NCBI GenBank assembly: GCA_964187785.1
Contig: OZ076409.1
Coordinates: 67,830,001 to 67,894,000, forward strand
Length of the DNA: 64,000 nt
Direction: 5' to 3'
From: Amphiscolops sp. MND2022
Lineage: Eukaryota
The notes beneath the pieces are model-generated. The model ran no database searches, was not told the origin of the DNA, and saw only the letters and a list, made by a program, of their open reading frames with translations. Of the stretch, positions 1 to 64,000 are shown one piece after another (positions within the stretch are counted from its first letter, which is position 1; the number at the start of each line of letters is the position of its first letter). Made by a program: the position numbers and the translations under genes.

Positions 1-588
1 ATGTGATATATACGAAACTGAATAGAAGCTCAAAACTAGTAGATCTGAAAGGAAGCCCAGTTCCGCCAGGTGTGAAAAGTTTTATTTCGACTATAACATG
101 AAAAGTTCGAAAATGACGAATTTTTTGTTGTTGTATTCGTTATTTTAGAAACGCTATCAGTAAAGTTCAATATGAAAAAATCTCAACTGGAGCTACATTT
201 TCTTCATATTCTACCGCAGAAGGTTTCTGCGTGTTTAGAGATCCTTGGACGACATTATTCTAGGACTCTCATTGCACTTTTAGAGCTCTCAAGTCGGGAT
301 TGTTTTTAGCCAAAGCAGTCATCTTCAACGCACAGTAGTTGAATTCTGACAATCGGGTGATAAAGTATACAAAATTTGAACTATTGTCAAAGATTGTCAA
401 AGCTGTCAAGGGCTTATTTTTGCTAATTTGAATTTCAAATTGCCTGACCACGCTCAGAATATGAATGCATAATTGTTCAGAATTGTGTCCCTGTTTTACA
501 TAATATAAAAACTACTCAATCGAAAATTTCCCATTTCCAATGTAAAGTCCGAAGCATGCAGTTTCCTGTTTCAAACTTGCATCTTTAG

Positions 589-704
589 GGCCGAAGAGTA
601 TCGCATGGAGTCCACTTCGAAGGTTCGAGAAGATATGAACCAACGTGTTCAGCGAATTGACGTGAAGACTGCCAAAATTGAGAAATCAACATCTGAGATC
701 AAAG
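589..704 (+). CDS. Penultimate coding exon of an upstream TRPM-like paralog (C-terminal coiled-coil region; the gene begins before the window)
   Basis: tttag|...|gttag boundaries. Translates (x)AEEYRMESTSKVREDMNQRVQRIDVKTAKIEKSTSEIK(x), phase 2 in and phase 1 out. Phases and the xxEY start match exon 10 (51680-51771) of the downstream TRPM-like gene, and it is in frame with the exon at 14225. Confidence 0.7.
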
Positions 705-1230
705 GTTAGAATTTTTTCAAAGTTCAAACAGCGGATTCTGCAAGGAAAAATCAGATTTCGATTTTTCAAAAAGGAGATCCGCTGTAGGAAACATATTTTC
801 ACATATAGTGCCGTTTAAAACAGCTTCACTGCGTAGTAGCCCTAAGTTACAAAACTCACAAGTGTTGCAAAATTCTTACGAGAATTCTTGTAAGATCTTG
901 TAAGAAAATGCATTTTTAGAATCTAACTCTTGCAAAAATATTGCAAGAATGGCATTTTTCTGCTCAGAATGTTACAAAAAATGCATAAATATGACAAATT
1001 TCTTAGAAAAACTGCATTTCGTGCCTCAAAAAACTTCCAACGGCTGCAGAAAAAAACGATCGAATAATGTTACAAACGCCCATTATAAAGCTAAACTATT
1101 CTAGATTAACAAATCTCCCTTCTCGGAAAGGAAGGAATTCCTTAAATTGAAGGAATTTTAGGATATTTTAGATCTTTTCACTTCAAATTCCCTAGTCTCA
1201 AGCTCTGAAATCACCCTAAAAAACGGAAAT

Positions 1231-1522
1231 CAAAGAAAACACTGTAATGAATGTTTGATCCGTTGAGAGATCCATGAAAATACACGTCTTTTTTGGAAGA
1301 AATTCTTTTTTGCGCTATTTTGTGCAAAAGAAGGAGCACTGGAAACCAACAGGTCCACCAAATAGCAAAACTTATCGGAAAGCACCTTAAAAAAGATGGA
1401 TAACCAAGAAAACACTTGAATGAATGTTTGATCCGTTGAGAGATCCATCAAAAAACACGTATTTTTTGGCATACAATTCTTTTTGGGCTACTTGGGGCAA
1501 AAAGAGGAGCACTGGAAACCAG
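1231..1522. repeat. Imperfect tandem duplication (~175-bp period)
   Basis: aagaaaacac...tgaatgtttgatccgttgagagatccat...ggagcactggaaacca occurs at ~1233-1348 and ~1406-1521. Confidence 0.75.
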
Positions 1523-1528
1523 CACGTC

Positions 1529-2485
1529 AGTTATTTTAGACGTTATTCCGCAAAAAAATTGATTTTAGACGTTATTCCCAAAATGAAGTGATTTTAGACG
1601 TTACCCAACAAAAACAGTAATTTTAGAGAAGATTCTACCAAAATACGGCTATTTTGGACGTTATTCCAGTAAAATACAGTGTTTTTAGGTCTTATTCTAC
1701 CAAAATAAGGTGATTTTAGACATTATTCCGCAAAAATAGTGATTTTAGACGTTATTCCCAAAATGAAGTGATTTTAAACGTTACCCAAAAGAAATAGTAA
1801 TTTTAGAGACCATTCCACCAAAATATGGTTATTTTAGACATTATTCCAGTAAAAAAAACAGTGTTTTTAGTCGGCGCTTTATCCTTTTAAGTGACCTTTT
1901 TTTTTTTCTTCAGCCTCACACTGATCGGTCCACTTTTTAGAAACAATCCTGAAACCACCCAAGGCGCCCAGTCCGGCAAATAAGGCCAAGGCGAATTCAG
2001 TGCAAACCTTTTTCAAGGTAACCTACAAAATCGGACGGGACTACAGAGTCCCCCCTTTCGATTTTTTTGATTTTTTTTCGGCACTGTGCGACTTTTTTTT
2101 GAAAATTTTTTTGTCTCCAAAGGGTCCCCCCTTTCATTTTGTACTTTTTTAACGTTATCTACAAAACCGTCCGAGGCTACAGGGTCCCCCCTTTTGATTT
2201 TTTTCTGCACTGTGCGACATTTTCCTTAAAAATTTTTTTTCGAAAATTTCAAGTTTTTTTCGAAAATTTCAAGTTTTTTTCGAAAAAAATGTTTTGCGCT
2301 TTTTGAGCCTTAGACATAGCGCCGACTTTAGACGTTCTCGTCTTGTTAGGTCTTATTCTACCTCTACCAAAATAAGGTGATTTTAGACGTTATTCCTCAA
2401 ATATAGTGATTTTAGACGTTATTCTTTAGAAACAGTAAATTTCAGGCGTAATTCCAGTGAAATAGTGTTTTAAGATCTTATTCCA
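1529..2485. repeat. ~30-bp minisatellite (gtgattttagacgttattcc.caaaata) with a 180-bp higher-order unit, interrupted by a HINE
   Basis: Units are directly visible. The block starting at 1561 recurs at 1741 with the same order of variant monomers, and the array resumes after 2347. Confidence 0.85.
1868..2347 (+). mobile_element. DINE-1/HINE-like non-autonomous Helentron-type element
   Basis: 5' subTIR agtcggcgct (1869) and 3' subTIR agcgccgact (2318-2327), then hairpin agacg-ttct-cgtct and a cttgtt end. Inserted in a T-run without a TSD. Confidence 0.75.
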
Positions 2486-5400
2486 TCGATTATTCATTCA
2501 AATCTGGACCATTTCCATCTAAAATTTATTCTAATCTAACCCAAAATCCATAAATCAAAATCCAACCTACAAGCGGCTTCAGGAAACGCGGTGCCGAAAA
2601 GGGTCCTTAATGCTACCCGGGTCATTAAGGTAACCCTGTTTCAGATCACTTTTTAAACCAGACCTTTAAAACAGATGTTATTCAAAAAAGACACAGAATT
2701 GAACGAATGTTACTGTCTTGAACGAATTTTAGTCGAAATTACACATTGCAATTTTTGTGAGAATTTTTCAACGCAAAATTGCAATTTTTGCAAAAATGTT
2801 ATCAGAATCTTGTAAGAAATGTTCGACATTGTAACAAATTGCAAAATTTGCTATTCTTGTACAAACTTGTAATATTCTTGTAAGAGATGCTAAGTTGGTA
2901 AGAATTTCGGAAGAATTTTGCAAGATTTGTGATTCCTGTAACCTAGGGAGTATATCTGAGTTCTTCCATCATTAACAGAGTCTGCTTATCTAGAAGGACT
3001 CTGGATTGCATCTCAGATTTTTTCCGCTCTGCTTCCTCCAGTGACAAGTTGCTCAATGATTGTTAGGTTTTGGTGAAATTCCAAAAAGTTGAACCGCTGC
3101 CCAGTCCCAATGCTTCTTCAGACGCCTAAACAATATTTTTATGGAGTGTTCAACACGAATATTTGAACACCTTGCACGAAATTTGTATATTTCAATTTGT
3201 ATTTTATTATTTTGTATAAATAAATGAATTTTCGCACCACAAATTGCCATGACATATTGCTCAAACTGGGTTGCTGACGGAGTGAATTTTCGCTTTCAAT
3301 TTTTTTCTTTTCAAAATTTTTGTTTTCAAATCAAAAGTTAGTTTCTTGTCGGAAGTGAGCCTAATCCGTTGTTTTTGTACAAATTAATGTTTTTATGACC
3401 TTGCTAACAGATTTTTTAAAAAAATTGATAGCGAATTCTGTAGAATTATGTATCAATCAATGATTCTCTGCTCTATGCAGGAGCATGTACGGATAGAAGT
3501 CCGTTCTAGTGAGTCTGTTTGTTTCATAGGCTCCCAAGACACCGTCAAAATACTCATCACAGTTCTGCATCCTGTGCGAGAAATAGCTCTAGAGCCTGAG
3601 AAACTTAAATGCTCCTGTGTGTTTTTACAGCGAAGTTTCTTGCTTTTCCAGATTGCATTTTCGCAATGAAGCCGTGATAGGTACAATATTTGATCAAACT
3701 GCTCTTTGCAATTGTTTTACTGTTAACAAATGTCTAACAATTGTTGCAAGCGTCTTACTTGTCGTAGGCAAGAAGAATCGCTCCAGCAAATTTTAACAAA
3801 ATCATTCCAAGGAGTCGCGTGTTACCAGAAGATGATATTCATAACGCACGGTGATCAACCCGTACCAAAGATTTGAAATGAATAATTTCTAGAGTGGCTA
3901 TCTAGGATTCTTCACGGAATAAATGCGCTTTTTGACGTCAGCGGAAACGTTTTTCACCTGTTTCCCTACCAGTTTTTTGCAACACTTTGGTGTCCCGCCG
4001 AACACTGGCGCCCCACACAAAATTTGTTAAAGAGTTGTGACATTAATGTCTTTCTTGGTCGCAATTGCATGGGTCGTTGCAGTGGAATTTGTTTAACAGA
4101 ACGAATGGCATGTGGATTTTTGAAGTTTGAATCTGTATTCTAGGAGTTGAACAGCCCAACAAAACTTTTGATAAACATATTGAAACAGTGTGGTGCTCGA
4201 TGGCGTTTAATGATGGAAATCTTGAGTATTGGCAGGTGACGTTTCTGGTCTGAGGCACACGTGGATCTAGAATTCCGTGTTCTGGTGTGTGATACTCAAG
4301 TACTTCGATTTTGAACGACACTAATTTCTCAGCTTCTGCTTGACTTTTTTGCACGCTCAATATCAAAGTACTTAGTATCAGTTCATGTAACTCGCTGCAG
4401 TGGTTTTATTCTGAGCAAGTACAAGATCGAAAGTTGTGCTTCAATCTCTGGAGGGAGCTATGTGTTACTTCGCATAGTCTTTTGCGTCTGTGTATGCACT
4501 TAAGAAAAGAAGAGCTCCACAGAATCGGTAAGATTTGAAGCTAAATGCTTTTTTTAATTCTGGAGAAAGGCTTGATTATGTTTTCGCGATGCGTATAGTA
4601 GTTTGTTCCATGGCATGAAACATCCGCGTACCAATTATGTGTGCGAACTCTGAGTATATATGTGAAATGACGGCGCAATCCAGCATCCATTCAGGACTCA
4701 GTTTTTTCATTATGTCTAATGAATTCATCAAACGCTAGGAAATAACGGACATTGGGTATCTCTTTAGTGTTGGAGCGCCAGAGCTTAGTCGAATTTGTTT
4801 GAGTGACTTGTTGTCTTGAGGAATAGGACGTCACGGTTGTAATATTTTTTCCTTGTTGATTCCCCAAACACTTTTGCATCTATTCGGAGTTATTATGATT
4901 GAACGCAATGAAGCTCTGTTTTTCTTTCTCATTTCTTGGTGTCATTTGTTCCTGGGTTTCGCTTACTCCCTCACTATCCGATTTGATACCTTCCACAAAA
5001 ACTTTGTTTCGGACAAGGTAGTTAGTTGGCTTCAGTGTACAAATAATCGTATTTCTCCTCCTTGAACATTAATGTGTTGCATTTTAGAGCTTCGGTGGTT
5101 CTACCGATATAACAGAAAAAGTCAACAACAACATGCTTCAGTGTCACTGCTGAAACTTTCGGAAGGCTTTCGCTTTAGCTCGTTGAAGGTGTTGTAGAGA
5201 CCAAAAGCAACGTGATACCATTACAATAAATTTGATTTGCATGCAAAGACAGTTTTTTTGATGGGAACTTTTTTGAAAGACTTCGCTCGCACGCCCATGA
5301 TAGGTAGAATACCCTTGGAGAGAGCTTTCATCTATCATAAGCAGTCACGTCATTTAGAGACTTAGTGTTGAGCAAATACGGAGTTCTCTGTCTTCCTCGT

Positions 5401-6546
5401 TTCCTCGGCACTTTCACTAGCCCAATGCAGGTAGGATGGTAAGAGTATAGTTAGAGCTAGCCTAGCTCCTTTTCGCTGCAGCAGTCAACATTTTTGCTAA
5501 TTATTTTGTAGCGATTTTATCTATCGACATTATGCCTCAAACGTAGGATGTTCTATTTGGCGGGAAAATTGGCTAGTTGGAACCTAAGCCTCCATCTAGA
5601 AAAAAAAGGACTGAAGAAAATTCTTGTCCGGAAAGAAATTATTCATCGCTATGTTCATCTACAAACTTCCCGCTCTGAATCAGAGCTGAAATGGGAGCTC
5701 AATTTCGTCCCATTTTATTTGAAAAAAAAAACAAAATATTGAATTTGGTCAAGATGCATATTTTTCGAATAAAAAAGAATTCAAATAGTTTATGAATAGT
5801 TTGTGATCCTGTTCAATCACACTCCAGTCTCGAGTTGAAGTTTGCTTTTGTACAAACTCATAGATGATACTAACCGTCTTAGCACCGTAAGCAAGTCTTC
5901 TGAACAAATCAACAATGGCTCTCGTCCCACTAAATTGAACAATGACTGTAACGACAAGCAACGATAGTTTAGCAGCTACAGAAGGTGGGGAGACTAGTAC
6001 GAAAACGTATTGTTCGGGACTAACAGTTTGTCATACCAGTCCATCTTGCCTCCGGAAGAAGCCGATTTCGAGGAGGGGGTACCGTTTTAAAGGACGCTCT
6101 TTAACCTAATTTCAGTTTTTAATTGCTATAACTCACGAGTACATTGCTACTCTCAGGACCACAGCTGAAATAGCTCATAAAACTTGGGTCAAGAATACCG
6201 AATAGTCAATTTACTCTGGAGACAAGGGAATTCATAAAAACTATCAAGAAAAGCACCCAAATGTCCAATTTGCATCTCTCGAGCATATAATCTAAATACA
6301 ACGAAACTAGTACAACGAAATTAAAATAACACAGACTATGATAGTGGGTTTCTTCGGCTGTCTGTTCAGCTCACGGGCTGGGAACAACAAAGGGTTTCCG
6401 TCAACAGGTTTTAGACTGACGCAATGTTGCTGGAATTTCGTTGCTGTGAGTAGTAAAAAGCACTCAGTTTGTGATGGTACATGGTAGTTTGACACGTTCT
6501 TCAGCTGGTATTCGCGTTCAATCTCGCTGCTGTCTCGCGGGCGGCC

Positions 6547-6570
6547 TCTCTCTCTTTCTCTCCCTCTCTC

Positions 6571-6603
<33 letters not shown>
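6547..6603 (+). repeat. (CT)n microsatellite
   Basis: Direct dinucleotide run; it explains the spurious ERERER/SLSLSL ORFs. Confidence 0.95.
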
Positions 6604-7559
6604 TTTGCTATTTCTGCGTTGGCAGGTACTTTGACAAAACATGCTCAACCATTCACGTCACTTTTGAAGCAATTTTTGGTGTTGAAAATTTCGATGCCCG
6701 AGGTCAACGTTAATGACATTACGAAAAACGCATTATTTACGTTCGAGTGGTCTTATTTCAGCTCGTAGCACAATGCGCTCAAACGCTCAAAGGGTCCCAA
6801 TTGGATGTCTGAAACCTCACTGAAAAAGAACTCACTAACCTCGTGACACCTTTGAAGATCATGGAAGCTTCAAAATTTCTCGTCATCGCTTTCACTGCCG
6901 TTCAGTCAACCAGAGCATTGTAAGTGAACAAGAAGTTCAGACCAAGAAGTATTTTTCCTGATCGCATCTGACCAGGTCAACAAAATTAACAACGTTTGAT
7001 TGCAGTGCGAGCCTATTAGGTCGAAAATAAAGCTTTCAGCCAAGCCGTAGAAGATGACGGCTTTTTTCATTGACTTATAAAAACTTGAACACCAAAATGG
7101 ATGCATTAATTTCACGATCAGGATCAAGTCATCATGCCAAAGGACCATACGAAAACTGATGGATCATCAATCCTTGCTTGGCCGACCTTGTCCTTGTTTC
7201 ATATGCAGCAGAACCCAACTCGCGTCGCCCTAGGTACAAAAATTACGGAAAAAGTCGTCCAAGCATCTTTAATGTATCGAATTTCATATCAGCACCGCCC
7301 CATCGTTTTATTCTGGAATCGCAGAAATTGTTTTTACTTTCTGAGTTGGTTCCAATTTTGTCTCTTTCTCCTACTGAAAAAAGACGGTGTGAGAGATACA
7401 AATATATAAAAATTGAGGTCTGCGGTTTTGTTCTAAAGATTGCAGAATATGATTTGGTAGTATCGCCTCGGTGCAGTCTGGGTGTTGGGCTTTCATTACA
7501 TTGAAGTGTTTTTTACCATAAGTGACTGGAGATTGGCGATTGATATGACCTTTTTTCCA

Positions 7560-8600
7560 TGTAGTATTGCTTTTCCAGATCGTTAGATTTTTTAAATTTA
7601 GTGTGATTGAGGTTGGGGCATTCCAAGCAGCCTGAACCTGCTCTTTTTGTCTCCTACTGTCGTCGTGATCATTTTCACTTCGAAAGGAATCTGATGAAGT
7701 ATCACTTGGGGTTTGATCCTGATTACGCGTGTTAAAATTCGTTCTAAGTTGGTTTTCTCAAACTTTACTGCTTTCTTCACGTTCGGTGGTCCTGTTTAGT
7801 CCCCTGGATTTGTGGTCCGAAACTGCCGTGAAAGATTTTCCTGATTTTCCATGGTATTTTGGATTGTAGGCAATATTTTGTTTTGATTGCGGAACTTACG
7901 GATTCCAATTTTGGGAATTTAAGACACTTTTCAACTCTTCAATCCGTTTTGTGACCTTTGAGTATATCAATCTAGTTGTTTCATTGCACTATTCTCTTTA
8001 CTATTAGAATTCAAAAGTGACATGAAATCCTCACTATTTTGAACCATATTCGGTCTAGGGCTATTAGACCCAAGGTCTGCATCTATGTCTCTGTCCTCAG
8101 AGTTACTTTCCTCTGCGTTTCTGGAGTATGATCCTAACATAACATCTAAATTCTCAACATCAGACATTAAGTCAGCTTGCCTAGAGCGTCTTTCCTTTGC
8201 TCTTTGTTTCCTATTTGAAGTCGTTGAGAAGATTGTGGCTCGATTAACACTTTATTGTTGATCAAGATACTTTCAACTAATAGTCAAAATGAATAATAGT
8301 GAAAACAAATTGAAGTTGGATCGATTAATTGAATTCCGATGGATATCAGTGTTCGTTCAACGTATTGTAATGAATTTACTTCGGTTGTTTTGTGTCCCTT
8401 GGGCTTTCAGTCACTCCCATTTATAGTCAGGATTGCGTGACACTCTACTGATTGATGGCCATGTTACCAAAAATAAATGCATAGTTTGGCTAAAGATCAC
8501 TGAGGTCAATCGTCATCATTACGTCACTACAATATCTACTGAGAAGAGCAACGTTACTAAATCTGGATTTTAAAACAGATTGGGTTGACGTAAAGGCGGC
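7560..8600 (-). mobile_element. Possible decayed retroelement 5' fragment (gag-like N-terminus plus LTR-like region)
   Basis: Broken minus-strand coding-like stretch (MSDVENLDVMLGSYSRN..., then frameshifted) downstream of a TATA-containing segment. No enzymatic domain or paired LTR seen. Confidence 0.25.
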
Positions 8601-9912
8601 ACGCGTTTTATCTCCAAAGATTCATTTACTGCACTTACAATTACGTCATTTTACATGTATATCTTTACTTTCAGCGCTAATTTCTTGTTGCAGACCAGCG
8701 GTCTAATTGCCTAAACGCAACTGAATGAAACAGCGCATGAATGAGTGAGCGTATAAATACTGAATGGTGATTGGTCAATTAGGTAGAAGGACCATACGTC
8801 AAATTGACGAGCACAGCCGACAATTTGAACGCGTTTCCCTCTAGATTACTAGTTGCTTACATTACACTGATAACAAAATTTGTTCTCACAGTACTGAAAG
8901 ACACACGTTTACATGTTATCTGCATAATAATTTGAGTAATATCGTAGAAGTTCTGATAGCTAACAAATTCCTGCATAATTGAGGCAAGATTGAGAATACG
9001 GCAGAAATGTCTGTAGATTATTGGACCAGTGATCCATTCACCCTAGAGCGGCAAGACGCCTGGAGAAAGTGGGAAGTTGTCACAATCGTTAGGGGCAACT
9101 TGATATCTGTTCTCGACACAGGCGACAGCCTGCGACAAATATATTTCCGCAGTATTTTCTGTTGTTCTTGCTGTTGTGAAAGTGCTGCCTGTGGAGGTTG
9201 GGTTGCAGGTTGCGGCAGATTTATTCCTGATTCGTTGCTTGTAACTGTGGAATATTTTGTTCCGTTCATTTTTTTGTTGAGTACCCATTTGTTGTTTAGG
9301 CTTCTCACTCTCAAATACTGCTGCAGGGTGAATGAAAGCACATCCACAGTTAGTGGCGAACAAATTTGGTGGCGAATTATTCATGAAACTTTGTGTCGTC
9401 TAAAAGCTATGGAAAAATACTTTTTGGCTGAAAACACGTAGCTCCACAAACACCAGCGGTATCTAGGTCCCGCTCGTGTTCCCTGTCGCCACTTTGATTT
9501 CTCGTGTATTTTTTTCGAAAAAAAGGGATCGCGTTAGATCTTTTCCAAATTTTCACGACAGTTGTCACAAAATTGTTTCATCTGTGCCTTTTTGCTGTTT
9601 GGATTTGTTTGTGAAAAAGCCCCATGTCACTGGGTTGTGGCTGGACTGGATTTTGGCTCTAGGACAATTGAAATAGGAAGAGGACATGGCTGCACATCAA
9701 GACTAACAAAGATGTCGTATCTAAAACAAAACAAAGATACTTGTTGACTTCTTTTTATGCAAGCTTAGTATTACAATATTATGTAATCTTGTTCAGCTTG
9801 TTCAGTTTTTTGTTTGATCTGACTAATACAACTGCCTCTTGAAAATTTTGTCACAGCTGCGAGTTTTATTAAAGTTTAGACAATTCATTTATACTGTGAA
9901 ACGTAAGATCAC

Positions 9913-12900
9913 TGACCCCGACGTGATTCAAAATACCAAATCTGAAAACGAATAACTTTCTTCAATTTTAAATATTCGTGTCCTATATCTCTTTTCTTTT
10001 CTGCTTTTCAGAAGAAATAAGAAAAAAGTGTATGGAAAAGAACAAAAAAGAGACAAAAGTATAAAATAGGGTAACGCAACGAGAAGAAAATGAGACAGTT
10101 TTGGAACCCGAAGATTGATAACAGAAGATCATTAAAATTAAACCAGAATAATGGCCAGAAATAGAATCCATACCCAATTAGCCATAACACCAAAATGCTG
10201 AACACCATGGAATTGGGATCCGGAGACAACACTACAACTTCAACATCATCTCAGCTAGAACCAAAACACGCACCTGTAAGCAGAAACATAATGATCCCAC
10301 CTCCATTCTACCGCACAATCCCGACTGTTTGGTTTCGACAGATAGCATCCCAGTTCGTCTCAGCTGTAATTATCAACGACACAACCAAATATCACCAAAT
10401 CCTCGCAGCAACTCCAGAAGACGTCGTAGCCAACTTACCAATAAAAATTGAAGACTACAGCAACCTCAAAGATAGCATCACTCAAGTCTACCAGTAGTCA
10501 GAAACAGGGCTCATTGAAGAAGTATTAGGAACAATTTCACTGGATGGACAAAAGTCCTCAGTTTGCCTCTTGCGCAACCAGCGCAGGATTTTTGAATTTC
10601 ATCTGACAAGGGACAACGATGTAACCAAACACCGCCTTATCCAAGCCATGCCTATCTCAAACGCGTTCATCACTTTCCGCACATTTGGACCTGCCATCCG
10701 ACAAATTCGCCAAACTAGTCGACGCCATATACAGCTACTCAAAGGACACCTTTCAGGAAAACCCACACGTTTACGCTACACAGGAACTCTCGTCATGCAC
10801 GCCAGCCGCAGCCAAAGCAAAGGAACTGCTCAACCGACAACACCTTTCAGCCATTCTAACCCGGACAACGACCCAAAATTTGCCGCTTTCACTTGTTTTT
10901 CGCTTACTCCGCCAAACGATGTAAGACCTGGTGTAAGTGGCATGGACCAAATCCCACACACATCGAACCGTCATCTTGCGCACAACCCCTGCCGCACGTG
11001 GAAATGAATAGCCCAACTCGTGTGCGCGGCAACGATTTAGGATCCCATATGCATCCGCCTTGCCGCTAAAATCGACTCACGGAAAACTAGTTTCAGTGAA
11101 TCTATGGTATCAATAATCAAATCAACGCTCGTCAGCACCGAATACGCCACGCCGACAACAACGAACCTCGAAAAAGTAAACGGTGACCGTATCAAAGTTT
11201 ACGGAAAATTGACCCTCACAATCGCCATACCCTGCCTCCGACGCAACTACAACTTCACCTTCACATTCTACGACTGGATTTCTTGAAGGACAAAGACATG
11301 AACGTCAACTGCCGCAACCTAACAGTAACCGACAACGTAACCAAATTCATTTCAACACGCAACGAATCACCCGCACAACCAAGTCACAGCGCTGTTCTAG
11401 CCGTTTCTCTGGACATGTCTCGAATAATCGACACAGCTCTCAGAAAGATAATGAAACAGCTTTCATCAATTTTCGAAGACGCAGATTTCAACACGCCATG
11501 TACTTACAATACCACGCATCGCATTGCCATTTCGACTCAACCTGATTTTGGTACGCCTAGAAGGTGTTTCCCTGAAAAACTATCTATCGCCAAATCATCT
11601 TTCGACGAAATGCAACGCTTAAGAATCATTCGACCATGGAAAAGCCCAAACGCATGGCCTCTGCATTTGGTACCGGAAAAAAACCGGAGACAGAAGACCA
11701 TGTAGAGACTACCGCGCACTCAACCAAATCACAGTTCGCGATTCGTACCCACTGTCGCAGGTTTCATCGTTCGCACTCCACGACAAACATGTCTTCAGCA
11801 AGCTCGACATAATCAAAGCTTATCACCAAATACCCATGCACTCCGACAACATTGAGAAGACAGCCATTACCACACCATTTGGACTCTTTGAGTTTCTTCA
11901 CATGCCTTTCGGACTCAAAAACGCCAGTAAAACTTTCCAACGTTTCATCAACAATATCACCCACGGATTGCCAGATGTGTTCGCCTACGCCGATGATATA
12001 CTCGTTGCCAGCAACAATTTGGTTGATCACATCAACGCACTCACAGAACTCTTTACCCGCCTCGAGAAGTTTGGACTACGCATTAACTTTACAATATGCC
12101 AACGGATTTAATACTATATAGACTTTTTAGGATACTTCTTCATCACTTTATAGAAAACTCAACACTCTCCCTCACTACAGATGCCTCTGATACAGCAGTG
12201 GGAGCCGCCTTACACGAGGTAACAGACAACAGCAGCCGCCTTACTGCATTTTTCTCCCGCGGACTCACTGCCTGGATGAAATTACAGCACATTTGATGAG
12301 GTACTCCTCGATATCTTCGCAGCAACACTAAAGTTCAAACATCTGATTGACGAACGCCATACCGTTGTTTTCACAAACCACAAACCCATCACCTGTTCAG
12401 TTCTGCCATGCAAGAACAACACCAACACCCCTCGACAGTCTCGACATTTTTCTCTACTAGCAGAATACATTGACGAAATTCAACATATATCAGGATCAAC
12501 GAATGTTGTAGCCGACTGCCTTTCTCGACCACCAACCGACGACACCATCATTAACCGTAGCATCAGCGTCAACGGTTTTCACCGACAACTATTCTCTATC
12601 AAAATTTGCCAGCCTTCAGGACACGTCATTTCAACAACAGATGTCAGAACAATACCAACATGGAACACAGATGATGAACATTGGAACCACGACTCTCACT
12701 TGTGACAAAAGCATTCCTCTGCCCTTATTCTGTGCCGTTTTCCAATCTTCACCCAAATCCAAAACCTTTGTCGCTGCAACCGGAAATCAACGTCACGTAT
12801 GATCTTCGCCCGCTCCACTTAGCCCAATGCCCAACGCACTGTCAAAGAATCGTGCCACAACTGCCTCACTTGCCAACAGATAAATTCAATCGCCACGTAC

Positions 12901-13864
12901 ATCGTCCAACACGCCACGTCAATGAAGCCGTCGCCCGTTTTTCCCACGTTCATATGGATATTGTAGGACCACTATCTGCCATCAACAATTCACCAACCCG
13001 ATACCTCGTTACCTTCATCGACCGCAGCACAATTGGGATTGAAGCCCACCCAGTACATTCCATCCGTTGTTCTTTTCGGATTGAGGTCAAAACCGGACAG
13101 CAGTCTCATATAAGCGTTAGCAGCCACAGAAGGGCTAGATGTACGTACTATACCTGACAACAGTAGCAGAAAAGACAGCACCCATCACTCTCGCCTTCGT
13201 CAAAACACTTCAGGACAACCTCGAACATCTAGCTTTCACAAAAGATATCAGACAGAATTCAACACAAAAGACCTTCATCCCACGTGCACTCGACAACTGT
13301 AAAGTCGTTTAGTTGCGCGTCGACTGAGTAAAGCAACCCTTGGAAGCACCTTACACTGGACCGCACGAGCTCATCGAACTCAACAAAGATTCATCTACAG
13401 CAACAATCAAGAAAAACAACGATCATATCATTGTCAGCATTCAACGCCTCAAACCATGCACAAAATCATTTGGTCACGGAGAAGATAAACCATCATCACC
13501 TGCAGTCACCCACAGTACCCACAGGAGTTTATTGATATTGCCAACAACCGTACAACAGGGACTTGCATGGGTCATTTTGACTACGTATCACTCAGAAAAC
13601 ATCCACTATCAACATGGTGTTGTCCAAGCTGCAGAACGTCAACAACTAAAAGAGTAACAACCCTAGAACCTGCAGATACAGAACCGAATCACTGCAGATG
13701 CCGATGACACGAGAAACCTTAAACCTTTTCAACTTTTCTTCGTTAAAACTTTTTTTGTTAAAATTTCTTTGTAATATATAATATAAAAATCGCAGTTGTA
13801 AGCTAGTGTAAACTGATGATCACACACCCTTACATGTGGACTCCCTCTTGGAGGAAGGAAGCCG
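9913..13864 (+). mobile_element. Degenerate Ty3/gypsy LTR retrotransposon, CsRn1-lineage-like (gag, RT, RNase H, integrase remnants), inside the last intron of the upstream TRPM paralog
   Basis: tRNA-Trp-type PBS remnant tgaccccgacgtgat (9913-9927). Gag PPFYRTIPTVWFRQIASQF...DTTKY and CX2HX9CX3C motif CRFHLFFAYSAKRCKTWC (10881-10934). RT KTAITTPFGLFEFLHMPFGLKNA...FAYADDIL, RNase H TTDASDTAVGAAL, integrase FSHVHMDIVGPL and PYTGP. PPT ggaggaaggaag (~13850-13861). Many stops and frameshifts; paired LTRs not recognisable. Confidence 0.9.
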
Positions 13865-14224
13865 TGTTGAGACATTTCAATAATAATAAGAATACATCGA
13901 AAAACATATTAGTTTTGTAAAATGATATCAAATGAAATTTTCAATTTTTAATTTTTCTCAGTACATATAGAAGCCCAATTTTTTGTTGAAAATTGCTTAT
14001 TTTTGCACTGCTAAAGAATTCAATGCGTGTATATAAAACATGCGACAAAACGAGGTTCCAACAATCTCGACGTTCAAATATTCAATGATTCTAGCTGTCT
14101 TTTTAAATGAAAAAGTTTATTCCAATTTTTTCAAAGTCAGATTTCATCTCTCAGACGAAATTATTTTCTGGACGTTTCTAAGGTCAAAAGAAACCCAACC
14201 TTGTGCGTTCTCTAATTTTTTCAG

Positions 14225-14460
14225 ACGTCGTCGAATCCTACAACGATAGAAACGTACGAGGCGGCAACAACGTGAACTACAAAAACACCGCTGATCAAAA
14301 AACGTGTTGCCTTGAAGAACAGTTGCAGGAAATGCGGCAAGGCATCTCACAAATGGACGATAGAGTGCGACGAACGGAAAACATGATGAGAATGCTGCTG
14401 CAATCTCTAGCGAACTCTTCTTTACCTCTTGATGTTGAAGATTTCGAATTGGAAAGATAA
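14225..14460 (+). CDS. Terminal coding exon of the upstream TRPM-like paralog
   Basis: ttttttcag| acceptor, phase 1 (G|AC=Asp when joined to 704), ends in TAA. LEEQLQEMRQGISQMDDRVRRTENMMRMLLQS aligns with LERQLDKLFQTMAQMDKRMQRTEDMMRTFLQS in the last exon of the 36712-52660 gene. Confidence 0.8.
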
Positions 14461-15760
14461 AGCTCTGCTTTCAACATCGTCAAGCTGATCTCATCTAGGC
14501 GCTGAATGATAAACTTTTGTCTAGATCTTTTATACTAATATTTCAACAAAACTACCATATAGTTGCGAAAAATGCAATCCTTCAAGATCTTGCAAGAAAT
14601 TTCACCTTCCTTGGATTCCTTGAAAACATCTTGCAGAACATTGCTTGAAATGCAAGATTTGAAAAATATAATAGAAAAAGCTTACAAGGAATTGATGTCC
14701 TAGGAACATTTTGCACGGAAGGTGTTTCTCTGAAACATTTTTCTCAACCGGTGATTTCAGAGTGGTTCTGATTGCTTCTGGGACTTTATATGAATATGTA
14801 ACAGCTGCATGAAAAGTAATCTGATTATGACATTTATAGTGCTTGGATTGCTTAACCTCTGCAAATAAAATCTTGATTTTAGTTACTGCAAGAAGCGCAG
14901 TGGCACTGCGATATTTTCCTCAAATTCCGCTAATTTGGCAACCAAAAATATTAAAACACATCCATGCCTAAACATCTCAAAACATGAAAACGTCACAGAG
15001 CGTCGAAAAATCAGAAGGTGAACTCTAAAAGCTAGAGAAACGCATTTTGCTAACTGAGGAAATGCGAGAGACAGCTAAAGTTGATGCCTCACTTAAGTCT
15101 CGAACAGAGCAAAGTTTTTTGAATATGCTCAACAAAAAATACTGAAAGACTTCATCAAAGACACAACAGAAAAAAAACAGAGATCACATTTGAGGTTCGT
15201 GAAACAGTTTTCCTTAACTGAGAACCCTCTGAAATCGGTAAACGTTTTGTTCTTGCACAACGCCGGAAAAAAACCAAAGGATGGGCTCCTTTGAACTTCC
15301 CCTCAAAGATTGCAAAATGGCCCTGCGCAAGATTCGAACCCAAGTAAATTTATTTGTTTTGCTGGCCCCATCACCAGGCAGAAAACTGTCGTTAATTTCT
15401 AGGCTATGCTGACTTACGTTGCTTTCATCCGGCATTTGATAGCTAAACAAATCTGCTGTAAGATATACCCCAGCGAAACGTAAGATTTTTCGTTTCTTGA
15501 GAAAACGGTAAATAACTGTACCAAATGAAAGAAAAATCTCTCGTTTAGAACTGATTGAAGATGAAAGGAGACTCTAAGCTCAGTGACGAGTATTTCAAGA
15601 GATTTCTTCACAGAACTAGATATTTTGACATAAAATTGAAGGCAGAACAAGAAACTTCCAAGCACTTTGAGTAATAGGTTTCCTTGTTAAACAAGTCTAG
15701 ACATTTTATCTGACTTCTGTCATGGGGCCTATGAATGCATTCGTCGGTGAGTGAAAATTG

Positions 15761-16950
15761 TTATTTTCCGCCCATGTTCCATATGGGAAAGGTAAATATT
15801 TAAATAAAACGTTTCTCTTACAAACTTTACTATGTTCCAAATTAAAAAGTATATGTAGAGATGTTTGGACTTTTTTGGATATGACCAAAATGACCCCAGA
15901 ATGACGCCAAAACTAATAAAATATCCAAAATTTCCAAATTTTTCATCGTTTTCATTCATTTTTTTGTCAAATTTTCGATTGACTACGTGAACTAAAATGT
16001 TGAAAACGTTCAACAAGAAACAATTGTTATCCAGTAGGCCTTTCGGAAGAGATAGATGTGCAGTTTACTAATTGAAAAGTATCTCAAATTGGTACCGAAA
16101 ATGACAAAAAGTCCAATGTTATCTGATTTTCATACTTGTTCACGAAATTTTTGTCAAAGTTTCGGCACACTTCGTGGATAAGAATGTTGAAAAAGGTCAA
16201 CAAGGAAAACAAGGAGAAAATTTGTTGTCCAGTAGGCCTAGTAAAGAGATAAATACAAATTTTTGAATTAAAAATATCTCGATATGAGACGGAAAAGGAC
16301 AAAAATTCCAAAAAATTCCGATTTTCACATTTTTTTCAAATTTTTGCAAAGCTTCGAGAGACATCGTGGATTAAAGTGGTAAAACTGTTGAACAAGAGAC
16401 GAAATCGTTGTCCAGTAGTCTTTTGTCAAAGAATAAACAGAGTTTGACCCAAAAATGACTCAAATCGACCAAGAAAATGTCGGGAAAACAGAGAAAATCA
16501 AGTTTTTGTCGTTTTGCATGCAATTTCTGTACAATTTCCGAGAGATCGCATATGTTAGAAATTTTAAAGAACTGCAACATGAAATAACTAGTTGTGCAGC
16601 ACGCTTTTTGAAGAAAATGTTGCAACGTTCCGCTTCAAAAACACTTCGGAATGACTCCGATTGAAACAAAATTCCAAAAAAATCAGCATCTTCGCGTTTT
16701 TACGCAACTTATGTGTTCTTTATGAAATGATTTGAAGTCAGAATGTTTAAAACGTTCAATAGCGATTGAGCGCGTTATCCAAAAGGCTTTTTCGAAGACA
16801 TAAAGGCAGACTTCTACTGACTGCCGAAAGTCAAAGAATTTCTGACGATTTTTGAATATTTCAGTGATTTTTATTTTAGAATAGAAAATTTGAAGAAAAA
16901 ATGTTGGAGAAAAACAGATAAACTAACAAGGTTCGCAGCACGCTTTGAAA
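15761..16950. repeat. AT-rich degenerate repeat with ~170-190-bp internal units
   Basis: cgtg(g/a)a..aaa.tgttgaaaa.g.tcaacaag...ttgt(t/c)..ccagtag recurs at ~15985, ~16172 and ~16365. It starts ttattttccgccc like the 36448 repeat family. Confidence 0.4.
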
Positions 16951-18082
16951 GAGAATTATGTACTTTCTATGATAGAAAATACAAAAAAACATTCAAAGGA
17001 AAATTACCAGTCTGGAAAATTGTGGTTTGATACGACTACACCGGGAGTTCGAAAAATAGTTCAGACTGAATTTGCCCAGTAAAGCACTAGAACGACTGTT
17101 GGAATAGCATTTGGACATTTCCGACAAGTTTAGAGATTCTTCTGAAGTCTAGTGGCAGTTTTCTTCAAGAAACGTTCCCGTACGATATGATGAATATTGA
17201 TTTTATTCCATAGTTCCATAAAAACTAAGAACAGTCTAGTGAAATAAATACTTCATAACTTCTCAGCAAGTATTTTAAAATCATATTAGTTGTTCAAGCA
17301 AATATATTGATTTTCTTAAAGTTTCGATTTCAGGGTCTATGCATTTTTCACCTAGAATTTGAGAACTAAATCTGGTAACTCTGATTGTACGGTAGCCATA
17401 TGATCTTTCAATTTTTCTACATGAACAGATGAAGTGCTCGTCAAAAAACAAGTCTTCGCGATTGTATAGTGACAGAGGTAATCAGTGTTTGTTCTCTGAT
17501 GGGTATAATGTAACATCCACCAACCTTGTGGCAGAACACCTTCCAGAAATTTACCAAAAGTTCGAAGTACCGCACAAAACGAAAATGGCCGATTGGCAGG
17601 TGCTTGAAACTAGTCTGGAAGACAAATAAGCAAAAAAGCACCCACCAGCCACGGAAGAGACAATTAACAACCCGAGCAAACCCTAAAGAGTCCGACAGTG
17701 ATGACGGCAACAGAAATGGCAAATCACTCTATTACGCCAAAAACCCAAAATCTGCAGTGTCTGCTATATCGGGTATGCTGTATCACGCAACTCAAAGTCT
17801 CGGTGAGACTTTAACTCCATTTTTTATGGCTGCAATTTTAGTCAACAGTGCATTATTTCAGGTATTCGGCAATATTAGATCCTGTATTTTTGATATATTT
17901 GACGAATAAAATGTATTTCAGCTAATTGCTTTTTGGACCTCGGGAGTATGTAGGAAGTCGCGGAAATATTAGGATTACGTGCTTGTGGGACGGGCCCAGA
18001 CTTTGAGAATGCCGGCACGTCGTCTCGAAGCTCTAAATGAGGAGTCTCCTCGACGTTAGAAAAATCCCCCTAGGAGACAACT

Positions 18083-20032
18083 TGTGGAATTTTTAGATTT
18101 TGGCGTTTTAGAAAGATCCCATCATTTTTGCGCGAAGTACATACGGTAGGCAGAACTATGTTAATCATGTTTTAGACCGCCGGAGTAGTGAAAACAGCTG
18201 AACAGGCTGACAATAGCATTCTTCGATATGGCTTACTTGGCAAACTAGGTATTTACTTAGTAAACGATAGTTCTTCGGTAGAATTTAAAGTTAGTGAGTG
18301 ACGTCAGCAATGAAATGACTCGAATCGGCTGCGTCAGAGTCAATCTCTCAGAGCGAATTTTACTAAGTCCCACTTAAGAGCAAAAATATTCTAAGACACG
18401 ATATTTGGAAACCGAGGGGGACCAAATCGAAAAACCCCCCAGTCAGGTTTTTCTCAAAGACTATTTATCGTAGAGACCTGAAATTTGGCACACGTATACC
18501 TGAGCTGTTATGCTACTGATCTATAAAAACGGAACCGAGCCGAGACCCCCCAGTCCCGGGCTATTAGCACCGGAAGCGACCTATGTCGACCCCCCTACGA
18601 ATTCGTCGGCGAAGCACGGAATAAGTTGTATTATATATAGAATTGATAGCCCATATGATATTAGGCAGTTTGTGCACATTTTCGGAACCCTACGACGCGT
18701 GTAGGAGGAGCACGGGCCCTATGTAAATAAACCCCGAATGTTATGTAAATAGCCGCCGGATGACCCGAGAATAATGAAACTTACCTAAGATGTTCACCTA
18801 GTAACCCTAAGTAATATAAATGAAAGATACGTTAATCGGTCCACCACGCGCGGAGTAATGTTTGTTTAAGGCACGCGGGACCGGACGCACGGGCCCGACC
18901 GATAAACGATGTTGACTTTGGCTTGTAATATCTCAAACAAACCGGAATGATTAATGTAGTCGATTATTAACGTGAATGAAACCGTATTTATAACCCAGGC
19001 GGGGGTAACCGCCTTAAGTAAACAAACGATACGCACATCATGTAACTCGAAGACCATCGACCCTAGGACGATATAACTTGGCATGTAGCAACTCTGGATG
19101 AGGACGAATAACCTCAAGGTCACTGATGGATCTCAAGGTCATTGTGGATGCAACCCATGAAAATATAGAGAAACTTACGATAAAACATGTAAATCAGCGC
19201 CGTTTGCGTGATAATTTATGCATTTCAGTCAGGCGGAACGATTCGCGACGTATTGCACCAGGATGATAGAAAAGTACCCCGTACGCGTAGAGAACATGTA
19301 AACCATGTAGTTGAAGGTCATTAAACGATTGGCTCGATATTGGAAATATCTTGGTTGACTTGAATTATTATTGAAATGTGAACTTTGCACAACCATTGTT
19401 GAACTATTTGTCGTTGGCGGCGAAGAATGTCTGGCCGAAACATAACTAGGGAGCTGCCATGCCATAAAAGGAATGGAACTACATGAAGTTAAAAGCATGC
19501 AAATAAAAGAGCGACATCGGTATAACAAAAATGCGGCCGATGAATAAATATCCCAGGGAGGGAAAAAGAGACCGAATTGACTCAGAAGAACGATTACGAA
19601 GCTAAGAGTAAGTTGAGCCGCGTGCGGGCAAGAAACCTACTCGAGATCGAATTTGACTTAACTGCTTTGTGAGAGCAGCGAATAAGTCACAAGTCCGGGA
19701 CTTGGAAATCTTTGAGTGAATCGTGATTCTGGCACAGTCTTGTCGAGTTATTGTATTTAATTCATTCACCTGCTGTGCTATTGTTATTGCTTGGTTGAGT
19801 AGTTACGTACTGTGGAAATCTTCGACTTGTATTATCCAGATAATTCCTGAATTATAGTATTAATTGCAAGTAACTTTTCTATAGTGTTTTGGAGTCGAAA
19901 CTTGAGCACCGGAGAGACTTTGTGAAAAGAAAACGCGATACGTGGACGAAACTTACTCACTAAAAACTAAACCTTTCTGTTAGAATCGAGCCTTTGGGAT
20001 TTCTCTCCGACCCTCTAGCAAAAATTTCTACA
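18083..20032 (+). repeat. 5' LTR (1950 bp)
   Basis: tgtggaatttt...aaaatttctaca with inverted termini. It differs from the 3' LTR at only about four substitutions and one C indel that I could spot by eye. Confidence 0.95.
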
Positions 20033-20033
20033 G

Positions 20034-20050
20034 TGGCGCTCCTGGGTGGG
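20034..20050 (+). promoter_or_regulatory. Primer-binding site, tRNA-Asn-like
   Basis: tggcgctcctgggtggg lies 1 nt after the LTR. Its reverse complement cccacccaggagcgCCA resembles the 3' end of animal tRNA-Asn (cccacccagggacgCCA). Confidence 0.75.
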
Positions 20051-20232
20051 CAATTTTCGTAGTTCTGTATCGCTGTTATTTTGGAATTGTTTTACTGGGA
20101 CTTAGCTGTAATCCCTTGACGACACGATCAAAACAAGCACATTATCTGATGAGGTTGATCGGCTGAGAACGTTTTCGTACAACAGAACAGAGAGGTTTCT
20201 AGTTACTAGTTGCCTGAAGTAACGCTTTGGGT

Positions 20233-22722
20233 ATGGAAGGCGAACAACGACTGGCAATAATGGAGGCTGTTGCCCAAGGGGTGATACAGGGCCTCAACGG
20301 GAATGAGAATCGGCTGTTTGGCAATGGAGCAATCAGACCTGACAGCTTTCCCTCACAGAACTATCCAGATTGGTCCCAATGGAAAACGCACTTTTACAGA
20401 GTTGGTAGAGCCAACGGATGGACTGAGTTGCAAGGTCTGCAAGCTGTGCCTGTGTGCTTGATTGGGTACGCATTGGACGAGTACAACGCTGCGCCTCGAG
20501 AACTGAGAGAGCAAGTTGATGGGGAAGATGCACCTACGTTAGCTGCCCTATTCAATCACATGGGAAGAGAAATGGGAATGATGCGTAATGACCGTTTGGG
20601 AAAAGCAGAGTTCAGAAACCTTCGACAGCGACCAGAGGAAACTCTGAGAGAATTTGGTCGACGAGTGAGAAACATTGGAAAGATTGCCTACTCGGAGAAG
20701 GACCCCAACACGAGAGACGAGTTGTTTCGGGAGAAGTTTCTCGAGGGTTTGAGCGATGTACAACTGGAAGTTCAGTTGTTGAAAGAAAACCCACAAACAT
20801 TTGGGGATCTAGTGAACAGGGCCGTTGACTTGGAAGTTATTGCTCGAACAACACGTGGCCGTTCACGGAATGAACAAGAGAGGTACGAATTGTTTGGAAG
20901 GCAGCAAGACTCAAGTTGTGAGTTCCGTGGTTATTCGCCCGAACCGTGGAAAGAGGGATTACATCAGCTCACAAGAAGAATGGACCAGATGACACAGATG
21001 ATGATGACGTTTTTGGAAACTATGTCGACAACGGCGAGGCCTGAGAAGCGGGCTGGGGTGACGGACCCATGGAGAGACGATGTCATCCCTGTAGCGAGCG
21101 AGCGGAAGTTCCACGGGGACGGTTGTCTTGTAACTGATAAATGCCCTGTTTGCGAGCATTATGGACATTCTCCCCAACAATGCCCCAAACGGCAGGTGGT
21201 GGTCGAAGACGCTTCTGAGATGCATGGGAAGTTGACAAGGGAGAAAGCCGCACAAATTGTTGAGAGGGCCGGCTTAGCAATAGAAAGAAAGGCGTTGAAC
21301 GCTGTGCGTGTGGTTGACTGTTCTGGTTGTAACAGCGGTGTTTTTGTGAAAGCACGAATTGAGGGGAAAGAGATGGATGTTCTGCTAGATACAGGAGCTG
21401 GCGTGAACGTGGTGGACTTAAGTACGTTGGAATCGCTCAGACTCGATGACGTGGTCGAAGAATTTCGTGGAGAGTTGCGGTCTGTAGACGGTCAACCAGT
21501 GACGACTAAAGGATTAACCCGACTGAATTTGCAGTTGGGACCCTTGAAGGAGCAAGAAGAGTTTGTGGTGGTTCCCCACTGCGAGCCATCAGTTATTCTA
21601 GGCTTGAACTTCCTGAAGAAGCACAAATTTATTGTCCATTTTGGGAAAAACGAACTGTCCACACCCCCGCTATCCTCAGAACCGCTGAAAATGAGGGTAG
21701 TTGCTTCGAGCGAAGACGAGAGCAGGTGTTACCAGCGGAGCACGGACAACAGCCGTGAAAGCGTGGAGACTGAACTCTCACAGTCGGCACCACCCATTCA
21801 GCACTTGAGCGTTCAAGATAGCATGAATCCAAGATGGGACTCCGGAGAGAAACCGCCAGCAGGGCGATGGGACGCAATGATTATTGACTCTGAGGCTGAA
21901 TTCCGCATGGTATCGACGACAGAGACTAAGTACAGGAGTGATGACAGCCGATGCGCCATCGTTACTACCCTGAAACCTCATAAGATGACCCTTTTTGGCG
22001 ATGATGACGTCGACGGAGGACGCGGAAACCTGAAGTACAAAGAGATTGAGGGAGACCTATTTTCGTCCAAAGGTTGTTTGGCTCACTGTGTTTCGGCAGA
22101 TTTCCACATGGGGACCGGAGTTGCCAAGCAAGTCAAAATGAGGTATCCCACTACATATCCGAAGGACGTCAACCACAAGAAACAGCCAGTTTTTGCGCAG
22201 TGGATTGAAGGAGAACATCGCTACGTGTATCACCTGGTCACCAAACAACGATACTTCGAGAAACCGACCTACGAATCCGTGAAAACGTCGCTGCAACAGA
22301 TGAGAACCCACGCGGAGTGGTCTGGGGTCGACAGAATAAGCCTGCCAAGGATTGGCTGCGGTTTGGATCAACTGAATTGGAGTGAAATGAGAAGTCTAAT
22401 TAAAGACGTCTTCAAAGGGAGTGACGTAGCTATTACAGTGTATGTATGCCCTCAGCAGAACCCGACTCCCAATTGCGAGACTGACGTCGAAGAAGTTGGA
22501 AGCAGAAGGGGAGAACGCCCTTCGCCGACACCTTCCAGCTCGGGGTACATTGACGACTGGTTCGACAGGAACCAACAATGGGAACTGGGAAAGTTCAAGG
22601 AGCAAGGGTTGCGGTCTCTCCGACACGAGAGGAGCGAGAATGCAGGATTGTGGTCAGTCAAGCGCGGAGCGGCCCAGCCAGATGTCACTGCACCGTACAA
22701 ACGTGAGAAGATGATGGCTTAA
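20233..22722 (+). CDS. Retrotransposon polyprotein: Gag capsid + CCHC zinc knuckle + aspartic protease + TARG1/OARD1 (Poa1p-like) macrodomain, 829 aa from the first ATG
   Basis: Uninterrupted ORF. Capsid-like WSQWKTHF...ANGW and LRQRPEETLREF; CPVCEHYGHSPQQC (21142-21183); LLDTGA protease active site (Asp at 21388) with ILGLNFL. Macrodomain GDLF...LAHCVSADFHMGTGVA...YHLVTK...KPTYE...SLPRIGCGLDQLNW...ITVY (22030-22443). Confidence 0.93.
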   Translation: MEGEQRLAIMEAVAQGVIQGLNGNENRLFGNGAIRPDSFPSQNYPDWSQWKTHFYRVGRANGWTELQGLQAVPVCLIGYALDEYNAAPRELREQVDGEDAPTLAALFNHMGREMGMMRNDRLGKAEFRNLRQRPEETLREFGRRVRNIGKIAYSEKDPNTRDELFREKFLEGLSDVQLEVQLLKENPQTFGDLVNRAVDLEVIARTTRGRSRNEQERYELFGRQQDSSCEFRGYSPEPWKEGLHQLTRRMDQMTQMMMTFLETMSTTARPEKRAGVTDPWRDDVIPVASERKFHGDGCLVTDKCPVCEHYGHSPQQCPKRQVVVEDASEMHGKLTREKAAQIVERAGLAIERKALNAVRVVDCSGCNSGVFVKARIEGKEMDVLLDTGAGVNVVDLSTLESLRLDDVVEEFRGELRSVDGQPVTTKGLTRLNLQLGPLKEQEEFVVVPHCEPSVILGLNFLKKHKFIVHFGKNELSTPPLSSEPLKMRVVASSEDESRCYQRSTDNSRESVETELSQSAPPIQHLSVQDSMNPRWDSGEKPPAGRWDAMIIDSEAEFRMVSTTETKYRSDDSRCAIVTTLKPHKMTLFGDDDVDGGRGNLKYKEIEGDLFSSKGCLAHCVSADFHMGTGVAKQVKMRYPTTYPKDVNHKKQPVFAQWIEGEHRYVYHLVTKQRYFEKPTYESVKTSLQQMRTHAEWSGVDRISLPRIGCGLDQLNWSEMRSLIKDVFKGSDVAITVYVCPQQNPTPNCETDVEEVGSRRGERPSPTPSSSGYIDDWFDRNQQWELGKFKEQGLRSLRHERSENAGLWSVKRGAAQPDVTAPYKREKMMA

Positions 22723-23779
22723 ACAACAACTATCACTTCGGAAGATTGACTTGTCTTTGATTAGATATATTTGACCCGAGACTTCGATTCGGCTTGATGT
22801 CTTTATGACCCATAGTGAAACTTTCCTTAGTCTCACGTTTTTTTTTGTTTTTGTTTTTTTTTTTTAAATATAAATCAGGTAACGCCCCACCCGTGAACAC
22901 CTGAATCCCCTTTGACGTTGTTTCGAAGCGAGCAGAAGGGAAGAAAGAATTTTGAATTAGCAGTGCTAGATATTAGAATTTTGGGAATTACAAAAAAATG
23001 GCGCCTCGAAACAATGTCACTCCCCCCAATGCTCAAGGCAGGTTCTTGCGTATAATTTTCACGACCCAACGCGACCCGCCCCTGAGGTTTCCCCCTTACA
23101 AAGAAAATATGCCTCCTTGTTGAATTGTGACCCAGCCCTTTGTTTTACTCGATCTGAGACAAACTCTTCCATCAAAGCGCTGTTTCGCCTTGACAATTTT
23201 TTTTCAAATTATTTCCGCCTAACCAACCCCCCTGACACTACTACCCCGATGTTACGACGCGGTGCTAAACCGTCGTTTGTATCTGGCGAAGAATCGTAGT
23301 ACCCCCAGACTTGCTTTGATACATAGTTTTGTGCAGTACTTTTTTCTGTTATATACTTTGATCCCTGCAACCTTCTCTTTAAGGGCGCCTAGAAGACACA
23401 ACTGAACCCTGAATTGTACTCGTTTCGTACGCAATAAAGGGACCTGCTCAAGTTAGGAGAGCTATGAATACTGTATTCCTATTTTAATGAAGGGAGTCAA
23501 TGATGACGGATGATGACTTTGAATAAAATTAAATTGATCGTTACCCGCGCCAGCTTGGTGGGTTATAGATAGTCCGAAAGTTTTCCTGGCCAATAAAAGG
23601 TGGCACTTCAACATGATAGAATGGATGTACAAATTAGCAGTACCGAAATTCCGAGCTCGCGAAAGTTGACTTGTTCACAGAGTAAATTTGCGGAGTAAAC
23701 AAAGACTTCAACGGCGAAAGATCCGCATTAGATAAATTTTGTTCTTTGGTGAGCGGCAGCAAATCTATACAATTTACGA

Positions 23780-24073
23780 ATGACTTATATTGGGCTTTAC
23801 TGGTCCTGGGACTGCGAGGATTTCGACGAGGTAGTTTTTGTTGAGCGGATTTTTTTTGATTACGGGGAAGAACCAATGGTCGCCCGAATTCACTGTTCTA
23901 ACCGACCCAGAATAAGGAACGTGGAAGTCGCGCCGGGCACCAGAAGGTGGGCCACGTTACTGGAGATGCTCAGAGAAATTTTCGCCGGTGCGTGGAATTT
24001 CCATCCTGTAGATCGGGAGAGGGTCAGAGTGTTAATTGATTTCATGGTAGGATCGAGGAAGTCGCGGGGATAA
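23780..24073 (+). CDS. Putative small accessory ORF (97 aa) in the 3' internal region of the LTR element
   Basis: ATG-initiated, sense to the element, protein-like composition; no recognisable domain. Confidence 0.3.
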   Translation: MTYIGLYWSWDCEDFDEVVFVERIFFDYGEEPMVARIHCSNRPRIRNVEVAPGTRRWATLLEMLREIFAGAWNFHPVDRERVRVLIDFMVGSRKSRG

Positions 24074-24436
24074 CTCATAAATTCATAACTTAAACAATTT
24101 TTCAATTTAACCCACGTCGTTATATTATAAACCTAAACTAGATTTACTGGCTCGGTTGCCCACCCCAAAAATTACTTTGATGATTTATTTTAATTGAGAC
24201 TTCGGTGTTTTGCTGATTATATGATGTTTAAATCGCCTAATTTATTGCTGTTGTTTGATGTTATACTAGTTCTCGAATACTGTACATATTATCAACGATC
24301 GGTGTTATTTTTTTTATCCGGAAATCATTTTGACCAATCCCGAACCCTACCCCCATATTTATGTTCATGTTCAACCTAGAACCCACGATTCAGCCAACGC
24401 TAATATCGCTAAGTTTATTCGGGAGAATAAAAGTGC

Positions 24437-24448
24437 AGAAGGGAAGAG
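24437..24448 (+). promoter_or_regulatory. Polypurine tract
   Basis: agaagggaagag immediately before the 3' LTR TG. Confidence 0.85.
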
Positions 24449-26399
24449 TGTGGAATTTTTAGATTTTGGCGTTTTAGAAAGATCCCATCATTTTTGCGCG
24501 AAGTACATACGGTAGGCAGAACTATGTTAATCATGTTTTAGACCGCCGGAGTAGTGAAAACAGCTGAACAGGCTGACAATAGCATTCTTCGATATGGCTT
24601 ACTTGGCAAACTAGGTATTTACTTAGTAAACGATAGTTCTTCGGTAGAATTTAAAGTTAGTGAGTGACGTCAGCAATGAAATGACTCGAATCGGCTGCGT
24701 CAGAGTCAATCTCTCAGAGCGAATTTTACTAAGTCCCACTTAAGAGCAAAAATATTCTAAGACACGATATTTGGAAACCGAGGGGGACCAAATCGAAAAA
24801 CCCCCCCAGTCAGGTTTTTCTCAAAGACTATTTATCGTAGAGACCTGAAATTTGGCACACGTATACCTGAGCTGTTATGCTACTGATCTATAAAAACGGA
24901 ACCGAGCCGAGACCCCCCAGTCCCGGGCTATTAGCACCGGAAGCGACCTATGTCGACCCCCCTACGAATTCGTCGGCGAAGCACGGAATAAGTTGTATTA
25001 TATATATAATTGATAGCCCATATGATATTAGGCAGTTTGTGCACATTTTCGGAACCCTACGACGCGTGTAGGAGGAGCACGGGCCCTATGTAAATAAACC
25101 CCGAATGTTATGTAAATAGCCGCCGGATGACCCGAGAATAATGAAACTTACCTAAGATGTTCACCTAGTAACCCTAAGTAATATACATGAAAGATACATT
25201 AATCGGTCCACCACGCGCGGAGTAATGTTTGTTTAAGGCACGCGGGACCGGACGCACGGGCCCGACCGATAAACGATGTTGACTTTGGCTTGTAATATCT
25301 CAAACAAACCGGAATGATTAATGTAGTCGATTATTAACGTGAATGAAACCGTATTTATAACCCAGGCGGGGGTAACCGCCTTAAGTAAACAAACGATACG
25401 CACATCATGTAACTCGAAGACCATCGACCCTAGGACGATATAACTTGGCATGTAGCAACTCTGGATGAGGACGAATAACCTCAAGGTCACTGATGGATCT
25501 CAAGGTCATTGTGGATGCAACCCATGAAAATATAGAGAAACTTACGATAAAACATGTAAATCAGCGCCGTTTGCGTGATAATTTATGCATTTCAGTCAGG
25601 CGGAACGATTCGCGACGTATTGCACCAGGATGATAGAAAAGTACCCCGTACGCGTAGAGAACATGTAAACCATGTAGTTGAAGGTCATTAAACGATTGGC
25701 TCGATATTGGAAATATCTTGGTTGACTTGAATTATTATTGAAATGTGAACTTTGCACAACCATTGTTGAACTATTTGTCGTTGGCGGCGAAGAATGTCTG
25801 GCCGAAACATAACTAGGGAGCTGCCATGCCATAAAAGGAATGGAACTACATGAAGTTAAAAGCATGCAAATAAAAGAGCGACATCGGTATAACAAAAATG
25901 CGGCCGATGAATAAATATCCCAGGGAGGGAAAAAGAGACCGAATTGACTCAGAAGAACGATTACGAAGCTAAGAGTAAGTTGAGCCGCGTGCGGGCAAGA
26001 AACCTACTCGAGATCGAATTTGACTTAACTGCTTTGTGAGAGCAGCGAATAAGTCACAAGTCCGGGACTTGGAAATCTTTGAGTGAATCGTGATTCTGGC
26101 ACAGTCTTGTCGAGTTATTGTATTTAATTCATTCACCTGCTGTGCTATTGTTATTGCTTGGTTGAGTAGTTACGTACTGTGGAAATCTTCGACTTGTATT
26201 ATCCAGATAATTCCTGAATTATAGTATTAATTGCAAGTAACTTTTCTATAGTGTTTTGGAGTCGAAACTTGAGCACCGGAGAGACTTTGTGAAAAGAATA
26301 CGCGATACGTGGACGAAACTTACTCACTAAAAACTAAACCTTTCTGTTAGAATCGAGCCTTTGGGATTTCTCTCCGACCCTCTAGCAAAAATTTCTACA
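24449..26399 (+). repeat. 3' LTR (1951 bp)
   Basis: Near-identical copy of 18083-20032, followed by the TSD caact. Confidence 0.95.
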
Positions 26400-27729
26400 C
26401 AACTTTTGGGACAAGCCTTATGTCTAGGGTTGTAGTAAGGCAATGGTCTCCTGTCAAGGCAACAAAGGCATTATCCCAGCTCTATGTGTACAGCTTTAGC
26501 TTTACGTTACATAACTTCATTCAGTAATGTGAATTGAATGCTCAACATTTGGCACAGATTTTATTAAATTTTGGGTACACTTTGGCTTGCTTCTGTCCGA
26601 ATTTCTTAATTCAAATAACATTCATCATTCACAGAAGCTTTGAAAATTTTTTGGAATCCAAGGAAAATAAACTGACATTCAGAAAACAATGAGCCAAAAT
26701 TGGGTGCAAAAAGGTGGTATGATTTATAATTTTTGATGGGAAATGGGAAAATTACCAAATGTGAGTGATACAATTGAAACCAAATTTTCTGGGAAACAAT
26801 TCGATTTAGCTTGAAAGTCGATTTTGATCGAATGCTCGGAAAGCGTCAACTCTTGCAGTTCTTAGTTCCGAATTCTTTGGTGCCCGAGATAAAACAAAGA
26901 ATGTTCAATTAGTTACGTTTTGATGTTTATTCGGAAGTTTCATGTTCGAACACAAAGATATCGGTATGTGTTTAGACCTTAAATAAACTCGGCTCTTTCG
27001 CAGAAAGTGCGGTAAGTTCACAACAAAGGTTTAGTTCCTATAGTTTTGTGATATCTCTGAAATGCTATTATTTACTTGGCAGTATTCAGGAAACCTTTCA
27101 TGATTTGCTGCTGAACCTACTGTTTGATGAAATTTTGTTTCTTTCTGAACCATAAAATGATCCAATAATGAAGTTTCATACTTAGTTCGTAAGCAAGTAG
27201 CCATCTAAAAGAATTCAAGTCAAGAGAACATTAGGAACTTGAGAGGTCAAGTACTTTGGTGGTGAAACTCGCGTTGTTCGAATATTTTCCAACTTATGAT
27301 TTCATTCAAAAATATTTAGTTTTGTTGCCAACTCGAACTATCCACCGTTTAGTATCCACTCCAAACAGAATTTTTGGCATCACGCTCTAACCAATCTTTC
27401 TTCCAGATTAATAATTGCTCTTATTGCAATAATCTGGTAAAATGGAAATTGGGTGTAATTTTATCGTTTGATGAAGCTCATAAACTTTGTCTTGGAGTAC
27501 CAATAAAACACTCGTTAAAACCTCAAGGATCTCTTTTACAAAACACAGTTATTCCTTAATTGAAATTGCTTGAACTGTTTATTGCCAAGTTTAGATTTCA
27601 CCGACATTTCAAAACAAAGCAGCTCCAGTCAACTAAAAACTGCAACTAAAGTCACCTCATGTGAGTAATTACATCAGTAGAAAAATTCAAGAAAAAATCG
27701 CGAAGACAATGCGATAGAATTGGATAGAA

Positions 27730-28501
27730 TGTAACGGCAAGCAGTTATCGGTCGCTTAACACGTTAACAGAGGTGGAGGAACCTGCAGGAATGGTTGAAT
27801 CGCTCGGGACAGGCGCCCATCGCCACAGATCCATTTTGCCTCCAGGGGTGAAATACGTCCCGGGGCCGCGGGTGCTTCGACGAATACTGTCCAACCGGTC
27901 CTAGTCTTTGATTGCTAATAGTAACGGGCATCTTTCTGACTCTCTAAAGACCACCGCTTAACTAGCATATAAAAACAATGCCAAGAATAAGGTAAATTTC
28001 CAGTTCCAGGGTGACATGTGAATAAGATCTAAAATTGGGGAATAAGATCTAAACTAGCGCTAGCGCTACTGAATACAGCCAAAATCACTGAAAACACATG
28101 AAAACAGGCACGAATATGGCAAACCACACAGCTACAAGCTGGGGCGCAGGGACTCCAAGCACCAAACAAGGATCTTTAGGCGAAAAGACTCATTTTTACG
28201 GTTTCCGCTACATAGGGTAGCATAATGCTGAAAATCGATAAAACCCGTGTTAGCACCTCAAAAAGAGTCTATTTTCGGATGTTCTTGCCGTCTCTGGCTT
28301 CTGTCATGGCGGCGCGCCCGTGTTTTTGCTCGTTCTTGCTCTTTGTTGTCGAAGTACCTGCCAATTTCGTGGAAACAGCGAAAAGAGCAATCACATGCTC
28401 AGTGCCACGTCACACATCGGATTAGAATTTTTGACAAAATTTCTGAACATGTCAAAGTTGCAAAATCGGTTGAAATTGCTGTACCAGAGCTTGCCGTTGC
28501 A
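27730..28501 (-). repeat. 3' LTR of the minus-strand element (772 bp)
   Basis: tgtaacggcaagc...gcttgccgttgca; copy of 35525-36296. Confidence 0.92.
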
Positions 28502-29623
28502 TCACTCCCCGGGCTTTATGCATGATGTCCCTGTCATGCGGAGAGGCTGGCATTGAATACATCGCCACATCATGAGTGCAATCCACGGGGGTCTCAAACT
28601 GGTGATGTTGCAACGGTCCAGTGGCACTGTCATCTTTTGCTGATTGGGCAACCATGAGGTCTTGCTTCTAGCCATCCAGAGAACCTGCATCGTCCAGAAA
28701 CTGTTGAAACAGAACTAGCTCGAGAGCTAGAAAGCCAGTACTCAAAAATGCACCTTGAAATTGATCAAATCCAAGATTCCATACATCAATCAAAAAAGCA
28801 CCACTTTTTTAGCACGAGTTTTCTGCAAAAGTCTGAATAGGATCCTGCTAGCACTTTTATTTTTGGACGTCTAAAATTTCTTTTACGGAGCGCTCACGCT
28901 CCAAAACGCACGTGGTTCTCATCAAAACATCTTTTCCACGGCAATAAAATTTCAGTTTGCAGCACAGTTAAAAGTTCTTTTCGCTAAAACTTCTTTTCAG
29001 CAGTAAAACCACTGTTTAAAAGGAAGACAAGCTGTTTCTTTGATACTTTTTTTAACAGTTCGGTTTGGTTTGGGCAACACGCACTGATGTGCAGCTCCAT
29101 ACCTGTATAGAGTTCAGTAGCATCTGTCAAGGAGCGCATCAGAAGCAAACTACGAACTGCTCGGAAGAGTAAGCACTGGAGTAAAGCAGACAGGTAGATC
29201 AAATCCTGCCATTTGCAGATCAGGAGCGCGCGCGCTCCTTATTTCTCCGGATATCACATTGGAATCTGGAGGAATTTTCTGGGAATCTTGGAAAAAAAAT
29301 AACACCTTTCGGGCGTAGCAATACATGTAGAGTTTTTGGGATATTTATTGAATTAACAGAAGTATTTGAATTCAAACATCTCAAATAAAACTAAAACAAA
29401 AATGTCGCGACGTACGTTTACATGACTACTAAAATTACGAAACAAAGTTGCAGAAAAAACTGCTCCAACAAGAACATCACGCTGCAAGGTATCCATTACC
29501 AAACGTAGTGATATCCTCCGGGCGTTATCCAATTGAGTGGATGAGTGTAGGGGTGTTTGTCTTCAACTGAGGCTCCCCGGGCCTTAGTTGACTCCCCGGG
29601 CCTTAGTCGTTGAGCACCCTCTT

Positions 29624-31000
29624 TCACATGAGGATAGTGAGGAATGGACAAAACTGAATGCCTGACATAAAATTGCAGCAAGGAAAATTAAGCGTTGACG
29701 GCACCTCCTCCCCCTTTGAAAAGAAGTGGAGTGTGGTTTGGACTGGATAGACATCACCATCCAATAGCAGCAGGACGTGCAACAAGCATGAAGCATCAGG
29801 AAATCCGATAAAGAAAACTGTGGAGACTGGGTCTGTCTCAAGACTGGAATAGTTGTTCGGAGGACGGCCACGCCTATGTCCCTTCGGTCGGAGCAACCAT
29901 GGTAGAACTTGGCGTGGTGGACGGCCACGGCGACGTCCATCATAAAGGGACAAGAGAACTTTTTGCCATGAGTGCTCATAGTCTGTGCGCGGTGGTCGAC
30001 CACGTCTATGACCAGTTGGTCGAGTTTTAGCTGAACCACCAGGCAACCAATTGATAAAGACTGGCGGGTCCACCTGAATAAAATCCTGTAGTCCACGTTT
30101 AGCAGAATGTGGCTCCAAGGAGTCTTTCAGCAAATTCGGTAGCAACTTCGTAGTTGATATTAGGGACTTTGTTCCAGGGAAGTGAGAGTTGCTTAAAGAA
30201 TCCTGCGATAAGGAAATGGAGGATGAGATAGATATTCGTTCATTCTTCGTATCACTTGAGTAGAGGTTGCGCTCGCGCAACCCATTATCACCGACGTGAT
30301 ATTCAGGCAAAGTGTCAGCAATACTCATGGTTGTGGAATCCAAAGATATTGGGTCCAAACCCATGTCATTTGTTGGCTGTGTCATTGGTTTTGCTTCGGC
30401 GTCGTTTGAAATGTTGATAGTGGCACTTCTGAGGTGTATTTTCACATCTGCATTTATCGACTCCATTTGTGCTAGCACTCGTGCTAACAATTTCTCCATA
30501 CGTATCTCACTTCGTACCAACGAGATTGATATTTCATCCATCTGCTGCTCCAAGGCCTTTAATTGTTGGTCCTGTTTCTGATAAAACTGAATACTGGCTT
30601 CATGGAGGGAAGATCTTTTAGACGACGATACTAAACTAGGACTGGGAGTCCTTATGCTCCTCTCCGGCTCGGTATCCTGAGAGTTAGATGGCATTGAGTC
30701 TAGAAAATTGGAGACAGGCTTGAAACTATCCTCCAAAGGCCAATCTTCCAAGTTCAAATCCTATAACTTCGTCGATCGGTCATGTTCATCTACCATTTGG
30801 GATTCATTTTGAGGTTGAACATCATGAACATCCATTGGTTGTGCTGAACTGACAGTCCTTCCCCCTTTAAAAAAGGAACGGAGGCGGTGGAAGACTTTCC
30901 AACGTTTCATTTCAGCTTTACAGGCTTCCAACTGCTTGACTAGAACCACCAGTGTACCCAAGTTCAGTGTCAGGGTCAAAGTCAAGAGAATTTCTAGCAA
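29624..31000 (-). CDS. Unknown element-borne protein (coiled coil, Ser-rich, three GxRRGRPP AT-hook-like motifs), split by one in-frame TAG at 30761-30763
   Basis: The 79-aa ORF (31000-30761) and the 377-aa ORF (30757-29624) are in the same frame: ...RSTKL*DLNLEDW.... Heptad-like QDQQLKALEQQMDEISISLVRSEIRMEKLL; RRGRPP occurs three times at 29858-30013. Confidence 0.55.
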
Positions 31001-31949
31001 TCACAGCGTGCTGAGAATTGCTCAACTCTTTGCACGCTGCTCTGTGGGCCAGAACATTTTGCTCTAGAGCAAATTGCTGCAGCCAAGTTGGATAGTGCGC
31101 ACCAAACAGACAGTCGAGCGGTTTGTCGACCTCTCAACCTCAAGAGATTTGGGTATTTTGCAATTACCCAAAAGAGTTCTCTGCAAATTTGGCGTAAAAT
31201 TCGGTGTTGATGCTACTCGATACAGCAGAATAACACCAAAATGAGGCACCAGAGTGTTCAAAAAGGTGTCACACTTGGGCAATCCGGTCAAATTTTTCGT
31301 CACTAGGAAGTTGCTCCTCCCAAAGTCTTGTGATTTTGGCTAAGTCGGAACACTCAGGGTCTCTTTTGGATATCGAAAACCCTGCTCAAGGTAACTCCTA
31401 GAGATCTTCGTTTGGAAAAATGTAGTCCAGAACGCGTCGCAGGCACTTAAAATTGCTGCCTTGAACTGTTCAGGATCAAATTTCAAAGTTCCAGAGGAGT
31501 CCAAAATTTATGACCCCTGCCGGCAATTTTTTTGAACCGTGGGATTTGCCTCGTTTGCACCCAGGAACGTCTACTGGGTCCGTTCCGTTGGAAAATGGAG
31601 GCTTTTTGGGTTTGCCTCCTGTACAGCGGAAGTATTTAAGGTTTACACTGATAGTTTTTCTGGCGTTTTTTGGAATTTTGTTCAAGACGTGTGTCTGAAC
31701 TGAGTCAAAGTCAGTTTTATCAATCGTACTGGGTAAAAAATGACACAGCACGTTTCGTCAGCCGCACAAGTCAGAAAAATAACCTACCGTAGCTGATGAT
31801 TGCCTCCAGCTCCAAGCTAGAGCCTTTTTCAACGATTTTTGGATTTTTCAACTGTTTTCGAAAATCACTCAAATGGCTTGTACAAGTGCTGGAAACGTGG
31901 TATTGGGCTCAAAGTTGATCACGCGATCACACGTACAGCCAGCTACACT

Positions 31950-33750
31950 ACAAAAACAATCAATGAGAATTCAGACCACTGGGCAAGATTTAGATCTGAT
32001 ACTGACGTTCCGGATCACCGTGTCTCGATTAATACGATTTTTCACATGCAATCAGAGACTCTCGTCCACAGTGCTGAGCTCTCGAGCTCACTTTTTTCAG
32101 CAACGGTGCACCAAGTGACACTAATAGGAATAGTCCAGGGCAATGTTATCCCAACTTTCCAATAAGGTGCGCCGACAGTTCCAAAAAATGATCTAATTCG
32201 TTACGATACACAGGATATCACGACTTCAAGTAACAAAATGCTCTGATCCAGCAAGGCAGCCCACTCGATACTGATCAAATATTACACGCACAGCAATGCA
32301 CGAACTACTGGGAGTTCAAACTAGGGGTTTCAACAGGTTTCCAGCACGTAGAAATGGCTTTTTTCCCACTTTCCCAGTTTTCGTCTCGGTGAAACCTCAA
32401 ACTGAAACAATGACCATGCACGTCCGAGAAGAGTCGAAATTAGTTCCAAGGGTTGTAGCGTAATGGAAGGTATACAGCACTTCCGAATTGATGCACTGAC
32501 CCAAAAAGTGAGTCCAGAATCGGGGTATTAGGATCCAGTCACAGGTCAGAAGTTTTCCAGATATTTTTTGGGTTTTTCAGCTTCACTTGAAAAAAAAACT
32601 CCAGAGGCTAGCGCTAACGGTAGAAACGCAGGATCGTCTTCAAAATCAACCACACAAGCTCACGTTTGCTGAGGTACAAGGGAGTACTAGTTGATTTGTG
32701 CTGAGGTGACTAGGTGAAGTTTCAACACAGTACAGACGTTCGATATCACTGTGTTCCAATATGTACTGTTTTTCACGTGTCAACCCAGATTCTGGCGAAC
32801 TGCAAAGAGCGCTCACGCTCGTTATTTCGGCAACAATACGATAAACTTGCACTGGTTACGATAGTGGGCAGCAATTTGGCCCCACTCTTTGAATAAGGTG
32901 TTCAGGCAATCCCACAAGACTTCGTAGAATTCACCTTCTTGCGCACCTTCTTGTGCAGTTTGTTTTAGTCAATTTCTCAACAGATACAGTACCAATTGAC
33001 CCCAAACTTGACAGGCGCTGCCAGTAGGCACCAACCACGCTGTTAGAATAGTGAAACAGACGCTGGTAGGCTTGCAGGGGGTCTCCTCAAGGATTTGGCC
33101 CTCTGCTCGTCTCGGTGAGGACTTAAGAAAATTTATGTTTTTTCAACGTCCAAGATTTTCCAACACACGTTCTAAGGCTCGTAGGCTGTTCAAATTTGCA
33201 CAGCGCTTTCCCACAAGCACACTGGGCCAGAGAATCAATCTGGTTTAGGGCAAAAAGTCTCCAGTCACCCACAGGAATAATTTCAAAGAATTTTTGGATT
33301 TTCCAAAAATCGCACTATAACACTCAAGAGGCTCGTGTGTGCGCTGGAAGCGCTGTAGCAAGCCCAAAATTGACCAGCAGATCTTAAGTACACGTAGCGT
33401 TACGAAAATGAACACAGAATTGAGCTGCACCCCTTCTACACAGTTCCACCTAGGTACAGACGTGCGGTACCACTATGTACCAAAAGACACCGTTTTTCAC
33501 GTCTTTTTCAAGATTGCGGTCCACTGGAAGGAGCTAGCAAGCTCAAATTCTCTGCAGCAACGTAGGAACTAGCACAGGTTACAATGGTGGGCTGCAATAT
33601 AGCCCCACCCGTCGGCTAAGCTGCCCGGGTTACTCGGAAAAATTAAGAAAAAACTGCCTTTTTGCACACCTTTTTGGGTGCCACGTTTTTGCTATTTCCT
33701 CAACAAGTATCACACTGATCGGCACCAAACTTAGTAGTTTATGCCAGTAG
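31950..33750. repeat. About 2.5-3 degenerate tandem units of ~725-730 bp inside the LTR element
   Basis: tac(t/a)gacgt...cac..tgt...gtttttcac motif at 32000, 32731 and 33455; matching downstream blocks at ~32115, ~32845 and ~33568. Confidence 0.6.
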
Positions 33751-35491
33751 GCACCTACAATGCCACTAAAAGGGTCGAATTGAAGCGCGAGCGCTTATTT
33801 GAGGTTTCGACCCACTACGTACGTTGTACACGAAAAAACACTGTTTTTGACGACTTTTTTCACAAATTGACCAAGAGGATCACCTCAGAAAGTGATACGG
33901 CGGGCAAAATGGGACCAACGTGTTGCCCCACTATCCGTAGCACTGGGATAAACCCTCAATTGGTTGTGCCCGTTAGGTATAAGGCACTGACAGTCCTGCA
34001 GTTTTGGATTTTTTCGGTCCTCTTACGCTTCTCTGAAGTCGAAACGTCAGAGAGCTTTTCTCGACTTTGGTGACCGATACGCTCACCAAATTTTCGGCAC
34101 TAACGTTAATTTTGGTGGTGGTTACGAAAAAGCAACCACTTTTTGGCTAGGGTTCAGGAATCGATGACCCGACCCTAGCTCAGAGACAGTCCGGTTTTGT
34201 GGAAAATTGATCGAATTCAGTGCGTTTTTCCACTTTTCTCAGCACTGAATGGGAGTTTTTGCACGCGGTTTTCACCACAATGCGTTATTGTTACTACAAA
34301 AACAGAAAATGAGAGCGCGCAGGCTCCCAGGTCTCGAAAACACTGAGTGCCCCAGAGGTTTTAATGATGCACTCTGGCACTCCTGAAACTGGCCAAAAAT
34401 CGAGGTTTTTCGACCTGTTCTCACCAAGAAAACGTTACAAACTCTCTTAAATCCTTTTTTCGGTACTGTGGAGTGTGCCCCAAACTAATAGCAGCACGGA
34501 AGAGGCAATTACATCACAATCCAGCACTCTCCCAGTGGCATTTCATAGTGGTTTTTTGCCAATTTTGCCGAAAACCGGGTTTTTTCATGCAAAATGTGTT
34601 TCAAAAAGGTCTCCAACGGCCTTTCTGGTTGTCGTTACTTTATGTAGCATAACCCTCGAGGTTTTGGGCTGCTTTCTATTCATTTTTGCAACTGCTGTGG
34701 CTAATACTTCGAGAGCTCGCGCTCGTACCAAGAAAAGTACTCAAAAATGCCAAAAATCACGTTTTTGCGACTTTTGCACTAAAAATTGCGTTTTTTTCAC
34801 TGAAAATAGGTGCAAAAGCACACACTCAGTTGCAACAGGGTAAAATTAGCATGCACAAATGATTCCCCGTCAAAAAATACACAATCTAAAAACTTTTTAA
34901 TACCATACTCCAAAATACCGATTCTTGCGGAATGAGGGGTGGTACCTTCGCCGTCTTTTTTCTCAACAACCAGACCAGCCAGAGAGAAACGGTTTGGACC
35001 GTCGGCAACGTCAGTGTTTGTTCTAGCTTTCCATCAAAAACCATGCTTCTAGCACGTCTCCACGGGAAATGGGAAAGGAGAGTCGGGAACACTCGTTTCA
35101 GCTCATCTATCGGTCAGATGGAACATGGCGCATCCATCAACTGAATACCTCGTACATAGCCATAAACGCTGAAATGAGCTCTAAAACACCTGTTACAACA
35201 TGCGTAACGGCTTTCTAGTGGTTCGCTAAGCCATTACAAAGGTACCCGCTGATGGAAACGTGCAATTTTAGACGATACCTGTCAACAAATACCTGTTATC
35301 AAAACATACCATAGGTATTCGGAAAAATCCCCCGAAATACAAGAAAAATACCAAAATATAACGTCATATCATCTAAAAAATTTGGAAAAACTCTGGGTAA
35401 ACGTCTCCTTCCAGAGTCCAATCGTTCTTGGCGTCCAATACCAGGGGGTCGGAAATTTCAAAACCATATAATAGGGCAGTAATCGGAAGCG

Positions 35492-35509
35492 ATCCCTCTG
35501 TGGTCGCCA
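35492..35509 (-). promoter_or_regulatory. Primer-binding site, tRNA-Arg-like
   Basis: Plus strand atccctctgtggtcgCCA resembles the 3' end of animal tRNA-Arg(TCG); it lies 15 nt from the LTR edge. Confidence 0.65.
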
Positions 35510-35524
35510 AAAAATGAGGTCTCA

Positions 35525-36296
35525 TGTAACGGCAAGCAGTTATCGGTCGCTTAACACGTTAACAGAGGTGGAGGAACCTGCAGGAATGGTTGAATCGCTC
35601 GGGACAGGCGCCCATCGCCACAGATCCATTTTGCCTCCAGGGGTGAAATACGTCCCGGGGCCGCGGGTGCTTCGACGAATACTGTCCAACCGGTCCTAGT
35701 CTTTGATTGCTAATAGTAACGGGCATCTTTCTGACTCTCTAAAGACCACCGCTTAACTAGCATATCAAAACAATGCCAAGAATAAGGTAAATTTCCAGTT
35801 CCAGGGTGACATGTGAATAAGATCTAAAATTGGGGAATAAGATCTAAACTAGCGCTAGCGCTACTGAATACAGCCAAAATCACTGAAAACACATGAAAAC
35901 AGGCACGAATATGGCAAACCACACAGCTACAAGCTGGGGCGCAGGGACTCCAAGCACCAAACAAGGATCTTTAGGCGAAAAGACTCATTTTTACGGTTTC
36001 CGCTACATAGGGTAGCATAATGCTGAAAATCGATAAAACCCGTGTTAGCACCTCAAAAAGAGTCTATTTTCGGATGTTCTTGCCGTCTCTGGCTTCTGTC
36101 ATGGCGGCGCGCCCGTGTTTTTGCTCGTTCTTGCTCTTTGTTGTCGAAGTACCTGCCAATTTCGTGGAAACAGCGAAAAGAGCAATCACATGCTCAGTGC
36201 CACGTCACACATCGGATTAGAATTTTTGACAAAATTTCTGAACATGTCAAAGTTGCAAAATCGGTTGATATTGCTGTACCAGAGCTTGCCGTTACA
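35525..36296 (-). repeat. 5' LTR of the minus-strand element (772 bp)
   Basis: tgtaacggcaagc...gcttgccgttaca, a perfect 13-bp terminal inverted repeat. Confidence 0.92.
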
Positions 36297-36446
36297 GAAC
36301 GTGGTAATTGTTTCACTCAATATTTAATGTGAAAATTGCAGCGTGAAGAAGCGTCAAACAGTTTCATGTAATGCATAATTAAAATTAAATTAAACAAAAT
36401 ACTTGAATGCAGCATGTGGAACATTCCGGCAGATTGAACAAGGTTT

Positions 36447-36682
36447 TATTATTTTCCGCCCCCACAAATTTATTTGTGTATGGGGGAGGAAAATCACAAT
36501 CTGTCTTTCGTTTTTTTTTTTACAAATTCTGCCAAATCTCCACTTTATTACCTCATTTATTAGCCATCGTGGCCCAGTGGGTAGTGCGTCTGCCTGCCAG
36601 ACACGATGTCATGGGTTCGAATCCGTGCTGAAGCGTTAAATTTTTGGCGGAAAATATCCCGGTGCTTAGCTTGCGTCTTGTT
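36447..36682 (+). mobile_element. Short interspersed repeat with HINE-like subTIRs and an internal tRNA-like (A-box/B-box) segment, copy 1
   Basis: tattttccgcc ... ggcggaaaata subTIR pair, cttgtt end; tggcccagtgg (A-box-like) and ggttcgaatcc (B-box). Second copy at 39638-39879. Confidence 0.65.
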
Positions 36683-36711
36683 TCGTTTTAGTTGCCGACT
36701 GTAACCTGACG

Positions 36712-37211
36712 ATGACTACCCCATCACAGAGCAACTCTTATTTCCAACCTAATCCAAAGCAACAGGAGCCGGAGACAGGCAGTGAACGATCTGAATCTAT
36801 TGAACTTCCAAAAGGCATTTCATCTACCATTGAAGCACAGTTTGTTGCAAATGTGCCCCCAAAGTCCAAGATTTTGAAATATGATTGGAAAATATTGAGC
36901 GGCACGATAGAAATTTGTGACGAAAACAACGCGGTAAAATTTTTTCCGTTCATCAAAGTACGAGTGGGCCTAACAAATCCAGAACTTGAAGATCTTGTGA
37001 CGTATATCCGAAATGAGTGGAAACTTCCGGAGCCTTGGTCGTCAATAACAGTCGTCGGAGATTTAACCGATTCAGACCTGGGAAAAATTTACGTCGTCAA
37101 GTTACAGCGCGCGTTCCAAACAACACCTGCTCTTGACAGGGTTCAGATTCTGACTCGGGAAAGGAACGCTGAAGTTGCGAACATTTTTGTTAGAGCTGTC
37201 AAGCCTTATGT
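36712..37211 (+). CDS. TRPM-like exon 1 (N-terminus, MHR1)
   Basis: ORF with KVRV...LVTYIRNEWKLPEPWSSITVVG; donor gttagt at 37212. A possible acceptor ttttag at 36691 means further upstream exons may exist. Confidence 0.8.
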
Positions 37212-40200
37212 GTTAGTGGATTTTTCTTAATGGCTATGATCAGATATTAATTGCTCCTGAAACTCCGATACAATAAATTCTAAGTGGGAATGTAAGGTTT
37301 AATTGACATTACCACCCTTGTTGAAATTGTTTGAAGATTTTTCATGTTCTTCAAAGTTGCCAACAACTTTGTGATGATTTTCTAGAATAATTTCTTGCAA
37401 AAACGTTCCCCTGCTTTTAAATGCAACTGAGATGTTCTCAGTCAAACCGCCATTTTAATCCCAAACAACTTCAGTCACATTATAATCTGCAAAATAGCAT
37501 CTTCGGGTATAACGCCAAATTTCGTATATTGCGCAATGTTTTAGAACCTCCGCTTCCTCCTTAGTGAAAAGGAATTTACTTCGGATAAAACGTCAAAAAT
37601 TCGGATAGTATTGAAAAATATATTAGTGGATATATATAAAACCTAATTGCAGACGAAAATGAGAATTTTAAAACAGTCTCATAGTGCCAAACAATGTAAA
37701 AGGGGGACACTTTGAGATTCTTCAATATCCATTTTGTTGCAAGACTTCAAACAAATGAAGGGTATCCTTTGGGGACATTGAACAATGTTTAAAAGACTTT
37801 CGAAAAAGTGTCTCACTGTACCAAAAAGCGACGAGGGGAACCTTTTTGTCTCGTCCGGTTTTGTATGGCACGTTAAAAAGAGGGGCTTTTCGCACTAACA
37901 TAGATGCGTTTTCGAGGTATTCGCTTGCTGGATTAAACTGAACAGAAATTTGTCGCATTCGAGTCTGTCGTAAAGAAAAACAAAAAACAGTGATTGTAAT
38001 GTAATGTCCATGCTCTTTTATTCTAAAAGCGCCGAGTAAAAATATGAATGTCTATTCGAAACACAGGAATTTTTCTCGGCGTCGTTAAAATGATTTTTTG
38101 AGGAGGCTGCCTCTAGCAACACAACTTCGACTATTAAAAATTTTCCTTGTCAAAAGAAACTCATTCATGTAGAAACGATAGTAAGCAAAGCTTCGTTGTT
38201 AGGTTGAATGGTTGAAAAAAAAACATTTTCGACAGACTAAGCATTTGTGCAGATTGATTATTTATTATTACGGTTTCTCAAAGTTGTAAGCTTACTGAAG
38301 TTTTTGACTCAAGTTCCGAAATGATATGTGTTAAGAGGCCAAAGCCTACATTCGATTGATGTTCTTAACTCTGTCATACGTTACCATTTCGAGCTTGTTT
38401 TTCTAGTAATCTTATTGAAGTTACGCTACTCGCATTGAAGTTGGATTCCACATTGATAATTTATTTCATTACAGGGATAAAGTTGTTGCCTTCTCTGTTC
38501 TTCCCTGGAGTTCAATTGCCTTGAAAGCATGCCACTTCAACGAAGATGGTTCGAAGAATTGGATCCAATGCAAGAAACCATCTGAGGGGAAAATCTTAGA
38601 TTCGAATCACTATATTTTCGTTGATGACGCAATCAGCGATGACGTAGATCAGGAGAAAGGATTACGAGAGGAATGCGAGAAAGGAACTCTTTCAGATAAC
38701 AGATGTGACCAGATGAACACGTCTTGCAAAAAATTTGGAATCGACGAAATATCAATAACAAGTTCCCCGTTGATAGATAATGTAAGCACAACTATCAATT
38801 CAGTGATTGATGCACTGACTGCTCGGACATTCTGTGTGAAAATTGACGGACCTCGCATACTTTGTTATGGAGACATCGATGTGGATCTTGTTCACCGCTA
38901 TGACACCATCCCTATCTGGGTGGGAAAAGAAATCGTCCAATCACAATTGGTTCGTTTTGTCATGAACATTTTTGAGCGGATCATTTGGCAATGAAAATCG
39001 TCTTGAGAACTCAAGCAAAATATCAGTTAAATTTTACGGTATCTTAGCTACTGACAAATCAGCCCTTGATTGCATAAAAACATTACACACCAGATTACCG
39101 TGTTGACTCAATGCTTGAACACGTTTGTTAAGGTGACACGTTATTATAGGTTGCTGAGAAAATTTGTTTTCACTAAACAATCTTTGAAACATCTTTGCCC
39201 ATTTCGAGGTTGCCGCATCTCCACGGCTGTGTGGTAACCAATGTGCAGCAGTAAAGAACACAGATCAAGAGAATGCCATAACAGTGAACAAAACATATTA
39301 AAGCTCTGTCTGTTGGTAAAATGAGAACACTTTACACGATTTCATCATCATTTGTAGTTTTCCTTAAAAACTTCAAAACTTCGTGAGCAATCATTAATGT
39401 TTGAAAAGACCACGAATATGGAAGGAAGCAAGTAAATTAAACTGCAGGATGCAGCGTCAAACATTATGTGTAAATGTACGTTTTCTATCCTGCTGATCAT
39501 ACGCTTTTATAAGTATGCGCTTATACAATACTAAGGCTATTGTCGAGCTATTCTTTCAATATTTTGGAAACCAAGCAATGTATACTTATAGTGCTGTCAG
39601 TTTAAAAATCAATTTACGTCACCTGATCTTGTTATAATTATCCGCCCACCTATAATGGGGGAGGAAAATCATAAACTGTATTGCGTTTTTTCCATATTCT
39701 GCCAGATCTCCACTTCTTTTACTCCATTTAATACTCCATTTTTATGTAATTTGGTTATTTTAGTCACCGTGGCATAGTTGATGGTGCGTCTGCCTGGCAG
39801 ACACGAGGTTGTGGGTTCAAACCTGTGCTGATGTGTTGAATTTTGGCGGAAAAAATCCCGGTGCTTAGCGGCGTCTTGTTTCTTGTTTTCAACACGACGT
39901 TATCTTGACCACCCAAAAAATTTGAGTCATGTAGGTAATTTTGAATAATTCCGTGAAAACGAAACTTCATGAAACTTGGAACTTTTAGACAATTGACCCC
40001 AATAGGGAAACAATCATCCCAGGAACAATTCCGCTAGTATAAAAACTTCTATTATCAAGTTATACTTCATAGTGTGTTTGCAACTTCGTAAATTTTAATT
40101 TTTGCTTCCTTATGTTGTTTAATAGTTGACAGCAAAGCTATACTGACAGGCAGAAAGGAATCGTGCTTAAATGTCGGTCTGTTCAGTATAGATAACATAG

Positions 40201-43200
40201 CCGTAAGGGCAATATTGATCAAACACGGCTCAGTGCGCATATTCATTTGCTTATTGCGTTGATGCTTTACACTGATAATTAAGAATGACGAGTAAGGCCA
40301 TGCTTCCTAAACGGTCCTTTATACTCAATTATTTAGCCAGTTGACGATATTATTTAGCCTGCTATTGAGCGGATTCAAACAATAAAAGTACAATGTACAT
40401 ATATTTATACTTTGATGTCCGAGTCTTTTCTGAACCGGAATCTCATTGAAACTGTCGAACGGTTAGGTACACATTTGATCAAGGTCTCGGTAGTGTGCTG
40501 AAAGAATCAAAAACAAAACTTACATAGAAGGACTATAGGTTGCCTTTGATCTTAAGGGAGGACGGGGACCTAACTCCTTACAATTACATAAATATTACTG
40601 AAATAAGATCGGAAAAAGTGGGTGAAACAACCTAGTCTTCCAACTCAGAGATCCATCCAAGGTACCTAATGGGATACAGGTCTGGAGGTAGCATCTCGAC
40701 GGAACAAAACATTTTCTTTCCGAATCAAACCATCTTTTTCTTTTTTTTACAAACCGTCTCCGTCAAAAACTCACAAAAACGAAACATTTTGAAAACTTTA
40801 TGTAATCAAAAAAGATCTTGGAAAATTCGTCTTGGATATGTAAACATCATAACAGCGAATGTCTTTAATTTCAACATAATAGACACATTACACAAAATTT
40901 GGACAAACGAGAACTTTATTAGGAAATAAATTCTTCGAAAAATTGCCTAACAAGAAGTTCATCGAATTNNNNNNNNNNNNNNNNNNNNNNNNNNNNNNNN
41001 NNNNNNNNNNNNNNNNNNNNNNNNNNNNNNNNNNNNNNNNNNNNNNNNNNNNNNNNNNNNNNNNNNNNNNNNNNNNNNNNNNNNNNNNNNNNNNNNNNNN
41101 NNNNNNNNNNNNNNNNNNNNNNNNNNNNNNNNNNNNNNNNNNNNNNNNNNNNNNNNNNNNNNNNNNNNGTGTTGCCTCAGCGACAGCGATGAGTATTATC
41201 AATCTTTTTCGGATAACAAACTGACCAATCAGAATCGAGCGCAGTTGAACGAATTCAAGTGAATAAGTAGACTTCCCAGGCAGTCTACCTGTAAGCAAAA
41301 TTTGCGTAAACTGTCTGTCAACTATTCCGTTTTTTGACGTTTTCTGTTACGGAAAACCGTTTTCGACTTCAAGTATGACTTCTTTGTTTAAGAATGATTT
41401 TTGTGGGGCTGATGAAACTTTCATAATTGTATTTTCTTGTTTCCGGCTTTTTGTGACTCCTAAAAACGATTACTTTTCTGAGAGGTTCGCTATATTGTTT
41501 CTCTTATTGTTTTCAGGTTATAAAACACGCTTTTTGAGCCAAAAATGGTCACATCTTTGGGTAATTTTAGCACTGTGCAACTTTTCCGGGGTAGAATTTT
41601 TCGGTAAACAGCCAATTCTTTTTCAGATGAGAAAAAAAATCTTTTTCCACCCTGAGCTGCCCCGCGAATGCTCCTCGTGTCTGAATTCAAATTCAGCAAA
41701 CTCTCAGATTCATAGTTGGGGTAAATAGCTGTGACCACAGATGGGACCCGAATGACTGATGGTATACTGATGTAACTAGAGACTAAATTCGTGAGAATTC
41801 CAGCTATAAAACGAAACTTTGAGCAGCATTGAGTTTGCAACAAATTACCTGCTGTTTTCAAACAATTTCGGTATCTTTGACTGCGCATACGTTGCGTCAT
41901 TGTAATTTTTGTAGAACCGACGGTAATAGGAGTTTTCGATTGATGACTCACATGAATGATGGTTTCAGGGTCTTCTTTTTGAAGCTTTGTTAAACGACCA
42001 AATGGAACGAGTGCGACTTCTTTGGGAATCGTTTGAGAGTTCATCGCTTTTATCTCCACATGGAATTGGAATATTCCTTCTGATAGAAATGCGCGTTAAA
42101 TTCGATGGATGGATCAGTAACCTTCAGCACGGAAAACTAAGGCATTTTCTGGAAATTTCCGAACGCAAATACTGGGGAGTGTTGAAGAAGTGTTTGGATG
42201 ACTCTCCTGAAAAAGCCTTTTTTGTGTTTTCCTTACTTTTCGTACGGCTTGAAATGAGCGACTTCTTTTGGGTCAAAATGAAATCGAAAACTGCAGGCGC
42301 TTTGTTTGCAATTTACATAGCCAGAGAAATGTTGCAATCATTGTCTACAATAGCTGACGTGAATCTACTGGAATCTGTTCAAAAAATGAAGGAACATTAC
42401 GAACAAAGGGCTATTGGTGGTTTAAATGCCTGTTATTCAGACACAGGCGACAGCAAAAAGTGCTCCAAACTTTTGCAAACTAAACACCAAGAGTGGTTCA
42501 ACAGAAGCTGTTTGACGCTTGCCGAAGGAGGGCATTTCAAAGCCTTCATCGCTCAGAATGGCTGTCAAAATTTAGCTCGTAAGAAATGGCGGAGTACAAT
42601 TAGTAACAGAAACTCACTTTGGATGATAGCTTTGGCTGCGATTATTCCGCAACTGGTCCTGTTCATTTGGTTTGACGTCAAGGTGGAAACCACAAAACAG
42701 CAAGAAATCACAAAGTATCGTGGAGAAACAAAAAGGATAATCGACGACAGGTCGCACGCCAGATTATTTTACCGAAAGTTCTATGAAGCAGCAATGGTGA
42801 AATATACGCTGAATATTATTTCCAATGTTATTTTACTCATCCTTTTCACTCATGTGGTGCTAATCGGTTAGTTTAATTTTTAGCCAAGGGGTGACTAATC
42901 TAATTATTGGGGATTCTAATTGATGGAAAACAAAACCAAAATGCCTTATGGGAAAAAATGAAAAGAGACACTTTCAGGCTCAGAACTTTTCTTCAGAACA
43001 AGCGGGACCAGCCCAAGTCGGCGCACCGCTCAAGTTTCTTAAATAATCAAAGGACACTATTCAAACTTTTACCAATTTCTCAGTGCCGAAAAATACCCCA
43101 AGAGATACGGGGAAATATCTCGGAAACCACTTTTTCCCCAACTGGAAACACAAAAAAAATCCATTTTGGAAAATTTATTTTTTGTTATTTTTTTCGGAAA

Positions 43201-46200
43201 AGGCTCAGTGCCGAAAAAGGTTCCAGCTCGCAAAACTACTTTTTCTCAAGCCGAAATCAGCTATGAAAGCGAGGGGGTTACCGTTTAACAAGATGAAAAT
43301 TTTGGTTTAAAAAAGAGCCGAAAAAAGGTTGAAAAAAAAAGTATTTTCGACAGTCATTAAGAAACCTCATCAGTTTCACTGGATCAAAAAGTAACAAAGA
43401 AGTCACCCTCAAGACTCGGGAAACATGTTTCCTTCACGGAAATCCTCAAAAAAACAAAAAAAATGTAAAGAAAAATCGAAATTGTTTTCCCAGAAGTTTT
43501 TTCAATTTTTTTCCTTCAGTAAGTGGCATAGTGCCGAAAAAACTAAAAGTGGCCATCTATGCTCGGAAAACGCTGTTGTTTCTGCTGAAAATCGAGGGAA
43601 TTAGTTTAGGTTCGGCAAAACATCTGAAAAAAGTCGCATGGTGCTGAAAAAAATTAAAGGGGACCCTTAGATCTCCCCCTCACTTTTGCAAACATCAACG
43701 CAGAAACTGTTGAAACAAAATCCCGCTGAAATTAAGATTTATCATTTTTAAGATGCTTTGTCAGTTGAACTATGCACAGCTGTGACAGACAGTTTTCAGT
43801 ACAATATCATGGCCCTACGCTCGGTCAAAAAGTTCCCTTTCTGGATTTGGTTAAAGCCAGTTTATAAATCCGAGCAGGATCTTTTCATCTTTTGGTACAC
43901 ATAAACTGTGCTATCGAAAATCTCCTTTGGTCCCATAAGAGACCTTGTATCCAGGCATATACATTATTGTTCACTTAAGCCGTTGACCTAAAACGAATCA
44001 ACTGTCAATAGCCAAAGTGATTGATAGTGTATTGGAGAGCCACGTAAAGACACCATCGCCAGTTGTCTTTGGAAAACAGTTCTCTCATGTATTGCAGTAT
44101 TGCCGAAACAACGGCTCTCTCAATTTTTACATCCAAAAAGTCCCTAGTTTCATCAAGTGGTTCAGTTATCCATGGTTGATCTTAACAGAACTCTCACTAC
44201 CATTTGTTCTATTAGTAATCCCCAACTCTTTCTCGATGATCTTAGTTTATGTCTTTGGGAAATCATTTCAGTGCTTGTTAAATTGAGTCACTGTTGAAAC
44301 TTCTTACCAATTTTGAATATGAACTACTAACTTCATGTTCATCACTTCCATCACAACAACCTAACATTTAAAACATTGCAGAAAATGTGTGAAATTGGCG
44401 GGATCTCCTCGCTGTAGAGACCATTTAGATATGAAGTGACTCATTCCTGAGTTTAGACCAAGTTCGGGAAGTTTAAACGCTAGGTTTATACATCGTAAGT
44501 TGTATATGAGGTCAAACTCGTAGAGTAATTCTAATTAGGATAATTCTTGTGCTTTTTAGCAACAAAAACCTTTATCCACAAAGAAACATAAGCACTGGAA
44601 GTAATTGCAATAGGTACTGAACTGGAGATTTCAAAAATTGTGCCTTAATAACCACAAACTGGTCGGGTTCTACCCATCAAGTCCAATCACGGCGGTTCTT
44701 CTTGGTAATGCAATCATGTTTTTGTACATCCTTACATTTTAACGAGTAATAATGTACGCACTTCTGAGTTCAATTTAGAACCGTCGAAGATTTTGAATCA
44801 AAATTGTAGGGCCAAAAATATTGGGTCCATTTGAGAGTTGAGCTTGTATTACATTTCCATTTCTTTATTACAAAAACAAATGCAACTTGCATGAAACAAT
44901 AACCTCAGCAGCATTTGAACTAGCAACACATCAAATAGAAATTGAAGCAACAATTCACAAGTAATGCCAACATCTGTTCATTGGGACGTTTGGGCACAAG
45001 GTCCCTTCACAATGGCAACATATTTGGCATTTATCGTTTGAAACTGTTTGTTGAGATATCGTAATGAAGTTTTTTGTATATGAGTATTCACAGTTTCAAC
45101 AAACGAAAAGTCATCTACTTAGCATACATTTGTATGATGACGTTTAGTCTTTTTGAATAGGGCTGCAAGAAAAACCGACTGCAGCTGAATGGATTCTGAT
45201 TTTCTGGATGGTTACTCTGGCTTCGGAAGAAGGTAGACAATTTCAAGAGTCAGGAGAATCTGGATTCAAGGAAAAGTGCAAGGTGTACTTTGGCAACAAA
45301 TGGAACATTGCAGATGCATCGGCGGTTCTCTTTTTGGGCTGTGGATTCATTTTACGATTTTTTCCAAGCCCCGGTAAGACTAACTGTAAATTTCGTTTCA
45401 AGGTTTTGTCAGGGACTTTTTGGCAGACCTTGGTTGGATTATGCCGAGATACATGCGGTTACAAAGTGTTGAAAGCTCCAGAAACATTAATTTTTGTAAT
45501 TTTTATCAAAATTTTATACCAAACATTTTTATCAACAAGAAATTATTCCGAGAAATGTCTTTCGTAACTGATTTTTGCCCTATGTTGATCCTGTGTTTGG
45601 TTTCAATTTTCAAGTTGTTATTAGCCAGAGGATGTTGCTTCACCTTCGCTTTTAAAATGTCTTGAGCAAAATTACCTCAAAAAACATGCACTTTTACCCA
45701 AAAAGACACTATGAGAAACAACAAAAACTCAGAAACTTTGTTTGAGAAACTCAGTGAGTGAAAAATTCTTGATAATTACAAGCAAAAAAGCTCAAGCACC
45801 CAGTGTTTTTACACCTTTGCCACGGTAAAAATAATAATTGACAAATGTGCAATTTTCAAGCGCCTCCATTTGAAGGTAAATTTGAACTGGATTAGTTTAC
45901 ACTGCCTAGAAACTAAAAAGAAAATCGCCAAGTAATGTCTTTCTACTCTAGATCCACTATTGACTATCCCTTCTAGGCAAAAAAAGGAAAAAGAGTTTCT
46001 CAAAAATGCCAAGAAAATACCTTATTGGTGCTCCCGCACAACCCATTTCTTTGACAAAAGGGCTTCATTTTGAACCAATTAGAGATATATAGAAATGATG
46101 TGCCCCAACTGGTGCCTTTTGTGGTTTAGTTTCATTTCCAGGTCTAAATTGGCGCTTTGGTTGACTACGTTATGCTGGTCTCTAAACTTTTTAGAGGGAC

Positions 46201-49200
46201 AGCTGCTAACGGATATTTGAGGTTGTCTCGCCAGAGGAACTTTTGTCTCAGTTATTGGTTTTATCCCAGATATCCCAAGTAACTTTGTCCGAATTTTGAT
46301 ATCTGAATCATTATCAAGCAATTCTACTCCCGCTGTTTTATCAGTGTTCCACGGATCAATTCAAGTTTTTTCACTATTCTAGTTGACATGTATCCGGTTC
46401 GAATTCTACCAACATAACAAAATTCTTTAACAACAAAACTTCTGTTTCAGACTTGGTGAAAGTTGCTCATGTCTTCTACGTTTTGTCCTTGGTTGACTTT
46501 TTCATCCGATTCACGAGTGTTTTCTCAATGAGCAACAGACTCGGACCGAAAATTGCGATGATATCAAAAATGACAAAGGATCTCGCAGATTTTATGTGTA
46601 TAGCCTCGGGTACGAGTTTTTATTATACTGGATTATTTTAAGCCCTTTTTTTTCCAAGATACTTTCAAAGCAGTTTCTCCAGTGACGAGAGCTAACAATT
46701 AGAAAGCACTATTTATTTAGTATCATAAAAATCACCGATATCTTTATCAGGAATAACTGCAACTGTTTTTATTTTTTCTACAAATTCCTCTAAATAGTTG
46801 CAAACCCTACTTTATGCACTTGTGGTATAACTGAATTAGTGTTTTGTCGGCGCGGTACTCCAAAAAATCACCATTACGATACATATGCCGCAAAAGTGGA
46901 AAGTGATCACTTGGTGTGAAAAGTATTTCGGGTAAAATGGTCTATTAGTGTAAATTTGTCAAAGACCGTAGTAATCCATTAGGGTAGTGGTGCAGCAAGA
47001 TGTAATATGAACACAGTGAATTCTATTCAAAACGCGTAATTAGTAAATGGTGTGAAACAGTCAAAGTTATTAAACTGGAGTTTCTTTAATTGCGTAACGT
47101 GAAAATGGTGTATATTAGTCAAAGTTTGATTAAATTTTACTTTTTATGGGATTCAATTTCAACATCTTCAACTGTTTCGACTGTGTTTCAACAGTTTCGT
47201 GAAAATTATTTACCCTTAGTTGAGACTGTTGAAACTTTTAACATGCTGCAGATCTTTTTCCAGGCAGATTTTTTTAACGATTCAATAATCTGCCGGTTGT
47301 AAATCTTATAAAATTACATTGCAGTTTCAACAAATGAAGTTAAAATCGAAAACACTTCTTGCTTCGTAACCGACACGATCACGTTGTTTTCACACTTTAA
47401 TTTCTCAACTGCTACTCTGATGTAACTACCGCTTCTCAAGTAGCACGCTCGATAACATGTTGAGTTGCACTTCACTACTTGACTGAGGTAACTGTGCATC
47501 AAAATGGCGTTAAAATTGGTATGATTTTAGCCGCATTAAAAAACTACTTCTCAATGAAAACTGATAAACTCCAATACTTCGAACTGCCGCCAAATTCAGG
47601 ATGATTCTGCTAAGCAGCTTCGTAAAAATTGAATACAACGATGAAAGTTTCTGTGAGAGATATAGACTATCATAGTGAAAGTTGTTGGCAACCTTTAAAC
47701 TTATGTCAAAAGAAGTTCAAGTAGTTTGAGCAAAGGTATCCATGAAGGTTTTGTTGTAACATGTCTCCTGGCAACGAATCGTGTTTGAAAATCATGATTT
47801 TAGTGTATATGATTGCATATGGCGTCGCTGTACAAGCACTCGCTTATGTCAATGTGATCAATCCTCTTTTCTCAATGTTATGGGGCATTTTGTTCCGGCC
47901 ATTGTTCGAAATGCTAGGAGAGCCAAATTTGGAGGAAATAGGAGCTGAAAATTTGGAAACCTGCTTAGAAAGCTCTGAGGCAACATGGTCTCAGCAAGGT
48001 TGCACCGAACGAAACAAAGCTTTACTGATTTTTGTGGTTTTCATGAAAGCTTTGTACATGCTATTCACGAATGTTTTGCTGCTGAACTTGTTGATAGCCA
48101 TGTTCAACAATCGGTACAAAACAGTGAACCTACAGGCGAATGAATACTGGAAATTCTACCGATTGAGAGTCATCTTGGAATTCTATTCCCGGTAAGACCA
48201 TATATCTTTTAACTTTTTCTTCAATTTTGTTCAATCTCTTTCTTCGAATGTCCAAACCATTGTACGAAAATCCACTAGCTTAATCATGCGGACGACTTCT
48301 GTTTCGAAACAAATGTGTTTTTATTTTGTCTTCAAGAGAGATGCATGCTAAAAATATGCGAATAAACGATACAAAGATCAAACGAACTCACTATTTGAAA
48401 TTTTTGTCTTTATATTGTTTGATAAGGTCCGTTAATTCCAACATTAACGGAAGCGCTGCTTTGAGAAGTTTTCGTCTTGCACAGCTCGAGTACGAGTTTT
48501 CACTGAAAATTTAATCATCAGGAATTAAATCGGGAATTTTTAAAATTTTGTAAAACTTTTTAATCAACTGATAAAATTGTCTTGCTTAACGTGGAACGGT
48601 TCCTGTCATTGAACGCCGGGGTGCCTGCAGCGATGTTGCTAGCTGTATAACAAGTTCATCAAATCATGAAAGTACGTCTGAAAAAAAGGTTACGTTTGAT
48701 AACGTACCCTCAGTGAGTGAATATCTTGAAAGGCATTCAATTCAAAACTATAGTTTGGAGCCTTCTGTAAATCATGTTTTGTCAATTGCAGATTCAACGG
48801 ATTGAATTCAAGATTAGGTTCCAATATGTGCTACTTTCTTATAATTTAAAAAGAGTATTTTTTAAAATAAGTTTTATTTTAGTCCTCTGTTGCCACCGCC
48901 TTTCATCATCATCTCACACGTTCACTTGCTGGCAAATGTGTTATGGGAAAAGTGGTCATCAAAAGAAACATCTGAAAAAGATGAAAAGGAAAACATTGAA
49001 AAGTGGGAAGAGCAAAGGTAAATGTCTATAGTGATTCTTTGACAGTCCAAACAAAACACCGAGATGCACCATTTCCAAAGCTCCAATTGATCCAATTAAT
49101 CAAATCATTAATGAAGTATAAGCTAAAGATTCGTTCTGCTCACGAAAAGCCACGTTCGACATTCACGGTGAATATCCCCAATCCAGGGTGCGTACAATTT

Positions 49201-52200
49201 AAACGAACAAGCCGGGACCGGCCCAAGTCGGCGCCATATCCAAGGCTCAAAAATAGCAAAAAGACTTCCAAGTGTCAAGTACTCTTTTACAGTACTCGAA
49301 AATCGAAATTTTTTGAAAAAAAAATTTTTCGAAAAAATTACATACTCAAAAAACTGGACCGAGTGGCGCGCCGGGGCTCGCTAGCGCGAGCCCCTGGCGC
49401 GCTAAAGTCTCACAATGCCGAAAAACTGAAAGGGGGGACCCTTTGTGGTTTTTCAACATCCATTCTGTCGCAAAACATGAAAAAATTGAAGAAAACAAAA
49501 ATTTTCATTTTCGGGAAAAAATCTCACAATGCCGAAAAAAAACTGAAAGGGGGACCCTTTGGGATTTTTCAACATCCATTCTGTCGCAAAACATCAAAAA
49601 ATGCAGGGGGGACCCTTTGGGGAAAATTTTTTTTTCGAAAAAAAAGTCTCGCAGTGCCGAAAAAAATGAAAGGGGGGAGTCTTTGGTCTCGCCCGGTATG
49701 GTATGTTACGCGGAAAAACAGGAAAAACCTTTTTGGTTCAGTTCGCTAGACCAAATAGTGCATTTTGATGCAATAATATATTGTAGAACTTTTGTAGAAC
49801 TATTTTGGTCAGTTCGTGTGGATAGAAAAAAAAGAGTAACTATAATAGTCGCGTTTCACTTCATGAAGCGCCGACTAAAAAACGGAACGCAAAAAAAATC
49901 GAGCGTTCAAAGTTTCAAATATTTGTCAACAACGCTTCAAACCATGAAAGTGTTGCACACCATGTTTCAAAAACTTTCATTACTTGAAGGTCAGAACGAA
50001 ATGACGTAGTAAAGACGTCCAGACTACAGTAGGCTACCGAAAATTCGCGCACAGCATTTTTTTTTCGATCAGAGCGGTAAACAACAAACTATCAACCTCA
50101 CAAAACTATCCTAGTTGAGATTGTTTGAACTTTTTACATGCTGCATGGAAACATGCAGGCTGATTTTTTGCAAAACATGGAAAATTCCGGGAGCTTGCAT
50201 GGAAACATTTTGTAGGATTACAATGCAGCTTCCACTCTTTGAATTAAAACTGAAAACATTTCCACTTCTTCACTGCCGCGATCACTTTGTTTCCACATGT
50301 AAGTTTCTCAAGTAAGTACCTTATGTAATTACCGTTAGTCAAATAGCACGTTGAATATCACTACTTTGAAACTTATATTGTGACTTTATTTGCATTGCAA
50401 TCTCGGTAACATTGATGAAGGTCTCAGCGGCTTTCAAAATTACAACTTCGTCCTAATGAAACCTGCAAAACTTTGCGGCGCAAAGTTGCCGCCAAACTTA
50501 GGATGCATCTTATAGGCAGCTTGATAAAATCAATTCGAATCAGTGAAGTTTTATTGCATGGACGTTTCTTTGAGAATTGCATAAAATCATGGAAAATTAG
50601 CTTGGTAACCTACAAAAACATGTAAAAAGTGCGAGCAGTTCCAACCAGGGTATTGAACAGATCAGTCAGATTGAAACAATCAATTTATGATCATAGACTT
50701 TTCTGAAATTAATTTTCGCCATGGGCGATGCTCCTCGTGGAGCCAAATTTTACTCAATGGGAAATCCACAACGTTACCGTTACTTTCCTTCCAAGCATCA
50801 CTATGGCACGCTATTTTTTCTATTCACAATTCTATTTTTATACTTATCGGAAATTCTGCTGCCTAAAGTTAGTATTGTAATTTTCAAAATTTAACAGCTC
50901 GGTCTAACAACCCTAACAAAACCAACTTACCCTGCCATCGTTTTTTGGCAAGCGGGCTGAGAGATAATTCAAACCTAATTTGCGGAGAATAGCTAAATTT
51001 TGATCGAAACTGTCATTTATTACTCTCATGTTTTCGAGTGTTTGGAAGTAAAAATTATTTTCCAAAAAGGTTTTCGCACTAATTTGGCATTGATAAATGT
51101 GGCATTGATATATCTAAAGGTATCTGTATTGCTTTGTTTTTAAGACCATTTCAATAAAAATAGGAATTTTTTGAGATCTTGATCAAATTAAGGAATAAAA
51201 AACTGGGAAAAAACAGCACTGTGAACTTCAATTTATTGAATTAGGGTGAGGGCTTGGATTGAGAAATGTTAGTGAACGAAACCAACACCAAACCATGGAT
51301 TTCCACGAAAACTTGTTTTTATCGTTAAAAATTTGAGAAGTCTGTAAAATACTAAGTGTGCGTAAACTTTTAATACCCCGGCGATTCTTTGACTGTTTGA
51401 GCCGTCCTAGTTGAAAATGTGATTACCTAGCAAGAGCTTCATTCTGGATTACTTCAAAAAATTTAGAGAACTTCCGCGTCTTGTTCACATATACAATTCT
51501 GAAGCGGCAAAGTTTTGCGCGTTCCGTTTTTTTGTCCACAATGTATGAACTATTTCCGCCTTTGATAGACATAACAGTAGAAAATTATTACCTTAAACCC
51601 GGTTTAAGTTTCCATTCCCATTTGATTGAACGAAGGTCCTGTCCAAGTAAAGTTGATTTCAAATAGGGGCCTTTTTCAGAGTGCAGGAGTATCTAAAAAC
51701 GAACCCGGAATACAATCAGAAGAGAGCGCAGCAAGGATGCAAGATAATGAAAAATACCGAAGAAATCCCAAGTAAATTTTGTGAAATTATTCGGATACTT
51801 CCACAAGAGCAAAATTGGCGGTCGTTTCTGGTAGACTACGACTCTGTCATGAAATTCTCTCATTAAAAAATTAAAACTTTTTCCAGAGTTTTTGAGAAGA
51901 GTTGTTGAGAAACATTTCACAGACTCAAATGTTCCATGCGTTGTCAATCTTGGAGTCACAAAAAAAGTAACTTTTTCAATCTATTCGAATGTTGAGCATG
52001 TCAGAATTTTGAATCATATTTAATTTGATTTTTTTAAAAAATGGCCACTTTCAACCAGGTATATAAGAAGATGTAAATTAACCAAGGAAACAACTGTTGT
52101 ATAAATAAGTGAATGTTTAGAAGATGTCTATTGAAAACCCTTAGCAGAAAACCTGATCATTATTTCTCAATGAACTGAAAAAATTTAGATATTTTCCTGT

Positions 52201-52660
52201 AAAACAAAAGGATGTCGTCCAATGTTTAAACATGATAAACTCAAACTAATTTTCAACCTCAAATTAATTACATCGCGTGGCCATCGGACGCCCATCGGTA
52301 ATTGGGACTGTTTGGGTTGGTAATCGCCCATGGGACTGTTTTTCAATTTATGATCAATGTTTCGTGATGGGCCGACTTTGAGAATCGATGGTTTCCATGT
52401 GACTGTAACGGAGATTTCATTGCATTGGCAACAAAAACTAAATTTAGATATGTTCATATCATGCATTCGAAACTTCTATTGTTACAGCAGAAGCGAAATG
52501 TAGCAATGATGAAAACGGGAACACCTGTGAGTCAGCCTTAGAAAGACAACTGGACAAATTGTTCCAAACTATGGCACAAATGGACAAGAGAATGCAGCGG
52601 ACGGAAGATATGATGAGAACGTTTCTTCAATCAAATGAAAATTCTGATGAAAAATACTGA
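36712..52660 (+). CDS. TRPM: TRPM-like transient receptor potential cation channel, 11 coding exons, ~1061 aa: 36712-37211, 38475-38949, 40358-40466, 41517-41560, 41969-42866, 45161-45373, 46451-46609, 47804-48191, 48883-49017, 51680-51771, 52488-52660
   Basis: All junctions are GT-AG and phase-compatible, 3186 nt in total. MHR/SLOG motifs EWKLPEPWSSITVVG, VLPW and LDSNHYIFVDD; EALLNDQ; CLTLAEGGHFKAFIAQNGCQ. S2-S3 EEGRQ...YFGNKWNIAD; S4-S5 LGPKIAMISKMTKDL; pore FRPLFEMLGE; S6 NVLLLNLLIAMFN; TRP domain YWKFYR...RPLLPPPFIIISH; C-terminal coiled coil. Confidence 0.9.
37640..38040 (-). mobile_element. Degenerate HINE-like repeat (same broad family as 49206-49878)
   Basis: tctcatagtgcc...aaagggggac...tctcgtccggttttgtat core, ending aagcgccgagtaaa; left boundary approximate. 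Confidence 0.55.
38475..38949 (+). CDS. TRPM-like exon 2 (SLOG/MHR2)
   Basis: ttacag| acceptor; DKVVAFSVLPWSSI...LDSNHYIFVDD; donor gttcgt at 38950. Confidence 0.78.
39638..39879 (+). mobile_element. tRNA-core HINE-like repeat, copy 2
   Basis: Aligns along its length with 36447-36682 (gtgcgtctgcctg.cagacacga...gggttc...ggcggaaaa...cccggtgcttagc..cgtcttgtt). Confidence 0.65.
40358..40466 (+). CDS. TRPM-like exon 3
   Basis: tttag|PAIERIQTIKVQCTYIYTLMSESFLNRNLIETVERL|gtac; phase 0 in and phase 1 out, which fits both neighbours. Confidence 0.55.
40969..41168. other. Assembly gap (200 N) within predicted intron 3
   Basis: Run of N; the true size is unknown and could hide exons. Confidence 0.99.
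41517..41560 (+). CDS. TRPM-like exon 4 (44-nt mini-exon)
   Basis: Strong pyrimidine tract ttctcttattgttttcag|; (G)YKTRFLSQKWSHLW|gtaatt; restores phase 1 to phase 0. Confidence 0.55.
41969..42866 (+). CDS. TRPM-like exon 5 (MHR3/4, pre-S1, S1)
   Basis: tttcag|GLLFEALLNDQ...FYEAAMVKYTLNIISNVILLILFTHVVLI|gttag. Confidence 0.9.
42997..43690 (-). mobile_element. HINE-like repeat, partial
   Basis: Starts aacaagcgggaccagcccaagtcggcgc, with repeated cagtgccgaaaa/aaaggggaccc core; right boundary approximate. Confidence 0.6.
45161..45373 (+). CDS. TRPM-like exon 6 (S2-S3)
   Basis: aatag|LQEKPTAAEWILIFWMVTLASEEGRQF...WNIADASAVLFLGCGFILRFFPSP|gtaag. Confidence 0.9.
46451..46609 (+). CDS. TRPM-like exon 7 (S4, S4-S5 linker)
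   Basis: tttcag|...FFIRFTSVFSMSNRLGPKIAMISKMTKDLADFMCIAS|gtacg. Confidence 0.9.
47804..48191 (+). CDS. TRPM-like exon 8 (S5, pore, S6, TRP box)
   Basis: ttttag|YMIAYGVAVQAL...FRPLFEMLGE...NVLLLNLLIAMFNNRY...YWKFYRLRVILEFYS|gtaag. Confidence 0.92.
48883..49017 (+). CDS. TRPM-like exon 9 (LPPPF motif)
   Basis: ttttag|(R)PLLPPPFIIISHVHLL...EKWEEQ|gtaaat. Confidence 0.88.
49206..49878 (-). mobile_element. DINE-1/HINE-like element, full length, in TRPM intron 9
   Basis: aacaag, then hairpin gccgg-ga-ccggc, subTIR agtcggcgc ... gcgccgact, then an A-run. Internal tandem units (tctcacaatgccgaaaaa...ctgaaaggggg...accctttg); the K/F-rich ORFs here are artefacts. Confidence 0.8.
51680..51771 (+). CDS. 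TRPM-like exon 10
   Basis: tttttcag|(R)VQEYLKTNPEYNQKRAQQGCKIMKNTEEIP|gtaaat; phases 2 and 1. Confidence 0.7.
52488..52660 (+). CDS. TRPM-like exon 11 (terminal coiled coil, stop)
   Basis: ttacag|(T)EAKCSND...LERQLDKLFQTMAQMDKRMQRTEDMMRTFLQS...EKY*; homologous to 14225-14460. Confidence 0.8.
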
Positions 52661-53647
52661 AGACAGTGAAACAAAAACAGAAACAGTTAATTTCATTTCA
52701 TTAGTTCACCTCGGATGAAAAAGTATATAAATATTTTCGTGACTCTGTCGTGACTCGAGAGAACTTTCTCTTGGATTCTCGACTAATTTCGCTCAAGTTG
52801 TTTAAATTAATTGTAAACCTACATGTATACCATGCCCGGACAGTTGCTCGCTCCTTCAGGATTTGGTTCTGGTCCCATGGATGCAGATTCACCATATGTG
52901 TTCGTGATATCCCTTAGACGATCTAAGCTGAATCTCAACGTGAACCTGACAAATTGCCTTTTCGTGTATCTCTAAATCAATACCTCTCTGTATACTTGTT
53001 GAGCTAGAAACTTGGTGGCTGGCATTTTCCGAAAAGGGAATTTCTATAATATTTTCTCTGAACTAATTGTTTTCCCTTTGATTTCTGGTTCTAATCGTGA
53101 CCAGCAAAGTGTTCAAAAAGTTTGCTAAAGAGCAATAAATGGTAATTTTTTGAACCCTTTTTTAGCAATTTTCGGACAACTAAGGGCTTTTTTGATAACA
53201 AATTTGATTTTTTGTTGAACTACTCCAATGTTTCTATATTTTTTTGCTGAATTTTCCAGAAATTCATACCCACAGATCCATCAAAACCTGCCGGAAGAAA
53301 AAGAAAAAATATTGCATAAAACCGTTAATAAGGTGGAAATAAATTCCCATTTTTGTGTTTTGGCACACTTTGAGTCTCTTTCCAATCAGAACTTTTTCGA
53401 AAAAATGTCTTCACAAATAAACTGGGTATCAAAAAGCTAAAGGTACTTCATTTCGCTGACAAAAAATTTCAAGTCGCAAAAAATTTCTCCATAATCAAGT
53501 GCCATAAAATATTCAGGGGCGACATTCTGTTCAAATTTTGATCAGTATTACTTGAACACAAATTACCACGAAAGTTATATCACACTTTAATTTTGATTTT
53601 TAGCACTTTTTGAATTTTACAGGCTATATCTCGAAACCGCTGTTTGT

Positions 53648-54080
53648 AACAAGCAAGCCGGGATCGAAATTGCAAAAGGACTTCGAAATGTCAAGTATTC
53701 TTATATAGTACCCGAAAAACCCAAAAGTTGGACCGAACTGGCGTGCTAAAAGGGTTGAGGACCCTTTTGGAATTTTCAATATTTCTGTTGCAAAACATCA
53801 AAAACATTAAAAGGGGGACCTTTGAGAACATTGAACGTTTTTCAAAAAAGTCTCACAACGCCGAAAAAATTGAAAGGGGACCCTTTAGTCTCGCCCGGTA
53901 TTGTATGTTGTGTAGAAAAGAAGGAAAAACCTTTTTGGTTCAGTTTCTTGGGCCAAATGTTTCAATTTGACACCATAAAATTTCGTAGAACTTTCACTTC
54001 CAAAAACTATTTTGGTCAGTTGGCGTGGATTGAAAAAAGGGACTATAATAGTCGCGTTTCACTTCATTAAGCGCCGACTA
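53648..54080 (-). mobile_element. HINE-like repeat copy
   Basis: Aligns with 49206-49878 (caagccggga... and gtcgcgtttcacttcat.aagcgccgacta). Confidence 0.7.
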
Positions 54081-54702
54081 AAAATACCCGAAACATACCA
54101 CCTTTCTGAATTTACACCGCATAATTATTACAAAATGCGAACGTTTCAGTTTTTTACTCGATTGAAATATTTGAAGGAATTACAGATTTTTTGGTCAGTC
54201 AGTTGAAGCTCTCCATCACTCAAAAGTCTTCAGCACGAAGACTTGTCGCCATCACGTTAATTTTGGCGTCTGGAGAATGTTCGGTGTTGGTTATACACGG
54301 TAACTTATCCATTTCACTTGAACTTTTCAGAAGTGGATTTTCAACTCTGAAAAGCTCGTTTGCCACATTGATTTAGTTTTGACGGATGAAATTTGACATG
54401 TGGCAACTTTCTGGGTTGGTAGAGGTATTGATAAAGTGCTGTGCTTGTGATATTTCGGGAACATGGTTTGCTGGAGTAGTTTTAGTAATTGCTGGAAACT
54501 CGGAATACGTTATAGTAATTTATTGGTCATTTTCGTATGGTTAATTGGTTAATTTATAACAAATCCTGGAATATCTTCCAGGATCTGTACAGATCTGTAC
54601 AGATTCGCAGGGTGTGCTCAACATGGGATTAGCGGCCGGGTTATCATTTTCCCTTTCCCACGTAAGAAAAGGGACTGAAACACTATTAAATTAGAAAGAA
54701 TT

Positions 54703-56030
54703 CCCAGCGATCGAAGACACGCTACGCTTGCCAAGATCATGGTTAATCTTGCTAAATCATGGTTAACCATGGTACCCTTGTCAAGATCAAGACTAATCAT
54801 GATACATGGAACGCTTGTCAAGATCATGACAAGATCATGGCAAGATCTTGACAAGATAGCCATGGTTTATCAAGATTCTTATCAAGGGTGCCATGTCAAA
54901 AATTCGTTTAAAACCATTTTCAGTTAACGACCGTGTCCCAACTAGTTAGAAGGCCGTATTTGACCATGGTCACCAGGATTGATGGAAATTCCCTGACGAT
55001 TGTCATAAAACGTCTAAAATTATGACAAAAAATGTCCTTTGTGTGTAAAGAACGTCTAGGTTTGGGAATGATCAACAAAATTTCTATACAAAAAGTAGAA
55101 TAGTGTCAAATTTACCGAATACGACAAATAACGTAAAGAACTTCTGAAATCTGAAAGTACGTCAAATAACGTCTGAAAATTTCACAGTGGACCCAGTGGA
55201 GAATTTTCCATTTATGTATTTCCTAGATTTTGTAATATGTTTGAGAAATATGTAAATTTTGTTTGAGAAACGAAATGTCATTAGCTCCTCTCCTAATTTA
55301 CTGTTCATCTCCCCCCAACAATTGTCAGTTATTGAAGTACTTTCGAAATTATCCGGATATTTGTTTCTAGATGACGCCTCGAAGAATTCAAAATGTCTTT
55401 CAACCAGTGATGACCATTTATAAAAAAAAATTTCGATAATTTAAATTGTAGTTATGACTTTTAATTTAATATATCAGTGATGAATAAAAATGGACATCTT
55501 TTAACATTCTTGATCTCATTGAATTAATTCATCATCCGGTGGAATGTTGTACCTTGCAGAAGACTGTATCAACGGTAGATTCCGGAAACACTTTCTCAGA
55601 ACTGAAAAGAGCGTTGACGGATGAGAAACTCTGCTCATCGACAGAGACTTGGACTCTTCGTTTTTGATCTGCTGGGTGAGATGTCTTGAAACATAGCTGG
55701 AGCTTGAGTGCATAATTCCCAAAAAAACAGCCCTTATCATTGAACCGAGTGAAAATATTGATCTGAGTGAAGAATCTGGTTGAATAGTTGAGGATTAAGT
55801 GCAGAATTTCCCAAAAAAAACGGATTTGCTACCATGGATCCTTTGTCAAGAACATGGTTAATCTTGGCATCCTTGCCAAGATCATGGTAAAACATGGTAC
55901 GCTTGGCACGATCTTGCATAATCATGGTATCCTTGGCAAGATCTTGGTAAGATCATGGTAAGATCTTGGCAAGGCTAGCTAGCGATTTACCATGGTTCTT
56001 GGCAAGCGTACCATGTCTTCGATCGCTGGG
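54703..56030. mobile_element. Non-autonomous TIR element (CCC...GGG; possibly CMC/EnSpm-like) with ~11-bp subterminal repeats
   Basis: cccagcgatcgaagaca (54703) is the exact reverse complement of tgtcttcgatcgctggg (56014-56030), and imperfect homology extends to ~45 bp. Arrays of caagatc(a/t)tgg at both ends; no transposase; TSD unclear. Confidence 0.75.
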
Positions 56031-56832
56031 AAAGTCTAAAAATCAGTATAACAGCCAGGTTCTTTCATTCGTAAAACCCGAAAGGTCTTTATTTTGAATA
56101 CTTACTCATAAGCATTTGTACCTCAGCAGTGCACTATTGTGTCTTGACAAAAACTCTGACTGTAGGAGTTGAAAACTACACGATGATAAAACTGGTTGAA
56201 GATGTCAAGACGACCGTGAATTTCTTTTGATCTGAGTGTTTTTAGTTCCCCATGACTGGGGTGGGGCAATTTATAACTGTTCATCCTTATTTTTGTCGAA
56301 ATGTTCCTTCTGCTAAATACCATCATTATGCAACTGAATCCACAACTGGTCGATACCAACATTAAATCGATTCTGGGCAACAATTTAGCAATCAATTATC
56401 TGTAGCAACGCAGTCCATCCCTGCTTTCGTTTTGTTTCTGTTTTCAAATAAGAAAAGACATTTTCCGAGCCTAAATTGGTCCCCTTCTTAAATATTTCAC
56501 ACTGTGCCAATGTTTTTCTAATAATTTAGGGTTTCCGACGCTTTCAATTCAAATGTTTTTTAAGGATGTGTTTCGAGGCTTTTTTGGTTATTTTTCTATA
56601 TTCTGACGAGAGTTTTTAAAAAAATAGTCTAGAGCATATATCTCTGCTTATGATTTTACTCTATTTGAGCCAGAAACGGGCGACCGCCTTTGGCCGTAGC
56701 CAGTTTGTGAGGTGATGGACATTGGTAATTCTTTCAGCAAATATGATGGTGTGTTTTCCAGAGAACAGTTCATTTTTCAACATTTGCCCTGGCTCGAAAT
56801 GCTTAAACTTATGCTTTTGAAGGTTACCAGCC

Positions 56833-59800
56833 TGCTGTAGCTATGCTGTGAACTGATAACGAGTTGTCAAAACGAAATGAGCTGATAACACTCTATTTCA
56901 GTAAAACCATATGGTAAAGGGTCAAATCACTCTTTTTTTGGTTTATACACTTTTTGCTTGTAAACAACATTATAATAAAATGTTCAACAACCTGTTTATT
57001 TTTAACAAAAGTCTAGATTAGTAAGTGTTCGAGAGGGCACTCTCTCACAACCCCAGTTTAGCAGGTGAATCATACAGGTTTACAGCTTGTTTATAACCCA
57101 ACTAAATATACATGTAGTTATGTGTGTATGAGCACCTGTAATTTGAATGTAGGTAACCTCAGTTCACACAGATTACACATCAGATTACAGTTTGTGCTTT
57201 AGTTTCATTCGTTCAAGCTCACGTTTAACCTCCAGTTTAGTGCCCAGTGGTTAACATTAAAGTTGGCATGTAATTGCCAGTTTCTTCCAATTGACTCTTC
57301 TGTCAAAGTTTCAAGCTTCTGGCTTCTTAGCAGCTTCTTCGGGACTCTTTTTTATATGAAAGATCATCATGTTGTGGCCGTAAAACTCTGCATCATGCCT
57401 ACTACTATCTCGTCTTCTCGGTTCCGGTTTCGGATCCGCTGGTTTGCTGCTGGTCGGCATTACTTCCTGCTCCCTCGATTGCTGTTTTTAGTCGGCGTTT
57501 TCAAAGAAAATCCCGACTCTTACAGTGGCTAGTTTTTTTCGTCAGTTCAACGCGTAACGTCCACTTTTTGTGCATTACAATGCACATTTACCAACTTTTA
57601 CCATATGTACTTAATACTTCATTTTCAACGCATCCAAAGCGTCTAACATGAGAAAAAGCGTCCCCCCTTTTACATTTTCGGCACTATGCGACTTACCGAA
57701 AACTTCGAAAAAAAATTCAAAAAGAATCGGACATTTTTTTTTCTCAATTTTTAGTTTTTTGAGAGCTTTTGTTGTCTCCAGTTGTAGAAAAAGTGGTTTT
57801 TGAGTCTTTTTGAGCCTTAGATATGGCGTCGACTTGGGCCGTTCCTGGCTTGTTTGGGTTTGATTTGTACCTCCGGGTTGTTTTTTTGTTAATTTCTTCT
57901 TCAGACTCCAGTTCTGCCATCTGTTCCCATATTGTGGGCTATCTTTTCATTTTTTAGGCTTTTATCTGCTGTTTTTTCCGTGTTTTTGTTTCAGCTCTAT
58001 CAGGGCCGGTGTTCTTTTCTTTTGCCTTGGACTGGTTTCTGCGATTACGGGTTGCGTAAATGGCGGGAAAAAGGCGATTTTTGTAATTGAGTCTCTCGTC
58101 TCGCTTTGCAGTTCCTGATTGGTTGACAAATTGCTAGTAATTGGCAACACGTCTTGTATTGCCGGCTGATTGTTGTTTGCCATTAACTTCTTTGCACCAT
58201 CTGGCGGACAGCACGGCTCATTTGCTGTTTTGTCTGTATGGCCAAAATCGCTCTTTGAAATGATAGTTGGCTGATTACTGCCCACATGCAGGAATGAAAT
58301 GGTTTGATTGGACTGTTCCAAGAGCACTGCATGCTTTTTGCACGCTGCTTCCAGCTTGCTGCCGCGTGATCGTTTTCTCCCCAGAATAGCAGATTCCTGG
58401 CCCGCATCAAAGTCAGACTCCGTTAGTAGAAGCTCTGGAGTGTCTGAAATGTTTTTTTTTCACGGTTTATAACTAATTCCTAATTGTGTTCGGTTCCACT
58501 CCAATATATTTCTCGATTGGCGATTTCGCATTTCTGGAAGGGGTAATTCGCAAGGCGAATAATATTTCTGATAACTGGGACTTATCGCTTTTCACGACAT
58601 TCTCTTTATTGGTTCTCAGTCGTTTATTTTTGTAAATTATTCTTTCAATTTTTACGATTTCCACGGTTTTCACCTACAGGATACTCAACATGATTTATTA
58701 GCAACTTCTTGCAACAATTTTTAAACGGTTTGCTTCTAAAATGGTTGCCGGATCTTATGGTTTTAGGTATACCATGTCTAGCTTTATAGATTTGCAAGAA
58801 CTCTATTACATTTTCGATTGTGGGTTTACCTAAAAACTTGGCTTCCGACCAACCCGAAAAATGGTCAGCGAACACTAGTAAGTATTTACGCGCATTTATT
58901 GCGTTTTGAAACGGCCCAGCATAATCGATAGCAATCTCTTGATTAATTTCTGAGCAACTTGGTAATTTTCCAACTTCGTTTCGCCGAAGTATAGTTTTAA
59001 CATTCTTACTGGCTCAACTGCAGTGGGGACAATTCTTTGCAATAGCCACAACGTCGAAATATAGCTTGGGCCATCATACGTTGCTAACTAATGCTAACAT
59101 ACTATCCCTACCGGGATGACCGTAATAAAGCGATCGCATAATATTTGCCGTAGTAAATTTGAAAACACGAGGCGTTCGTCCATAAACATAAAGATGTGTT
59201 CATCTTGGCTGAGGCAGCGAAACTTCTCAGGCCACGACGTTTGCAGCCGGTTGATTTTTGTAGAATCCGGATTTTTAGTTAGTCCGATCACTTGTTAAAG
59301 GAATTTGTCTGAATCGTGTTGAGAAGCGAATGTAAAATTCTCCCAAGATTGCAAGACTTCAATTTAGTTAGTTCAAATGGCATTGCGGTGTTTTTATTGA
59401 TGGCTTGTCGGCCTCTTGCATTAATGCATTGCTCATCTCTTCACTGTCGCTTGAATTCACACTTTGCTCGCTTTCTTGAATTTTTGCTGATTTTCACCCT
59501 ATCTGCTTAATTGACTGTTTGTTTGTTTTAGCTATTTCAGATTCACTCTCGCTTTGAGCTCGCTCGCAGTTTCCAAGGTCTTGCCTATTGGTTGCATCGC
59601 CTCTCCTCACCAATGTTGATTCGCTGAAACAGAAGTGTAAAGTCTGAATATTTCATTCACTGTGAACCAAATATGTCACATTTCCTCTTCTCTAATTTAC
59701 GTTTCATAAGGGTGCCGTGACTAATAATCTGCCATACCCATTGTACGACCTGGAGCGTGCCTTACTCTAAACTGGAACGGAAGCAACCTGTCCACCCACC

Positions 59801-62429
59801 TAGTAAATTCTTGATGAAAAGTTTTATTTCCCCAATTATATGTCAGTGTGGGCATTAAGCCTTTATGATCCAACAAAACTTCAAACTCAGTGCCACATAC
59901 AAAGTTTTGAACGTTTTCAATGGCCCACACTACGGCCAATAGTTCTAGCTTGTTAATTAAGTACGTTTGCTTAAATTCCGTGAGAACCCGGGAGGCGTGT
60001 TGTGTTGTCTCCCAACCTTCTTGTTTTTGTTGTAGCATTGCCCCGAGTCCTTCTTTACAGGCATCGCGGACTACCCGCAAGAGTAAAATTCGTTAGAAAT
60101 GTTTCAATTCTGTATATTGTCTGATTGCATCTTTTATCGTTCCAAATGCTTCCTTGTGTTCTTTTTCCCCTTTCCACTCGTTATCATGCTTCAATATTGC
60201 TCGGAGGGGTGCACACATAGATTTGCCAGGTTTGATATATGTTTGTTCAGTTGGTTAATAGCGCCCATGAATAATCTAAGGTCTCTCAAATTCATTGGGC
60301 GTAATTTGTTCGTGATTGCCTGTATTTTTTCGTCTATGAGTTTTATCTCTTATGCTGACAAGGTATAACCCAGCAATACCGTTTCAGGTTTTGCTATAAC
60401 AACTTTCTCAACCCTTAGTCTGATTGCTGCTTCATCCGGCACCTAAGTGAATAACACCTCACATTTTTTCTCACTGTTGATTATTTCTGCGACTTTATCC
60501 ATCAGACTTTCCAGATCCGCCATCTGGTAGTTATTTTTCAAAATGGCATTGTTGAGCGACCTGGCATCTAGAGCGATCTTGAAACTTCTGTCTTTCTCGA
60601 CAGTGATCACCACTGGTTGGATGAACATCTCGTCGGTAATCTTCTCGACCGTTTTAATGTAGCCAGCTTCCAAAAGTTTCGTTCTTTCTGCGTCAACTGC
60701 ATGTTGAAGTTGAAGAAGGACTCATCTCCCATCTGTTGAGTGGTTTTGGCCCCTTCTTTGAATTCAAGTTTCAAAGATGTGGCCGACAATCCTGCCCTTT
60801 CTTTTCAACACGTTAGGAAACTTTTTCTGTTCGTGTTATTCGGGGGTTTATTTATTTCAGCTTTTCCCACAATGATATTTACAATGTTTTTGTACTCACT
60901 TTCATTTTATGCTTCTGTCAGACGATAGTTGAATTTCGTTAGCCAGTATCGGTGGATTGGTGACTTCTTCTCATCTCTTAATATCACAATTCCTGCACCT
61001 CGCATCGTTTGCTTGCCCACTTCCACTAAGTCCACTGTAATACACCCTAGCATACTGAGTGGTCGTCCATTGTAGTCCACGTGCTTTTCGTTTTTGGGTA
61101 GGGCCTCGCGAATAACAACTCGGTTTTCAAAAATCGGCACAAAACGTTAGTAAAAATTGTTATGGGTGATTCTGTATCGAATCGATCATTGTTAAAAATT
61201 GCTGCTTTTTTATTTTTCTCATCAGTACAAACGGTTTCACACTAACCCTCTTTATATGTAACATAATATTGTCACCGTCCCATTCTGAGCTTCCTCCTGA
61301 TAGGTCGGCCTGTTGTTCAACCTGATTGACTCTTCTCATAATGCCTCTGTTTGCATTTGTGCCAGCTCCAGACGAGTTGTCAACTCTCTGCCGCTTACGC
61401 ATACGAGCGAAATATCCAGTAACACCCTAATTTCTACATTTCTCGGTTCTGACCTTACATGGTGCATGGTCCTTTCGTGACAATACAAATCCACAACGGG
61501 ACATGTTTGTCTCCCTTCAACCGCCAAAACTGGTTCTGCTTTGATCTCGCTACCTCCCACGAAGATCTTCTGCTGGCTAATGTCTTCTTCAAATGCGATT
61601 GCAAACCGCAACGCTTCTGGTGGCTGCTCTTTAGGTTTTGAACAAACGCGTTCTTGTACCGATATTCTGGATAAACGTATCCATGATGAGACTTTCTGTT
61701 TTTTCGCCAAACAAATACTTCGCAGCCAGTCCTGTGAGGGTGTTCCAAAACTGTCTCAATGATTCATGATTCTGCTGTTTCCCGGCAAAAAATTTATAAT
61801 GCTCCAATGTTCTATTTCGTGGCTTGTAAAATGTTTGATCACAGTTGTCTTTTTTTTCTGCTAATATGGCCATGGATACTGTCATTTTTGGGAATTTGTT
61901 GGTCCAATTCTTTCTGCAGGCCACACCCAGTGATGAGATCAATATACTGACGACTTTATGCTCCACAACCTGTTCAATAAGATTGTTCAATAGTGGCGCC
62001 TGTCGCGAGTGGTTTTCTCTAGGAGTTGTAAGTAAGTCCGGTACTGAAATTGCAAGTTTGGCATTTACTGCCATTACGAAAGGTTCCCACCGCTTTTCCC
62101 ATTCTGCTTTAGGTGGCACTTCGGTGCACTCCCAATAAGCTGGCAGTCCGGCCATAGCTGACGAACTGCTTGTTGTCGGATTACCGCTGGATTCAAAAGA
62201 ATTGTCTCGCAGCGTCATGCTATAGCTATGCTGTGAACTGATAAATAGTTGTCAAAACGAATTGAGCTGATAACACTGTATTTGCGTAAGATAATTTGGT
62301 AAGTGGTCACTCTCTCTCATTTGATTGATACACGTTCTGTTTGTAAACAACATTATAATAAAATGTTCAACAACCTGTTCTTTTTAACAAAAGTCTAGAT
62401 TAGAAAGTTTTCGAGAGTGCTCTCTCACA
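56833..62429 (-). mobile_element. Old degenerate Ty3/gypsy LTR retrotransposon (gag-PR-RT-RNase H-IN order)
   Basis: Diverged LTRs 56833-57049 and 62218-62429; TSD cagcc/cagtc; PBS-like tgacgctgcgag. Gag AYWE...PPKAEWEKRW and KQQNHESLRQF; RT PVVITVEKDRSFKIALDARSLN; RNase H DACKEGLGAMLQQ...ELLAVVWAIE; integrase DHFSGWSEA...ARHGIPKTIRS. Multiple stops and frameshifts. Confidence 0.9.
57489..57854 (+). mobile_element. HINE-like element nested in the 3' region of the gypsy element
   Basis: ttttt-agtcggcg ... ggcgtcgacttgggccgttcctggcttgtt termini, as in 1868-2347 and 49206-49878. Confidence 0.7.
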
Positions 62430-63554
62430 CAGTCACTTTTAACGTGGTTTTCTGAACCACCAAATTTTTTGGTAATATTTACCTGTTTTTTGCAACTTAT
62501 ATCATGCTCGAAGCTGTGGGAAGCTGAACTTTCTACGGTTCATTACAAACTACCCTGCCTGCAGGTCTGCAACATGTGACAAGCTCAAGGACTCTCAACT
62601 ACGGTGTTGAAACTTTCCAAATTCATGAAAATGGTTTGTTGGATTCTAGGTTTTCAGCAAACACAAACAAGCAAATACAGGCAGTTGAAACCAGAACGCC
62701 TTTAATTTTTTCACTCTTCAAAGGCCAGAAACAGCTGAATATGTGAAACAGCTAAAAAGATATGTGAATTTTATATGTTTGGGGATTTTGCAGCGATGAA
62801 ATCAGCCAGATTTCGAATTTGCTTTGAGACAATTGAATCTAAAAAGTACTTCGAAGACTCCCTTAACTGCCCATTCATTCATCTACCTTCACCTGCTGTG
62901 GAACTAACACCCGCATCCATAGTGCTTCTTCTTCCAATTCCCTGTGTTTTACGCTTTTTTATATTCCTCTTACTTTTTATGAATTTTTTCCGCAGGAATT
63001 GAAAGCCATCAAAATTCCAAATAGTGAACTGGAAAACTTCTCTTTGCAATGGAATATACTGCCTCGAAAGTGAAGCCTCTCTAAGTTTGGTTTGAAATAA
63101 ATACAAAATTGGGAAATGACATTAAAATTTTATGCTATACGAGAGACTCGTGGCTGTTTCATTTTTACTGAGCCAACTCCAGTTTCGTATCTTACCCCTT
63201 AAGTCCGTCGGTTAATAGTTATTTCTACATCATTCTCTTCATTCTCTTCATTTTCTCATTTTGGTATGTGAGAAAAATTCAGAGGTCTTCAACTGGGTTT
63301 TGAAACTGAAACTTGATGAAATTTGAAAAAGAATGAGAAAATTGCTGAAATTCTGAAAGGTTTGTGAAAAATTTTTAAAATTTTTTTCAATTATATATAT
63401 CGCGACGTATTATATAACGGTAATTATATAACGCGACGTATTATCGAAGCGTTGAGTTTTCTAATTCGCTCGACTTTTACGCCTAATGAGGCAGTTTATT
63501 ACGTTTCGTTGAGGGTCAGGAAAACAAGAATTTTGCTGAGAACTCGATTCTGGA

Positions 63555-63690
63555 AGTTTTTGTAACATTCTGAGCAGAAAAATGCAAATCTTGCAAGATT
63601 TTTGCAAGAGTTAGATTCTAAAAATGCATTTTCGTACAAGATCTTACAAGAATTCTTGTAAGAATTTTGCAGGAATTGTGATTTTTGGAT
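63555..63690 (-). repeat. Fragment of the 840-2948 TIR element terminus
   Basis: Reverse complement of ~855-980 (tgctcagaatgttacaaaaa, agaatctaactcttgcaaaaa). Confidence 0.7.
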
Positions 63691-64000
63691 AATCCGGCAG
63701 TAGTTAACAATTTGTGAAATACTGTTTAGGCTCAAAGTTCTCGTATTTCTGAACATTGAAAAAAAGAAATAGGCCTTCCATTGAAATCAATGCGCAGGTG
63801 CCGAAAAATGCGCCGAGAAATTAAATCAATGCGCGGCGCAATCTCTTGTAGTATATCTACACAAATGGAAAATAAAAATTGCAAAGAGACCACTTTGTGA
63901 GAATCCGTTCAAAGTGGATTGTTAAGTTAGTTTTGTAACAATTTGGTTTTAAAAAAACTAGTTACTGCAATAGTCGGGCACGTTTTTTTTCACAAAAAGC

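Follow-up and report, generated by a model that had tools for sequence, protein, structure and literature searches.

Introduction

In plants, TR-GAG elements are LTR elements that encode only Gag, or Gag and an aspartic protease (PMC6022998). In wheat, RLG_Cereba and RLG_Quinta form an autonomous/non-autonomous pair with a common primer-binding site (PBS), common LTR ends and a common part of the LTR. Quinta encodes Gag plus an extra domain, and the relationship has been proposed to be mutualistic (PMC11302176). Enzyme-like domains have been described in other LTR elements as well: orchid Gypsy elements carry an AlkB m6A demethylase with activity shown in vitro (PMC9289625), and fish epsilon-like endogenous retroviruses (ERVs) have macro domain ORFs (Basta et al. 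2009, cited in PMC4977317). In the macrodomain protein TARG1, Lys84 and Asp125 form the catalytic dyad (PMC9411070), and the attachment of ADP-ribose to U and T is undone by TARG1-like proteins (PMC13036486).

In this study, we analysed a stretch of 64,000 nucleotides (the window) of contig OZ076409.1 from Amphiscolops sp. MND2022, which contains an LTR element encoding Gag, protease and a TARG1-type macrodomain in a single frame. Like TR-GAG elements, it has no RT, RNase H or integrase (PMC6022998); it differs from them in lying in an animal-type genome, in carrying an extra enzyme domain in frame together with a small accessory ORF, and in that a likely helper has been identified. As with Cereba and Quinta, the Gags of the two partners are homologous as protein but hardly as DNA (PMC11302176). 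However, Quinta lacks a protease, and no function is known for its extra domain, DUF1, whereas the extra domain here is recognisably of TARG1 type, absent from the helper and apparently traceable to another Gypsy clade. The fish ERVs are likewise retroelements with a macro domain, but they are retroviruses rather than Gypsy elements and are not described as Pol-less satellites in the corresponding part of PMC4977317. The orchid elements also combine an LTR retrotransposon with an eraser of a nucleic-acid mark, although the chemistry is different and the eraser is a separate ORF (PMC9289625); the macrodomain of our element is in frame and its activity is a prediction. Within the papers searched, the new part is the Pol-less, selected Gag-PR-Macro satellite with a macro-less helper; no such combination was found in this literature. 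The word "macro" is absent from the main text of an errantivirus survey (PMC13524379), and the parts of its supplement that were viewed hold only species names.

Results

The annotated parts of the element lie on the plus strand, except the target-site duplications (TSDs), to which no strand is assigned. The 5' LTR (18083-20032, 1950 nt) and the 3' LTR (24449-26399, 1951 nt) both have TG..CA ends and differ by 4 substitutions and 1 indel (99.7% identity). They are flanked by the TSDs CAACT at 18078-18082 and 26400-26404. The PBS (20034-20051) pairs without a mismatch with the 3' end of the genome's own tRNA-Asn(GTT) plus CCA, and the segment preceding the 3' LTR (24392-24448) ends in a polypurine tract (PPT; 24437-24448). 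Everything that defines an LTR element is therefore present, and the first-pass annotation was right in describing an intact element with near-identical 1.95-kb LTRs.

The long reading frame extends from 20218 to 22722, stop to stop, and from its ATG at 20233 it encodes 829 amino acids (20233-22722). As had been claimed, this sole long ORF joins Gag, a CCHC knuckle, a protease and a macrodomain in frame. The Gag capsid region (20233-20862) has a dN/dS of 0.12 among copies. It is followed by the nucleocapsid zinc knuckle, recognised from sequence (21142-21183), whose C-x2-C-x4-H-x4-C pattern is intact in 37 of 41 copies (a regular-expression search of the 40 fetched copies and the element in the window), and by the aspartic protease (21346-21621; Pfam Asp_protease_2, E 4.9e-11; dN/dS 0.25), which has LDTGA at 21385 and the DTG in 41/41 copies. 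The macrodomain occupies positions 22030 to 22446, approximately.

When the element was searched by tblastn with four full Pol proteins, only the protease and the macrodomain were matched, and no RT, RNase H or integrase was found. The earlier statement that Pol is absent between the stop at 22722 and the 3' LTR is thus correct, but the region is not devoid of coding sequence, as a conserved ORF of 97 amino acids lies in it. The element has the core of a TR-GAG, Gag and protease without RT, RNase H or integrase. As the in-frame macrodomain and the small ORF depart from the rule that only Gag and protease are encoded, it is a TR-GAG variant, not a plain TR-GAG.

Human TARG1 structures (PDB 4J5S and 2EEE) match the macrodomain with E values of 1.6e-31 to 3.7e-31; the Pfam Macro match is weak (16.9 bits, below the 22-bit cutoff). 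A model built from a 50-row alignment (pLDDT 95; the single-sequence fold was poor, with a pLDDT of 48) agrees with 4J5S at a TM score of 0.86. Alignment to human TARG1 places the equivalents of Lys84 and Asp125 at 22243-22245 and 22366-22368, respectively. This dyad is preserved in 41/41 copies, as are LVTK and the terminal LD, while neighbouring motif positions are variable. These results bear out the assignment to the TARG1 type and the likeness to human TARG1 (OARD1, C6orf130) and bacterial DarG, and judged by its sequence the domain looks like a working ADP-ribose-removing enzyme. Unlike human TARG1, it sits in a Gag-protease polyprotein, and the segment after its second helix is remodelled in a Gypsy-clade-specific manner.

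The macrodomain was in place, 1.2-2.7 kb downstream, in 107 of the 114 Gag matches in the genome, and missing from the other 7. An LTR pair and a single ORF of 828-878 amino acids were found in every one of the 40 fetched copies, and none of the 40 has remnants of RT, RNase H or integrase. Perfect 5-bp TSDs were seen in 21 of the 22 copies that could be resolved, the ends of the other 18 not being located. A one-off internal deletion of a full-length family was rejected, given about 110 copies and a nearest autonomous family with 52-53% identity in Gag and 32-34% in the protease. This is a non-autonomous family, as first proposed, and a young one.

The macrodomain is under purifying selection: its dN/dS among copies is 0.24, a value biased against decay by the choice of the 40 copies for open frames and high macro similarity. 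Comparison of shared with singleton changes softens this bias without abolishing it; shared changes number 43.5 nonsynonymous to 56.5 synonymous against 329:100 sites (p 2e-12), and singleton changes are near neutral (p 0.085). The constraint equals that of the protease (Fisher p 0.45) and is stronger than that of the linker (p 0.0005); linker and tail are mildly constrained (dN/dS 0.51 and 0.35).

The likely autonomous partner is a Gypsy family with an env-like ORF and 25 matches in the genome. Its ORFs are gag (347 aa), pol (1420 aa, in the Ty3/Gypsy order PR-RT-RH-IN) and an env-like ORF (749 aa), with TTTAAAC within the gag/pol overlap. The 749-aa ORF has hydrophobic ends, matches Baculo_F over its first 520 aa with 21 bits (cutoff 24.1), and is 24% identical to ORF3 of other families. 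No macrodomain was found in the three helper copies examined. Satellite and helper LTRs are 88-89% identical over their full length and 99% identical over the last 200 nt, the short leader behind the PBS is nearly identical, and the pre-LTR/PPT segment (24392-24448) is 91% identical. Helper and satellite sequences intermix in the tree of LTRs, where H095, a helper, and L067, a satellite copy, are sisters (SH-aLRT 98). The satellite shares and exchanges LTR and PPT sequence with this autonomous family. The Gag genes are far more diverged, with 51% identity in the capsid region, identical four-fold sites in only 5 of 27 cases, and saturated silent sites.

Satellite and helper thus have in common the features used to recognise the wheat pair, namely an identical PBS, the LTR termini and a conserved part of the LTR (PMC11302176). 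The PBS is common to the whole clade, including non-partner families, and has 1,072 matches of its type in the genome. The next-nearest RT families (8 loci) have at most about 30 nt in common with the satellite at the LTR end and PBS. The macro-carrying autonomous families L031-L050 were rejected as helpers (no DNA similarity at 20 loci; about 29% in Gag). We consider the pairing of satellite and helper highly probable.

TARG1-like domains occupy four Pol positions in the retroelements of this genome, and a macrodomain in a retroelement is therefore not new as such. That macrodomains might already be on record in retroelements had been anticipated; besides those of the fish ERVs (PMC4977317), TARG1-like ones occur in autonomous Gypsy Pols of this genome (L031, L033, L035, L113 and L114) and of other organisms in public data (P0111, P0129, P0148, P0221 and P0222), at the RH-IN junction, at the PR-RT junction or after integrase. 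The order PR-macro-RT is seen in the autonomous L113 and probably also in L131. These Pols resemble the satellite in having the same domain type within a Ty3/Gypsy polyprotein, but all contain RT/integrase, none is Pol-less, and their macrodomains are predicted to be expressed at Pol dose. Outside the satellite family, no other Pol-less Gag-PR-Macro element was confirmed. P0082 has protease and macrodomain and no RT, but its relatives are gene models of insect Gypsy elements in which the macrodomain follows integrase; in L131 and L135, the 2 of 160 metagenome and viral loci with Gag, protease and macrodomain, the contig ends where RT would probably begin.

The nearest macrodomains are those in Pols of the L031/L033/L035/L039 clade (43-53% identity; SH-aLRT 88-99.8). 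An [FY]P-x-x-Y segment is present in the satellite and in 7 of 8 macrodomains of that clade, but in 0/56 stand-alone proteins and 0/4 helper-clade macrodomains. This common remodelled segment suggests that the satellite captured its macrodomain through recombination with a Pol belonging to another Gypsy clade. AU tests rejected neither a grouping of the macrodomain with helper-clade macrodomains (p 0.33) nor one that places the protease in the other clade (p 0.17). In the helper clade, families whose macrodomain is strongly diverged and has no MGxG loop are abundant (1610-aa family). A fresh capture from the host is disfavoured, since the candidate host TARG1 gene, L112 (47% identity), falls in a different group and none of the stand-alone proteins has the remodelled segment. 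Remnants of an RH-IN bridge and an integrase tail, suspected by eye on either side of the macrodomain, were not significant when compared to shuffles.

Discussion

The element may best be viewed as a satellite that encodes Gag, is old but still active, and depends on a Ty3/Gypsy family with an env-like ORF; it has its own capsid, nucleocapsid and protease, but without RT, RNase H, integrase and env. Its Gag-PR-Macro polyprotein would co-assemble with helper Gag-Pol, and the RNAs of both would be co-packaged and recombine during reverse transcription. The helper reaches Pol through a -1 frameshift; the macrodomain, being in frame with Gag instead, would be packaged in the same dose as capsid and then trimmed off by the protease. 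It would act as a catalytically active TARG1-type hydrolase that frees uracil in element RNA, thymine in cDNA or Asp/Glu in particle proteins of ADP-ribose. Most likely, recombination with the Pol of the other Gypsy clade brought in the domain, and the macrodomain of the helper lineage was lost. Selection on a protein of an element that cannot copy itself implies that the protein helps that element's own RNA, and a benefit of the eraser tied to this RNA would explain such selection. We give the whole mechanism, a satellite with an active eraser in shared particles, an even chance of being correct.

One alternative is that the macrodomain reads rather than erases: it would bind ADP-ribose, PAR or RNA and guide particles or pre-integration complexes towards PARylated chromatin, nucleoli or granules, with catalysis as a by-product. 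Macrodomains adjoin integrase in many Pols (at the RH-IN junction or after integrase), where targeting domains such as chromodomains are located, and several successful families keep a diverged domain without canonical loops. However, the satellite macrodomain is not attached to integrase, and its Lys/Asp pair is invariant although adjoining motif positions vary, so that we consider this reading unlikely. Another is that the hydrolase disposes of everyday PARP marks or of metabolites that get in the way of reverse transcription or integration, such as ADP-ribosylation at cDNA nicks and ends or O-acetyl-ADP-ribose, with no dedicated host defence involved. This is consistent with the fusion of stand-alone relatives to DNA-repair domains (ligase, PNKP, UDG, XPG and BRCT) and with plain purifying selection, nothing in the counts pointing to an arms race. 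Capture that is repeated at four Pol positions of a single genome and in unrelated hosts fits a recurring conflict at least equally well, however, and the host, through its candidate TARG1 gene L112, could supply a purely general function outside particles; we regard the housekeeping role as rather improbable. That the domain is what remains of a Pol with a macrodomain, kept only for polyprotein folding and frame, is very unlikely and already disfavoured: one truncation of a PR-macro-RT element could yield Gag-PR-Macro, and linker and tail are mildly constrained too, but loss of a domain so near the C-terminus would cost nothing and yet is seen in so few Gag matches, the constraint is that of the protease rather than of the linker, and a divergent member of only 76% identity (P0014) retains both layout and dyad.

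Selection on the macrodomain thus points to a role in retrotransposition rather than to riding along, which hints that ADP-ribose tags affect the mobile DNA of animals. A more specific form of the preferred explanation, which we put forward tentatively and hold to be rather unlikely, is a division of labour, in which a helper with an env-like ORF and a lost macrodomain is accompanied by a satellite with a re-captured, active TARG1 eraser at capsid dose that would shield the RNA or cDNA of retroelements against a host defence based on ADP-ribosylation, as a eukaryotic counterpart of DarG and RNA-virus macrodomains. If this is true, repeated capture of TARG1 across Gypsy lineages marks an undescribed conflict between PARPs and retrotransposons. 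The helper-satellite mutualism proposed in wheat for Gag supply would be extended to a possible supply of an enzyme. The satellite macrodomain also makes it possible to assay whether animal LTR retroelements are restricted by ADP-ribosylation of RNA, DNA or particle proteins, and the genome supplies its own comparisons: one satellite has the domain, another satellite and the helper do not, and autonomous families have intact or diverged versions.

The satellite without the domain (L097-L102) has the same helper LTR and young LTR pairs, and no macrodomain was found in these loci. As it spreads without the domain, the latter is not required in cis; the helper also propagates without it.

The ORF of 97 amino acids in the 3' region (23780-24073) has no Pfam or Atlas match, and no homologue was found in the helper loci examined. 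Homology between this sense ORF and an antisense ORF of other copies is unsupported (hhalign probability 0.6%), and another ORF, at 22970-23299, was discarded as a conserved gene because its frame is not kept among copies. Homologues of the 97-aa ORF are present in 39 of the 40 fetched satellite copies and at 5 of 6 loci of the second satellite, and its dN/dS, between two alleles, is about 0.13.

Structure of the element and its family

The two LTRs of the element (5' LTR, 18083-20032; 3' LTR, 24449-26399; both plus strand) differ by four substitutions and one indel, have TG..CA termini and are bordered by CAACT on both flanks. The PBS (20034-20051, +) pairs without mismatch with the 3' end plus CCA of a tRNA-Asn(GTT) from the same genome. 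An ORF scan found a single ORF of 829 aa (ATG at 20233 to stop at 22722, +), which contains a capsid region, a CCHC knuckle, an aspartic protease and a macrodomain; a small sense ORF of 97 aa (23780-24073, +), conserved among copies, lies in the 3' region. The LTRs, caact TSD, PBS and long ORF described in the first-pass annotation were thus borne out. The absence of RT, RNase H and integrase that it claimed was upheld as well: tblastn with three macrodomain-carrying Pol proteins against the fetched copies, and with helper Pol against the window copy alone, matched only the protease and macrodomain.

Other features of the window lie outside the element. A second LTR-like element (27729-36296) has 770-nt repeats that are 99.7% identical and 7.8 kb apart; its sole ORF noted is 378 aa on the minus strand, no clean TSD was seen, and it had no match to the Gag, Pol and Env queries used here. 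RT and RNase H/integrase fragments from other retroelements occur at 11674-12210 and 58693-60457, and a 200-nt N assembly gap at 40969-41168.

The element is not a one-off deletion, an alternative that the annotation had raised; it belongs to a family, called the satellite here. In the 1.07-Gb eukaryotic assembly containing the window, at least 111 matches to the satellite macrodomain and at least 114 to its capsid (82% identity or higher) were counted, and 107 of the 114 capsid matches listed were followed by a macrodomain 1.2-2.7 kb downstream. All 40 copies fetched for analysis, which were selected by long open frames, shared the layout, with one ORF of 828-878 aa and an LTR pair 96-100% identical, some LTRs being covered only in part. 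Perfect 5-bp TSDs flanked 21 of the 22 copies with both ends located (18 of the 40 were left out of this count). The same layout was seen in P0014, a divergent database member 76% identical in the macrodomain.

Identity and selection of the macrodomain

The TARG1-type assignment of the macrodomain was confirmed. Human TARG1/C6orf130 gave its top PDB matches (E 1.6e-31), and an alignment-based model (pLDDT 95) was closest to TARG1 4J5S (TM 0.86), with DarG behind. Equivalents of Lys84 and Asp125, named as the TARG1 dyad (PMC9411070), are both present.

The macrodomain is under selection in the satellite family, and among copies chosen for open frames the neutral decay considered in the annotation was not seen. 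Mean pairwise dN/dS among 41 copies, a sample biased to open frames, was 0.12 for capsid, 0.25 for protease, 0.24 for macrodomain, 0.51 for linker and 0.35 for tail; macrodomain constraint equalled that of the protease (p 0.45) and was stronger than that of the linker (p 0.0005). Macrodomain changes common to at least two copies, which are non-independent events, numbered 43.5 nonsynonymous versus 56.5 synonymous (sites 329:100; p 2e-12), while singletons were near neutral (p 0.085), a pattern to be expected if lineages that still replicate are subject to selection and inserted copies then drift. LVTK, KPTY and the terminal LD were unchanged in 41/41 copies, and adjoining motif positions vary.

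The probable helper family

A family that is very probably the autonomous partner proposed in the annotation was reached through the capsid search. This Ty3/Gypsy family, called the helper here, has a gag of 347 aa, a pol of 1420 aa with the order PR-RT-RH-IN, and a putative env, an env-like ORF of 749 aa. Its RT gave 25 matches at 92% or above, of which 15 sit in frames no shorter than 1407 aa. Between helper and window element, the LTRs agree at 88-89% along their whole length, the leader that follows the PBS hardly differs, and identity is 91% across the 57 nt that directly precede the 3' LTR. The PBS is common to the whole clade and hence not diagnostic of the pairing. By contrast with the LTRs, capsid is only 51% and protease 32% identical, with four-fold sites equal in 5/27.

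In the LTR tree, sequences of the helper and the satellite are interspersed (helper H095 is sister to satellite L067, SH-aLRT 98), and satellite LTR identity to the helper varies block-wise from 0.53 to 1.00. We read this as LTR exchange still going on after an old split, which would imply co-packaging of the two.

The same PBS occurs in L116, L123 and L124, whose LTRs match the middle of the satellite LTR at 83-87%, with little or no Gag match nearby; these may form a wider LTR-sharing network. A tRNA-Asn-like pattern has 386 matches genome-wide, most of those listed lying in a large tandem array of tRNA-Asn-like units at G000:C7 from 47.639 Mb onward.

Origin of the macrodomain

No macrodomain was found in three helper copies by tblastn and HMM. 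The helper lineage has probably lost one, since diverged macrodomains occur in its sister lineages (RT-RH 62-70%), in some at the RH-IN junction (L104, L105, L107, L108) and in others at the start of Pol (L106, L109-L111).

In the capsid tree the satellite is sister to a group made up of the helper and a second satellite (99.5/100); the protease tree, less well supported, also puts it with the helper (AU p 0.17 for the alternative). Its macrodomain groups instead with Pol macrodomains of a different, env-carrying Gypsy clade (L031, L033, L035, L039; RT-RH 44% to the helper). Across three sets of taxa this grouping had SH-aLRT values of 91, 99.8 and 88; the AU test did not reject a helper-clade placement (p 0.33). 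A remodelled [FY]P-x-x-Y segment, a motif chosen after the alignment had been viewed, is also present in 7/8 members of the L031-type clade, 0/56 stand-alone proteins and 0/4 helper-clade domains. From the grouping and this segment, capture by recombination between Gypsy clades appears to be the best reading. Alternatively, the macrodomain may derive from truncation of a lost ancestor with the order PR-macro-RT, an order that exists in L113 and probably in L131.

L131 and L135, metagenome contigs from another organism, carry Gypsy sequences with Gag, a frameshift, protease, an acidic linker and a TARG1-like macrodomain, and end ahead of where RT would appear. A stand-alone TARG1-like ORF with no retroelement domains nearby, L112 (G000:C1:46433553-46433954, -), is a candidate host gene.

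Possible function of the macrodomain

The satellite polyprotein would nucleate particles on its own RNA and recruit helper Gag-Pol. The helper gag/pol overlap contains TTTAAAC, through which its Pol would be made; the satellite protease and macrodomain are instead in frame with Gag, so the macrodomain would be made in the same amount as capsid. In alpharetroviruses, too, the protease is a part of Gag. Since selection would keep a non-autonomous element's protein only if its own RNA were favoured, a function inside the particle or close to it is suggested. Asp/Glu is one target from which TARG1-type enzymes strip ADP-ribose (PMC8120803); thymine in DNA and uracil in RNA are two others (PMC13036486). 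A retroelement particle contains all three kinds of substrate.

We put at about an even chance that the macrodomain is an active, cis-beneficial ADP-ribose eraser. It is unlikely, with the dyad kept, that the domain binds or targets rather than erases; housekeeping hydrolysis, which would involve no dedicated host defence, is equally unlikely. That it is a mere passenger is improbable for a domain constrained at protease level.

A bolder reading, in which the satellite would supply an anti-ADP-ribosylation enzyme to shared particles, is rather unlikely. The second satellite of the same helper (L097-L102), which spreads without the macrodomain and has young LTR pairs, speaks against the domain being necessary.

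Comparison with known systems

The satellite is real and selected. Elements with Gag or Gag-protease and without Pol are described as TR-GAGs (PMC6022998), the closest described helper-satellite pair is Cereba/Quinta in the account of PMC11302176, and macro domains in fish ERVs are on record (PMC4977317, citing Basta 2009). In the open-access papers searched, neither a Pol-less Gag-PR-Macro family nor any description of Gypsy elements with TARG1 domains was found, and protein database searches gave close matches of the satellite's own type only, with no independent Pol-less case confirmed. As the annotation had allowed, macrodomains in retroelement polyproteins are not new in themselves: TARG1-like domains are plainly present in Gypsy Pol proteins of public data, at the RH-IN junction, at the PR-RT junction and after integrase. 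The case described here is that of a Gag-protease satellite which has probably captured its TARG1-type domain and whose probable helper has none in the three copies examined. Gypsy families of this genome (L113/L115, L114, L104-L111 and L031-L050) carry TARG1-like macrodomains at four different Pol positions, ranging from canonical to strongly diverged.

The second satellite and small ORFs

The second satellite encodes a Gag of 314-337 aa (318 aa in one example), 56-71% identical to helper Gag, and a frameshifted ORF of 384-541 aa without a Pfam match; protease and macrodomain were not found in L097-L102. Its LTR is up to 92% identical to the helper LTR.

The sense ORF (97-101 aa), without a match in Pfam or Atlas, is present in 39/40 satellite copies and 5/6 second-satellite loci and absent from helper loci; it has 145 genomic matches (e.g. 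L053, L084, L085, L097-L101). There are at least four alleles (100, 66, 33 and ~27% identity), with dN/dS of ~0.13 between the two closest. One allele is near-identical across the satellites, which suggests that alleles have been swapped between the two families. An antisense ORF of ~100 aa, absent from the window copy, lies head-to-head with it on the opposite strand, about 1 kb upstream of the 3' LTR, in 29/40 copies (e.g. L056, L084) and in L097-L101. The conserved spacer between them (window 23621-23748) is perhaps a bidirectional promoter.

Follow-up and report, generated by a model that had tools for sequence, protein, structure and literature searches.

A TARG1-like macrodomain, probably an active enzyme, in a pol-less, Ty3/Gypsy-derived LTR element of Amphiscolops sp. 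MND2022

A young LTR element of Amphiscolops sp. MND2022 that has no pol encodes, in its single ORF, a macrodomain of the TARG1/OARD1 type. The best explanation overall, which we hold with moderate confidence, is that the domain is an intact TARG1-type hydrolase on a pol-less, Gypsy-derived element and would erase host ADP-ribose. The window, i.e., the whole stretch of DNA that was analysed, comprises 64,000 nucleotides (assembly GCA_964187785.1, contig OZ076409.1, positions 67,830,001 to 67,894,000 of the forward strand). The features of the element, in window coordinates, are as follows.

18078..18082, no strand: target-site duplication, left copy CAACT, 5 bp (sequence)
18083..20032, + strand: 5′ LTR, 1950 bp, TG...CA, 99.74% identical to the 3′ LTR
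20034..20051, + strand: primer-binding site starting TGG, one base past the LTR (sequence)
20233..22722, + strand: single 829-aa ORF, with Gag-like region, zinc knuckle, aspartic protease, linker, macrodomain and tail
20233..20847, + strand: Gag capsid-like region, aa 1-205, assigned from position and high conservation
21142..21183, + strand: zinc knuckle C-X2-C-X4-H-X4-C, aa 304-317 (motif)
21307..21657, + strand: retropepsin-type aspartic protease, aa 359-475 (PF13650, E 4.9e-11; PF13975, E 4.4e-10)
21388..21390, + strand: codon of protease catalytic Asp386, motif intact
21658..22023, + strand: polar linker, aa 476-597, 122 aa, 37% identical to that of the most distant family member
22024..22449, + strand: TARG1/OARD1-like macrodomain, aa 598-739, 16.4 kDa (PDB sequence match and model)
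22093..22095, + strand: Ser621 codon, corresponding to TARG1 Ser35
22243..22245, + strand: Lys671 codon AAA, corresponding to TARG1 Lys84 (nucleophile)
22366..22368, + strand: Asp712 codon GAT, corresponding to TARG1 Asp125
22450..22722, + strand: polar C-terminal tail, aa 740-829, 90 aa, varying between subfamilies
22723..24436, + strand: 3′ internal region, free of any RT, RNase H or integrase remnant
24437..24448, + strand: polypurine tract, directly 5′ of the 3′ LTR (sequence)
24449..26399, + strand: 3′ LTR, 1951 bp, TG...CA (sequence)
26400..26404, no strand: target-site duplication, right copy CAACT (sequence)

The element spans 8,317 bp (18083-26399), and its two LTRs differ by four substitutions and one one-base indel. 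The near-identity of the LTRs, together with the 5-bp duplication and the intact cis signals, indicates a very recent insertion made by an integrase. The primer-binding site may resemble the 3′ end of tRNA-Asn. The ORF contains the zinc knuckle, and its Gag-like region gave no capsid match in Pfam, NCBIfam or PDB. Comparison of the internal region with 14 query proteins, three of which contain RT, matched the macrodomain alone (best other match, E 0.027), and the RT, RNase H and integrase matches found in the 64-kb window all lie outside 18083-26399. The 56 family proteins gave no match to six non-macro pol segments. No hidden or decayed pol was found in the element or in these proteins. The element shares TG...CA LTRs, the duplication, the primer site, the polypurine tract and a retropepsin with autonomous Ty3/Gypsy elements and differs from them in having no RT, RNase H or integrase, which makes it non-autonomous. 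By its sequence, it is a non-autonomous LTR element that derives from Ty3/Gypsy, is young and exists in many copies.

The window holds further sequences of interest. A second young LTR element occupies 27730-36294 (770-bp LTRs, 99.74% identical); it shows no RT, RNase H or integrase match, looks pol-less, has no clear target-site duplication, and contains one 378-aa ORF (29624-30760, − strand) without a convincing family match. Broken remnants of Gypsy-type RT-RNase H and RNase H-integrase, with no macrodomain match, are present at 11343-12540 (+ strand) and 58681-60239 (− strand). Two stretches, 36670-37230 and 41960-42871 (+ strand), are probably exons of a host gene for a TRPM-like channel; PF25508 matches the latter at E 1e-18, and the former is presumably TRPM-like. 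A TRPM2-like Pfam match near the element is in keeping with an animal host. A short tRNA-like repeat that may be a SINE is present twice, at 36560-36684 and 39760-39882, and a tandem array of 29-bp period with higher-order repeats of about 175 bp at 1204-2442. ARAGORN called no tRNA in the window, and the one Rfam match to it (E 0.74) is at chance level.

The AHCVS motif of the macrodomain occupies 22081-22095, and the Ser, Lys and Asp codons all stand in the frame of the stop-free ORF 20233-22722, where the preliminary description of this DNA had read them. A phmmer search of the PDB with the translation of 22018-22455 had 11 hits at E≤0.001. Human C6orf130/TARG1 accounts for the top five (E 1.7e-31 to 3.8e-31), followed by the DarG macrodomain (E 1.6e-5); TARG1 is the closest solved relative by sequence. 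Counted along the phmmer alignment to 2l8r (151 residues; the entry numbering ends at 152), Ser621, Lys671 and Asp712 fall on Ser35, Lys84 and Asp125 (E about 2e-31), as had been proposed, and on this alignment the residue match is far beyond chance. Motifs common with human TARG1 are GDLF, AHCxS, TK and RIGCGLD. It had further been claimed that the three TARG1 residues are implicated in catalysis. Ser35 has a catalytic role in TARG1. For Lys84 and Asp125 the claim stands on the literature, where passages of PMC9411070, PMC7050489, PMC5087735, PMC5413906 and, likewise, bioRxiv 10.64898/2026.03.31.715305 identify only these two as the catalytic dyad. Sequence alignment places this dyad at Lys671 and Asp712. 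The macrodomain is also free of introns, as had been noted, being one continuous reading frame; this is expected of any retroelement ORF.

The catalytic residues should be weighed against their general conservation. Lys is present in 172, Asp in 168 and Ser in 147 of 173 related domains, which were picked by likeness to the query (187 found minus 14 redundant family domains). The insertion is too young to have decayed, and relatives hardly ever vary at Lys and Asp. Taken by themselves, the motifs are therefore poor evidence that the enzyme is active, and the residue match, taken as sequence, is an ordinary one. Two copies with a changed protease catalytic Asp still keep Ser, Lys and Asp of the macrodomain, so that the residues in one copy say little. 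All three are kept in 19/19 full-length family domains, which come from 26 hits, seven of them partial.

An AlphaFold model of the macrodomain built from an 80-row alignment has a pLDDT of 93.2 and supersedes a single-sequence folding (pLDDT 50.4). The top Foldseek match of the model is the TARG1-ADP-ribose complex (TM 0.89), and the superposition on the TARG1 structure, which the preliminary description had suggested as a check, agrees closely with the TARG1 assignment (Z 23.5, 1.4-1.5 Å over 139 residues, 39% identity in the structural alignment). The match to DarG is below that to TARG1 (Z 20), and alphavirus macrodomains are found at Z about 15 with 10-14% identity. As modelled, the domain is of the minimal ALC1-like macrodomain fold, and it has this fold, the motifs and the Lys/Asp dyad in common with human TARG1/OARD1/C6orf130 of the ALC1-like class.

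The copy in the window matches 36 of the 46 columns conserved at ≥70%, and its sharpest departures, Asp645, His648 and Val653, sit in a segment that is remodelled across the whole clade. Compared with other TARG1-like domains, this segment (aa 640-657) is divergent, among other places at a Gly that is 94% conserved outside the family. The basic RNA-docking patch of TARG1 is given as K50/R86/R126 in a passage of bioRxiv 10.64898/2026.03.31.715305; these positions read Met636/Arg673/Gln713 in the window's domain. Arg673 is kept in 19/19 family domains, while position 636 is mostly Thr and position 713 mostly Gln; Lys635 and Arg637, which flank docking position 636, are kept in the family. The docking positions vary outside the family too, with K/R in 56, 107 and 90 of 157 domains. 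Unlike TARG1, the element's domain thus stands in a retroelement polyprotein, has a remodelled aa 640-657 segment and retains one of the three RNA-docking residues.

The regions around the macrodomain had been described as low-complexity linkers that the element's own protease could cut. An entropy test found no 12-residue window at ≤2.2 bits in either the linker or the tail, and both are polar instead, with a hydrophobic share of 25% and 21%, respectively, compared to 37% in the macrodomain. A scan with a Gypsy-type cleavage motif places one match at the Gag-protease border (aa 355), which is kept in P0014, the most distant family member. Between protease and macrodomain the motif has a single match, in the linker (aa 574); it is absent from P0014, and a conserved site in this stretch was rejected. 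The protease motif is intact, and the domain may yet be released by the element's protease. From the sequence, possible macrodomain products would be of 16.4 kDa (domain alone), 26.6 kDa (with the tail) and 39-40 kDa (cut after the protease only).

We propose that the element would move with RT and integrase supplied in trans by a partner. The ORF needs no frameshift, so one macrodomain would be made per Gag, and the domain would be drawn into assembling particles. In the TARG1 mechanism, Lys attacks the ribose and Asp resolves the adduct; acting in this way, the domain would remove ADP-ribose that the host has added to proteins, RNA or cDNA of the element, a parallel to viral macrodomains that counter PARP defence. 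In passages of PMC7050489 and bioRxiv 10.64898/2026.03.31.715305, TARG1 is described as reversing ADP-ribose on proteins, at acidic residues, as well as on nucleic-acid ends and RNA bases. Such a counter-defence role, the erasing of host ADP-ribose marks on element products during replication, is suggested by analogy, and we give it an even chance; erasing host marks would be the simplest reason to keep the domain after the loss of pol. A literature search found no paper, among the matches listed, showing that ADP-ribosylation restricts LTR retrotransposons.

The domain could instead be a reader that binds ADP-ribose or poly(ADP-ribose), e.g., as a guide to PARylated chromatin for particles or the integration complex, with the Lys/Asp pair kept as part of the pocket. 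Autonomous relatives carry the domain just before integrase, where a tethering module could act, and a passage of PMC5087735 describes Lys84 as important for binding. The present element has no integrase to tether, however, and the equivalent of Asp125, a catalytic residue, is kept in 19/19 copies; we consider the reader unlikely. An eraser might also serve housekeeping, in which it clears DNA-repair PARP marks on cDNA ends or the integration gap and no host defence is involved. In its favour, TARG1 acts on nucleic-acid ends and moves to DNA damage, according to passages of PMC7050489. Relatives carry the domain next to integrase, which is likewise in keeping with housekeeping. To our knowledge, however, most Gypsy elements manage without a TARG1-like domain, and the cell already has a TARG1. 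With one domain made per Gag, there would also seem to be more of it than integration requires, and we consider the housekeeping role improbable.

Evidence of constraint on the domain comes from the family of copies. A search with the full-length ORF returned 19 proteins, of which 17 represent family clusters with 181 member sequences, these being cluster members that may not all come from one genome; in 11 clusters, with 168 members, 92% or more of the ORF is covered. The Gag-protease-macrodomain layout recurs in P0014, whose identity to the element's protein amounts to 82% for the capsid-like region, 64% for the protease (75/117), 37% for the linker (45/122), 75% for the macrodomain (106/142) and 25% for the tail. 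The difference in identity is strong between domain and linker (p 6e-10) and weaker between domain and protease (p 0.08). Furthermore, the 36 macrodomain differences from P0014 sit in variable columns (median conservation 0.29 vs 0.58, p 0.0003), in a protein-level test of constraint in which column conservation was measured across 157 outside domains. The same test gave p 0.005 for P0021 and 0.018 for P0171; for P0010 and P0006, the closest relatives to which it was applied, it fell short of significance (p 0.11 and 0.31). We also note that the family ORFs P0003-P0011 look mosaic, their protease, linker and tail blocks sorting independently, as expected from template switching. Among viral contigs, 98 pattern matches were obtained, none of which was confirmed as a relative of the family.

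A neutral passenger would be a leftover of the parent pol that looks intact from youth or from sequence exchange with autonomous elements, which is in line with LTRs that differ at 4 of 1950 sites and with the mosaic of the family proteins across regions. Yet the linker of P0014 has drifted to 37% where the domain stands at 75% with its changes away from conserved columns, and RT, RNase H and integrase are gone without trace while the domain stayed in frame; such a passenger is quite improbable. To judge from these comparisons, the macrodomain is very probably intact and under selection. Family-wide retention of the residues (19/19), the constraint signature and the confident TARG1-like model together argue that it is probably an active enzyme, for which our confidence is good, and they bear out the earlier suggestion of an active rather than a decayed domain.

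The relationships of the macrodomain point to its source. In a FastTree phylogeny of 173 domains, from which the host's own TARG1 is absent, the family groups with ten other domains (0.96). IQ-TREE, run on 64 of the 173, recovers the same group at 98/99, with a bootstrap that had not settled (correlation 0.956) and a neighbour group of ten that had been chosen from an earlier FastTree tree. Seven of the ten neighbour domains are preceded by RNase H or followed by integrase-side sequence, as identified by Pfam for P0026, P0035, P0176 and P0178 and by BLAST for P0054, P0152 and P0061; the other three are without an informative flank. The two closest Gypsy pol macrodomains are 43-48% identical to that of the element. 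P0026, P0035, P0176 and P0178 thus fall in the same macrodomain clade (98/99 support) as the element, and P0178 branches first, outside the element and the rest of the group (97/80; IQ-TREE). These relatives keep RNase H and integrase, whereas the element has the Gag-like protein, protease and macrodomain only. The nesting among RNase H-macro-integrase Gypsy domains argues that the domain was taken from a Gypsy pol rather than freshly captured from a host, and we place its origin in Ty3/Gypsy pol with high confidence from these trees. RT-RNase H and integrase would then have been lost on either side of the macrodomain; alternatively, the macrodomain would have been taken by recombination from a co-packaged autonomous element.

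A grouping of three family rows with cellular animal TARG1 was rejected (p-AU 0.00025; 28 rows, in which the ten cellular-type rows comprise nine named insect and snail proteins and one unnamed). A fresh capture of host TARG1 mRNA by the element, implied by the preliminary description and possibly serving the host, could draw on the missing introns and on a host TARG1 outside the sampled rows, but the missing introns are expected of any retroelement ORF, the domains closest to it belong to Ty3/Gypsy pol proteins, with P0178 branching outside the element and the rest, and the cellular grouping is rejected, so that on these comparisons it is already largely refuted and very improbable. As a whole, the clade may go back, remotely, to the host's TARG1.

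TARG1-like domains occur in other retroelement proteins as well. Among the best 150 hits, 37 long ones were scanned, and six of these contain RT, RNase H or integrase domains; so do four more among 38 longer hits, and P0020 has a TARG1-like domain ahead of a weak protease match. The domain is found in three polyprotein positions, namely ahead of the protease, behind RNase H or immediately before integrase, and behind integrase, which suggests repeated recruitment of TARG1-like domains by Gypsy elements. These additional retroelement domains are dispersed over the tree (4 changes), and as the deep branches are unresolved, the retroelement TARG1-like domains may also have a single origin. TARG1-like domains are fused, too, to UDG, NADAR, PNKP, BRCT, DNA ligase and XPG; the repair- or ADP-ribose-related fusions are P0057, P0074, P0075, P0077, P0089, P0107 and P0125. 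A metagenome scan gave three distant loci at 28-39%; one of them, L001, looks like a phage contig and has a stand-alone TARG1-like gene at 1868-2317. The ESM Atlas returned generic macrodomain and Gypsy pol clusters only; the top clusters for the macrodomain are largely viral.

Pol-less elements with Gag or Gag-protease are known in plants, namely TR-GAG (PMC4350172, in part) and wheat RLG_Sabrina_SA (PMC9744471, in part). The present element has features of the Gag(-protease) type, i.e., a single ORF, no RT or integrase, and many recent copies. As those sources describe them in the passages cited, TR-GAG and RLG_Sabrina_SA resemble it in that they have a single ORF without RT or integrase, retain their cis signals, have been active recently and presumably depend on a helper in trans. 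TR-GAG is under 4 kb with Gag only (PMC4350172, same passages), compared to 8,317 bp, 1.95-kb LTRs and a protease plus macrodomain here. The present element, in addition, resides in an animal host and has an extra enzyme domain, and those passages mention none for TR-GAG or RLG_Sabrina_SA. Fish endogenous retroviruses carry macro-domain ORFs (Basta et al. 2009, via a passage of the review PMC4977317) and are alike in bearing a macrodomain on an LTR retroelement; they differ in being epsilon-like retroviruses with additional ORFs. DarG and viral Mac1/nsP3 share the fold and a proposed reversal of ADP-ribosylation in conflict. DarG is without the dyad Asp in a passage of PMC9411070, whereas Asp712 is present in the element's domain, which scores 51.8 bits against a family cut-off of 250; assignment as a DarG antitoxin is ruled out on these two grounds.

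A whole-text word search of PMC6338049, on retrotransposon accessory domains, found macrodomains unmentioned, and the word matches for PMC8672886, as well as 12 of the 22 for bioRxiv 10.1101/2021.11.30.470311, include no passage on a macrodomain in a retroelement. Among the matches listed there was also no paper on TARG1-like domains in Gypsy; subscription papers, Repbase or supplements may describe such domains. What is notable in the present case is a pol-less element that retains a Gypsy-derived TARG1 domain under selection. A macrodomain of 16 kDa is easy to express and assay, which makes the idea directly testable. More tentatively, and rather doubtfully as a whole, we suggest that animal hosts ADP-ribosylate the RNA, cDNA or proteins of LTR retrotransposons, that Gypsy lineages repeatedly recruited TARG1-type erasers, and that the pol-less family would trade eraser-carrying capsids, with one eraser per Gag, for the RT and integrase of a partner. 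ADP-ribosylation as an antagonist pressure is known for RNA viruses and bacteria; among the matches listed, no paper describes it for Gypsy elements. That a TARG1-type domain has been kept under selection after RT, RNase H and integrase were lost would suggest that LTR retrotransposons, too, are under pressure from ADP-ribosylation.
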